A DNA stretch of 64,000 nucleotides from Cyanophora paradoxa CCMP329 (taxonomy: Eukaryota > Plantae > Glaucophyta), in contig QPMI01000531.1 in NCBI GenBank assembly GCA_004431415.1, positions 62,001-126,000 on the forward strand, read 5' to 3'. Positions 1 through 64,000 of the stretch are shown here, piece by piece. The first letter of the stretch is position 1; each line of letters starts with the position of its first letter. The notes below the pieces were generated by a model, which was not told the DNA's origin, searched no databases, and saw only the letters and a program-made list of their open reading frames with translations. A program made the translations under genes and the position numbers.

Positions 1-3000
1 GTGCCGCACGCGCCCGCCCGCCGACGCCGGCCGCGGCCGGGCCGGGCCGGGGCGCCCGCCGCGGCTGGAGGCGACGCTGGCGCGGCTGGAGGCGACGCTG
101 GCGCGCTCGTCGCCGGAGCCGGCGTCGAAGGAGCGGTCGGCCCCGCGCCGCGAGGCGCTGCTATCCCGCAGGCCCCCACCGGGCTCGGGCTCCGCCGCGA
201 CGCCGAGCGCGGCCGCCGCTGCGGCGCGTACGCCGCCGTCGCCGCCACCATCGCCGCCGCCGCCAGCGGCCCGTTCGCGAGCCGCGGCGGACCCGTCGCT
301 ACGACGGGCGCGGTGCCGGTCTTGGCGGCGGGGGAGGCGTGGGCGCGGCGCATGGCGGCGGAGAGGTTGTGCGGGGAGTGCCGCCCGCTCGCGTCGGGCC
401 CGGCGTGCAGGCCGCGCCCGTAGTACCCCCGCGACTGCGAGTGGCTCGAGTGGGCGGGTGAGGGCGGCACGTCCCCGGCCTCGCTCCCGCCCCCCTCCAG
501 CAGCCTGCGCCCCGCTCAGCGGCGACGCCTCTCCCCGCCGGGGAGGGGGTCCCACCCGAAGAGCTCGCGGACGCGGCGCTCGGCGCGGGCGAGCTGGCGG
601 CGGACGGCCCGCAGGCTCTCCGCGTCCCGCGCCGCCCGCCGCTCCCCGCCGGCCCCTCCGCGTCCGCCGCCCGCATCTCGGCCACGAGCTGCGCCTGGAT
701 GCCGATGATGCGCCGCAGCTCCCCGATCTCCCGCTGCGCCTCCGCCAGCTGGCCCCGCAGCGCCTCCCCCCGCTGCTCCCGCCCCGCCCCGCCCGTCGAC
801 GTCATGATGTCCCCCTGCCGCCGCCGGTCAGGAGCCGGCCGCCGGGCGGGGCGGGGCGGGGCGGACGGTGTAGGCGCGGGCGCGGTGCTCGAGGCGCTCC
901 TCGAGGGCCATCAGCAGCCGCCGCACCCGCCCCTCGTAGTGCTCCAGGTCCGGCCCCGACGGCCCCCGGCCCGCCCCAGCCCCGCCCCCTCTCCTCGTCC
1001 TCCCGGAAGGCCCGGCCCAGCCGTCGGGGGCGGCGGGCCGAGGGCGAGGCGGCGCGGAAGCCCCGCGCGGCGCTGGCGGAGGGGCTGCTGACGCGGCGCA
1101 GGGAGGCGGCGAGGTGCCGCTCGAGCCGCGCCGCGTCGGCGTCCGGCGAGGGCGACGCCTCCCGCGAGCCCTGCGCGCAGCGTGAGAGGGGCGGGCGGGC
1201 GGGGCCGGCGGGGCACCGGAGGAGGGCCTCGAGGACGGCGCGGGAGCCCATGGCGGAGTCGTTGGCGCGCCCCGCGAGCTCCTTCCCCTCCGCCAGCTCC
1301 GCCGCCTGCTGCGAGCGCCGCGCCTCCGCCACCGCCGCCCGCTGCTCCTCGTACCGCCGCCGCCGCTCCTCCCGCGCCATCTCGTCGCCCCCGCCCTCCC
1401 CCTCCTCCTCCCACGCCGACGTCTCCGAGCCCGAGGCCCCGGCCCGGCGCGGGGGCGCGGGCCGGGGCGGCCGAGGTGCGAGGCGAGCACGCGCTCGAAC
1501 TCGTCCATGGGGGCCCCTCCGCCGCCGCCGAGGCCCCGCGCGTCGCTGACGTCGGCCGCCGCCGCGCCGGCGCGCTCTGAGCCCGCCGCGGCTTCTCCCG
1601 CCCCTCTGCTGCTGCTGCTTCAGGACATCGCCCAGCGGCAGCCGCGGGGCGCCCCCGGCTGGCCCGGGAGCGGCCGCCCGCCGCCGCCGGCCCCGCCGCC
1701 GGCCCCGCCGCCGGCGCCTTCGACGAAGCCGTCCCCGACACTGCGCGGCGCCGGCTCGGGCCCCGCGGGGCGCACAAGACGCGGGGCGGGCGGGGGCGCA
1801 CTGTAGCGGGCCTTGGCGGACTCGGGCCGCTTGCCCTTGGACCGCAGCCGCTCCCGCGCCTCCCCCGCCGTCACTGCCGCCCCGCCCTCAGCCCGCCGGC
1901 CCCGCGGGGGGCACTGGCGGGAAGGGAGCGCACTGCCGGCGCCGCGGGCGGGGCGGTGGCCATGGGCGGGGAGGGGCTCGCCGGGGGCCCCCGGGCCCCG
2001 CCTCGCGCGCTTCTCCTGCGGCATGATGGCGATCCAGGGGTCTGCGCGCGCGCCCCGCTCGAACGAGGCCGGCCGGGGCGGCCGCGGGGGGCGAGGGGCG
2101 CCCGAGGAGGGCGGGGCGGACCGGGGAGGGGCTGCGCGGTGAAGTGCTCCTCGTCGGGGAGGTAGAGGCCGCGCCAGTAGCGCAGCTCCACCGACGCCGT
2201 CTCGATCTCCCCCGTCTTCTCCAGCCCCTGCCGCCCTGTGTTGGGCGCGCCGGCCCCTGCGGGGGCGGCGCGGGGCGGGACGCGGCGGGCGGACCACGGA
2301 GACCTTGATGTCGCAGGGCGAGTGCGTGGGCCCGAAGGGCGACGCCATCGGCTGGTACGAGTCCGACTTCTGCGCCACGTCCCCGCTCGGCGAGTACCTG
2401 CCAAGGAGGGCGCCCCGGAGTCAGCGCGAGGGGCGGGAGGGCGGGGAGGGGGGGAGGAGGGGGCGGGGCGGGGCGCGCCGGATGGGGGCCGCGATGGACC
2501 CGACGAGCTTGCGGCCGGGCCCGTAGAGGGTCATCGGGATCGCCTGGCGCTCGCCGATCCACGCCTTGAACGCCCTGCGCCCCGCCCCCGGCTCGGACCG
2601 GATCGGGCCGGCTCGGGGGCGCGGCGGGGCGGGCGGGGAGGGCGGCGGGGCGCACTCCTCGTCGCAGAAGAAGTAGTAGACGCGCAGGCGGTGGATGGGC
2701 GCCGTCGTCGCGCCCCTCTGCCCCCGCCGCTCAGCGGGGCCGGGCGGGAGAGGGGCGGGGGCGGGGGCGGACGGTGACGGAAACGGGGTAGCGGACGCGC
2801 TGGGCGAGGGCCTCGTACTCGAGGTAGTAGGGGACCTCGGGCTCCAGCTCCTGCACCTCCCACAGCCCGTGCACGTAGAAGAGCAGCCGGAAGCGCGTCA
2901 TCGTCCGCGGCAGGCCCCGCGTGTCCGACACCCGCGTCAGGTCCGCCCCCGCCGCCCCCAGCTCCCGCCTCCGCGGCCCGTAGTACGAGTCCGGCAGCTC

Positions 3001-5632
3001 CAGCGCCCGCGGCCGCTCCTCGCTGCCCCGCCCCCGTCAGAGCGGCGCGGAGGAGCGGGGAAAGGGGAGACGGGGGCGGGCCTGATGGGGATGCCGAGGG
3101 CCTTGGCGAACTCCACCTCGATTTCCGCCAGCTGCAGCTCCGCGTGGTACAGGTCGTAGCTGCCGCCCCAGCGGCCCCTCAGCGCGCGTTCTCTCGGTCT
3201 TCCCCGCGGCGTAGGCGGGCGGGCGGACCAGACGCGGCAGACGCGGTGGTGCTGGTATTTGGCCGTCGAGACTCCTGCGGGGCGGGGGCGGGGTCGGGCG
3301 CGGGGGCAGGGGCCGGTCGGGTCGTGGGGAGGAGGGGCGGGACGGACCGGCGAGGTGCTTGATGCGCTCGTCGGAGATGTCCGAGAAGCAGCGCACCTGG
3401 ATGCCCCGGTTCTGCCCCGCCGATCAGCGAGGGGCGGCGGGGCGGCGGCGGCGGGGGCGACGGGCGGGCGGGCGGGGGCGGGCCTTGATGTGGCGCGTGG
3501 TCTGCAGGATCGCCAGCGTCGTCATCTGCGCGGGGCGCCGCCGCCTTCAGCGCCCCGCGCCCAGTGGGAGGAAGCGGGGGAGGCGGGGCGGGGCGGGCGG
3601 GCGGGCCTGGCAGGGGAGGGCCTCCGGGAGGACCTCGGAGCGGCACATGCCGCAGCGCGCCGTCCGCCGGTACGGCTTCAGGTTCTGCGCGGCGCTCAGG
3701 CGCGCCGGCGCGCGCCGCGGGGCGGGCGGGGCGGACCACGGGGACCTCGTCGTCGCTCGCCGCGCCCTCCTCCCCGGCTGAGCGCGCGGGGCAGTGAGAG
3801 GGGCGGGCGGGGCGGGCGGGGCGGGCGCGGGGAGGCGCGCCTCGCGGGGCCGGGCGGGGCGGGGGGCGTCGGCGAGGCGGAAGGCCTTGACCTGGAGGCA
3901 CTGCCAGCAGCCCTCGACGTCTGCCCGCCCCGCCCCTCAGCGGGAGAAGGGAAGCAAGGGGGCCGGTGCGCCGGGCGCGCCCTTGACGAAGTCGAGGACG
4001 ATTTCCTCGAAGAATACCCCCGCCCCCGCCAGCGCGCTGCCGCCCCCTCGTCAGCAAGCGCGCGGGAGGTTCGCGGGCGGGGGCGGGAGCGGCGCGCCTG
4101 TGCCGCTCCAGCCACTGGACGAGCTCTCCTGCGAGGGCGCCCATCTCCTGCTCGCGGCCCCCGTCAGGCCCGGCCCGGCCCGCCCCCTCCCCCGGGCCCT
4201 GGCTCGCCTGGGTGCCCCGCCCCGACTGCTGGACGACCGTGCAGGCCTCCACGTCCGCGTTGTCCGCCTGCCGGCGCCTCAGCCGCGCGCCCGCCCGGGG
4301 GCGGGGCAGGGGGCGGGGCCGGCCTGGGTGCGCCACGTCTTGGAGAGGGTGCGCGTGTCAGTGGGGTCCCCGAAGCGGTCCCTGCGGCGCGTGAGGGGCG
4401 CCGGCCGCGGCGGGGGGTCGAGGGCGGGGCGCGCCGGTTGCAGATGACCCACGCGCACGCCGGCTTGCCGCGCCGCCACTGCACCCGGCTGACGCTCGCC
4501 TTCGCGCCCCGCATCCGCACGAACCGCTGCAGCGCGAACGTCTCTGCCGGAACGAGAGGGCCCCGCTCAGGCCGCTGTACCCCCCCGCGTCCGCGCCGGA
4601 GCGACGGCGTACCCCCGTGGTCGGAGAGGTCGCCGTTGAGGAGGCTCGTGAGGTCAGTGCCGTTGTAGAGGATGATCTCGTTCCCGTACGGGTTCCGTCG
4701 CGACGTCTGGGGGGTACGGGGTCGGAAGAGGGGGAGGGGGAGTTGGTGCGGGGCGCGCGCCTTCTTGAGGACGGCGACGGGTATGGGGGAGTCGGGCTGG
4801 ACGTCCCAGCGGCGGAGGAGGCCGCGGGTGGGGAACTCGAGGTACGGCACCGCTGCGCAGGGGAAGGGGCGCCCTCGCGCTCGCGCCGGGGCCGAGCCGG
4901 GCGGGAAAGGGGCGGGGAAGGGTGCGGCACCGTGGCAGCGGACGACGCCGTCGGCGTCGGTGAAGACGTGGACGGCCATGCGCTCCCGCTCCCCGTCCCC
5001 GTTGTGCGAGTACGTGAACAGGATCGTCTCCTGCGGGCGGCTCAGGCGCGCCCGTCTGCGCGAGCGGCGCCGCGCAGCGCTGCGCGGGCCCACCGGGATG
5101 ACGACGCGCAGCTCGCCGCCGCGGGGCCGGCTCGGCGACTGGGGCCGCCGGCTCCGCGGCAGGGCGCACGCCTTGCAGCTGCCGCCGGCTCTCGGCGGCG
5201 CACCCCAGGCGGCGAGGCGGCCCGCAGGGCCCCCAGGCGCACCGGAAGACCTCGTAGAACTTGAGCAGCGGGCGCACGGGGCCGTCGTCCTCGTACTCGT
5301 ACTTGAAGTTGATGCGGCTGATCAGCTCCTTGTAGACGTGGAAGGTCCCCGATTTGTCCGACTGCGCAAACACGTTAAAAAGGGCGATCCCGCAGCTCTG
5401 AGGCACCGCCGGTGCGGCGCAGCGGGCAATAGCTAATCTTTCCGTGGCACTTTGCGCCCGCGCGTCCGGCAGCCGGCGAGATGCGAGGCGGATCGCGGCT
5501 CACCTTGAGACCGCGGTCATCCGCGCTGTCTGGCACCTCCGTGATGAAGGTCGCAGGCCGTGCGCCAGGCTCGTTCTGGGAAAGCTGGAGCGACGTCCGC
5601 TTCGGCGTGCCTGCACCCGCCGCCTCCGCCAT
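1..5632 (-). CDS. Large multi-exon uncharacterised protein (ATP-grasp-like region, two CxxC pairs, possible C2-like domain, coiled-coil/low-complexity tail); 3' end beyond window
   Basis: ATG 5632 (MAEAAGAGTPK); exons join through GT/GC-AG introns into e.g. ETILFTYSHNG, FALQRFVRMRG, FFEEIVLDFVKDVEGCWQCLQVKAF, CGMC, CRVC, RFRLLFYVHGLWEV, WRGLYLPDEEHF. Some junctions are uncertain. Confidence 0.7.
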
Positions 5633-6345
5633 CGCTACAGCTGGTGCTACAAGGCTCTTGGACCGCTCGGAAACCTGTAGCTACGCGCTGCGCTCGCCGG
5701 CTGATGCTGGCCCGATTTAACTCCGACGACTCTCGGCCAGATGTGCTGGATCGTCTCAGGTGCCTGTATAGCTACTCCGCAGCGGTCTAAACCCGTTATC
5801 CGAGGTCGCCGCGCTTCTGAAGCTTCATCCGATTGTACCCCCACAGGAAGGAATTCAACCTGGAATTGCTGGCCGAAACCTGGCGTTCCACGCAGTGCGG
5901 ATCGTTGCCTGATGCCGTAGATCGCCCGTCCAGCTCCGGCAGCCGCGCCTGGGTACCGGTGCGGAGCGTCGCGCCTCCTCGCCATCTCGAGCGCTGACCG
6001 CGTACGAAGGAGCACCGCAGCTTGTGACGTCGACCGCGCTGGCGACAGGACCTGAAGGTTCGCTCCGCACGCCACTTTCTCTGTCGGCCTCCGATCCGCG
6101 CCCGCCGGCGCCGGCGGCCCCTCCCACTTTGGCCCCGGACCCCCTTCAGCCGCGGAGCAATACACTAGTCCCGAGTGTGCGAATTGAAGCACGAATACAA
6201 TAGAAAAAGAAGCGGCAGCGGGTTGAGAAGAAGGGAACTTCGGAAGAGGCGGGGCGGGGAAGGGGAAGAGAAGGGAAGGGGGATCAGGCGGTGGGAAGGA
6301 GGGCGGCGGGGGCGGGGCGGGGCGGGGCGGGGGTGGGGGGCCCGT

Positions 6346-7879
6346 CTAGGGCTCGATGTCGATGGGGTAGAGGAGGACGTTGAGGGCCGGGGTGATGATG
6401 AGGAGGTGGTTGATGGGGACGGGGAGCCAGTCGATCTCGTCCCCCGTCAGCGGCTCCGAGGCGACCATCACGAGCTGCTGCCGCCGGTCCGCCTGCACCA
6501 CCCGGAAGTCCCCCGAGATCGACTCGAACCTGCGCCCCCGCCGGCCCCCGCTTCGCCCTCGGCGCCGGCGCGGAGCTCTGGGCGGGGGGGCAGAGCCGGG
6601 CAGGGCGGACCGGGTTCCCGAGGCGTAGTAGAGGGAGGCCGGCCGGTGGCCCCCCGTCGCGTACCGAGTCACGATCACCATCCGCCCTGGGGGGGGTTCA
6701 AAGGGGGGGAGGAAGGCGGGGGGGGGGGGGGGGGGGTGTAGGTGGGCAGGGGCGCGCCGTCAGTGACTGCGAAGTTGAGGAGGGAGGGCTGGCAGCCGCC
6801 GGGCTGCTGCGCCCCCGCCTCCGCGCTCCACTTCGAGAGCAGCCTGTACCCCCCGGCCGGGTCAGGCGGGCGTCCCGGGGATCCGGCACGCTGTACCCCC
6901 GCACCGGATGGTGGCGAGGACGTGGCCGCGAAGCTCGTCCACCGAGCGCTCCCGGAAGCTCAGCGGGTCCTGTACCCCCCTGGGTCAACTTCGTCCGCGG
7001 CGCCCCCGTACCCCGCCGGGCGCGCCTCGATCATGTTTAGGAAGGTGGCGAAACAGTGCTCGGAGTCGGTGCCGCCGTGGATGGCGTTGTAGATCTCGTC
7101 GCTCAGCGACTGCTGGATCCGCCGCTTGAACTTCCTGCCCCCGCCCGCCCCCTCAGCCTCGAGCCGGCGGGGGGCGTCGGTGGGGTGGCGCCGGCGGCCG
7201 CACGGGAAGTGTGCGAGGTTCCCGTTGTGCATCCACATGAAGGGACCGTACTGCGGCCGCCCGCGTGAGCCCGGAGCGCGGGCGCGCGGGCGCTGCGGGG
7301 GCGGCAGGGGCGGGCGGCGGCTCACGGTGAACGGGTGGCACTCGGTCTCGCCGACGGGGAAGCCCGGCGTCGCCGCGCGGACGTGCGCGAAGACCAGCGG
7401 CGATGAGCTGCGCCCGCGTGAGGCGCGGCGCGCTTGGGAGGCGCCCCGTCCCGGCCGCACATCTTCTCCGCGATGCGGCGCAGGTTGGCGCTGTTCCACG
7501 CGGGAGTCGCCGAAGTGAAGACGCACGGCGAGTCGCCGAAGCAGTGAGCGAAGCTGGGGCCCTTGTACCTGCACGCGGGGCCACCGTCAGGCGCTGAGCG
7601 CGCCGCTGACGGAGCTCCGCGCACCAGCCAATCCCGAAGCCTGCGCGCGGAGTTCAGCGAGGGCGTCCGCGTCAGCGCGAGGATTGGTCGCGCACCATCG
7701 CCGTTGAGATTGCTGCGGTTCAGAAGCATGCGGGAGTCGAACGACTGCGGGCGCGTCACGATGCAGCGGAGAACAGGGACGCGCGAACTGGCCTGCTTGG
7801 TGATCGAGTGCGACGGCCGCACGACGAGGTCCGCTAGCATCAACGGGTGCAGCCCAGCGTAAACCACAAATCGGCACAT
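6346..7879 (-). CDS. DUG3: Class II (Ntn) glutamine amidotransferase, DUG3/YafJ-like
   Basis: MCRFVVYAG with Cys2 nucleophile; NLNGDG, PAWNSANL, FAHVRAAT, ECHPF, WMHNG, GGTDSEHCF, VASEPLT motifs across about 10 exons. Confidence 0.9.
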
Positions 7880-8191
7880 CGCTGGTCGACCTCGGGCCTC
7901 CTCGGCGGTCTCACGTGCAGAGTGCTCAAGCCGCTACCTTCTACAGTGCATTGCACAGAACGGCTGAAGATCAGGCTGAGAGGTCACGGGGTTTGATCGG
8001 CTCGCGTACCCCTCGATCCAGACTCGGCGTCTGACTCGCTGTCGCAGCGACACCGCCCGTGCAGACGAGCAGGCGTGAGGATGCTTGTTCCTTCGATAGG
8101 AGCATCCACGCTTTGAGCCGCCGCCAGCCTGCCAGCTCATTCCTGGATCGCGGCGGCCGGGGGCGCTAGCGCCGCCATCGCGGCAGCGGCG

Positions 8192-9594
8192 ATGAGCCGC
8201 ACGCTCGCGGAGCGCATCCCGACCGTGGCGGAGTGGGGCGGGGGCCTCGGCGAGGTGCTGGCTCGCGGCACCCAGCTGCAGCGGAGGAGGATCCCCTTCC
8301 CCCGCTCGCACTCGCAGTTTCTTGAGGCGGTTGCGGCTCTTGCCGAGGACGTGGAGCGGGAGCGTGGCGAAGAGCGGGCGAGCGACGCGCATGCGCAACT
8401 GCAGGGGCGGCTCGCTCAAGCCCGCAGCGCCGCGTCAGAGGACAGCGTGGTGGTCCTGCGGCAGCAGCGGCGCGTCGTAGACGTGGAGGAGTTCGGTGCG
8501 GCGCCCCCCTCGGACTCCGCCCGCGCGCGACGCGGAGCGGCTGACTCTCGACTGGGCGCAGGCGGGCCCCTCGACCAGATCCTGCTGCCCTCGCCGCCGT
8601 GCCGGCGCGTCGGGAGGCGCCCCGTCGAGCCGGAGGACGACGAGAGCCCGCCCTCCCCGCGGCGGGCCCCCTCCTCGGCGGCCCGGGGCGCCTGGGGCCC
8701 GCCCTCCCCGCGCCGCCCGCCCTCCGCCTCCGCCTCCGCGGCCGCCGCCCGAGCCGCTGGCACACAGCCGGAGCCGCCGGGCGGGGCGGGGCGCCACGCG
8801 CCGTTCGGGGGCCGGTCCCTGGGGAGGTCCTGCAGCCGCGCCGGCCGGGGCGGCCGCCGGCGCCCAACCCCTTCGCGCCCCCCGAAGAGAGGCCGGCGCC
8901 GGCGCTGCCCTCGCCGCACCTTGCGCGGCTGCGCCCGGCGCGGGAGGACCCGCTCGCCTACCGCGCCATCTCCCCCGAGCTCCGGCCCCGCGAGCCCGAC
9001 TCCCCCGCCCCTGACTCGGACCCGCTGCCGCCCCGCCCCCTCTACCGGGCGCCCCGGGGGCCCTACCGCGTGCCGGGGCCGGCGGGGGCGCGGGGCGTGG
9101 CGGACTTCGCGGCGGACAGCGAGCTCACGTACGAGGCCCTCCTCGCCCTCGACGACGCCCTACACCGGTCCGCGTACCCCCCGCAGGCCTTCCCCCCCCC
9201 CCCCCCCCCCGGCTCACGCAATCGGGCCTTGCAGGGCGCGTGCGGCGGTGCCGAAGCCGCCGATCCGGAGCACGCGGGTGCGGTACGGGGGGCCGGGGGT
9301 GCCCCTGCCGAAGAAGGGAGAGGCGCCGGGGGAGTGCAGCGTCTGCCTGAGCGAGTTCAAGAAGAACGACCCTCTGCGCCGCCTCCCCTGCAAGCGTGCG
9401 CCCGGCCCCGGCCCCGCCCCGCCGCCCGGCAGCCGTCGCCGGTTCGATGCCGCGCAGACATGTTCCACGAGAACTGCATCATGCCCTGGCTGAGGACGGA
9501 CGACCGGTGTCCCAACTGCCGCGCCTCCTGCCGCGCCCCGCCGCGGGGCCCCGGCAGGCCCAAACCAGGGGCCTCCGGCGCCGTCGCTCAGTAG
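8192..9594 (+). CDS. RING-H2 E3 ubiquitin ligase
   Basis: LTYEALLALDD pre-RING motif; CSVCLSEF...LPCK|HMFHENCIMPWL...CPNCR completed by a GT-AG intron at ~9396-9458. Confidence 0.88.
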
Positions 9595-10197
9595 ACCGCT
9601 TCTAGTGTACAGTTCTATTTCAACGCAAACGCAGGCAGTTGCAGGAGCGCTGGCATGCGCACAGGATCGAGCAGCCGCGCGTGGCCGCGGCGCGGCCGCG
9701 CGGCTGGCCACGGCACTGCGACATGCGCGTGGCATGCGCCGCAACGACGAGGCTCTTGCAACGACGTGCATACGCATACGTGCCTGCATGATCGATATCA
9801 CCGGCATGCGCACGTATACCGGGATCCGGACGCGTACGGCGAGCTCGAGAACACTTGATCCGCTTCTTGTGCCTGTACCCCGCGATAGCCAGCGATGTTC
9901 GTTAGCGGGCCGCCGCCCTCCCAACTGGTGCGTTAAACAGACTTTAGACCATTGATAGAGCGATTGCACAGGCGTTGGGGGGTAACTTCCGCCGCATCCG
10001 CCGCATCTCACTCTCATCGAGTCGCGCAGCGCGGGCGGATCGCGGAATGGAGATGCGCGCCGCAAACATCAGAGAGGCTTTTGAAGGGTGCGGGATGCGC
10101 GCGGCCCGCAACCCGTGCGCGCCGATCCGATAGCGCGCAGGAGCCGGGCCTCGTCACCGCGCGCCCCGGACGCTCACGACGCCATCCTTCGAGCTCT

Positions 10198-12870
10198 ATG
10201 CATCCGCTGAGGATTTCCCGCCCAATGTGCCGCCGGGTGCGCAGATCGATGCGCGGGCCCCGCGCGCGCCGATCATCGACCGCTGATCGGCGGGTGGCGC
10301 GCAGACTCGCCGGCGCCCCGGCGGTTCGAGGCCGACAGGAAGACTCCGAGGACGTTCCGAGAGGCGCGGGGCCCGGCGCAGTTCGAGCGGAGGCCGCGCA
10401 CCGAGCGGAGGCCGCAGACGCAGCGGGGCCCGGAGCAGATCGCGGCGACCCGGGCCCGCGGCACGGTGAGCCTTGCACGGCGCCCCAGCACCCGCTCCGG
10501 GCGCCACGCTGACGGCGACGCGGGCGGGGGCAGCGCCTGGTGGAGGCCGGGGCCCGGGGCGTGGAGGCGCTCGTGGCGGCGGTGCGGGCGGAGGTCGTCG
10601 ACTACGACCCGCTCAACGCCGCGACGGCCGCGCACCAGCTCGCCCGCCTCGCCGGGACCGCGCCGGGCGAGAGCGGGGCGGCGGGGGCGGCGGCGCTGGA
10701 GGCGGCGGGGCTGCTGGAGGATGCGTTCGGGGTGGAGGGCGGGCCGGCGTGCTGGCGCCGCTTCTCCCCGAAGAACCTCGCCCTGTTCGCCCACGGGCTC
10801 GCCCGGCTCGGCGCGGGGCGCGAGGCGACGCTGCGGCGCGTCGGCGAGCGGCTGGGGGCCTTCGCGGGGGACCTCAACCCCCGCGACGCCGCCCAGCTCG
10901 CCTACGCCGCCGCCCGCTGGGGGTCCGCCTCGCCCCTCCGCCCCACCCTCCCCCTCCTCGCCTCCGCCTGCGCCGCCGCCGTCGCCCGCGGCGAGTGCGG
11001 CGAGCACGAGATCGCCAACGTGCGCCCCGTCCCGCGCAGGAGCGCCCCGCGCCCGTACCCCTGACCTTCTCCCCCCCTCTCTCCGCTCAGATCCTGTGGT
11101 CGTTCGCGACGCTGGGGTACAGGGACGAGGCGCTCCTGGAGGCGGCGGTGGAGCGGGCGGGCCCGCAGCTGGCGGGGTACAGCCCGCGGGCGCTCTCCAA
11201 CGTGGCATGGTCCGCTGCCGTGCTGGGCTCATCGGGGCCCTCGGCGCCCTTCGGGCCGGCCTCGCCGGCGGCGCTCGGCGAGCCCTCGGCGGCCGCCCGC
11301 GCCGCCGCGGGGCCCTCCTGGACGCGGCGGCGGGGCGGCGCGGGCGCGGGCGGCGGAGCTGGGCGCGGCGTGCACGCACTCGCTCGCGCTGCTCGCCTCG
11401 TCCCTCGCCTACGCCGCCTCGGCCGACTCGCCGGCCCTCCTCGCCCGCCGGCCGCCCGCCGCGCCGCCGAGGCCGCCGCCGCCCTCGTCGCCGCCGCCCG
11501 GCCCCGCGCCGCCTCCCTCACCCCGCGCTCCGCCGCCTCGCTCCTCTTCGCCGAGGCGCGCGGGCCGGCGCCCGACCCCGCACCGTCAACACCATCGCCG
11601 CCGGCGCGATGGGCGCCTCGCCGCGGGCGGCGCCGGCGGAGCGGGCGGCGGCGGCGCGCGCGTGGGCGGCGGACCCGCTGGCGGCGGCGACGGCGCTGCA
11701 GGCGCTCCACGCCGTCCGCTACGACGCGCCGGAGGCCCTCGCCTGCCTCGGCGCCGCCATCGCCGCCGGCGCGGCGCGCCTCCCGCCCCGCGCCCTCTCC
11801 ACCGCCGCCGTCGCCCTCGCCTGCTTCCGCGCCGGCTGCGGTCCCGCGGGGCCGCTCGAGGCGCTCGCGGCGGCGATGGCGGCGCAGGCGGCGGGGGCGG
11901 GGACGCAGGAGCGGCTCGGGGCGGCCTACGCGGCGGCCGTCGCGGGGCGGGACGACCTCCTCGCGCTCCTGCTGCGCGCCTTCGCGGCGGCCCCGCGGCC
12001 CGGCGAGGCGGCGCCGCAGTGGCCCGACGGCGCCTCGCAGGCCGCCCTCGTCGCCGCCGCCGTCGCCCTCGAGGCGCCCCGCCTCGCCCCGCTCCTCCCC
12101 CCGACTGGGCCACGCCGCCCGCGCCTGGGGCGAGCACTGCGCCGCCGGCCCCGCCGCCGCGCCCTCGACGCTGCACGCGGAGGTGGCGCGGGCGGTGGAG
12201 GCGGCGCTGGCGTCGGGCTCGGCGCCGCGGCTGGCGGCCGGCGGGCGCCGGAGCACGAGGCGGCCATCGACGGCGTCGTCGTCGACATCGCGTGGCCGCC
12301 CTCCGCGTCGCCCTCGAGGTCCGCCCGCCGCGGCCCCGCCCCGCCCGCCCGCCCGCCCGCCGACCCCGCCGACCCGCCGACCCCGCCGAAGGTGGACGGC
12401 CCCTCCCACTTCCTCCTCGTGACGGGCCGCTACGACGGGCCGACGGCCGCGAAGAGCCGGCTGCTGGCGCGGCGCGGCTGGCGGACGCTGCGCGTCTCGT
12501 ACCGCGCGTGGGGCCGCCTCCGCTCGGGCCCGAGCGCCTCGCGTACGTCGCCGCCCGACTCGCCTCCCTCGAGCTCGAGGGCGGCGAGGCCGCCCGGGGG
12601 CCCCGCCCCGCCCCCGACGCCGACGCCGAGGAGGGGCCCGCACCCGTCCCCGCCCGGCCCCGCTCCCCTCCCGCCCCGAGGCCGCACCCTCCCCACCCGC
12701 GGCCGCGCCGCCAGCCCGACCCCGCCCTTTCCCGGCCCGCGCCGCCTCCCCCGCTTCGTCGGCCCCGCGCCGCCGCGGCCGCCCGCCCCGCGCCGCCTCT
12801 GTCGCTTGAGGCGTGGTCCTTGTTAGATTTAGGTAGGCCTTCCGGTCACGTCAGAGGTAGCGATTTATAG
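10198..12870 (+). CDS. Helical-repeat (FAST/OPR-like) protein with C-terminal RAP domain; several apparent frameshifts
   Basis: Repeats FSPKNLALFAHGLARLG, LNPRDAAQLAYA, YSPRALSNVAWS; RAP motifs VVVDIAWP...VALE|VDGPSHF...KSRLLARRGWRTLRVSY. Ends approximate. Confidence 0.75.
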
Positions 12871-12923
12871 ATACTTTCGATTGCTCGAGGTTCTCTTTCA
12901 ACAATCGCAAGAAGCTCTAGATC

Positions 12924-15900
12924 TCAAGCAGCTTCTTCGACGCTTGCAGACACGGACCACAAGCTAGCGGACAACCAGCCCTCAAGGATGCTCTTTGCAA
13001 CGGACTCCAAACCCGCAAGGGCTGCTGGCACACTGACGTGAATTACGCACCTTCGCGGCTTAGCCTTCAATTTGCGAGTTCCGAGAGCCTGCGCATGCAT
13101 GCCAAATCGCTTAAATTTGGCAGAGAACCGCTGATGCAGAAGACTGCAGACCTGGAGGGGGAACAGATCCGGCAGAGTCTCGATCGTTGAATCTATTCCC
13201 AGAATAGTGAGACGTGGCATCTTGGGGCTCGACAGCAGCGCCTGTACTTCCCCGTCCCTGATTCGCCTCAGCCCGATCGCAGTCTTTTTTTTATCTAGAG
13301 ATCTAGAGATCTCGACTCACGTGAAAGGCCGCTGAAGGTTGAGGTCAAATTTGTGGAGAGCGTCGACTGGAGATGCTTGCGAAATGAAGCGCTTGATTGT
13401 TTCCGCACTTGGATTTCGGGACTTGCCTGCGCAACGAATGGCACGAAACATTAGATAAAAGAGCCACTGACTTGCCGCGCGCGTCAGTTGGGTCCGGGGA
13501 AGGGAATTTTAACTCGGCGAATCCAAAGATCTAGATCTAGATCGATATCTAGACTCTGAGCTCGAGAGAGCAGGCCTATAGCTAGCGCATATATAGCTAT
13601 AGGAGCTTCCGAAGTTCAAGGCTTGAGGAAGAAACTTGAAATGCAGAACTCATGATCAAGCTTAAGCTTCAGAAGGCGGTGGCCGGGCGAGCCGGCTCCG
13701 ATCCGCGGCCGAGGCTGGCCATGCATATGCCAGGCTATAGCTAGCGCTCACGATCGAGCTAGCGCTCGAGGCTCAGCGGCTAGGCCAGAGGTAGGGTGCG
13801 GGCCCCGGGGGCGGGGGATGGCTCGCAAATCGAACCGGTACCTTGTGTGCTCCTGCGCATGCGCTTGCCCCGCGGCCGTCGCGCGCGTGAGGCGCGACGG
13901 CGCCGGCCGCGGGCCCGGGTGCAGGGGTGCGCGTGTGCGCGTGTGTGCGGCGCGCGGGGAGGCGCGCGGCTTGGCTAGAGGCTGGCCTCCGCGATCTAGA
14001 TCTGCATGCGCGGGCAAACCTGGGCGCGAACGCAGGGACGCTGCTCGAGCTCATGATCATGATCACGCTCCGCTCATGCATATGATCAGAAAGCGGTCGC
14101 GCGGGGCCTGTTGCACTGCGCATGCGGCAATTGGCACGAACGGCCGTGGGCGCAAGCTAGCGCGCATGCGACCGGCTGGTGGCCGGCTTGCGCATATGCA
14201 TGTCGGGGTGCGCGCGCGCGGTTGGAGCGGCTGGGGCGTGCGCGTGATCTCGAGAGGCGTGATCGTGTCGAGCCGAGATCGACAACTCGGCGAGCTGATC
14301 GATGATCATGAAGCTTAAGAGAAGCGATGGAGCGCGGCGGGTACGACATGGCCAGACGGTCATACCAGGTACGTTTAAGGGTACGCCAAAAGACTTTTGC
14401 AGGGTCTTTCGCACTCTCCAATGTGATTGGCTAGCACGCGCGGCGTCCTCCTGCGCTACCGCGAGCGCGCCCGGCCTCGCGCTTGCAGTAAGGAATGTCG
14501 GGCATGATGCAAGCAATGACCTCGAACTGGTTTGGCGCGTATATCTGCTCCCTGTGCGGTGATTCCGGTACCCCAAAAAAGGAGCACGAGGCGCCGGAAC
14601 CCGCGCCGACACGACGCCTACACACTGTGGGAGCCAGTGTCTGCGCTGGTGAGACCTCTAGCGTGCCTCGCGCCCGCCCGATGGCTCAAATCCGCCGAAA
14701 GGCCACTGCTTGTCGCCGCAAAGGCCTTTGCCGCAATCACAGGACCCCCTGTCCTGAAATGAGATGCCACGTCTTCTGGACGGTCAGTTAACCGGCCAAG
14801 CTCCAGGCCCGGCACGATTTCGCACCAGTTGTCTAACCGACACGACGATGCGCAGAGAAGTGCGCCACACGATGGCGGAACAGGAGTTCAACCCGTTCGC
14901 AACACCAGCCCAGCCTGGCGCTGCTGAGGAAGGCGCTGGCCAGGAAGGCGGAGACGCCGATGGCGATGAGCTCATGGACGGCCTCGGCGAGATCGACGAT
15001 GCTGGCAACGGCGCAGATCTCGGCGAGCAAGGCGCTGGTGCAGAAGCCGGAGAGCAGGGCGCTGCGGTGAACGCCGGCGAAGATGAAGACTATGCCGGCG
15101 ACGCCGACGACGATGACGCGGCAGGGCCGAGCGGCCCAGTTGTGCGAGCGCCGACGGGCGGAGAGCGACGGGACAAGTCGCAACCGATAAACAAGACCTT
15201 CCGCGTCCCGAAGTTCATGGTTGCGGTCGTCTTCGAACCGCTCGACCTTGTCCCGACCAAGTACGCGGGGACCCAACTCTGCCTTAACGGCGACGGGCTA
15301 GTCCCACTGAATGAACGCAAACATATGGTTCAAACGGTCCGTCATGACTCGGCCGAGCGAGCTCCCGCCCACGCTGAGAATGTGCGACAGGTGATCTCAG
15401 AACGGAACATCGCCCACGGCGGAGTTCGCACCAACTTCCCTCAAAGGGGTGCGTCGCAGTACTGGCAACGCCGGACGTGATGACAGATGTCACATATGCG
15501 AAAGCTCGCAAGGTGCGCCCGATCTGACGATACGCCCGTCCCCAAGTCTCCTCGCTCACCCCTCGCAGTGGACCAAGGACACGGCTGCGAAGCTGCGCGT
15601 CGCTACATGCCTCGCGGTGAAATTGCCGAACAAGACGAATCGCCGAGACGAAGTAACGATCTACCAGATCGATTCGCCAGTAGTGGTAAGCCGCCGAGCG
15701 AGCCGGAACGACTTCCCCATAACTGTGCATGCGCAGAGAGCCCCGAAACCATGGATGCTGCTCGATGACAAGGAGCACGCGCCAATGATCCTCATCGACG
15801 GCGCCCCGGTGTTCTCTACCAAGGGCGGCCTCCAGCCGGACGGCAACTTCTCCGCGAACACGCGCCGCGACGTGCTTCATCTCTTCCGCACACTGGCGCG

Positions 15901-18900
15901 CCAGGTGGAGCACGACGCGACGAAGTCGCTCAAGACCGCGACGCGGGAGAAACTCACGCCGCTGCAAGACGGCACGGTGCGATGATCTAACCGGCCACGC
16001 GGCGAACGCTAACCAACCGCTGGTACGCAGCTGGAGGCAGAATGCCTCGGCTTTCGAGTCCTCGGATGGGCCGGCACGCCAGCGGCGGTACAACAGAACA
16101 TGATCATGCGCGAGCCTCCGCGCATCGCCCTCACCACCGGCAACGTTCACCTGGCCAACAAGTACGTTGCCGCGCACGGCGACCGGGGCTGACACCTGAG
16201 GCTGACAGCAACCCGCGCTTGCAGACTGATCGAACTCAGCAAGGCGAACCTGCTGCGGTTCGAGTCGTGTCCCATCACGGTGAACCTCGCAACCGAGGCC
16301 CCCGAGCTCCACACCTGCGGCACCTTTGTTCTGGCTCTGCACGCGGCGACAGCGCAACTCCCGGTGAGCCGAGATTCCTTTTTCCCCTCCCGTCCCCGCG
16401 GACGCAGAAGGCTGAAGGCTTGGCAGCTGCCCACCATCCTCAAGGAAGTGGCGCGCAACCCGGCCGAAGTGACGCTGGTCTACCACCAATGCAGCTACAG
16501 TCACGGCCAGTCACCACCCGACGGCGACGTGCTGCACCTCCTTATCAAGAAGGAGAAGGTGGCTGCCTGGGAGGCGGCGATGAAGCCCGCCGCGCCTGGC
16601 GTGCGCTACTCGTGCGGCGAGACGCTTCACCTCTCAATGCAGGTGGCGGACCACACAGCTTCGCTCTGGCGTGTCCGGCCGCCGGCGAGCCTCACCCCGA
16701 AGGCGCTCCAGAACTTCAGCCCCGCTGGCTGCCGCCGTCACCGCCTCCAAGCCTACTTCGAACACAAGAGCTCGAAGTGCCCCGGCACGGACTGGAAGCC
16801 GCGGACGAGCGGCGAGGCGGACGCTGAGGCGTCAGCAGCGTCGTTGGCTGGCCAGCAGCCGGGCTCAGCAGCCAGCAGCCGCGGCCGCGGACGCGGCGGC
16901 GCAGCAGCGAACGCTGGGCGCGGGCGCGGGAGCAAGCGCGACCAGGAAGAGGCGGACCCCCGCGAGACTTTCTTCCCCAAGGAGGCCAAGCGCCCTCGGG
17001 TGCTGCAGCCATTTGTACCTCCCACGGCCCCGCCAGCGCCAGCCTGGGGCGGCAGCAGCGCAACGCCGACCGACCTCTTTGCCGTCGTGGCCGGCGTCCC
17101 CGCAGCATCCTGGCCGCCGCTGCAGCTGGGCATAAACTCGGCAGCAGTGACGTCAGCGGCGCCGGCGCTGAGCAGCAACGATACCCGTGACCGCAACTCG
17201 CGGGGCCGCGGGACGCGCGGACGCGGCGGACCCCACGGCGGGCGCGGAGGACACACTCCGGCGGAGGTGGCGGCGCCTCAGCCCCCGATCCCCATTCTCT
17301 CCCCCCAGCTCCCGGGGGGGTTCCCGGGATTTATGATGCAGCAGACGCCGCAGCAGGTGGCACAGCAGATGCAGATGAACCAGGCGCAGGCGATGTATTT
17401 TGGCGCCATGCTTGCAGCCCAGCAGCCAGGCCGCAGTTAAAGACTAGAGAGGCCTCGAGGATTGTATGTGCTAGTGTGAAGGACACTGGCAATTTGTGCG
17501 TACAGGCAGGGGAGGGAGGGCCCATGCCGGGGGGGGAGGGGGGGTAGACTTGGGAGGGGGCGGACAGCTGGAGTCGGGGAGCAACGGAGCGGGAGTGCCC
17601 AGCCAAAGTGGAGGCCTAATCCTCTCTGAACCCCCGGCCCTAGCGGGGCCGGAGGCACCAAGCTCCTCACCTCTCCACTCAGGCAGTACCACCCCACCAG
17701 CTTTACCACCCTCGCTCCATCCCCACCTATTAGCATAGGACTAGCCCAGGGGTAGAGTTAGATGGATAGCTAGTTATATATATAGGTAGATGTTTAGGCA
17801 CAGCACACGAGAGTCCTCATATTCTCTTCCTGGATATAGTTTTCAGTGAGGGTATGGTCGACGTTACGACTTCAGTGTTGTACGGTTGTGCTAATGCAAA
17901 TTTGGGCCTATCTGCTCCCTGTGCGTCGCTGGACCCGTTTTTGTCCCGGGTGTTGGTGCCTGTTCCTGGATCACCCTTTGGTCGGACGGGACCGGGAGAC
18001 ACGGTTTCGGGGTCCCCTTGGGATGGGCTTTCAGGATATACCGCGATGCCCGGGTTTTGAGGAGGTCGGGGAAACAGGATTTGGGGTAGGGTTGGGCCCG
18101 AGGGACAGGGACAGGGGAAGTGTTTTTCCCTTCCCCAATGATGGAAGAACGCCCAATTGCGATGCTTAAGGTTCTAAGTTGGGTGTGTGCATTGCACCAT
18201 GAATGGCAATTGCAAGCTGCAGTGTAGGAGGAGTCGAAGACGTCAACGTGCTCATGGCGTCAGCAAGGCCGTTCAGGAATCCGTCAGCTCCATCGGCCGC
18301 AGCAGTACTAGTGTAGACGTCGACTTCGAGGCACCGCAAGCGCTTCGCTCCGCTCAGCGCCGCCGCGTCCTCGCGCGCAATCGGGGACACACCCTCGTCA
18401 ATCTACGCAGATCAAAGATGTGCCACATCATGAGCGCTATAGCTAGCGTCGACGCGGCAAATCTAAACGCACTTTCAAACGAGCAATTTTCTCGAGTAGT
18501 GGCATGCACCCGAATCCTCGAATATCCGCACTTGCAACAAGAGCATACCTTGCGAAACGATTCTGTAAATTCAGAAAGCAAAAGTCCACGGGAGATCATA
18601 GGATCGTGAGCAAATTTTAAAGATCTCGCACCGCTTTGGAGAAAAAATCCGAATAGACCGGCCAGCTGGGCCCGCCCCAAGTGCTGTGGGTCCGCCACGG
18701 ATATCAAGATCCAACGTTCTATCGTCCCCTGCACAGAAAAACAAGCAACGCAAAACGCGTATCATCAGAAAAGTAAAAAAACAAGCAATGCAAAACAAGG
18801 ACTTGCAGTCAAATTCGTGACTAGAGGGGCCTAGCAGCGTCACTTCTTCAAGGGAAGCGAGCGGTGCCAAGGCTGCGACAGCTGTCCCATCCTTCGGCCG

Positions 18901-19815
18901 GAAAAGCACAGAGCGAAGGAGCGGGCAACATTGCACTATGGCTGCTGCCGCAGGGCCGCTCATGGCGCTTGGGTAGTTTGAAGTCGGAAAGAGGGAAAAG
19001 GATTGCAGACAGCGAAATGGGGACATGGAAAGGAGAAGCTCCGCGGGGGACGGTGCCCACTCCTCAAAGTTCGCTTCGTATACATCGATGGCAAGCTCCG
19101 TGAGGGGCTGGGCTGCAGCTGCTTCATGATCATGGGCAGGTGGGTCTCTAGGGGCAATCGCACGGAGGGAGGCCAGTGTGCCGAAAACGAGGCCGCACAG
19201 AGCAGAGCTGGGGAGCTCGAGGTCTTCTTCCTCATCCTCATCATACTCCGGCACTTCCAATGTGACGCGAAGGCTGCGGATCCCAGCAGGAGCGCGGACG
19301 CTGCCGCTGGACGTTGACGCCGACGCCGACGTCGAGGCAAGACGTCGGCGTTGCTGTGCATTGCAGCTGGTCGTGGCGCCAGCTATAGTGCTCGAGCTCG
19401 CAATCGAGCGCGATGCAGCTGTTCTCGTGCACTGGACAAGGAATGCTGCAGATGCTGCAAGGTGGTCGAACGCTTGGCGATACATTCCAGGTCCTTGAGA
19501 GGGAACTTCGCATTTGAGCCGTAGCTCGACGGAGGGCTGGGTCGCCAGTTGCAGCTGCCCGGCCTGGATGCGACGGGCTAATGCTTGCAAGCGTTTCGGC
19601 TCCTCGACTGCGACCTCCACTCGCTCCCAAAGCGCAGTGTCGAACGCGCGACGCCACTGCTTGCAGATGGCCCGCAGCTGAACCGCCTTGAGCAGACCGA
19701 CGAAGGAGAGCACGCGCGACACCACCACGTCCGGTAGCATCGCGAACAAGTTCGCCGGAGGCGGCGCATCGCCCTTGCGTGCCCGCTTCGCGCGAGCTTT
19801 GGGCATTCTGCGCAT
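12924..19815 (-). CDS. F-box/LRR-like protein, probably disrupted; 3' exons (12924-13426) separated by a putative 4.8-kb intron
   Basis: F-box LFAMLPDVVVSRVLSFV...LRAICKQWR; LRR-like CPLLRSV, LASLEEVTL. Phase-1 donor at 18197 fits a phase-1 acceptor at 13427 (IAIHG|KSRNPSAETIKRFISQA). One apparent frameshift in an A/T run near 18645. Confidence 0.65.
14542..17925 (+). mobile_element. Putative ORF1-only element bounded by 17-bp direct repeats
   Basis: tatctgctccctgtgcg at 14542-14558 and 17909-17925; lower GC than host genes; G-rich tract after the stop (~17510-17565); no poly(A) tail seen. Confidence 0.45.
14872..17440 (+). CDS. LINE ORF1/Gag-like nucleic-acid-binding protein (acidic N-terminus, two RRM-like segments, variant zinc knuckle, RGG and Q/M-rich tail), up to 7 introns
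   Basis: GT-AG introns 15337-15390, 15449-15486, 15513-15568, 15686-15736, 15977-16030, 16162-16224, 16364-16426 give one open frame (three are in-frame and optional); CRRHRLQAYFEHKSSKCP followed by RGRGRGG. Family call is by motif resemblance only. Confidence 0.6.
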
Positions 19816-20403
19816 TTCACGTCAGTGGAGAGCGCTCACAGGCTGGTGAACAAAGCGGGCGCCTAGCTTACGTGTGGTAGCGCTCTCCTGAGGCCGGGCG
19901 CGAGACGGAAAGGCGAGAGATGGGTAAGTAGGTTGGCTGCGGGCTGACTGCGGATAGGTGCCACTGCACTGCTGCACTTGGGCAGCTGCTGGCAGCACTG
20001 GCGAGGGGTACGCAGCGTCGGGGCAAAGCGTGGAATCGTCGCTCGGGTTCGTTTAAAGTGCTGCGAAACGACCGCACCAAATCCAGCTAGCACAGCGAAC
20101 GAGAATTGCGGCCAGCGGGGGAGCGGGAGCTCGTGCGAAGCAAGGCGGGTCGCCCGAGGCGAAGAAGTCGCCGCGTGCGAGGTAAGCGCACAGTCAGGGA
20201 TCGTCTCGAGCTCGGCGCGTTAGGCTTCGCGCGCCGGCGCTTCGGGGTGCTTTCCAGCCGTTTAGCGCACGCCGTCTGAACGACCCGGCGCTTCATTCGC
20301 TAGCTGCGGCATCTCTGAGCGCTCCAGCGCCAATCCCCGTCGCCGCCACCGGTCGCGTGGTCCCGCGGCCCGAGCTAACACCCAGCAGCGCAGAAGAGCG
20401 GGG

Positions 20404-22565
20404 ATGGCGTTCGCCGCGCCGTGCTTCGTTGTGGTTGTCGCTCCTCCAACCGGTGCGTGCGGTACTAGTGCTGCGCTCGCCCGCTCGCCGCCGCTCACCT
20501 CGCGTGCCACGTGCAGCGCGCGGCTTGAGAGCACCACCGTCGCAGGCGGCTTGCAGGTGCGAGGCAGCTGCTCGGATTTCGCCGCATGCGCCTCAAACCC
20601 GCGCAGCGCCCCCCGGCCACGGATGCTCGTCACGCACCGTGTTTCCGGCTGCAGCGGTCCGCCCGCCGACCCGCACCCCGCACGACGACCGCCGCCCGAC
20701 CGCCCGCAGACGCCGCGCCCCCTCGCTGCGACCGGCTGCTGCTCGGGACTTCTTTCTTCCCGTCGTTGCCCTCCCGCATCAGAGCCGCGCGGTGCGCCCC
20801 GCCGCCCGCCCGCCCCGACGCGTCGGGCGAGCCCCCGCCCAGCTCGCGGCTGGAGGCGGGCCGACCCAGCGAGGCGCCCGTGGCGGCGGCCACAGCGGAC
20901 ACAGCGGCCGCCGCCACAGCGGCGGCGCAGCGGGCGAAGGGGAGGGCGCGGGCGCGGGAGGAGGAGGAGGCGGCGGTGCCGGCGGTGGCGGCGCTGCTGC
21001 GGCGGCGGCTGGGGCGGCACGTGACGGCGGAGGCGGCGGAGGCGGTGGCGCGCTCCGTGCGGCGGCGCCACAAGAACCGCGAGGTGCCGGCGCTGGAGCT
21101 GGCGGGCGCCGTGCTCGACCTGGCGCTGGAGGAGTGGCGGGCGGAGCCGGCGGCGCTCGGCCACGCCCTCGCCAAGCACCCGCGCATGCTCAACACGGGC
21201 GCCCCCGAGCTCCGCGCCCGCATGGCCGCCCTCCTCGCCCAGTACCCCTCTTACAACCCCACCATCGTCCTCCAGTCCTAGTGCGCCCGTACCCCCCCCC
21301 ACACACACACACACACCCCACCCCCCACCCCCCACCCCACCCCACACACCCCCTGACCTGGGTCTGGGGCCGGCGCCACAGCTACTCGCACATGCACCTG
21401 CTGCCGGCGAGCCTGGCGCGGAACGCGAAGGCGCAGGGGCGCACCCGCCGCATGCGCGCCACGGGCTACTCGGCCGAGCGGCTCGCCGAGGGGCGCCAGG
21501 CGCTGCGCGAGGCCGGCTTCAGCGCCAAGCTCGTCGCCTCGGTCGCCAAGCGGCGGCCGCACCTGCTCGGCACCGTCTCCGCCGACATGCTCCGCGCCTT
21601 CGCCCGCCTCCTCGTCGACGAGCTCGGCCTCACCCGGTCCGCCCCTACCCCCCCCCCCTGATCCTTCCCCCCCTGTCTAACCCTACACCCCCCCTCGCGC
21701 CAGGGCGGAGCTGGAGCAGTGTGTGATGCGGTCGCCGGTGCTGCTGGACTACACGGAGGGGTACCTGCGCCCCCGCCTCGAGTACCTCCTCTCGGAGGCC
21801 GGCCCCGCCTTCGACGCCGTCACGATCCGGAAGCTGCTGCTCTGGCCGGCCGTCTTCAACGTGGACCTCGACAAGGTCAAGGCCTTCGCCTCCGGGCTGG
21901 AGCGGCGCGGCTTCGGGAAGGGGGACGTGCAGGCGGCGATGCAGCACGCGGGGACGGCGCTGGCGCAGGACGTGGACGCCCTCTTCGCCCGCCTCGAGGC
22001 CGTCTTCTGCGCCCGCCTCGGCCTCTCCGCCGAGGAGCTCGCCTCGGGCGTGCGGCGGGCGCCGAGCCTGCTGGCGACGACGGAGGGGCTGGCGCGGACG
22101 GTGGAGGCGCTGCTGACGCGGGGGCGGGAGGAGTTCGGGGTGGAGCGGGAGCACGTCGTGCACGTGGCGCGCCAGCAGCCCGAAGTCCTCTGCCTCAAGT
22201 ACGAGGCGAACCTGCGCCCCAAGCTCCGCCTCCTCCGCGACTTCGGCGCCCTGCCCCTCGCCATGCGCCGCCCCATCCTCCTCGCCTCGGGCCTCGAGAC
22301 GCGCCTCTGGCCCCGCGCCGCCGCCAGCGCCCGCGTGGAGCTGGGCTGCAGCCTGGGGCACGCGATGCTCCCCAGCGACGCGGCGTTTGCGGAGCGCGTG
22401 GGGCTCCCCGCGCCCCTCTGGGAGGCCTACATCGCGGAGGCCCGCGAGGCCCTCGACGCCGCCCGCGCCGCTGGCTGGCCCGAGCCCGCCGCCCCGCCCC
22501 TCACCAGCTTCGTCCCGCCCCTCCCGCCCCTCCCGCCCCGCGCCCCGCCCGCCCCGGCCCCCTAG
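20404..22565 (+). CDS. mTERF family protein, likely plastid-targeted
   Basis: MAF start with Ser/Thr/Ala-rich leader; mTERF repeats VAKRRPHLLG, MRSPVLLDYTEGYLRPRLEYL, ARQQPEVLCLKYEANLRPKLRLL, RRPILLASGLETRLWPR. Confidence 0.85.
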
Positions 22566-22743
22566 CTCCTTCCGAGCCCCCACCCTCCCGCGCCTGCCCC
22601 CGGCCGGGCTCCTCCCCGTCCCCCCTGCCGGCTTCTTCTCTCCTCTAGCTTTTTGTTGCCCATCCAAGTCCTTGAATTCTTCTTTTTTCTCGAGAGTCCC
22701 GGTCCTTTGCGGTAGAGTCCTAAGCTTCTTCAACCCGAGTCGG

Positions 22744-22871
22744 AACCTCGGAGAGACTCAGAATTTCGAGGGGGTGACACGTGCGAGTATCGGAATTTCG
22801 AGGAGATAACCTCGGAGAGACTCAGAATTTCGAGGGGGTGACACGTGCGAGTATCGGAATTTCGAGGAGAT
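22744..22871. repeat. Perfect 64-bp tandem duplication with internal 32-bp periodic motif gaatttcgagg
   Basis: Units 22744-22807 and 22808-22871; motif at 22761, 22793, 22825, 22857 and again at 22990. Confidence 0.9.
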
Positions 22872-23452
22872 CTAGAGGGGTTGAGCTCGAGGTGCGGGGT
22901 ACTGCCGCGCAGCGGCGGTACGAAAATCGTTGCCACGGCCGCGGTGGCACACGGCCGCAGCTGCAGTTCAGATTCGAATTCCGAGTTCAGAATTTCGAGG
23001 AGAGGGGTTAAGGAGTAGCGCCGCCCTGCGCGCAACGGTACGTAAACCGGTGTCACTGAGTCACGGCTGTGGCGGCGGCCCGGCGGTGGCCGCCGGGCAC
23101 ACGTGCTCATGCTCACGCCGCACTTGAGTACCAGTGATCATGAGGTCGATCATGAGTGATCATGATCATGAGGTCGATATGCCATATGGCATTTGACATC
23201 TGGCATGGAAGCTCTGGATGCCTCGAGCCTCACTTGCAATTGCCAACGTGCACGTTCCTTTTACTTGCAATTGCCAAAGTGCCAGACGGTGAAAATTATA
23301 ATTAGTTACTTCGTTTTTAATGTTTGGCTGCGAGATCTACGGAGAGCTCTGCAGCTGCAGGTATCGATATCCTCGGGCCCCGACGGTGAGGGGCCCGCGG
23401 GCCCCCGGGGCTCTGGGGCCACCGGGCCACGCCCCTCGCCCCGCGCCGGCGC

Positions 23453-26400
23453 CTACTGGAAGTCGGGGGCGGCGTCGAGGCCGGAGGCGGCGGCGGCGAG
23501 GGCCTCGGCCCCGAAGAAGTCGTCCTCCCCCAGCTCGTCCTCCTCCCCCGCCCCCTCGTCCGCCAGCTCGAGGCCGAGCCGCGCGAACGCCTCCTCGGCC
23601 ACCTCCTGCGCGCGCGCGCCCTCGCCCTCAGCCCGGCGAGGGCCGCCGGGGGCCCCGGGCCTGGGCGCACGGTGAACTTGAGGTAGGCGCTGTGGATGCT
23701 GCCGATGCCGCCCGTGAGGCGCTCCGCCTTGGCCTCGGGCAGGCACCCGCCGTTGGCCTCCTGCGCCAGCTCCTCCACCTCCTCGAGGGCCTCCCCGGCC
23801 TCCTCCGCCGCCTCCTGCGCCGCCTCCGCCTGCTCGGCCGCCTGCTCCGCCGCCTCCTCGCCCTCCTCCGCCTCCTCCTCGGCCTCCTCCAGCATCTCCT
23901 CGAGGGCCTCGCGCTCGGCGGGGGAGGCCGCCTCGTCGGCGAGCGCCTCGAGCAGGGCCGCCTCCTCCGCCGCCGCATCCGCCTCCTCTTGGGCGTCGCG
24001 GGCGGCCTCCTCGGCCTCGGCCGCCTCCTCGCGCGCCTCCTCCGCGTGCTCGTGCGCCTCCTCCGCCGCCGCCTCGGGGTCCTCCTCCGCCAGCTCCTCG
24101 ATCGCCTGCCCGCCGTCAGCCCGGCCCGCCGCCCCGCCCCGCCCGCCGCGAGCCGCCCGGGGCCGCGCACCTCGAGCTCGGCCTTGGCCTCCGCGATGAT
24201 GGCCTGCGGGGGCGGCCCCCGCGTCGGCCCCCGCCCGCGCGCGCGCGCGCGGGGCGGCCGGGGCGGCTATGGGGCGGACCTGGGCCTCGGTGGTGACCTC
24301 GGGGACGGAGGTGGCGATCTTGTGGACGGCGCTCTTGATGTCCGCGACCTCCTCCTTCATCGCCGACACCTCGCCCCGCACCTCCGAGAGCTCCGCCTTC
24401 ACGCCCGCCACGTCCCGCCTCAGCGCCCCCACCCCGTCCTCCTCATCCTCCTGGACAGCCGGCCCCGTGCTCAGCGGGAGGCCGCCGCCTGCGGCGCCCC
24501 GGGGCCCCTCGTGGGGCGCACCGTCTCGGGCGAGGCATCGCGGGACTCCTCCACGGCCTCCTCCGCATCGGCCACGGTCTCCTCCACCGTTGCCTGCGCC
24601 CACCCACCCGCGTCGGCCCCTGTGCCGCGCCGGGCGCCACGCGGAGCGGCGCCGGCGGTCGGGGAGCGCTGGGGCGGACCTGGGTCTCCTGGACCTCCTG
24701 CTGCTGCTCGTCAACGGTGTCGGCGACGATGTCGGCGACCGCGTCCTGCGCCGCCCGCTCAGCCGCGCCCCGCGCCGCGCCGCGCCGCCGGGGCGGCGGC
24801 GCACGATGGCGGGGCTGCTGGTCTCGGCGGCGAGGGTCTCGGCGTCCTCCTTGATCTCGTCGAGCTTGTCGGCCTCCTTGTCGAGCTTCTCCTTGGCCTC
24901 CTCCAGCTTTTCCTGCTTCTCTTTGAGGTCCTCGCGCAGCTCGGCCTGCTCGGCCGGCGTGTCCGCCTGCTGGAGCTGCTCCTGCGCCTGCTGGAGCTCC
25001 TCGGCGATGTCCTGCACCTCCGCCTGCGCCTCCTCGATCTTCTCGACCGCGTCGGCCGCCGCCTCCTGCAGCTCCTGCGCCTGCTCCACCGGCTGCTCAC
25101 CCCGCCCCGCCCCGCCCCGTCGGCCTCGTGGCTTGGGGCGCCCCGGGCCCCTCGCGGGGCGCACCGTCTCGGGCGAGGCATCGCGGGACTCCTCCACGGC
25201 CTCCTCCGCATCGGCCACGGTCTCCTCCACCGTTGCCTGCGCCCACCCACCCGCGTCGGCCCCTGTGCCGCGCCGGGCGCCACGCGGAGCGGCGCCGGCG
25301 GTCGGGGAGCGCTGGGGCGGACCTGGGTCTCCTGGACCTCCTGCTGCTGCTCGTCAACGGTGTCGGCGACGATGTCGGCGACCGCGTCCTGCGCCGCCCG
25401 CTCAGCCGCGCCCCGCGCCGCGCCGCGCCGCCGGGGCGGCGGCGCACGATGGCGGGGCTGCTGGTCTCGGCGGCGAGGGTCTCGGCGTCCTCCTTGATCT
25501 CGTCGAGCTTGTCGGCCTCCTTGTCGAGCTTCTCCTTGGCCTCCTCCAGCTTTTCCTGCTTCTCTTTGAGGTCCTCGCGCAGCTCGGCCTGCTCGGCCGG
25601 CGTGTCCGCCTGCTGGAGCTGCTCCTGCGCCTGCTGGAGCTCCTCGGCGATGTCCTGCACCTCCGCCTGCGCCTCCTCGATCTTCTCGACCGCGTCGGCC
25701 GCCGCCTCCTGCAGCTCCTGCGCCTGCTCCACCGGCTGCTCACCCCGCCCCGCCCCGCCCCGTCGGCCTCGTGGCTTGGGGCGCCCCGGGCCCCTCGCGG
25801 GGCGCACCGTCTCGGGCGAGGCATCGCGGGACTCCTCCACGGCCTCCTCCGCATCGGCCACGGTCTCCTCCACCGTTGCCTGCGCCCACCCACCCGCGTC
25901 GGCCCCTGTGCCGCGCCGGGCGCCACGCGGAGCGGCGCCGGCGGTCGGGGAGCGCTGGGGCGGACCTGGGTCTCCTGGACCTCCTGCTGCTGCTCGTCAA
26001 CGGTGTCGGCGACGATGTCGGCGACCGCGTCCTGCGCCGCCCGCTCAGCCGCGCCCGCGCCGCGCCGCGCCGCCGGGGCGGCGGCGCACGATGGCGGGGC
26101 TGCTGGTCTCGGCGGCGAGGGTCTCGGCGTCCTCCTTGATCTCGTCGAGCTTGTCGGCCTCCTTGTCGAGCTTCTCCTTGGCCTCCTCCAGCTTTTCCTG
26201 CTTCTCTTTGAGGTCCTCGCGCAGCTCGGCCTGCTCGGCCGGCGTGTCCGCCTGCTGGAGCTGCTCCTGCGCCTGCTGGAGCTCCTCGGCGATGTCCTGC
26301 ACCTCCGCCTGCGCCTCCTCGATCTTCTCGACCGCGTCGGCCGCCGCCTCCTGCAGCTCCTGCGCCTGCTCCACCGGCTGCTCACCCCGCCCCGCCCCGC

Positions 26401-28700
26401 CCCGCCCCGTCGGCCTCGTGGCTTGGGGCGCCCCGGGCCCCTCGCGGGGCGCACCGTCTCGGGCGAGGCATCGCGGGACTCCTCCACGGCCTCCTCCGCA
26501 TCGGCCACGGTCTCCTCCACCGTTGCCTGCGCCCGCCCGCCCGCGTCGGCCCCTGTGCCGCGCCGGGCGCCACGCGGAGCGGCGCCGGCGGTCGGGGAGC
26601 GCTGGGGCGGACCTGGGTCTCCTGGACCTCCTGCTGCTGCTCGTTGATCGCGTTCAACACAACGTCGGCGACCGCGTCCTTCGCAGTCCCGCCGTGATCA
26701 GCCGCGCCCCGCGAGCGTCGCGCGCGCCGCGCTGCCCGGGCCGCGGCGCACGACGACGGGGCTGCTGGACTGCGTTGCTAAATCGATGGCTTGGTCCTCC
26801 AGGTCGGCGAGGATCTGCGCCTGCTCCTCCAGCTCCGCCTTCGCCTCCTCCAGCTCCCCCTGGTCCTCAACGAGCTCTTCCACCAACTCCTCCTCCTCCT
26901 CCTCCTCGTCGCCCTGCTCGCCCTCGTCCGACTCGCTCTTGTCCTCGAGCGCCTTCTGCTTCTCCTTGGCGTCCTTCTTGAGGCCCTTCACTTTGGCCTT
27001 CGTCCCCTTGACCGCCTTCACGACGCTTCGCACCGCCTCCCGCACCCCTTTCACGATGTCGATCGTGTGCACGTTTCCCTGCAGCGAAAGTTTGTGAATC
27101 AAGCCGCTCCTCTTCATCGATATATATCTCTCCAAGAGCAATTGCAACGGACCTCTTTCTGCAGCTGAAGCTTGGATTTCCACATCTCACGAAGCTCCTC
27201 ATTTTCGCTCTGCTGCGACGGAGCACGATCAACCAAGCTGCCGTCGTTTCCCGCAATTCTAAAGCGTGCAGCTCCAAGGTGTGCAGCTCCAAGGTCTCGG
27301 GCCCCACATCGTCACCCATGGCCAGCCATAAAATTGAATCTGCTGAGCCTCGGAGAACGCGGACCTCTTTCTCCGGCGGCGGGTTGTCCTCGAGAAACTG
27401 CGGTGCAGAAATAATACATGAGCGCTCTTCCATGGCTCTTTCGTTTATCAATAAAGTACGCAATTGTAAAAGCAGCGGACCTTGTTCAGCTTCAGCTTCA
27501 AGGCTTCAATTTGCTCACGGTACCCATCGCGGATTTTCTCAAGCTTCTGCAAAGCATTAATCAAGAGGGGCAGCTTTCGAAGTTTCTGCTGCGCTTATGG
27601 CAACGGACCGCCTTCTGCTTGGGCTTGGCGTTCAGCGTCTCGTCGGATTCCAGTTGAGATTCGATTTGCTGAAGCTCTATCTCTTGAAACTGCAATTGCA
27701 AGGTCGATCTCGGCCCCGAGCGCTATATATTTCTGCCGAGAAAGCAGCGGACCTCGATCTGATTCCTCAGAACTTGTTCCCGACCAGCACGAGACATCTC
27801 TGCCTGCAGAAGGTAATGTTAGAATGCCCTTAAGATCTGCGAAACTTAAGGGCAGCGCCCGCGGCGGACCGATTCCTCCATGGTTATGACTTTCGTCTGC
27901 AGCACGTGGCGGAGCTGTAAGCATTTAAAAGACCAACAACAAAATCACGGCAGGCACGGACCTTTATCGGCCTGGAATCTGAGTCCCCTCCATCCTGAAA
28001 GAGCCGCGGGCGTCAGCGCTAGCCCAGCCAAAAATTCGCAGCGCAAATCTAAAAGTTATTTGGTTGGGAGTCGCGATCGACCTCAGCTGCGCATGCAGAT
28101 TTAGACGTAAGCTTAAGCACGTTCACACTCGCGCGCATTGGCATGCATATATATGAGCGCGTGACCGCCCCGTCACCGATGCTTGCGCAGCAGCAACGCT
28201 GGACGTGCACGTGCACAGACGTGTTCGCGTGTGTTAGACTCTGAGATCTAGACGCGTTCGGGTGGCATGGGGTCGTTGGGTGCGGAGACTCATATGCATG
28301 CGAGTCGGGCCGTGCGCGGCCCTGCTGTGCACAGGCATATGCATGCGTGCGCAAGCGCACGCTGCAATATTTAATGTGCGCGTGCAAAGCGCACCTTCGA
28401 CGCGTTTGCCGCCTCGTCGCGCTGGGCCTTCGCAATCGAAACGCGAAGTGAGTCCACCATTGATCCGGACATCTTGGCGATCTGCGCGTGCGTGTGCATA
28501 TACGCAGCGGTCACATAGCAATCGCAGATGAACCGAAGATCGCGACCGTCGGATCGGCTGACGTCGACCAAATCTATGCACGGCTCCGGGCGCGGGCGGG
28601 CCGGGGATTGCGCATGCTCGCGCACCTAGCTCGAACGAAAGAAAAGGACGCCTTGCTGAAGATTGAGACCGGGCGCGAGTGCTGCGGCTGCAGCTGAGAG
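23453..28700 (-). CDS. Large acidic (E/Q/A-rich) coiled-coil protein; 5' end not resolved
   Basis: Short phase-0 exons with gtccg donors from ~27990 (DGGDSDSRPIK, LRHVLQTKVITMEES, FQEIELQQIESQLE, KLEKIRDGYREQIEALKLKLNK), then repeat exons, ending ...LDAAPDFQ* at 23453. The exon near 28650-28700 is tentative. Confidence 0.75.
24500..26690 (-). repeat. Intragenic tandem array, ~3.3 units of 643-647 bp (3 exons + 3 introns, ~142 aa each)
   Basis: Anchor gcaccgtctcgggcgagg at 24518, 25161, 25804, 26451; exons and introns nearly identical between units. Confidence 0.95.
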
Positions 28701-29281
28701 CGCAGCGAGAACCAGCGACCGTCGGAGGCGCCTCAGTGCGAGCGATGGCTGTCGAGTCCGACCGGCGCAGCGGGGGCGCTTGAAAGCGCTACTAGTACTA
28801 CTAGCCTGAGGCTACTAGTTAGTAGCTATAGCCTATAGCCTACCGTAGTACCAGTACCGCCGGATAACCGTTGAACCGCCGCTAGCGCTAACGCTAGAGC
28901 GAGCCTACGTATACGTAGTACGTACTATGTAGTACGCCATGGTGCAAGTTGCGAACTTGCAACTGCATGCCGCAGTGCGAACCTCGAACTCCTACAAAAA
29001 AAGGGTTGCAGGCTCTTTCCCGCAAAAAAACGGCTCTTTCACGGTTGCCGCAGCGCTGAAAAAAAGGTTCGGGCTCTTTATCGGATCCCAAGAGCCTCGA
29101 GAAAATTGAAAAGTACTAGCCTACACATACGTCACCGCATGCATATGAACAGCAGCCGGGCGGCCCGGGCCGCCCGATTAACATTAACATTAGATCTCCG
29201 CGAGCCGCCGTGGTCCGCTGCCGAAGCCAGCGCTATTCCTATGATACGACGCGTGCGATGTAGCCAGCAAGGCCGAGCTGA

Positions 29282-31189
29282 CTACGCCTGGTCTGGCAGA
29301 GCGGCCTGTGTACGCCGGTGAGCGGGGGCGCAGGGCGCCGCGGGGCGGGGGGAAGGGGCGGGGCGCGGGGAAGGGCGGGGGGCGGGCACCCGGGCGGCGC
29401 GGTAGCGGGCGTGGGCCTCGCGGACCCCCGCCTCGGGGGGCAGGCCGTGCGCCTCCACCTGCACCGCCCTGCCCGCCCCCGCCCCGTCAGGCGCCGCAGA
29501 CGGCGGCAGGGCGCGCGGCTCGCGGGGCGGGGGCGGGGGCGGGGGCGAGGGACCGGAGGAGGCGCGGGGAGGCGGCGAGGGCGTCGAGGAAGGCGGCGAC
29601 CTCGTCGGGCGCCTCGTCCCAGTCGAGCCGCAGCCGCACCTGCCGCTCGCCCTGAGCCGCCCCCCGGCCCCGCCCCGCGCCCGCGGGCTGGCCCGGCCAG
29701 CGGCACCTCCATCCCGGGGGCGCCTCCTCCAGCGCCCCAGGAGATCCTCTGCGCACGGAGGGGCGCCCCGTCGCGCGGCGAGGAGGGGGCGGGGCGGGGA
29801 GGGCGGACCGAGGGTGCACGTGAGGCGGCAGGCGTGCGCGAAGCGGAGGCTGCGGAGCGTCGCGGCGTGCGGCCCGCCTGCGCCGGGGGCGGTGAGGGGG
29901 GATGGGGGCCGAGGGCTGGGGGGGCAGGGGCGGGGCGACCTGCGAGCCAGCGGAGGGCGGGGGCGTCGAGGTCGCAGGCCTGCACCGTGACCTCCTCCAG
30001 GCCGGCGAGGGCGTCCGGGGGCACCCCCTCGGGCCCCGGCAGCCGGCAGAACTCCAGGCAGAGCGCCGCGGGGACCGCCGCCGCGTCGACCTCGCACGGG
30101 CGCAGGACGGCGGCGAGCTGCGCGGCCGCCCCCGCGTCGCGGAGGTCGAAGGAGTCGTCCCCGAGGAGCGCGAGAGCGCGGCAGCGGACGCCGGCGGCGG
30201 CGAGGGCCCCCAGCGCCGGCCCCACGTCCTCGAACATGAGCGCCACGTCGAAGCAGGCGCGCAGCGCCGGCAGCCGCTCCAGAAGCTCCGCCCCGCACGC
30301 AGGCGACACTGACGCCCCGAGCTCCTCCAGCCGCCCCAGCCGTGGCAGCTGCCGTCCGTGAGCCGTCGCGGCACGGCTCGACCGGGGGCTCTCCGTACCC
30401 GTTCGATCTCGTCGATGCGGCCCAGGCTACCGTCCGCGCACCAGAGCCGAAGGGAGCGGAGCGCGGGGGCGAGCCGCTCCAGTCCGTCGACGCGCAGCAC
30501 CAGCGCCGCCGCGTCGTCCAAGCCCCCTGCGCGTCGCTTCCGGTCACACGCATACCACCGGGGCCGCACGCGGCGGCGGCCCTCGCGCACCGGCGGCGAC
30601 CTCGAGCGCCTCCAGCCGCGCCCCGCACGCCGCCAGCACTTCGGGGAGCCCGCAGCCGCCCGCGGGGAGGTCGTCCGGCGACCCGAGTGCCGCGGAGCAA
30701 ACGTTGATCCGCGGCAGGCCCACAGAGCAGACGCTGATCCGCAGCCGCGAGACGCCCGCGCAGATGGGGTGCCGCACCACCTCGGCCGCAGCAGCGACCG
30801 AGAGCGCCCGCTTCTCGTACGTATCGAGCCGGAGCTGCGCGGCCCGGAGCCCCGCGTGTTCCGAATCGCTCCGCGGCCGCCTCGACGCAAACTCCCGCCG
30901 TTTTCTTCGCAGCAAGCCCCGCGCGTCTCCCTCCGGCACATCGCCGGCGATCCTGCGCTGCTGTCAGGGCGCACAGAAAACTGCGATGCGTCCGAACGCA
31001 CACAAGATCGAGAGAGGTATTGTGCGGCGGTTCCCTGGCCGCCTGCGCCCACTTCTTGCACACCGCGGCGGCCCTGAAGCGCTCCTGCATGTCGAGCCGC
31101 ACGAAGATGCTCGCTAGCAGCTCCGGAGGCAGCAGGTCCGCATTGCAGAGTGCTGTTTCGAACGGGCCGGGGTCAGCGAGAACGCGCAT
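29282..31189 (-). CDS. F-box/LRR-like protein
   Basis: DLLPPELLASIFVRLDMQERFRAAAVCKKW F-box; LRR-like LAPALRSLRL, LAGLEEVTVQAC, TLRSLRF, PRLLRSL; many short introns. Confidence 0.8.
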   Translation of the reverse strand: MRVLADPGPFETALCNADLLPPELLASIFVRLDMQERFRAAAVCKKWAQAAREPPHNTSLDLVCVRTHRSFLCALTAAQDRRRCAGGRRAGLAAKKTAGVCVEAAAERFGTRGAPGRAAPARYVREAGALGRCCGRGGAAPHLRGRLAAADQRLLCGPAADQRLLRGTRVAGRPPRGRLRAPRSAGGVRGAAGGARGRRRCARAAAACGPGGMRVTGSDAQGAWTTRRRWCCASTDWSGSPPRSAPFGSGARTVAWAASTRSNGYGEPPVEPCRDGSRTAAATAGAAGGARGVSVACVRGGASGAAAGAARLLRRGAHVRGRGAGAGGPRRRRRPLPRSRAPRGRLLRPPRRGGGRAARRRPAPVRGRRGGGPRGALPGVLPAAGARGGAPGRPRRPGGGHGAGLRPRRPRPPLARRSPRPCPPSPRPPSPLTAPGAGGPHAATLRSLRFAHACRLTCTLGPPSPPRPLLAARRGAPPCAEDLLGRWRRRPRDGGAAGRASPRARGGAGGRLRASGRCGCGSTGTRRPTRSPPSSTPSPPPRASSGPSPPPPPPPREPRALPPSAAPDGAGAGRAVQVEAHGLPPEAGVREAHARYRAARVPAPRPSPRPAPSPRPAAPCAPAHRRTQAALPDQA

Positions 31190-31755
31190 GGCCTGCGCTT
31201 AGCGACGGCCTGCGGCTGGGGTAGGCGCACCGGCTTCGGTCATCAGAACGCTGCTCTAACTATGTAGATCTAGAGCAGGAACCGAGCAATTAGCTATAGC
31301 TATAGCGGCGGCAGTGGCTGCTCGGGTACAACGTTGGCGCTGCGATGCCGGAGCTCGGGTACACGCGTTTCGGGCCAACGTTGGGGTACGCTCGGTTCGG
31401 CCCAACGTTGGGTACGCCCGGTTCGACCCCACTTTCAAATCGGGCGCAGCGCAGCTATCAAGTCGTTCTCGATCTTGGTTCGGCTGGCTATGGAAAAGCT
31501 CTTTGCGCATGCAATAAATCATGTCTTGCAATAAGAGGTCCGAACAACTATACACGGCAAGCTATGCAGTCAAACCTAGGCCTACGCTGGAGCCAAAGAG
31601 AGAGCAGGAGAGGAGAAAGGGAAAAGGCGGGAGCACGGGGGAAGCGCCGGGCCGCGTTGCGCGTCGGGCGGAGGAGTGTCGAGTCACCCCGCCGCGTCAC
31701 GCGCGGTGCGGCGCCGCGCGGAGCCCGGGACCCCGGGGAGGACGGGGGAGGGCGG

Positions 31756-34700
31756 CTAGTCCTTGGAGCAGAGGAGGGAGACGCCGCGGAGGATCCACTT
31801 GTTGGGCGGGTCCTCCGTGCGGACCTCCACGTCGAAGACGTAGTTCAGGTCCGTGCGCCGCGGGATCTTGTACACCGGGCACATGTACCTGCGCGGCCCC
31901 GCGCGTCAGCGCTCGCCGGGCGCCGGCGCGCGGCGGGGCGGGGCGCCGGGGGCGGGCGGGGGCGCACCGGACGCCGTCCTGCTTCTTCTCGGACTGGGTG
32001 ACGGCGGTGACGTAGAGGATGGGGATCGGGGAGAAGAGGATCTTGGGGGGCGAGTCGACGAGCTTGTTCTCCTTCTTCGACCACGAGGCGCCGTCGAGGA
32101 AGAGGCCGTAGATGTAGACGCCCTCGTCGGGGCCCTGCTTGCACTCCTCCTTCTCCAGCTTCATGATGTCCGTCGAGAAGACGACGTCGTCGAGGGCCCA
32201 GCCGTTGTGCTTGCGCGTCACCTCCTGCTTGACGGCGGTGAGGAAGCCCTGGGGGTTGAAGAAGCCGGTGAGCCAGTAGCAGGGGGGGCGGCCGTTGGTG
32301 ATCCATGAGGTGAGCTGCTCGGCGCGGCGGAGGAAGCCGTCGAACCAGAGGCCGACGGTGGGCGAGGGCCAGGAGACCTTGAGCCAGGCCGAGGGGACGC
32401 GGGCGTCGTAGAGCGAGTCGAGGCAGTCCTGCAGCTGCGCCGACATCACGATCGTCCCCGCGATCGCCAGCTTCAGGTCCAGCAGCATGCGCCGCGTGAT
32501 CCCGATCGCCTTCTGCAGCCGGTCGATCTCCTGCCCCAGGAAGATGTTGAGCGGCTTCGGCCCGCCCTGCTTCTTGATCTTCTCCTTGACCTCCTCCTTG
32601 TTGTAGTCCGCCGGCATCTTGGCGAGGAGGTCCTCGGCGATCTTGAGGACGATCTCCTCGCGGGTGAGGCCGCCGGTGGCGCCGCCCGTCTTCGGCTGCG
32701 TCTCGATGATCGTCGCGATCGTCTCCGTCGACTCCTTCGTCCGGAACGTCAGGTCCGCGTTCGCGTGCATCCCGAAGATCTGCCGCCCCGCGCGCGGTCA
32801 GGCACGGGCGATCCGCGGCGCGCGCGGGCTGGCGGGCGGGGCGGGGGCACCTCGGGGTTGTCGATGAGGGCGAGGGCGTCGATCTCGGCGCGGTACTTGG
32901 CGATGTCCGTCGAGTTCGGGATGCGGTAGCCCGGGTAGAAGACGAAGTTGGGGTCGAAGATGCGCGGGTTCAGGTACGTCTCCGCGTACGTGTTGAAGAG
33001 GCGCCGGTCGAAGTCGTCCGTGATGCGCCCGCCGTACTGGATCTCCGAGACCATGTACCGCACCGTCGTCCAGCTGATCGGGAGCTTCTTCGCCTCGCAC
33101 ATGAAGAGGTGGTTCTTGATGAAGGAGACGCAGGCGGAGAGGTCCGACTGGTTGAACTCGTACGGGATGTTCCACCCGAGGGGCCCGAACTTGCGCCGCT
33201 CCTGGACGACCGAGTGGAGGAAGCAGGTGGTGTAGAGCATCTGGCGCCACTCCGGCCGCGACACCGTGTCCAGCATGTCCTGGTTGACCCACAGGTACGA
33301 GCGCTTGAGGCCGGCGCGGATGCCGGCCGGCGCCTCGTTCGTGATCTTGATGGACATCTGGAGGAGGCCGATGGGGAAGCGCGGGTGCGGCTCGCTCGTG
33401 ATCCAAAGGCGGAACTCCGGCTCGATCTCCTCCATCTTGCGCAGCGTCTGCTCGAGCTCCACCAGGTAGTTGAGGCCCAGGTGGCAGTTCTGCAGCAGCA
33501 CCCAGTTGCCCTGCTGCACAGCCGTCGTGATCAGCTTGCGGGCCTGGATCTCCTGGCCCTGGCCCATCGAGATGGCGGGGCAGTGCTTCTTCTTCTTCTT
33601 GGCGAGCTCGAGGATGGAGTTGGTGGGGTCGGCGCCGGGGCTGAGCAGGCAGACGAAGGGCGTGCGGCAGGTCGACTCCTCCCAGGTCGCCTCGAAGGAG
33701 AGGGGGATGGGGTCCACGTAGCGGCGCCCGATGGCGTCCGTGATGTAGTCCTGCGCCGCCAGCAGCGTGCGGTCCTCGCGGAGCGACCGCACGATGAGCA
33801 TGCGCTGGAACTTGTTGAGGCGGTCCTCGTAGTCGGGGATCTTGCCCGTCTCGGGCGTCTCGAGGTCGTACCACGCCTTCCACTGGGAGTCGCCGCGGTA
33901 GAGCGAGTCGGGGAGGTCGCGGAAGACGGCGATGGAGGAGAGGGCGATGCAGTTGAGCCAGGCCGAGTCGGAGAGCCACTCGAAGGGCTTCTTGCGCGCC
34001 GACTTGATGTCCAGCGCGGCGCCGCCCTTGAGGAAGGCGTTGAAGTCGTCCGAGCTGATGTCCCCCGTCTTCATCTGGACCTTGAGGGCCATGAGGAGCG
34101 CGAACATGATCTTGTGCCGCTCGAAGAGGCCCCGCGTGATGTAGCAGTACGTCGCGTACGAGAGGTACTCGATGATGTTCTGGATGCGCTTCGAGGGGAG
34201 CGGCGCCTTCTCCGAGCGCGCGATGGAGAGGTCGAAGAGGCCGAGGAACTGGACGAGGGACGTCTGGTACATGACGTTCACCTGGGCCATCTCCGAGATG
34301 AGGAAGTAGAGGATGGAGCCGCGCGTCGCCACCGGGCGGTACTCCTCGCGCGCCACCACGATCTTCTTCTCCGTCTCGCTCGAGTTGGCGAGCTTCTCCT
34401 GCACCTCGGCGGCCGTCTTCTTCGTGTTGCCGAGCACCTCGAGGAGCGACGTGTCGTCGAGCAGGTTGCCCGACGACGAGGAGAGGCGGAAGAGGAGGTC
34501 GTCCTCCAGCTGCTTGATCTTCTTCACGTTCGAGTTGACCTCCTCGAGCAGCTTCTGCCGCTGCTCCTCCAGCTCCGCCTTCTCTCGCTGCACGACGCGC
34601 CCCAGCAGCTGGTCCTCCAGCCCCTTGATCGTCACCGTGAAGTCGATGATGGTCGTCTTGGCGGAGAGCTCGGGCGAGAAGTGCGGGTTCGGCAGCTTGG

Positions 34701-37700
34701 TCGTCATGATGAGCATGAAAGTCTCCACGTACTCGCACTCCTTGTCGGCGAGGGCGATCTTGAAGCCGCGCCCGCTCTTCTGGATGGCCTTCTCCAGCAC
34801 CGGGTCCAGCACGGGGTCGATCTCCTCCTCGATGTTCTCGATGAGGAGCGGCTTGCCGTACGCCATGCAGTCCTCCAGGTGCATGCGGAAGTTCTTGTCG
34901 GAGAGCTGCGACACGCGCAGCTGGTTCTTCTCCTCGCGGTTCTTGATCCACTGCAGGCCCTGGCCCTGCGGGTCGATGAGGATGGGCCACCGCGTCGACC
35001 GCGTGACCATGATGCCGTTCTGCGCGCCGCGCGTCAGCCGCCGGCCGGGGCGGGGCGGGGCGGGGCCGGGGGCGGGGCGGGGCGCGCCTGGATGGAGAGC
35101 TCGTCGGTGGGGAGGCCCTGCAGGTTCCACTCGCCGATGGTGCCCTCGTCGACGAGGAACTTGGTGACGGAGAGGCCCTCGGTGACGGGGATGTTGCGGG
35201 CCTTGCAGTCCGTGTAGAAGCGCTTGGAGAGGAGCATCTCGCGGAACTCCTGGTTGAAGGGCCCCACGTACGAGACGAAGGCGCACGCCAGCGCCACGTC
35301 GCCCACCAGCCGCTTGATTGTGTTCGCGAACTCCTTGCTCTGCTGCGTCCACCGGATCTTCTCGCCGGCGAGCCCGTTGATCAGCGACGTCGCCATCTCC
35401 ATCTTGCGCTTCGTCAGGTCGGCCTCCTCCTGCAGCCGCTGCTTCTCCGAGAGCGCCGCCTCGAACGTCTGGCGCATGGCGTCCAGCTCGCGCTCGCAGG
35501 CGTCCAGGTCGAGCTGGGCGGCCTGCGGGGCGCGGGGCCGGGTCAGGCGGGCGAGAGGGATCGGGGCCGGGGGCGCGGGCGCACGTGGAGCTTGGCGTTG
35601 GCGGCCTTGAGCTTGGCCTCGGCGATGCGCACGGACTCGAGCTTGGGGCCGACGATCTTGCGGCAGCGCGTGTACTCGACCATGGCGGCGACCCACTTGC
35701 AGAGGCCGGCGACGGCGCCGGCGCTCTTCTTGGCGGCCTCGAAGTTGAAGTCCTCCATCTCGAGGTACGGCTGCAGGAGCTCGATGGTCTCGTCGTTGAT
35801 GTCGTCGCGGCGGAACTCGAGGAGCTTGACGAGGAACTGCGTGTCCGCCATGACCTTGAGGGAGATCGGGTACGAGTCGAGGACCTGCAGGCGGCCCTTG
35901 AACTCGACCATCTTCGTGGGCACGATCTCCGCGTAGAAGAGCACGAGCACGCCGTCGAAGATGCGCTTGATGAGGTCCGGCGGGTTCTTCATCGTCTTCA
36001 GCAGCTGGATGTCCTTCGGCGTGATGCCCTTGAGCGCCTGCTCGGCGTCGCGCAGCGCCGGCTCGGCCGCCGCGAGGTCCTTCTGCGCCTCCGCCTTCTC
36101 CTCCGCGATGCGCGCCGCCTGCTCGGCCAGCAGGTTCGCCGTCGCCTGCACCTCCATCTTCTTCTTCTCGGCCTTGGTCGTCGAGACGCCGATCTCCTGC
36201 AGGAGCACCGCGGAGCGCTTCTGGGCGTCCGCGAGGTCGACCTCCTTCTTCTGCAGGTCGACCTTCATGACGGCGACCGTCTCCGAGGCCTCCAGCAGCT
36301 TGCGCAGGCCCGTGTCGATGTTGTTCGCCAGCTTGGAGATCTCCTTGAGCTTCTGCTCGTACACCTGGCGGAAGGTGGAGATGAAGGAGAGGTACGACTT
36401 GGGCGTGACGTAGACGTGGCGGCGGAAGCGCTGGAAGTACTCCTGCGTCGCCTCCGTCACGGTGTTGTGCACGCCGGCCATGTGCTGGATCAGCTGCTCC
36501 TTGACCTGCGGCGTGCACTCGATCGCGAAGTCCCCGATGAAGCGGCTCGCCACGTCCTTGAGGGCCGCCTCGGGCCACGGCAGGAACCAGTCGATGGTGC
36601 AGCCGGAGATGAGGCCCGGGAACTTGCGGGCGCGGACGCGGAACTTCTGGCCGACGGGCGAGAAGCAGAGCACGAGGTGAAGGTTGTCGCGGACGCGGTC
36701 GACGAAGAGCTTGTAGAGGTTCTCCGAGGTGTCGATGAAGCCCGGGAACTCGCCCTTCTTCTGCGCGTTCTTGACGACGGTGCGGAGGTCGTTGACGATG
36801 CCGTCCACCTCGTCCTTCTGGAAGAGGTTGGGGACCTCGCCCGTCGAGAGCACGAGGTTGATGTACTCGAGGAAGCCCTCCTCCTTGACCTCCGCGTCCG
36901 TGAAGATGAACGCGATCGGCTTGCCCGTCACGCCCGTCGTGCGGAAGAGCGCGCGCAGGTCGTCGTAGAGGTTGTTCGTGTTGTACGACTTGGTGATCGT
37001 AATCTGGAAGGTCTGGTAGCCGGCGATGTACGAGGCGAGGCGGGTGAGGGACTGCTTGCCAGAGCCGCCGACGCCGACGAGGAGGGCGGAGCCGCGGTCC
37101 ATGCGGATGATGCGGGAGATGCGCATGAGGTGCTTGAGGGCGTCCTCGAAGAGGACGAGGTCGAGCTTGCCGATCTTGGCCTCCTCGTTGTACTGCGACA
37201 TGAAGCCGTTGACGCGCTCGCGCAGCTGCGGCAGCGACTCCACGTAGCGGTAGATCTTGGGCGCCGCCATCACCTCCCCCGTCTCCGGGTTCTCGTACGG
37301 GTCCTCCAGGAAGTCTACGAAGTACATCGGCGACTTGACGATCTTCTCCGTGATCTCCTTCCCGAAGCGGTCCGTCGCCAGCTTGTTGATCTCCGCCTCG
37401 AACCAGTTCTTGTCGGCGTGGTCGATGAAGCGATCCGCGAAGACGCGCTCGCACTCGTGCTTCCAGAGCCCGACGACCACCGTCTCGTTCTGGATGATGT
37501 TGCGGGGGCAGACGGAGATGCCCTGGAAGACGCGGGAGAGGTCGCGCATGTTGAAGAGGTAGTGGAACTTGGCCGGCGTGGGGAGCATCTTGGCGGCCAC
37601 GCGCTCCCACAGCGTGATCGTGATGTCCGTCAGCATGTTGGAGACCTCGATGATGCGCGCAGAGAAGTTGCCCGTCTTGAAGCGGCCGCGGATGATGGAC

Positions 37701-40700
37701 CCGAAGACGGTGTCGATGGACTGGCGCGACGGCAGCGTCATGTTGAAGTTGTTGAACTGGCGCTTCAGGCGGTTCGGGATGTCGTTCTTGCCGCCTCCCG
37801 GGTGGTTCATGGCGCCGAAGAGCTGGATGTCGACGATGTTCTTGAACTCGCCGGGCTTCTCGAGGTTGTAGAAGCCCTCCTGGTCCATCAGCTGCCGCAC
37901 GATCTCGGCGGTCACCTGGTCGCCCCACTCGTTGATGTCCGGCATCGACATGTCGTCCAGGAAGACGAACATCTTCTTGCCCGAGGGCGGCCCGAACGTG
38001 CGCCCCTGCCGCTTCTCCACCGCCGACTCGATCGTGCGCTGGAAGAGCAGCGGCGTCGTCGCCGACGAGAAGTTGATCTTCTTCTGCAGGAACTGCTCCG
38101 AGTCCTGCCTCGAGATGTACTGCAGGATGACCGACGTCTTGGCCGTGCCGGGCCCGCCGATGAAGAGCACCGGCTTCCGCTGCTTCGCGATCGTGTCGAC
38201 GAGGTACTCGTACCGCGTCGAGTCCATCGTGGGCACGAAGAGGGTCGAGAACTGCGGGTCGTAGCCCGTCGGGTACGTCCACTCCGGGATCTTGGACTGC
38301 CACGTGACCCACTCGCCGGCGCCCTCCAGGGAGACGACGTGCTCGAAGACGGTGAGCGAGTCGGTGAGCTTGGGGACGTTCTGCGTGAGGGTCCGCAGGT
38401 GCGCGTCGAACTTGATGCGGTCCTTGATCTCGAGGAGGCCGCCGATGCCCCAGATGAGGCAGTAGATGAAGATGCGCTCGAGGTGCGCCTCGGGGTACAC
38501 CTCGTTGCTGTTCACCGAGTCCTCCAGGATGCCCGTGAGCAGGTTCACGATGGTCATCGCCGACGTGATCTGGGTGACGAGCATCATCGGCTTCAGCTCG
38601 AGCGCCATGAAGCGGAGCATCTCGTCGACGTATTTCTCGAAGAAGGCCCGCAGCAGCTGCGCCTCCGGCGGCCGCCGGGTCGCCAGCCACGACTCCACGG
38701 GCGGCTTCCAGCCCAGCTCGGATTCCGAGATGTAGATGATGCCGGCGCGCGACACGGTGGCCGGCGACGCGTTGTTCAGGTTCTCGACCTGCGCGGCACC
38801 GGCGCGCGTGAGCGGCGGCTTCTCGAGACGGGGCGCGCGGCGGCGGCCGCACCTCGAACATGAGCTTCATGAGGTTCGACATCGGGATGCGGTCGCCGTT
38901 GGCGAGCGTGAGGAGCTTGTTGTCGTCGAGCACGGTGTTCAGGTTCTCGATCCAGACGGCGTCGACGGGCCCGTCGAGGATGATCCAGGTGTTGTTGTTC
39001 TTGGTCTTGGAGGCCTTGCGCCAGAGGGCGGCGAAGATGCCGTCCGTCCAGTCGTTGGAGATGACGTCGAGGCGGCCGAACATCTGCGGCGCCGTGATGG
39101 CCTTCGGGTTCATGCGGAGCTCCTTGTGCGGGACGCCCGTCTCCGTGAGGGCCTTGGCGAGGATGTCGAGGCAGCGGCTCTTGCCCGAGCCGGCCGCGCC
39201 GACGAGCATGAGGCCGTGGCGCACGAGGCACATCTCGTAGAACTGGACGACCTTGTTGATCCAGTCCTTGTGCTGCTGGAGCGACGCCTCCCGGATCTGG
39301 TTCTCGATGGCCCGCTCGACCTCCATGTAGCGCGCCTTGTCGACGGTGATGCCGGGGAAGAGGTCGTTGATGAGGGAGAGGAAGAGCGGCACGTCCTCCG
39401 CCACGAACTTGGAGAGGTTCATGTCGCGGAGCGTGCGCATGAGCAGCACCGTCTCCGACTTGTCCGGGTTCGCGCGCTTCGTGGCGCCGGCCGTGCGGAG
39501 CACGGCGAGAATGTTGCGGAGGCCGAAGTCGTAGTGCGGCTGCTTGGAGAGCTGCTGCTCGCACAGGCCGTAAAGGACGAAGAACTTCTTGGAGAGGGGC
39601 GCGTTCTCGAGGAAGCCGCAGGCGGCGAGCTTGACCTTCATGATGATCTGGCGGTTGGGCACCATCATCGTCACGCCGCGGAAGAGGACCTTGAGGTTCT
39701 CGGGGAGCTCCTGGCGGCCGGCGTAGCCGGGGTTCATGGTGATGAAGAAGGAGCACTTGGGGTCGAGGGTGATGACTTGGCCGTCGGTGAAGACGATGTT
39801 GTCGCGCCGCTCGCGCATGCCCGTGAGGATGCAGGCCACCTGCTGGGCCACGACGGATAGCACCTCCAGCTCGATGCGGTTGAACTCGTCGAAGCAGCCC
39901 CAGCAGCCCGACTGCGCGAGGCCCTTCAGGATCTTGCCCATGGCGCGGTAGTCCATCTGGTCCGAGCAGTTGAACACGACGACGAACTTGCCGAGCGTGC
40001 GCCCCAGGTCTTTCGTCGTCTCCGTCTTGCCCGTGCCGGCGGGGCCGGCCGGGGCACCGCCGAGGTACATGCCGATAGCCTGCGCGGGGGACGATGCGTC
40101 AATCCGGGCCGCGCGAAGGGGGCGGGGCGCGGAGGGGCGGCGGGCCGGACCTGGGCCAGCGTGATGTAGCAGCGATCAGTGAGGGGCGTGATCACAAGAC
40201 GCTCCTTGCAGCCGAGGTACTCGTAGCAGTACTCGAAGTCGACGTCGGCGATCGAGATGATGCTGCGGGGCGGGGTCAGGGGGGAGGCGGGCCGGCGGGG
40301 TCTGGGCGGCGGCGCGGCAGGGGGCGCACCAGTTGTCGACGTCCTCCTTCCAGTAGAAGCGGCACTGCTTCTGCCACTCGAAGTCGAGGGGGTCCTTGAC
40401 CTTGAGGCGCACGAGGTCGTCGAAGGAGTCGCGCTGGTGGACCTGGATGGTGATGAGCGTCTCGATCTTGGTGCGGTCCAGCTTGGTGAGGTCCCGCGTC
40501 GTCATCGTGGAGAGCTCGGCGAGGATGCCCGAGATCTTCTTGAGCGTCGCCTGCATGATCTGCTTGTCGCTGCGGGAGCGGACAAGGGCCTCCTGGCAGT
40601 CCTGCGTCCACTGCAGCTGGATGCCGAGGAGGGCGACCTGGGCGGGGTACTTGGCGATGAACTCCTCGAGGGGCATGCTCCCGTTGATGTCCTCCGTCGA

Positions 40701-43700
40701 GTTGCGCACGATGTCCTTCATCGTCCGCTGCATCTCCTTCTCCAGCTTCGTCAGCCAGTCCTCGATGTTCCCCACCGCGTTCACCGCCGCCGACAGGTTC
40801 ACGTTCTCCCCCTCCGACGACTGCATCGCCGTCATCTGCGCGCGCGGCGGCGTCAGCGGTGGGGCAAGCGGGAGATCCAGGGCGGGCGCGGGGCGGGCTC
40901 GCCTTGTTGCGGTCGACGCGGTCGAAGGTGACGGAGCAGAGCGAGTCGAAGACGGACTGCAGGTGCTGCTGGATGGCCTGCGGCTCCGAGCCCTGGGACA
41001 GGATCTCGAGCAGGACGGTGTCCGACACGAAGTAGAAGCGGGGGAAGAGGTTGCGCTTCGCCTCGAGGTAGCCCGTGAGGGACTTCTGGCAGAGCTCGAG
41101 CTGCTCGGTGAGGTGCGGGAGCAGCGACTTGAGGAGGTCGTTGCCGAAGCACATCTGGATGACGTTGCGCGTCTCGAAGGCCTTGTTCATGATCTTCATG
41201 TAGTTCTTGTCGATCTGGGCGAAGCGCTTGGCCTCCTGCGGGAGCTGCTTGGCGATGTCGCCCGACGCGAAGACGGCCTCCATGTAGACCCACATGTTCT
41301 GCACGATGACCCACTGCTCGAGGATCTCGCTGATCGTCGAGAGCATCGTGTTCCACTTGGTGACCTCCTCCTTGAAGGGCGCCACGTAGCGGTTGGAGGC
41401 CATCGAGCCGAGCGCCATGCTCGACTCCTCCAGCTTCTCGATGATCTCGCCCGTCTCCTGGCCCTTGAGGAGCACGGGGCCGCGGTTCTTGAAGTTGGCG
41501 AAGGTGAGCTGCTGGTCCGCCCAGTCGTCCACGATCGTCTTGAGCTTCGTCTCGATGCCGAGCTCCTTGACGGCGGCGTTGCAGAGCTCCTCGATGTCCT
41601 CGCGGTTCGCCAGCAGGTTCGCCTCCATCAGGTGCGAGAGGCGCAGGAACTCGGGGTCCATGCGCAGCGTCTTGCCCGTGATCTGCATGAGCTGCTGCCA
41701 GTGCCGGGGCCGCATCGCCTTGTTGGAGAGCTGCTGCAGGAGCGGGAGCGACTCGAGGAAGTCGTCGATGGTCTTCTTGAGCTCCTTGTAGGCGTCCCAC
41801 TCGCGGAGCGCCTTGGGCATCTTCTTGCAGCTGTTCTGGAACTCGTTGACCTGGGAGGCCATGGCGTCGATGTTCGCGACGACGTCCACCCACAGGATGT
41901 CGCTGTAGCCGCCGATGACCGTGATGACGCGGTCGTAGAGCGAGTAGAGCTTGTCCAGCAGGTCCAGCTCCTTCTTCGTCTTCTTGAGCTCCGGGTACTC
42001 GGTGACGGGGAGGCCGAAGAGCTCCTCGCCGGCCGAGTAGGTCTCCCACTTGCGCTCGCGCTGCTCGTAGAGGGCCATGAACTTGCGGAGGCGCTCCATC
42101 GCGTCGTTCGGCGCCAGGCCGGCGACCATCGGCCCGTTCGCGTCGTAGTCGTTGCGGAAGAGGATGACGTCCGTGACGAAGACCTTGACCGACTTGACGA
42201 GGTCGCGCTTGAAGCCGGCCTGCAGCTGGGAGAGCGTCTCCGAGACGTCCGCCGCCTGCTTCCGCAGCTTCTTCCACGCGTAGCGCAGGTCCGAGACCAT
42301 GTCCACCTCCTCCTTCGGCACCCGGACCTCGTACTTGTGCAGCAGCTGGTACATCTCCTCGATCGGCCCCACCTGCATGTCGATCTCCGACTCCCGCTCC
42401 CGCACCTCCTTCAGGATGCCCATCACTGCGCCCCGCGCGTCAGGGTCGGCCGCGGCGCCGCGCGGCGCGCGCGGGGCGGGCGGCGGGCGCGGGCGCACCG
42501 ATGCGGACGTCCTCGAGGTCCTGGATCTGGCGGCCGAGCTTCATCTGGGTCTCCTTGATGTACTCCATGAAGGCCTCGAGGTCCTCCTTGGCCTGCGAGT
42601 GCAGGTTCTTCGCGTACTGCGCCTTCCACGCCGTCGCCTCGGCGCGGAGCGAGTTCTTGAGCGCCGCCGTCTCCAGCGAGAGGGCCCCGATGTTGTGCAC
42701 CGGCGTGATGTTCGCGATCTCCTGCTCGACGTCCATGTACTTCTTCAGCTCCGCCTCGAAGTCCTCCAGGGACGGGTTCTTCTTCATGAACTCCTGGTAG
42801 CTCGCCTGCATGTCCTCCTTCCACAGGAAGTCGTACTTGCGGAACGACTCGAGGTACTCGAAGACCTGCTTCTTCGTCCCCTCGATCGAGCCCGTCAACA
42901 GCAGCACCACCTGCGGAGCGAGGGGAGAGGTGAGCCCGGGCCGGCGCGGCGCGGCGCGGCGCGGCGCGGGGCCCCGCCCCGAGCAGCGGCAGCCGCACCT
43001 TGACGACCTCCTTGTCCTTGGCGACGAGGTTAAAGAAGGAGGCGTGGGTGCCGGCGGCGGCGTCGCGGTCGCGCTTCTCGCCCCACGCGTAGAGCTTCTT
43101 CGAGGCGCGGAGGATGGCGATGGCGGTGCGGTTGATGGAGGCCTGGATGTCGTCCAGCGACGGGTTCATGGAGACGTTCGGGATGGAGAGCTCGACGTTG
43201 ACGTCGAAGAAGGGCCGCTCCACGTACAGGAAGCCGCCCGAGGAGCGCGAGCCCAGGCGCTTCTTCAGGACCGTGAAGGAGGCCTTGGTCGCCTGCAGGA
43301 TGGCCTGGAACATCAGCCGCGAGTAGTAGTCCCGCAGCTTCTGGATGTCCTCGTCCGCCACGATCGAGCTGCCCATGTCCCCGCTGTCGATCGGGTAGTT
43401 GCAGATCATGCTGATCAGGTCGCCCACCGCCCGCTCCACCTCCAGGTTCTTCTGGTCCATGAACTGCGCGGGTCGGGGCCCGGGGCGTCAGCGCGGGGCC
43501 GGGGGCGCGGGCGCGGGCGGGGGCGGCGCGGGGCGGACCGTCGTCTGCTGCTCCATGTGCTTGAGCTGGGAGGAGACGAAGGACTCGACGGTGAAGGACT
43601 GGTCCGGGGGCAGGTCCACGAGGGTGCGCTTGGAGATGGACTTGAGGTTCGTCTCCACGCGGTTCTCGAGGATGTCGTTGATCTTGGAGACGAGGTCCTC

Positions 43701-46700
43701 CAGCTTGGAGAGCCCGTGGTGGATGCGGTGCAGGTACGCGTCGATGTTCATCGACGTCCACGTCAGCGTCGTCATGCCGGGCTGGATCTTGCGCTCCAGG
43801 TCTTGCAGGTGGGCCTTGAGGAGCGGGGAGAGGACCCAGGGGACCTTGGAGAGGACGCGGTCGTACTCCTTGAGCACGAACTGGAGCTGGTTGTAGTAGC
43901 TCTTGAACTTCTCCTCCTGGAGGAGGACCATCTTGGCGACCTCGGGCACCTCGACGCCCATCCGCTGCAGGCACTTGGTCTCGTGGATGAGCTGCAGGAT
44001 CTCCCGGTCGAAGTTGACGTACAGCTTGCCGTTGTCCGGGTGCCGGATGATGAGCGTCGCCTGCAGGCCGGCCTTGGCCGTCTCGATCGAGCGGCACCAC
44101 GCGTAGTGCCACAGCGTCTCGAACTCGATGAGCGCGCGCGCCACGCGGTTGTACGTGCGGATGATCTTCTTCGACTCCTTGGTCGTCATGATGTTCTTGT
44201 TCGTCTGGAACTTCTTCATCGGCTCCTCGATGCGCCGCAGCAGCTGCCGCGACCAGATGATGTTCCCCGCCACCGGCGGCGCGTTCCTCACCATCGGCGG
44301 GTTGTGCTTGTGCTTCTCGTAGATCTGCGCGCCCCGCATCGTCAGCCGGCGCCCCGCGGCGGCCTGGCGGGGCGGGGCGGCGCGCCTTCTGGACGGTCTC
44401 GAGGTCGAGGCCGTAGTTGTGGAAGATGACCATGTACTTGCTGTCGAGGTCGGCCTTGAGGTTCTCGCGGAGGAGGATCGACTGGAACTTCTTGAGGAGC
44501 GAGAGCGCGTGCTCCGTCGACGTGATGTTCTCGAACGACGAGTTGATGAAGCCCTGGAGGGCCGTCTCCAGCTCGTGGATGTTCATGTTGAACTCCAGGT
44601 AGTCGCGATCGAACTGCGCGGGCGCGCAAGGCGGCCCCCGTCAGCGCGGCGCGGGGGCGGCGGCGGCGGCCGGGGCGGCACCTGGTTCTTGGTGTAGTCG
44701 AGCAGGTCATAGGGCTTCTTCTTGAAGTCGTCGACGATGGTGAAGAAGTTCTTGATAAGCGCGTCCTTCGGGTGGCGCGAGCGGCGATGAGCGGAGGGGC
44801 GGGCCGGGGCGGGGCGGGGCGGGGCGGGCCGGGGCAGGGCAGGGCGGGGCGGGCGCACCATGCCCTCGACCGAGTGCTGGGCCAGCGACGAGAACTGCTG
44901 GATGGTCGAGAACATGTCGATGAGCTTCTGCACACGCTTGCAGAACAGCTCGAACTGCGGCGGGCGGGGGGGCGTCAAGGGCGGGGTCCGGGGCGTCTGG
45001 CGCATGGCAGTACGGGCGGCGCGGGCGGACCTTGCCGAAGATCTGATTCTCCGAGAAGTCAAACTGCTTGCCCTTCGGCTGCGCCAGGAGCTTGTCCTGC
45101 AAGCGGGGACGCGCGGGTCAGCAGGGCCGGGGCGGGGCAGGGCCGGGGCAGGGCCGGGGCGGGGCGGGGCGGGGCGCGCCTTGGTGATGCGGTACTGCTC
45201 CTGGTAGGCCTCGTTGAGCCTGATGCACGACTCGAGGTTGACGATGAGCTTGTTGGAGTCCTGGTCCCAGAGGCGCCCGGGCCCCGTGATGCACTGCTTG
45301 CAGTTCGTGATCATCTGGTTCGTGATCTTCACGAAGAGCGTCGTCATGCGCTCCGTCGTGTTGTAGTACCGCGCGATCGTGTGCATCCTGCACCCCCGCC
45401 GCCGCCGCGTTCAGCCGGCAGCGGGGCGGGGGCGGGGGCGGGAGACGGGGGCGGGGGCGGGGGGCGGACATCTTGACGTTGTTCATGAGGCCGGGGAGGA
45501 TGTCGAGGATGGTGGTCGGGGTGCCCGTGTAGAGCGGCTCGGTGTACTTCTCCAGCGTCGTCAGGTACTTGACGTTGTCCTTCGCCTCGTTCGCCGCGTC
45601 CGTGATCTGGTTGTCCAGCAGCTTCCACCGCTTGATGTGCTTCGACTTCGCCGCCGTCAGCACGCCGATCACGATCTTCGCGTCCTGCAAGGGCGTCCGG
45701 CGTCGGCGCCGCACGCTGGCGAGGCCGGAGCGGGCTGGCGGCGCGGGGAAAGGAGCGGACCTTCTCCTTCAGCTGCTCGGTGAGACTGTTGAACTTGGCC
45801 ATGCGGTTGCGCCAGTACTCGAGCTCCGAGTCCGGGCCGACGTCCTCGGGCTCCTTGCGCGTCTGCTCACTCTCCGCGAGGACACGCTCCACCTGCCGGC
45901 ACCAGTCCTCCAGCACCATCTCAAAGTGTCCCACCAGCTCCGGGTCCGACGCGGCGCGGTTGAAGGCCGCCTGCTTGTTCTCCACATCGTACTTCTTGTC
46001 CGGCTTCCGGAGCTCGATGCCACCCTGCCACGCAGGCGCAGCTAAGCGGGAGAACCGGCGGGGCGCGACGTGCGAGGAAGCACCTGAAGGCTCGTCACCG
46101 CCTCCGTGAGCGTCTCCACGAACTTGTGTACGCCGGTGAGGAACTCCTTGGTGGTGTCCTCGCTAGCGCGGGCCCACCCCTCCTGCTGCCGCAGGAGCGG
46201 GAAGTACAGGTCCGAAAGCAGCACGTGCAAGTTCTCCAGCGGTGCGCCAAGCAGCTCGCCGTAGACCTGTGCCGAACGGCGTGCGCGTGAGCTGGGCGTT
46301 ACGCGCGGCGGAGAGCCGAGGACGCACGAGATCCGTGTCCACTGTGGCGGCATTGACTGCCTTCGAGCCCGTCGCACGCGAGAAATACACTGCCTTCCCG
46401 GTAAGACGCTCATTGTCGCCGGTGGTCAAAAACAGCTCCTTCTTGGCCTGCGGGCGGGCGGGCGGGGCGGTGAGCATGGCGGTCGCACAAAGCTAGGGCT
46501 GCAACGCCCTCGCACCTCGGGGTTCAGGTCGTCGCCCTTGGCCTGGTGGTAGAAGAGGATCTTCTGCGGGCCGTCCGGCTGCAGGAATTGGTTGATGAGG
46601 CCAAGCTGCTTCTCGCCTGCGACGAAGTCCTCGACTTGCGTCGTGTCCAGGCCGAAGGCCTCCACCACCTTCCCGCTGATGTACCGGTGGCGCTGATCAA

Positions 46701-46713
46701 ACGCGAACGCCAT
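31756..46713 (-). CDS. DNAH5: Axonemal outer-arm dynein heavy chain, gamma type (ODA2/DNAH5-like), 21 introns by manual splicing
   Basis: P-loops [32 protein letters not shown]; [10 protein letters not shown]; tail motif [23 protein letters not shown]; C-terminus [13 protein letters not shown]. Confidence 0.96.
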
Positions 46714-47032
46714 CTTGCCGCTGCACTGCAGACTGCGCGATACGGATGTGAGCGGCTTCTACTAGCCAGCTGGGGCGAAGGAGCTGTAATCCGACGCACG
46801 CAGGCCGGCGGCAGCGCCGCTTCGAAGAAAACGCAACGAGGCCCTTCCGCCAACTCTAGGATGCTGAGGGCTACGGTTCTGATTGCTGATAAGCTGGCCT
46901 CTCCGCGGGCGCGTCCTCGACGGCCCAGAGACCAGCGCTGTGGAAGTCAAGAAAAGCGCGAGGGAGATTTGCTGTACCGGTCCCACGCCCCCCGGGTCCG
47001 TTCAAGTCGGGCGCGGCGCGACAGCTGCGACC
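46714..47032. promoter_or_regulatory. Probable bidirectional promoter between dynein HC and RFC1
   Basis: Divergent start codons at 46713 (-) and 47033 (+), 319 bp between them. Confidence 0.55.
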
Positions 47033-50000
47033 ATGTCGGTGCGTTCTCCGAGTGGTCTGGAAGTGGCCGAGCGCGGTCCCGGGACGCCGCTCGGCTGACG
47101 CCGTGTACGCGCACGCAGCAAAAGACCGCGGACATCAGGAGTTTCTTCGGAGGCGGCGCTCCGAAGAAGAAGGAAGTGCGCACAGCCGCGTGGCGACGCT
47201 CCCGCCAAGCTGCACGCTGACCTCGGACCGCTCGTGCACCGTGCGCAACGCAGAGCTCGCAAGGATCGCAGAAGGACGAGGACGATACGAAGAAGAAGCC
47301 AACCTCGAAGGCGGCAAAGAAGGCGGACGGTGCGCGTGACCCGCGCGTTCAAATTCTGGCGCGTCGCGCCTGAGCGCCGGTACAGACGAGGCGCCGAAGG
47401 CCAAGGGCAAGAAGGCGTCCGCGAGCGATGACAAGTGCGCTATCGCGCGTGTCCGCCTTAGCTACGGCGCCTGGCCGGCGCCCCGGCGCCCTGACGCTCG
47501 TTCCTCTCCCGCGCAGGCCCAAGGGCGCCAAGAAGCGGCTCTCGAAGGTGGAGTTCATACCAAACGACGCAGAAGAAGATGAAGAAGAGGTGAAAGAGGA
47601 GAAGAAGCCGGCGGGGAAGAAGACGACACCGAAGAAGGCGGCGCCAGCGAGCGCCGAGAAGAAGAAGCGCAAGGCGAAGGACGAGGAGGAGGAGGAGGAG
47701 GAGGAAGAGGAGGAGCAGCCGAAGCGGCGGAGGCTAAAGAAGAAGCCGGCGGAAGAGGACGAGGAAGAGGAGGAGAAGCCGGTGCCGGAGACGCCGCTGG
47801 CGGGGGCCGCGGGGGCGCGCCCCAGCGCGGCCTCTTCCTCCTCGAAGGCGGTGCCGGAGACGCCGGAGTGCAAGCCCGAGCCGAAGAAGGTCGCCTCGAA
47901 GTACTTCGCCGCCCCCCCGCCCGCCGCCTCCTCCGGGCCCTCCGTCCGCGCCGACGAGGTGCGCGCCCGCCCGGCCCGCCCCCCCGCTCCCGCCCCGCTC
48001 AGCGGCGCGCAGGCGAACTTCGGCGCGATGTTCGCCGGCCTGAAGAAGGCGAAGAAGGAGGAGGTGAGGGGCCGGGACGCGGGGCGGCCGCGCGGGGGCG
48101 CCTCACGTGGGCGCGGGGGGGCAGGCCAAGCCGGAGGTCAAGCCCGAGGTGACCGCCCTGGACTCGGACGAGGAGGCCACGCCCGCCGCGAAGGCGCGCG
48201 CCCCGCCCGCCCCGCCCCGCCCCGGCCCTCCCCGGCCCCGGCCCGTCACTGACCGTCCGGGGCCGCGGCGCAGGCGGCGCCGGCCAAGGCAGCGACCCCG
48301 CCGGCAAAGGCCTCGCCCGCCAAGGCGCCGTCCGCGAAGAAGGAGCAGGAGGCCAAGAAGAAGGTCGGCGCCCGCGCGGGGCCGTCGCGCCGCTCCCGCG
48401 CCTCCGCTGACGCGCGCCGGGCAGGAGGAGAAGGCGATCGTGCTGGAGGACAGCGGGGACGAGGCCGCGGCCGCCAAGAAGGAGGCCCCCAAGCCCGTGC
48501 GCCCCGCCCCGCCTGCTCCCCGCTCCCGCTCCCGCCCCATTCTTAGCCGCGCCGTCGCCGCCGCAGGCCGCGTCGGCGCGCAAGCTGCCGGCCTCGTTCG
48601 GGGGCGGCGCGGCGGCCTCGCCGGCGAAGAAGGGCGCGGCGACGAAGCGGGGCAAGGGGGCGGAGGAGGACGAGGGGGACGAGGAGGAGGAGGCCGCCAG
48701 CAAGAAGAAGCCCAAGGCGGAGAAGCAGGAGGAGAAGAAGGCGTCGCCGGCGGCCAAGGGCGCCAGCGAGGGCGAGGGCGAGAAGGAGAAGAAGTGCGCC
48801 CCCGCCGCGCCCCGGCCGCGCCGGCCGCCGGGGGCGAGCGCGGGGGCGGGCGCAGGAAGGGCCCGCCGGCGTGGAAGGGGCGCAAGGAGGCGGTGAACGC
48901 GCCGCCGCCGATGGCGGGGCAGAAGGAGATCCCCGTGGGGGCCCCCAACTGCCTCGCCGGGTGCGCCGGCCCCGCCCCGCCCCCGTCGCTGCGCCCCCTT
49001 AGCCCCGGCGCAGGAAGGCGTTCCTGTTCACGGGGCTGGGGGAGGCCCTCACGCGGACCGAGGCGGAGGACCTGGTCAAGATGTACGGCGGGTGCGCCGG
49101 CCCCGCCCCGCCCCGCCCCGCCGGCCCGGGCGAGCGGCGCGGCGAGACGCGCCGGCGCAGGACGATGAAGAACGACGTCTCGAAGAACCTCCACTACATC
49201 GTCGTCGGCGCCGACCCGGGGCCCTCCAAGATCGACAAGCTCGCCAAGTACCCCACCGTCAAGGCGCGGCCAGCCCCCGCCCGGTCCGGCCCGGCGCGGG
49301 GGCGCCCCTCACGTCCCGCCCCCGCCCGCAGCGCATCGACGAGGACGGCTTCCTTGACCTGATCCGCAACTCGGCGCCCGTGCGCGCTCCAGGCGCGGGG
49401 CCGCCGCCCTGCGCGCCCCGCTGACGCCGCCCCCAGGTCGACGACGAGAAGGCGATCGAGCTGCAGAAGACCGGCGGCAAGGCAACGGCGCGCTCCGCCC
49501 CCGCCCGCCGCGCCCGGCCCCCGCCCGGCTGAGGCGCGCTGCAGAAGGCGAAGACGTCGCCCAAGGGCAAGGCCAAGGGCGGCTACCTCGACATCGGCGC
49601 CGTCGCCTCCTCCTCCTCCTCCTCCGCCGCCGCCGCATCCTCCTCCAAGGCGGCGCGCCCGCCTGCCCGCGCGCCCCGCGCGGCGCACCGCGGCTCACGA
49701 CGGCGGCGGCGCAGGGCTCGCACGCGTATCCGTCGTCGCAGGCCCTGTTGGACACGAAGGTGGCCGAGTCGGGCCTCTGGGTCGACAAGTACAAGCCCAA
49801 GTCCCTCGACGAGGTGCGCGGCCCGCAGGCGGCGCCCCCGCGCCGCCCGCCGGCCGCGCCGAGCTCGAGCCGACGCAGGTCGTCGGCAACGGCGCCGGCG
49901 CCAAGCGCCTGGACACGTGGCTCGCCTCCTGGTGCCGCCCGGCCCCGCCCGCCGCCCCGCCCCGCCCCGCCTGCGCCGCCGAGGCGCTCGGCAGGGAGCA

Positions 50001-52876
50001 CGGCGGGCCCGACACCATCCAGGAGGAGCCGAAGGGGGCGAAGGGCAAGGACAAGGGGGTGGAGATCAAGGGCAAGAGGGCGGTCCTCATCTCCGGCCCG
50101 CCCGGTGCGGCGGGGTCCAGCGCGCGCCCCCCGGGCGGCGGACGACGAGGGCCGGGGGCAGGGATCGGGAAGACGACGGCGGCGGCGCTGGTGTGCCGGC
50201 TGCGCGGCTTCGACGTCGTCGAGCTGAACGCCTCGGACGCGCGCTCCAAGGGCGCCCTCAAGGCGCGTCTACCCCGCCCGCCCCAGCCCCGGCTCGCTCA
50301 TGCGGGGCGGCAGGACCTGGTGCAGCACGCGCTGCGGAACCGGTCGATCAAGGGGTACGCGACGGAGGACCTGGACTCGGGGCGGAGCGTCCAGGCGCGC
50401 GAGCGCCTCGCGCTCATCTTCGACGAGTGCGACGGCATGACCGGCTCCGACCGCGGCGGCATCCAGGCCCGCCGCCCCGCCGTCCCCGCCCCTCCTGCCT
50501 CCGCCGACGCGCGCGGGCCGGCCGGCAGGAGCTCATCCTGTACATTAAGAAGGCCAAGGTCCCCATCATCTGCATCTGCAACGACCGCTCCTCAAAGAAG
50601 GCGCGCCCCGCGGCCCCGCCCCGCCCCGCCCCCGCCGCCTCGCGCCGAGCGCCTCGCAGGTCAAGAGCCTCGCGAACCACTGCGCCGACCTGCGGTTCCA
50701 GAGGTGCGGCGCTGCGGTGGCGCGCCTGCGGGGCCCCGTGCCCTCCCCTCCCCCGGGTGAGGTGGCGGGGCGCGGGGCAGGCCGCCGAAGGACGCGATCG
50801 CGCGGCGGGTGCAGGAGATCGCGCGCCGCGAGGGCCTCTCCATCGACATGAACGCCGCCACCTGCGTCCGCCCCGCCCCCGCCCGCCTCCCCCGCCGCGC
50901 TGTCCCGTTTGTCGACCCGGCCGCCCGCAGATTGCGGAAACCTGCAACAACGACATCCGGCAGGCGCGCCGCCGCCCCGCCGCCCGGCCCTCCCGGCCCT
51001 CCCGGCAGCTGATTTCTCGCGCAGGTTCTCAACAACCTGCAGATGATGCGGCGGAACCGGACGCAGGTGACGTACATGCAGGCCAAGGCGCAGTCGGCGG
51101 CGAACGCCAAGGTGGGGCCGTGCCCCGCCCCCTCCCCGCCCCGCCGCCCCCGCGGGGCGCCGCTGAGGGGGCCGCGGGGCAGGACATCCCCATCTCGCCC
51201 TTCGACGTCGCCCGCGACCTCCTCGACGTGCCCCGCCCCGCGCAGCGCTGCGCTGCGCGCCCCGCCCCCGCCCCGACGCCGCCCCGCCCCGGCCCCGCCG
51301 CAGGCAAACAAGTCGCAGAAGGTCAAGATGGCGGACATGATGTGCGGGCGCCCGGCGCGGGCCCCCGGCGCGCGGCTCTGCTGACGCGGGGGCGGGGGCA
51401 GCAACGCGCACTTCAACGACGCGGACTTCGTGCCGATGCTGATCCAGGAGAACTACGTGAACGTGCAGCGCCCGTGGGCCGCCGCCGGCAAGGGCGACGA
51501 GGTCGCCATGGAGTTCGTCGCCCGCGCCGCCGACTCCTGCTCGTCCGCCCCCCCGCCCCGCCCCCGCCCCTCCCTGCCGCCCCGAGCCGAGGCGGCGGGG
51601 GCAGGGAGGGGGACGTGATGGGGCGGGCGATCCGGCAGCGGCAGCAGTGGCAGCTCTCGCAGGCGCACGCCGTCCTCTCCACCGTCCGCCCCGCCGTCTT
51701 CGCCAGGCGCCCCCGCCCCGCCCCGCCCCGCCCCGCCCCGCGCGGCCTTTCTCGAGCCGCCGCGCAGGGGCGGCCTGCAGCAGACGGCCTGGGGCTCGGG
51801 CATCAAGTTCTCCGACTGGTGCGCGGCCCCCCGCCCCGCCTCGGCGCGGGGCGCGGCGCGGGCCGACGATGCGGGGCCAGGTTCGGGAAGAACTCTTCGG
51901 AGAAGCGGATGCGGCGGCTGGTGAAGGAGATGTCGCTGCACTCGGCGGGGAGGGTGCACGCGGGGCGGGAGGCGCTGCGGCTGGACTGCGTGCCGGTGCT
52001 GCGGGACCGGCTGGTGAAGCCGCTGGCGCGGGAGGGCGGCGAGGCGGTCCCCGGCGTCGTCCGCGACCTCCTCGACCTCGGCCTCACCAAGGCGCGCCGC
52101 CCCGCTCCCGGCGCCCAGCTCCCAGCTCCCAGCGGCCGCCTCACGCGCACGCACGGGGCCCCGCAGGACGACCTCGACGCCGTCATCGAGCTCAACACCG
52201 TCCGCCCCGGCCCCGCCCCGCCCCGGCCCGCCCCTCGCCGGCGTGCGAGCGGGGCGGCGGGTCGCGCAGCTGGGGCCGAGGAAGGAGGACAAGGAGGACC
52301 CGCTGTGGAAGAAGGTCCCGGCGCCCGCCAAGGCCGCCCTCACCCGCGAGTACAACAAGGTCCGCGCGCCGGCGGCGGGGCCGGGCCCTCGGGGGCGATC
52401 AAGCGAGCGGGCGTGCGGGCGGGGCGGGGGGCAGGCGGCATCGTTCGTGCCGCAGCGGGCGAAGGTGACGAGGACGCTTGAGCGGCGGGCGGTGCTGGCC
52501 GAGGACGAGGAGGCCGACCCCGAGGTCGTCGACGTCGACTCCGACGGCGCGCCCGCGCCCGCGCCCGCCCCGCCCCGCCCCGCCCCGCCCCGCCCCCGCG
52601 AGCTCCGGCGCAGAGGAGGGGAGCGACGGGGGCGCCCAGTCGGGGAGCGAGGAGGGCGACGGGGCCCCCGACCTCTCCAAGGCGCCCCCGGCCCCTGCGC
52701 ATCGGCGCTGTCGCCCGCGCGAGCGCTCACGGGGGGCGGGGCGGGCGCAGGTGAAGGGCGTCCGCGTAAAGGCCGGCGGCGCCGCCAAGACCTCGCCCGG
52801 CAAGGGCGCGGCCAAGGGCGCCAAGGGCGGCGCCAAGGGCGGCGCCTCCTCCGCCGGCAAGAAGGGGAAGAAGTAG
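47033..52876 (+). CDS. RFC1: Replication factor C large subunit, 36 introns by manual splicing
   Basis: DIRSFFG N-terminus; BRCT (GAPNCLAGKAFLFTG...VVGADPGPSK...IDEDGFLDLIR); WVDKYKP; GPPGIGKTT; ELNASDAR; DECDGMTGSDRGG; PIICICND; IQENY; KAALTREYNK. Confidence 0.96.
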
Positions 52877-53639
52877 GGGGCAGCGTCTCGTTAGTGTCGT
52901 TCTCGCGAAAGTTACTCACGTTAGTCCTACGGTACCCGGTCATTGTGCATCGATATCGTGAATTCAAAGGCATATCCAGTCCACGGGGGCTCGGGGTGGA
53001 AGGGGCCACTGGGCCAGGCAATTGAACGCGCGCTAGCGCTAGACCATCGAACTCTAGGAACTTCGGAATTCATGATCAATGCGAGTCAGAGAGCCCCCAG
53101 TGCCTCGCAGCTAGCGCTGCCTTGGAATTCGAACTGGTGCCCGTTCACGGTTGACCGAGTTCGATCAACAAATTCAGAGATGCATATGCGTGCACGTGAA
53201 TCAAATGCGCTGAATTGTCCACACTGTGACACCATTTTGAACAACACTGTGACAACCGCGTACACTGCCATTGAATTCGACTGCATTAAGTTGAAGGAAA
53301 AACAAAAAGCTCGCTACAATCGCTGACCAAGTTAAAAATCAGATTCAAATGCGAAGGGCCCGAAATTCTGCATGATACAATTTCGTCACACTAAAGCTGC
53401 TGTGCATGCACACTCACAATTGCAAGTGCAAATTACTTAGCTATAGCTAAAAATAATCATACATAGTCACACTGTGCCAGGAAATACTACATTTGCAAGA
53501 TTAAGACAAATGCTGCAGGAAAATACAAAACGTTCAACGTTGATCATGACTGCATGCGCGACTATAGCTAAGTGAATGTTAAACTCAAGGGCTCGCTGCC
53601 GGAATCTCGCGGCATGCCACGATGGAAGCTCGAGGCCCA

Positions 53640-56600
53640 TTACTCGGAGCGCTGGTCCTCGATGCCGAGCTCGGAGATGTCCCTGGGGGCCCCGCGTCAG
53701 CAGGGCCCGCGTGCGCGCGACGCGCCGCGCCGGCGGCGCACCGGCCGAACATCCAGGTGCGGACGAAGTCCTGGATCACCTGCAGGCGGTTGCGCCACGA
53801 GACCTGCGGCCGCCGAACTCGGGCCCGGCCCAGGCGGACCCCGCCCCGCCCGCCCCCCAAGGCTCGCACCTGCTTGGCGATGTAGACGCTGCGCCAGAGG
53901 ATCCAGGAGGGGTACCCGTACAGGTACCCCACCGGCAGCATCGCCTGCCGAGAGGCGCGCGCGCGGGTCGGGGGCGCGGCTGGGCGGCCTCGGGCGGGGC
54001 CGGGGGCGCACGAGGGCGTAGTTCTCGCCGAGGCTCGTGAGCTGCCCGAGGTTCATGAACCAGAACGGCTTCTTCCACACCTCCGCCTCCTCCGCCCCCT
54101 TCGAGATCCTGCGGGGGCCGCCCCGGTCGACGGGGAGCGCCGGCGCCGGCGCGGGGCACGGGGGTCGGGGGTCGGGGGCGGACCGGTTGAAGTTCCTGGC
54201 GAGGTACTGGCCCTCCTGCGCGGCCACCTGCCCCGTCTGCAGCAGCGCCCCGCTCCGCACCGACGCGCAGTCCTGCATACATTCGGGGCCCGGGCGGGTC
54301 GGCAAGGGCCGGGGCCGGGCGGCTCGGGGCGGGGCGGGGCGGACGCCGATGGCGAAGACGTCGTGGCCGAGGCCGATGACGCGCAGGTTGTCGTCCACCT
54401 CCAGGAAGCCGCGCCGCCCCTGCGCCTCCCCCTCCACCTCGGGGTCCAGCTGGCAAGCGAACGTGCTGCCCCGCCCGCGGTCAGCGGGGGCGGAGTCGGA
54501 AGGGGCCCCGGCCGGCGCACTTGGCAGAGGCGCGGAAGGCCTCGACGAGGGGGTTGGGGGCGACGCCGGCGCCCCAGATGCACGTCCCGAAGGGGAGCGT
54601 CCCCGCCTGCACGGCCCCCGTCGCCGGGTCCTTCGTCTCGTACGAGAGCTCGTGCACGTCCACGCGCTTCACCTGCGCCCCCGCCCGCCCGCGCCGTCGG
54701 CCGGCAGCCCCCCGGGCCGGGAGCGGGGCGGGGCGGGCGCACGGCGGTGTTGAGGCGGACGTCGACGCCGAGCTTGCGGTAGCGCTCGAAGGCCACGCCC
54801 CGCAGCTTCTTCTCGAACTGCCGCCCCAGCGTCGGCCGCTCCGCTTCCGCCGGGGCCGAGGGGCGGTGCCGAGGGGCGGGGCGGGCGGGGGGACCTGGGG
54901 CAGGAGCTCGGAGTCGGCCTGGAGCATGACCACCTTCGCGAGGTCCGCCAGCGCTGCCGGCACGCCCCGGCGCGTCGGCGGCAGGCATGGCGGGGCCGGC
55001 GGCGGCGGCGGTCGGGCGGGCGCTCACCCGGGAACTGCCTCTTGAGGTCGTGCTCGTAGAACTGGTCGCGCGGGCCCGTCAGGGCGGCGGGGACGGGGGC
55101 GGGGCAGTTGCAGGGCGGGGCGCACGTCCTGGAGCTCGCCGGCCATCTCGACGCCCGTGGGGCCGCCGCCGACGACGACGGCCGTCACGAGGCGCGCCTT
55201 CTCCTCGAGGGAGACGGTGGGGAGGATCGCCCGCTCCCACGAGCGCAGCAGCTGCTGCCGCACCTTCTCCGCGTCTGCGCCCCGCCCGCCCCGTACGCGT
55301 CAGCGGCGATCGCGAGCGGACGGAAGCTGGAGGGCGGAGGGGAGGGCGAGGGGCGGGGGCCGGGGGCGGGCCCGGGATCTCCTTGAGGAAGATGCAGTTC
55401 TGCTGGACGCCGGGGATGCCGAAGGTGTTCGTCCTCGCCCCGATCGAGACGACGAGGCGGTCGTACTCCACCTCGAACTCGGCGTCCCCCTCCGTCTCGC
55501 TCCCCAGCGCGTCCCGCGCCGTCGGCCGGCACCGCACCAGCTGCCCCCGACTCATGATCAGGCGGCGCCCCCGGCTCGGAGCGCGCGCCGGCGGGGGGGG
55601 GGGGGGGGGGGGGGGGGGGCTCGCCTTGCGGACGGGGTCGACGCTGGTGCAGACTGCCTCGTAGTACGTCGCGTGCGGCTGCGCCTTGTGGATCGGCTCC
55701 ACGATCTGCGGGCGGCCGCGCGCCGCGCGCCTCAGAGGGGCGGCAGGGCCGCGGGCGATCGCGGGGGCGCACGGAGCGGAACTCGACGGAGCCGACGGCG
55801 GTGGCGGGGAGCAGCGGCGTGAACACGAAGCTGGCGGCGGCCGGCGGCCGGTCAGGGGTGGCGGAGGCGTGGGGGAGGGGGCCGGGGCGGGGGCCGGGGC
55901 GCGCTAGTTGCGGGGGGAGATGAGGACGACGTCGGTCGTGGTGGGGTCGAGGTCCTTGGCGATCGCGTGGCCTGCGCGGGCGGCGGCGAGGGCGAGGGCG
56001 TCGCGTCGGCGGGGTGTTCGAGAGGGCGATGGAGGGTGGGCGGACCGCCCCAGCCGGTGCCGAGGATGACGACGCGCTGCTTTTCCCCGCGGAAGACGCG
56101 CGGTCGCTGGCAGATCGGGCACCTGCGCGCGCCCGCCGTCAGCTGCAATCTGAAATTTGCAATTGATCCGAGGCGGCGCGCGCTGGGCGCACTGGCACTG
56201 CGGCTGGGAGACGCCCTTGCGGCCGTACTCGCGGAAATTGTTCACGGCGCCCTGTGCACGGGTGGTCGGCGTCAGCGGCGGTGGGGCGGCCGTACGCGCG
56301 CGTCACGGCGCGTCGATGTCATGATCATGCATATGTCAGGGGAAAGCGCCAGCTCGCCTGCTTGGCGTTGGAGATGGCCTGCTCCTCTTCACTCCTCGAG
56401 GACGTCGACGAGGGCGTCGGCTCGAACCACTCCGCTGACGCCTGCCCCGCCGGAGGCGCGGCCGGCGCCGCGGCCGGGCTGGCGCGGACGGCGAAGGTGC
56501 GGCCGGCGGCCGCGGCCGTGCCGGCAAAGAAGTCGCGGCGGCCGACGGGAGTGTGCGAGGCGCCCTGCAGATTGGCCGCGGCCGCGGCCGCCGTGCGGCG

Positions 56601-56723
56601 CGCCGGGCGCAGCACCGGCGCCGCCGCGGCTGCCGAGGTCGCCGACGAGGCGGGGAGCTGGCGCCGGCGAGAGGAGGAAGCTTCTACAGCCGCGGCGGCG
56701 GCGGAGCACGGGAGGAAAGCCAT
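53640..56723 (-). CDS. Type II NAD(P)H:quinone oxidoreductase (NDA/NDB-like) with plastid-transit-like presequence
   Basis: [76 protein letters not shown]; leader MAFLPC...DFFAG...RTFAVRAS. Confidence 0.93.
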
Positions 56724-57047
56724 CTTCTTGTTTCTCAAGGATTTCGTTGGATTGGCCCAGTGGACTAGACTGCAGCTAAGCGGCGAGGGGCGCGTGGCGG
56801 GCACTGGCGGCCCGGCGGAGAAGCACGGTGTGACTCAAGTGCTAGCTATAGCTACCTACTCATAGGTAATTCCTCCGTTTACCGGTAAAAGTAAAGCGCA
56901 ACCCTACTCGTGAGTCCGGCGCTCGCGCGCCGCCGTTAATTAACGTTGGCAGGCAGTTAATTGCACCGTTTAACTTGCACGCGTCACCCGTCACGAACTT
57001 CCGCGGTGACGGCGCTGCGTCACCGGAACTGGCCGCGGCCCGCGCCG

Positions 57048-58410
57048 TAGGCCTGCTGCTTGGGGTCAAGCATTTGCCTCAAGCACTTGGCTTGACCTCT
57101 AGCCCCAAGCATTTGAGCCAGAAAGCCGTGCTTGAAGATACTTGCAAATATTATGGGGGGGGGGGGAGCAGGGGGGGGAAGGGCCATACTTAGGCACAGC
57201 GAAGTATAGGCTCATGATCAGCGGCTCAGCCAGCTGCAGGCAGCCAGCATGCGCAGCAATGCCGCCGAAGGAGAAGGGCAAATCCACGCAGTCAGATGCA
57301 GTCATCGGCAAGGATCCGGACGCGTCCGATCCGGCAACATCTCATATACATTCCGTGCCGCGCGCAGTGCCCCCGGCCCGCGCAGCCCATCGCCGGCTCC
57401 AGCGATGCGCCTGCATGCGCAGCTGCAGCTGCGCCAGGGGCGCCTGCAGCAGCGCAATTGCAAGGGCCGCGCACGGACGCGGTCGAGCTCCACCCGGTCC
57501 GATGTCCGAAAGGCCTAGTCCCGTAGGTTCATCTCTCGACTTGACACAGATGGACACCTCAGTTATATCTCTAGCCATTTGTCTCGGTGTGTGCGAATTC
57601 ATCGAAAAAGCGCACGGACGCGGACGACTTAAAAAGCTTCGAATTCGAGCCGATGGCCATGGACAGCCACCTCTGGCTTAAGCGGCAGATCCACATTCTC
57701 ACTTCGTGGGTCTAGATCTCTGCTGGTCGACAGCCATTTCAACACGCCGCGGCGCGCGCAGCACGGGCTGTTCGCGCCGACAGACTCGAGATGGCGAATC
57801 CGCTCAGCGGCTCAGCACGCGGCATGGGCAGGCGACGCTCGGCCCAGCCTTTGAGGCCGTGAAGCCGCTCTCGGATGATCATGAAGATAACCTGGCGCCG
57901 GCGAAGCGCGCACTGGATGCGCGGCTAGCGCTGGGCCTTGGCCCTGAACCCGTGCGCCCGGCCCCCGCGCCCGGCGGCCCGCCCGGCCCGCGCGCGCGCG
58001 CGCGACGCCCGCTCACTCGGCCGCAGAAGCTATCGTCCGACGGATATCGATCGATATCGCGGGACGATCAGGCGGATCATCCTGGCGGAGCACGCGCGCC
58101 AGCGGAAGTTTCACCGACTCAGTGAACAATTTGAGCAAGATCGTATACGACTTAGTTGTTTATGTTTCACTGAACAATTTGAGCAAGATCGCACACGAAC
58201 GTGCGTAGCTAGCTAGCGCGCGCCTTAGGGAAGAGAAAAAGAGGGGCGTACATGGGGTACCCCCCCTCAAGCATTTGACAAATATTTGACCTAGCCGAGG
58301 GGCCAAGCATTTGAGCCGGCCGGCTGGGGTGCTTGGCTTGGCTTGACTCCGGAAGGCCAAAATTTGGCTTGGCTTGGCTTGAAGCCGGGGGGGGTCAAGC
58401 ATCAGGCCTA
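57048..58410. mobile_element. Non-autonomous hAT-type DNA transposon with internal gene-like cargo
   Basis: TIRs taggcctgctgcttg / caagcatcaggccta (14/15 match); 8-bp TSD ccgcgccg at 57040-57047 and 58411-58418; subterminal caagcatttg and cttggcttg repeats at both ends. Confidence 0.88.
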
Positions 58411-58443
58411 CCGCGCCGGCGCCGGCCCGGCGGGCGGTGAAGG

Positions 58444-58485
58444 GGGTTTCGGAGCACCTGGTTTCGGAGCACCTGGTTTCGGAGC
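58444..58485. repeat. 15-bp tandem repeat ggtttcggagcacct (~2.7 copies)
   Basis: Read directly from sequence next to the hAT right end. Confidence 0.8.
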
Positions 58486-58849
58486 TCGCCTGGGGGTATC
58501 GATGATCGCGCACTTCCGCGCGCGGGTCCCCGCGAGCAAGGACTTGCCAAGGAGATGGAGGATCATGGAGCACGAAAGTGCAGGCACGTGGGGCGTGTCT
58601 CGTGCGGAGTCGCGATCGTGCCGCGAGTCGTGCGCCAGCGCCGGCCCAGCCGCCCACGCCCACGTGCCGCCAAGGCGGCCCAGCCCGCCCCAGCCTCGCT
58701 CGACTATCTTCTAATGCGAATTTCAACAATAAAACACCTGCTCCGGTCCCGAGCGAGCGGGACAACGAAGCAACGAAGGGGCGGGGGAACACGGGCCGCG
58801 GGCGCTGCGGCCTGCGGCCTGCGGCGCCGGGTGCTATTTACAGGGGCGC

Positions 58850-60883
58850 TCAGTCGAGAAGCGAGTGCGGGGGCTGCTGCGGGGCGGCGGGGGCGGTGGC
58901 CGGCGGGGGTCCCGGCGCGTAGTACGGGGGCGGGGCAGGGTAGTAGGCCGGGGGCGGGGCCGGGAAGTGCGCCCACCCGGCGGCGTGGGGGGCGGCGGCA
59001 GGCCCACGCCGGCGCCCGGGGCGGGGCGGCATGCGCGGGTACATGGGCGGGAAGTGGGCCTGGGCCGGGGGCGGGGCGGGGCCGGGACGGCGACGGCGGG
59101 GCGGGGCGCGGCGGCAGCGGCGGCGCCGGCGGCAGCGCCGGCGGCGGCAGCGACGGAGACGACCTGGGAGAGGGGGGCGGGCTCGGGGGCGGGGGCGGGG
59201 CGGGCCTCCTCGGCGAGGAGCGGGGCGCGCTGGCCGGCCTCGACGGAGCCGGCGCTGTCGGCGCGGACGAGGCTGTAGTTGTGGCGCTGCAGCAGCCGCC
59301 GCACCGTCTCCCCGAGCTGCACGCTCGGCACCTCCCAGCGGAAGGCGGGGAGGGCGAGGTCGCGCCGGGCCCGCACGCGGCGGACGCAGCAGCACGCCAG
59401 CCGCGCCAGGCCCACCAGCAGCAGCACGCTCACCACCCCCGCCACGAACCCGTGCTTCTGCTCGCCCCGTCAGCCGTGCGCGGGGCGGGGGGCGGGGGCG
59501 ACGGGGGAGCGCACGGCGCCCATGCCGAAGAAGCGGTGCGCCATGCGGCGGCGCTGCTCCATGCGGGCGTGGAGCATGCGCCCGAAGGCGTCCAGCCGCA
59601 TCTCGAAGGTGCGCACGGCGCCCAGCAGGCACGCCACGCGCTCGTCGCCGGCCTGCGTGCGCGGCGGTGAGCGGGGCGGCGCGGGGCCGGGCCGGGCGGG
59701 GGCGGGGCTGGGCGGGCGGCGCACGAGGGCGCGGCACTTGTCGAGCTCGGAGGGGGCTGGCGGGGCGCGGGGACGGGCCCGGGCGGGCTCCGGGAGCGGG
59801 GCGGGTCGGCGGCGGGGACGAAGGCGACCCAGGCCTCCACCACGACCCGGTGCTCCGAGACCGGCTCCGCAGGGGACCCCGACGAGTGCCACGCCGGCAG
59901 CGGCGGCCCCGGCGGCATCTCCCCGCGCGGCGGCGGCGGAGGCATCTCGCCGCGCGGCGGCGGCGGAGGCATCTCGCCGCGCGGCGGCGGTGGCATCTCG
60001 CCGCGCATCTTCTTGCCGGCCGGCTCGTCGTGGCCGTGCTCGGCGCGGGTCGCCATGCGCTCGGGTATCGCCATGCGGTGCTCACCGCCCTTGAAGCCGG
60101 GGCCCATCGCCCCGCGCGGGCCCTCCGGGCCGCCGGGGCCCGCGCGGCCCCAGCGCTCCATGCGCATGCGGATCCAGTTGCGGACGGTCTGTTCGAGCTG
60201 ATCGAAGTCCTCCACGAGGCACTTGCCCTTCTCGTCGCCCTGCGAGGCCCCGTGAGCCCGCGCGACGCTTCTCGAAGGTTCGAGCCGGACCTGCAGCGCG
60301 TCGCACTTGCGCGCGTCCGGGATCTCGGGCATCGGGGGCATCGGGCCCTCCTCGTGCCCGTGGCAAAGGAGCGAGCGGCCGCCGTGGCCGTGAGGGCCGC
60401 CGTTCGCGCCCGGGCCGCCGTGGGGCCCGCCGCGGCCGTGCCATTCGCGCATGCGCTGCATCGTCATACGAAGGAAGTCCTCCAGGGCCGCGATGGTCTT
60501 CATCGCGCAGACAGAGAGCGCCTCCCCCTTCTCAGACTGACACTTGTCCACGTTCGCGGGGCCGCCGGGGCGGATCAGCTGTGGCGGCACGCCGAGTCAG
60601 CGTTCGGAGGGGCGCGGGCGAAAAGGAGCCGGCGGACCTCCTCGAACTCCTCCAGGGGCCCTCCGTGCGGCCCAGGAGGGCCGTGTGGCCCCGGTCCCGG
60701 GCCCCAAGCGCCGCGGGGGCCATCGCCCCGCGGGCCGTGACCCTCGTCGTGGTCCCGGTGACGAAGTTTGGCGTGGTCGCCGTGCTTATCCCCATCCTTC
60801 TTCTCGTGCTCCTTGTGTCCGTGGGCCGCAACGATCGCCGCACCCGCGACCAGCAGGAGGACGAAGAGCGCCCCGCGGCGCAT
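58850..60883 (-). CDS. Single-pass membrane protein: signal peptide, His/Gly/Pro-rich ectodomain, RGEMPPP(P) x4, PPxY-rich tail
   Basis: MRRGALFVLLLVAGAAIVAA; TM FVAGVVSVLLLVGLARLACCC then RRVRARR; tail PPPAYYPAPPPYY...HSLLD*. Confidence 0.75.
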
Positions 60884-61052
60884 GATGCTGTGGATGCTGC
60901 TGTAGCGGCTCGTGAATGCTGCTGCGGCTGCTGGTAATGCTAGTGACTTCTTGTGGAAGCCGAGGAGGAACTTTCTGCCGCGCCCGAAGCGCGTGCGAAA
61001 TGATGCCGAAATCTCGAGCTCCGACGTCGACGAAGGCACCACGTAAGACTGC

Positions 61053-61053
<1 letters not shown>

Positions 61054-61088
<35 letters not shown>
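61054..61088. repeat. Poly-C tract (~35 nt) between divergent genes
   Basis: Homopolymer; similar G/C runs at ~6718, ~9192, ~55593. Confidence 0.9.
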
Positions 61089-61417
61089 TTCGGTAACCCT
61101 CCCGGCCGGCGTCGAACCCGTGCCTTGGCGTTTGCTCGTGGTGGAGCGGCGCGTTTCTCCAGTGATCGGCAGGAGCGGCGCAGCGCGTCGGGAAGCAACG
61201 GGGGACCTGAGCCGACGAGTCGCGTCGAACGCACCATCGATCTGACCGGACCGCCTGTGCGGCAGCAGCAGGTGCGCCTGCGGCAGGTTTCGCGGTTCGA
61301 TAGGCCGCGCTATTCGATAGAGTTCGGTTACGGCGCCGCGCCCAGTCGTCCCGCGCCGGCTGACGCGATGCCGGTGCGCGAAGGTTGTGCAAGGGCCGGT
61401 CCCCATCGCTGGTTGCA

Positions 61418-64000
61418 ATGGCAGACCGCCACGACAGACCCGGGGCGAAGAAAGCAAGGGAGGCGGCGGGCCCTTACTATGACTCCAGGGGCCAGCAAGC
61501 GACGACTTCGGCCCAGCAAGCTTCTGCAGCTGAGACCATGGAACTTAACCAGCGTACGCGCGTCATCGAGGATGTTTTTCTGCTGCTGACTCCGTGCAGG
61601 CCCTTCGGTTGACGGTTTGATTGAGATCAGTGCGCGCCCCCGCCGGCCGCACGCGAGATCGCAAGCGGAACTGACGGATCCCGGAACTGCGCGCAGAGGC
61701 GGACATACTCTTCAAGGGAGAGGAGCTTGGGAAAGGGTGCGTCTGGGAGGGCAGCGGGTGGCGGCCCGGGGCCGACTTTGACTGGGGGCCGCAGGGCGTG
61801 CGCGACGGTCTACAAGGGGAAGTATATGCTCGACGACGTGGCCATCAAGGAGTTCAGCGACTACTACGACCCCAGCTTCGCTTCCGAGGCGCGCGCGCCC
61901 CGTCCTCGGCGCCGCGCGCCGCCCCCGCGCCCACCCCTGACCGCGCGCGCAGTTCAGAATCCAGCTTATGACGACGCACAGCCACGTGGTAAAAATCATC
62001 GGAGCGCAGACGAAGCAGCCGCCCCTTCGCATCGTCATGGTCCGCAGCGCCGGCCGGCCCGCCCGCCCGCCGCCGGCCCGGGCGTCGAGCGCGGGGGCGC
62101 AGGAGCTGATGGGCGGCAATCTGCGCTCGGTCGTGCTGGAAGACCTTGGGGTTGAGCTGAGCCTGGCCGACCGTCTCCGCCTCATGCGCCAGGCCCGCCG
62201 GCCGGCCCCCGCGCGCTCGCCGCCCACCCGACGCGGCCTTGACGCCGCCCCGGGGCAGGTCTGCCTGGGCCTCTGCGCCCTGCACAGCAAGAGCCCTCAC
62301 ATCGTGCACGGCGACCTCAAGGCCCGCCCGCCCCGCCCGCGCCGCCGCTCGCCGGGGTCTCACGGGGGCGGGGCGCATCGCGCAGAGCCTGAACGTGCTG
62401 GTGAAGAAGACGGGGGGCCCGGAGCGCTTCGAGTGCAAGCTCTCGGACTTCGGCCTGGCGAAGATCATGGAGGCGACGAAGACCTCCATGCTCGCCCGGC
62501 AGCCCCAGCAGGCCGCCCCCACCGACTCCGCCCCGCACGGCGGCGCCGGCTCCTTCCCCTGGATGGGTGCGCCCCGCCCCGCCCCGCCCCGCCCGCCCCG
62601 CCCCGGCTGGACGTGACGCGGCGGGGCGGCGGGGCAGCGCCGGAGGTGATGGGCGGGCAGCAGGCGACGCGGAGCAGCGACGTGTACAGCTTCGCGACCG
62701 TCTGCTGGGAGATCCTCACGCGGCGGGCGCCCCACGCCGGCCTCACCCCTCAAAACGTGCCGTCGCTCCCGGGCGTGCGCCGGCCCCAGCGGGCGCTGAG
62801 CGGCGCGCAGATCGTGTCGCTGATCGGGCGGCGGGGATCGGAGGCGGACGCGATGCTCGACGATGGTCGTGATCGCGAGAGGTTCCTGCCCCACGCGCTC
62901 CCGCCCGACTGCCCGGAGCCCCTCCGCAGGGTCCGCCGGCCCCTCGCCCCGCTGCGCCGCCCTGGGCCTCTGACGGGGCCGGCAGCTGCTGGTGCGCTGC
63001 TGGAGCGTCGACCGGGCGGCGCGGCCGACGGCGCTCGAGGCCCTCGACGAGCTCACCCGCCTCGAGGCCGAGGCGACGCAGCACGCCAGTGCGCCCGCCC
63101 CCCTCCTCCCTACCCCCAGTGCCTCCACCGCCTCACCGCCGCCGGCCGCAGCGGCGCTCGTCGCGGCGCACGTCGACGCGTACATGGGGGAGCACGGCGG
63201 CAGCGAGCAGAACCGCGACGCCCGCCTCGAACTCCGCCTCTGCAAGGTCCCCCGCCCCCTCCCCCGCCCCGCCCCGCCCCGCCCCGCCCCGCCCCGCCCC
63301 GCCCTGCCCGCCCTTTGGCGAGCGGGGGGCGCAGCTGGTGAAAGAGTACGAGCGGTCGCCGCGCGCCGCGGAGCTCCTCTCCGCCTTTGCCGCCGAAGTG
63401 CAGAGCCGGCGCGCCCCGCCCCGCGCCGCCCCGCGCCGCCCCGCGCCGCCCAGAGCGAACGGGGGCGCAGATTCTCCCCCGACGCGATCCGAGTGGACGA
63501 GAAGCTGGGGCGCGAGATGCGCGTCGTCGGGATGCTGCCCGAGATATGCAAGCTGTGGGCGCGCTTCTTGGCGACCCAGAGCTTCGTGGGGGCCGACGGG
63601 CGCGCCTACTGGAGGCGGGCGGCGCTGGCGGACATCACGAGGGCCGAGTTCAACTTCGTCTCGCTCGGCGAACCCCAGTTCCGCGAGATCCTCGCCATCG
63701 GTGCCCGCCGCCCCCGCCCCCGCCAGGCCCGCGCGGGGCCGACTCGGGGCGTGCAGCGCTGCCGGAGCGGCGGGAGCACGTGGCGCAGGAGACGTACACG
63801 GAGGACGAGGTGCGCGAGTTCTGCTACTGGCTCCACCCCGTCGCCATCACCCACCGCAGCGTGCGCGCCGCCCCCCGCCCCCCGCCGCCCGCCCCCCGCC
63901 CTCATCCCAGCCGGGGCGCAGCTTGAGAGGCTCTTCGTGGGCGGCGCCCGCGTCGGCGACGCCTTCCTCACCCTCGAGGTGACCCCCGCCCCGGGGGCGG
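61418..64000 (+). CDS. Tyrosine-kinase-like Ser/Thr protein kinase with unknown C-terminal domain; 3' end beyond window
   Basis: LGKGACATVYKG, VAIK, IVMELM, HGDLKSLNVL, DFGLAK, GSFPWMAPE, SDVYSFATVCWE, CW...RPTA after splicing. Confidence 0.93.

Follow-up and report, generated by a model that had tools for sequence, protein, structure and literature searches.

An intron-bearing gene unit between 17-bp direct repeats lies antisense within an F-box/LRR intron of Cyanophora paradoxa

Positions 14559-17908 of a 64-kb window of the Cyanophora paradoxa genome (the whole stretch of DNA that was analysed) contain a single intron-bearing gene flanked on each side by an exact 17-bp direct repeat. The entire unit is nested in antisense orientation within a 4,771-nt intron of an F-box/LRR gene, an arrangement described here for the first time. 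We consider the chances evenly balanced that the unit is a self-contained gene cassette whose recent antisense insertion into this intron duplicated 17 bp of target, in which case the cassette would move as a unit. The features of the locus are listed below in window coordinates.

12924-13426, minus strand: 3' exons and stop codon of the host gene, located by tblastn with paralogs
13427-18197, minus strand: host intron of the F-box/LRR gene, 4,771 nt, holding the entire unit antisense; paralogs P0011 and P0012 are colinear across the junction (tblastn)
14542-14558, plus strand: left-hand member of the exact 17-bp direct-repeat pair, a candidate target-site duplication
14559-17908, plus strand: unit between the repeats, 3,350 bp, with a 313-nt 5' leader, the seven-exon gene and a 468-nt 3' trailer
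14872-15336, plus strand: exon 1, acidic disordered N-terminus and start of predicted RRM-like domain 1; P0010 residues 1-155 with one difference
15391-15512, plus strand: exon 2, with a 1-nt gap; 15391-15438 match P0010 residues 156-171 and 15441-15512 match residues 173-196, both exactly
15569-15685, plus strand: exon 3, P0010 residues 197-235 with zero differences
15737-15976, plus strand: exon 4, P0010 residues 236-315; start of predicted RRM-like domain 2, DGAPVFS and PDGNFS motifs
16031-16161, plus strand: exon 5, P0010 residues 316-358
16225-16363, plus strand: exon 6, P0010 residues 360-405
16427-17440, plus strand: exon 7, predicted RRM-like domain 3, CHHC knuckle, RG tracts, conserved Q-rich C-terminus and stop codon
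17504-17730, plus strand: two tracts of the 3' trailer, one G-rich and the other C-rich and complementary to it, with a long hairpin predicted between them
17909-17925, plus strand: right-hand member of the exact 17-bp direct-repeat pair
18198-19815, minus strand: 5' exons of the host gene; Pfam F-box-like match of 24.6 bits (cut-off 24.3), homologs P0011 and P0012

The 17-mer (TATCTGCTCCCTGTGCG) occurred exactly twice in the 64-kb window, on the same strand, and no third match was found when up to two mismatches were allowed. The initial annotation had recorded this repeat on both sides of the unit and had considered that it might be a common dispersed motif; within the window alone, it is not. 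The two copies are identical at 17/17 positions while the adjoining flanks are dissimilar (18/60 and 9/60 identities), giving the unit sharp edges. Of all direct repeats of at least 10 nt, only the 17-mer was shared by the host-intron segments to the left and right of the unit, in agreement with the earlier interpretation of the unit as a mobilised element. A 17-nt direct pair was found inside the 4,771-nt intron, whose bounds were defined independently of the 17-mer, in 0.3% of 2,000 shuffles. Pairs of this length no more than 6 kb apart anywhere in the 64-kb window appeared in 38% of block shuffles, mostly in very GC-rich parts. The 17-mer is a probable target-site duplication.

The splice sites of the host intron (donor CATG/GTGCAA, acceptor TTGCGCAG/GCAAG) were judged to be good. 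The two neighbouring introns that were measured are about 67 and 77 nt, such that the nested intron is roughly 60-70 times longer. Removal of the unit leaves 1,404 nt, which is still long for this F-box gene; therefore, the host intron was already unusual or contains more than one insert. With the F-box ORF as query, the paralogs identified on other contigs were no more than 39-40% identical; the protein collection does not include a model of the window's own F-box gene. Long dynein-like ORFs were recognized by eye further along the window.

The gene within the unit corresponds to tig00021017_g17198 (P0008) and contains seven exons separated by six short GT-AG introns of 51-63 nt. Both junctions read earlier (16161/16225 and 16363/16427) are backed by database proteins: P0010, P0004 and P0008 read through RIALTTGNVHLANKLIELSK and AATAQLPLPTILKEV unbroken, and the alignment of P0001 leaves a 21-residue gap exactly over 16364-16426. 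The earlier spliced ORF had too few introns, as additional ones are present at 15337-15390, 15513-15568 and 15686-15736, besides the intron at 15977-16030. The DGAPVFS and PDGNFS motifs of exon 4 are kept in P0002, P0005 and P0007. By reference to the intact paralogs, exon 2 lacks one base of codon 172 (Pro) after position 15440, with only 15439-15440 present, and the coding sequence runs in reading frame 1 to 15438 and in frame 0 from 15441. The database model P0008 passes over this lesion. With this frameshift, the window copy is probably dead.

Proteins P0004, P0008 (the window copy), P0009 and P0010 formed one 90% cluster, are at least 97% identical and are encoded on four different contigs, differing from the window copy by 4-10 residues of about 742. 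As the C. paradoxa genome was reported to be haploid (PMC6704402), these four copies are separate loci rather than alleles. Intact ORFs are present in P0004 and P0010, whereas the other two copies are damaged; the P0009 model passes over two segments and has an out-of-frame end. A second subfamily with about 38% identity to the first is represented by three loci (P0001, P0002 and P0003). P0001 and P0002, from two contigs, are 98% identical over their common 131 residues, and P0002 and P0003 are truncated, the latter being a partial sequence joined to an EF-hand gene. One locus of a third type was found. The initial annotation had named a single-copy gene as evidence against its reading, and the four near-identical copies and the duplicated diverged subfamilies show that the gene is not single-copy. 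Introns were kept in every subfamily examined, and a 654-bp metagenome contig contains a piece of a related gene with introns at the same two positions (30-43% identity over the tblastn stretches). Under the cassette explanation, the family is small and private to glaucophytes and has spread to new sites repeatedly, and its frameshifted, out-of-frame and truncated copies represent decay typical of dispersed repeats.

Multi-copy status is not rare in this genome because about a third of the assembly (34.7 Mb of 99.9 Mb) is duplicated (PMC6704402). It is possible, if distinctly less probable than the cassette, that the gene belongs to a lineage-specific host family of RNA-binding proteins with a nucleolin-like layout that grew by segmental duplication. 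The gene would then simply be nested in a long intron, and the 17-mer would have arisen by chance or serve as a small regulatory motif. Besides the extent of duplication, this explanation accommodates the six short GT-AG introns, whose lengths resemble those of the two introns measured in the host gene, the two intron positions conserved in the 30-43% identical metagenome relative, the normal host genes in the surroundings (the F-box gene and, by eye, the dynein-like ORFs) and the absence of a transposable element protein or terminal structure. It accounts poorly for a 17-mer pair that is improbable in the host intron and exactly brackets the gene, for the length of that intron relative to its two measured neighbours, and for two diverged subfamilies that each include very recent copies and broken fragments. 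Nor did the search with the F-box ORF reveal any near-identical duplicate of this flanking gene; the argument that the flank is not annotated as co-duplicated is weak, however, because the protein collection lacks a model of the window's own F-box gene.

We inspected the unit for features of known mobile elements. Poly(A) was absent from both ends, the unit terminating in ...AAATTTGGGCC without an A-run, and no long terminal repeats, direct or inverted, were found in the unit. The sole inverted repeat candidate was 11 nt long, lay near the ends of the host intron and was at chance level. A Pfam search of the unit exons and antisense ORFs returned zero matches, including none to a reverse transcriptase (RT) or endonuclease, and no RT or transposase was found within the 64-kb window. 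These results bear out the earlier reading that the unit lacks an RT or endonuclease ORF and poly(A). The G-rich 3' tract noted previously is also present, with a composition peak of 65% G at 17504-17563. Folding of 17441-17908 gave an MFE of -194.7 kcal/mol (z -2.95), and none of 100 shuffles was equally stable.

Retention of six introns, two of them at positions conserved in the 30-43% identical relative, argues against ordinary retroposition of spliced RNA, and DNA-level duplication fits these introns better than retroposition does. A processed retrogene was ruled out by the six introns together with the lack of poly(A). DNA-level mobility would directly explain the retention of all six introns across the subfamilies examined and is consistent with the absence of poly(A); an unclassified DNA element could carry the cassette as cargo or have given rise to it as a non-autonomous derivative, or the cassette could be a patch in a staggered double-strand break. 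As a separate explanation we nevertheless consider it improbable, as terminal inverted repeats are lacking apart from the 11-nt candidate, the window contains no transposase, and a 17-bp duplication exceeds those of the known eukaryotic cut-and-paste superfamilies, all of which are, to our knowledge, shorter than 17 bp.

The encoded protein appears to begin with an acidic tail, followed by three non-canonical RRM-like domains and a CHHC zinc knuckle, and to end in an RGG/Q-rich tail. Residues 1-95 are acidic and of low complexity, and the modelled part lies downstream of them. Two AlphaFold models, whose mean pLDDT values of 52 and 59 indicate low to moderate confidence, contained three beta-alpha-beta-beta-alpha-beta domains; the initial annotation had named absence of an RRM fold as evidence against its reading, and the models contain RRM-like domains. 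Structural neighbours of these models were almost all RRMs, although at this pLDDT and with Pfam RRM unmatched. RRM_1 (PF00076) did not match any domain at E values up to 10, which also argues against a host RRM family, and neither P0010, P0005, P0002 and P0001 nor single domains matched Transposase_22 (PF02994) or any other Pfam family. Sequence methods did not tie the protein to any LINE ORF1 or Pfam family, and a one-exon query against 1.84 billion representatives matched only family members. The knuckle (CRRHRLQAYFEHKSSKC, C-x2-H-x7-H-x4-C) at 16730-16780 and the RG-rich tracts at 16880-16903 and 17201-17227 were found as the initial annotation had described them. The knuckle did not match zf-CCHC in Pfam; it is conserved in subfamily B and absent from subfamily C (P0005).

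The top Foldseek matches were tandem-RRM proteins (HuR, E 6e-4) and did not include L1 ORF1p, and the neighbours from ESM Atlas and Foldseek were host tandem-RRM proteins, including nucleolin, which favours the host-family explanation. VIA-align of the middle domain (model pLDDT 59) against 48,161 chains ranked human L1 ORF1p RRMs as the top three: 2w7a_B (Z 9.2, rmsd 3.0, 98/99 residues aligned), followed by 2yko_A and 2ldy (both 7.6). Host RRMs reached Z values of at most 6.8, a gap of 2.4 Z units to 2w7a_B, and the first fold model gave the same ranking with an L1 ORF1p RRM on top (Z 8.3). Downstream of domain 2, nothing resembling a CTD was matched, and a further RRM-like domain is predicted there instead. 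Of the RRM-RRM-CCHC ORF1 architecture proposed earlier, the models support RRM-like folds, one of them best matching an L1 ORF1p RRM, while the knuckle is CHHC and a sequence link is lacking. By analogy, the architecture may be of the RNA-binding and chaperone type, like that of LINE ORF1 proteins, and ORF1 ancestry is plausible. A domesticated, no longer mobile ORF1-derived host gene that was duplicated afterwards, analogous to mammalian L1TD1, would fit the best structural match of the middle domain, the host-like intron structure and the intact ORFs in two of the four copies (P0004 and P0010). This explanation appears very improbable, given that half of the near-identical copies are damaged, that the exact 17-mer and the nesting point to ongoing dispersal rather than a fixed host gene, and that the ORF1 ancestry is itself only putative.

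The unit resembles several known systems in part. HAL1 ('half-L1') elements are described in PMC4161310, with reference to Bao and Jurka 2010, as non-autonomous mammalian retroposons. Like HAL1, the Cyanophora unit has a putative ORF1-type gene alone, without RT or endonuclease, is multi-copy and has a direct repeat of the length of L1-type target-site duplications. HAL1, however, is recognizably L1-derived by sequence, intronless and moved as processed RNA, whereas the Cyanophora unit has no LINE sequence link, keeps six introns and lacks poly(A), and its movement is only inferred. In the scheme of Khazina and Weichenrieder, as given in PMC4120745, type I ORF1p has one or more RRMs directly upstream of gag-like CCHC knuckles. 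The Cyanophora protein similarly has several predicted non-canonical RRM-like domains missed by Pfam RRM models and then a small zinc-knuckle-like motif, but its knuckle is single, is C-x2-H-x7-H-x4-C rather than C-x2-C-x4-H-x4-C, and is followed by an RGG/Q-rich tail of approximately 220 residues, with no ORF2 thereafter. The type II human LINE-1 ORF1p (PDB 2w7a, 2yko and 2ldy) provided the best structural match to the middle domain despite 8-10% sequence identity, no Transposase_22 match and no coiled coil or CTD recognized in the modelled part. Nucleolin/Nsr1 shares the order of acidic tract, tandem RRM folds and RGG boxes (the C-terminal GAR/RGG domain in nucleolin); its RRMs are canonical and match Pfam RRM_1, whereas no Pfam family matches the Cyanophora proteins, which carry a CHHC knuckle and are encoded by multiple loci, some of them decayed. 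According to PMC4161310, L1TD1 arose when L1 ORF1 was domesticated as a host gene. It is likewise a stand-alone ORF1-like gene without RT, but is single-copy and syntenic, while the Cyanophora genes are dispersed, stem from recent copying and are in part degraded.

Returning to the cassette explanation, its most likely route, to which we assign somewhat less than half of the weight within that explanation, is that a LINE RT/endonuclease acting in trans would copy an unspliced transcript; a DNA-level route would be nearly as likely. LINE-driven movement of the cassette is plausible, and the cassette is possibly mobile. The trans-mobilised ORF1-only element proposed initially gains from the multiple copies, the nesting and the L1 ORF1p-like predicted fold, and loses from the CHHC knuckle, the lack of a LINE sequence link, the lack of an RT partner in the window and the retained introns. 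A more far-reaching claim would make the family an RT-less retroelement that has ORF1 alone, retains its introns and includes two or more lineages active in the recent past. Cyanophora LINE machinery would copy its unspliced RNA, and the family would be a HAL1-like LINE parasite outside mammals. We regard this claim as unlikely; if true, spliceosomal introns would have been kept through retrotransposition.

If the cassette moves, the locus would be a compact and well-delimited case, with a single gene between sharp ends, inserted in a readable host intron. It could then show how intron-bearing genes disperse in a genome that is one-third duplicated and in which the duplicated DNA is mostly unclassified, and could reveal whether LINE-type machinery copies unspliced RNA. 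The finding would be ordinary if the unit is no more than a host gene that was duplicated. Mobile or not, the gene belongs to a previously unannotated, glaucophyte-restricted family that is unmatched in profile libraries and is RNA-binding by predicted fold.

The initial annotation had described one spliced open reading frame (ORF) in the unit between the two copies of a 17-bp direct repeat (14559-17908, plus strand). The ORF was seen as claimed, and its gene model was corrected to seven exons and six introns by exon-wise mapping of P0010 and P0004, two intact C. paradoxa paralogs. Each exon of the gene model served as a separate query, and database proteins (P0010 and others) represented the spliced product. 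A one-exon search of 1.84 billion representatives identified P0004, a 741-aa protein that was 99% identical. An earlier model, in which exon 1 extended from 14872 to 15448 and was joined to 15569, was dropped because the frames were incompatible; the paralogous proteins gave the correct model.

Exons of the nested gene, from mapping of P0010 and P0004
14872-15336, plus strand, exon 1
15391-15512, plus strand, exon 2
15569-15685, plus strand, exon 3
15737-15976, plus strand, exon 4
16031-16161, plus strand, exon 5
16225-16363, plus strand, exon 6
16427-17440, plus strand, exon 7

The six introns are 54, 56, 51, 54, 63 and 63 nt long, with GT-AG ends in every case. All but the 56-nt intron have lengths divisible by three (region 15337-16426). 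As intron 6 contains no in-frame stop codon, a 386-aa ORF runs through it. Relative to the window copy, P0010 has 4 residue differences and P0004 has 10. Codon 172 of this copy consists of only two bases (15439-15440), so that the frame changes within exon 2, where domain 1 has its conserved KGC[VI] strand region. This lesion, which is skipped in the database model of the window's own gene (P0008, tig00021017_g17198), reflects either a genuine frameshift or a homopolymer error introduced by the long-read assembly.

Downstream of the unit, a minus-strand ORF (19815-18574) matched the Pfam F-box-like family with 24.6 bits (cut-off 24.3) and was 39-40% identical to two paralogs, P0011 and P0012. 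In tblastn alignments the first two thirds of these proteins matched 19740-18172 and the last part matched 13439-12933, with the unit in between. The junction is colinear (..LAIAIHG/KSRNPSAETIKRF.. in the window and ..LCIDIQG/SSCSPDPETLTHF.. in P0012), and is accompanied by a splice donor, CATG/GTGCAA, at 18198/18197 and an acceptor, TTGCGCAG/GCAAG, at 13427/13426. From the colinear junction and the splice sites we conclude that the unit lies antisense within an F-box/LRR gene that is otherwise readable, in an intron of 4,771 nt. Antisense within an intron is the best-tolerated placement for such inserts. The host gene (12924-19815, minus strand) is apparently intact: its splice sites are canonical and it is colinear with its paralogs. 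The two neighbouring introns measured from tblastn gaps are ~67 and ~77 nt, and further introns in the alignments are apparently of similar short length. Subtraction of the unit and one repeat copy from the host intron leaves 1,404 nt. Searches of the protein collections returned no model of this host gene, perhaps because the gene predictor was defeated by a 4.8-kb intron containing a gene.

This arrangement is best explained if a 3.35-kb gene cassette was inserted recently and 17 bp of the target site were duplicated. The exact repeat on either side of the unit, noted in the initial annotation, was borne out: the window contains exactly two copies of the 17-mer TATCTGCTCCCTGTGCG, both on one strand (at 14542 and 17909), and no further match at up to 2 mismatches. 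The two copies are identical at 17/17 positions, and similarity ends abruptly at both edges. It is also the only direct repeat of at least 10 nt between the intron parts 13427-14600 and 17441-18197. Of 2,000 composition-preserving shuffles of the host intron, 0.3% contained a 17-nt direct pair. Such pairs are common window-wide (38% of shuffles), and it is thus the host-intron context that gives the 17-mer pair its meaning. Metagenome contigs contained 54 single matches to the 17-mer, on unrelated contigs of 36-64% GC, none of which resembled the unit; these matches are due to chance, in line with the size of the collection. No LTR- or TIR-like repeats were found at the ends of the unit or of the host intron. 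An 11-nt inverted repeat (GGGGAAGGGAA at 13496-13506 and TTCCCTTCCCC at 18126-18136, ~60-80 nt inside each host-intron end) was considered as a terminal repeat and dropped; as chance alone would give ~0.5 such matches, it is probably meaningless.

The window has a GC content of 58-83% per 2 kb. A low-GC island (12800-20300, 58-68% per 2 kb), lying between flanks of 74-81% GC, encompasses the F-box gene together with its long intron and the cassette nested there. Within the host intron, a block of ~820 nt (13500-14320) is packed with 6-bp palindromes (such as AGATCT, TCTAGA, GCTAGC, GCATGC, CATATG, TGATCA and AAGCTT), 101 being observed in 13427-14541 versus 19.9 ± 4.1 in shuffles. This block, which is separate from the unit, accounts for ~820 of the 1,404 remaining intronic nucleotides. 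The enrichment recurs in the F-box exons and in another low-GC spot (52800-53400) and is absent from the inserted unit. The block was rejected as an insertion boundary because ~220 nt separate its end from the left 17-mer. The 3′ trailer of the unit (17441-17908) is predicted to form a long hairpin, with a G-rich tract (17504-17563, 65% G) paired to a C-rich segment (~17640-17730); the predicted fold of the trailer has a minimum free energy of −194.7 kcal/mol (z −2.95). No Rfam match was found over 12800-20000.

The nested gene is not single-copy. The 90% cluster of P0004 comprises four C. paradoxa proteins, and because the genome is reported to be haploid (712 contigs; PMC6704402) their four contigs represent separate loci. 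More divergent relatives form two additional subfamilies.

Subfamilies of the nested-gene protein in C. paradoxa
Subfamily A: P0004, P0008 (window), P0009 and P0010; at least 97% identical, on four contigs
Subfamily B: P0001 (tig00020961), P0002 (tig00000448) and P0003; ~38-46% identity to subfamily A
Subfamily C: P0005 (tig00021501); 36% identity to subfamily A, knuckle absent

Several members are degraded or rearranged. The P0009 model lacks two segments and its end is out of frame; P0003 (tig00000448_g885) consists of an EF-hand-containing N-terminus fused to a subfamily-B fragment in which a 22-residue segment, YETLKYSVSIGDPAREGTLWR, is tandemly duplicated. A further truncated family member, g875, lies ten gene models away from g885. 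P0001 and P0002 are 98% identical over 131 common residues. The sole relative found outside C. paradoxa was a 654-bp metagenome contig (ENA ERZ23495802), 30-43% identical over tblastn stretches; a family-profile scan of metagenome and viral contigs identified no relatives. The 654-bp contig's GC content of 67%, together with short GT-AG introns at the positions of intron 1 (within one codon) and intron 2, indicates that it presumably derives from another glaucophyte. P0001 aligns to the window with a gap exactly covering intron 6. These shared positions argue that the introns are old and that the family diversified with introns present.

The main rival to a recent insertion is that segmental duplication expanded an ordinary family of host genes and that the 17-mer is coincidental. 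Duplication as such is common in the C. paradoxa genome, the assembly of which contains 34.7 Mb of duplicated features and 29.4% repeats, as well as 2.47% LINEs (PMC6704402). The scarcity of 17-nt pairs in shuffles of the host intron bears against such a coincidence. On the preferred reading as an insertion, the cassette belongs to a family that has dispersed repeatedly, its copies decaying after insertion.

No Pfam match was obtained with the exons, whole proteins or single domains, the family profile matched no PDB sequence with an E-value below 0.7, and feature searches of the ESM Atlas yielded no match that could be used (scores ≤0.79). Two AlphaFold models were generated from a shallow family alignment, covering P0010 residues 96-560 (mean pLDDT 52) and 244-530 (mean pLDDT 59, pTM 0.65). 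Both contained three predicted beta-alpha-beta-beta-alpha-beta domains. The top Foldseek matches were tandem-RRM proteins (HuR, E 6e-4, followed by DND1, IMP3 and HuD), as were the closest ESM Atlas models (TM 0.32-0.43). When the middle domain was compared with 48,161 chains using VIA-align, the top three matches were human LINE-1 ORF1p entries: 2w7a_B (Z 9.2, rmsd 3.0, 98/99 residues aligned), 2yko_A (Z 7.6) and 2ldy (Z 7.6), all other RRMs scoring ≤6.8. The first model gave the identical top match (Z 8.3). Thus, an RRM-like fold is backed by two aligners, while the specific likeness of the middle domain to ORF1p, suggested by one aligner, rests on a model of modest confidence. A C-x2-H-x7-H-x4-C knuckle (16730-16780) is kept in subfamilies A and B; it differs from the gag-type CCHC knuckle that defines type I ORF1p (PMC4120745). 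Nucleolin-type host proteins have an acidic tract, RRMs and an RGG tail in the same order as the nested-gene protein.

How a cassette of this kind might have moved can be considered along two routes. In the first, LINE-type machinery acting in trans would have inserted it by target-primed reverse transcription. This route is consistent with a duplication of such length, with the lack of terminal repeats and with the possibly ORF1p-like protein, although all six introns are kept, the cassette has no tail and no RT partner is known. Movement at the DNA level would account directly for the retained introns, but neither a known enzyme nor an end structure is associated with the unit. The initial proposal of a trans-mobilised, ORF1-only element that keeps its introns is supported in part: it agrees with a multi-copy, nested insert encoding an RRM-like fold; the CHHC rather than CCHC knuckle and the missing tail do not fit it. 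Mobile or not, the cassette belongs to an unannotated, lineage-specific RRM-like family.
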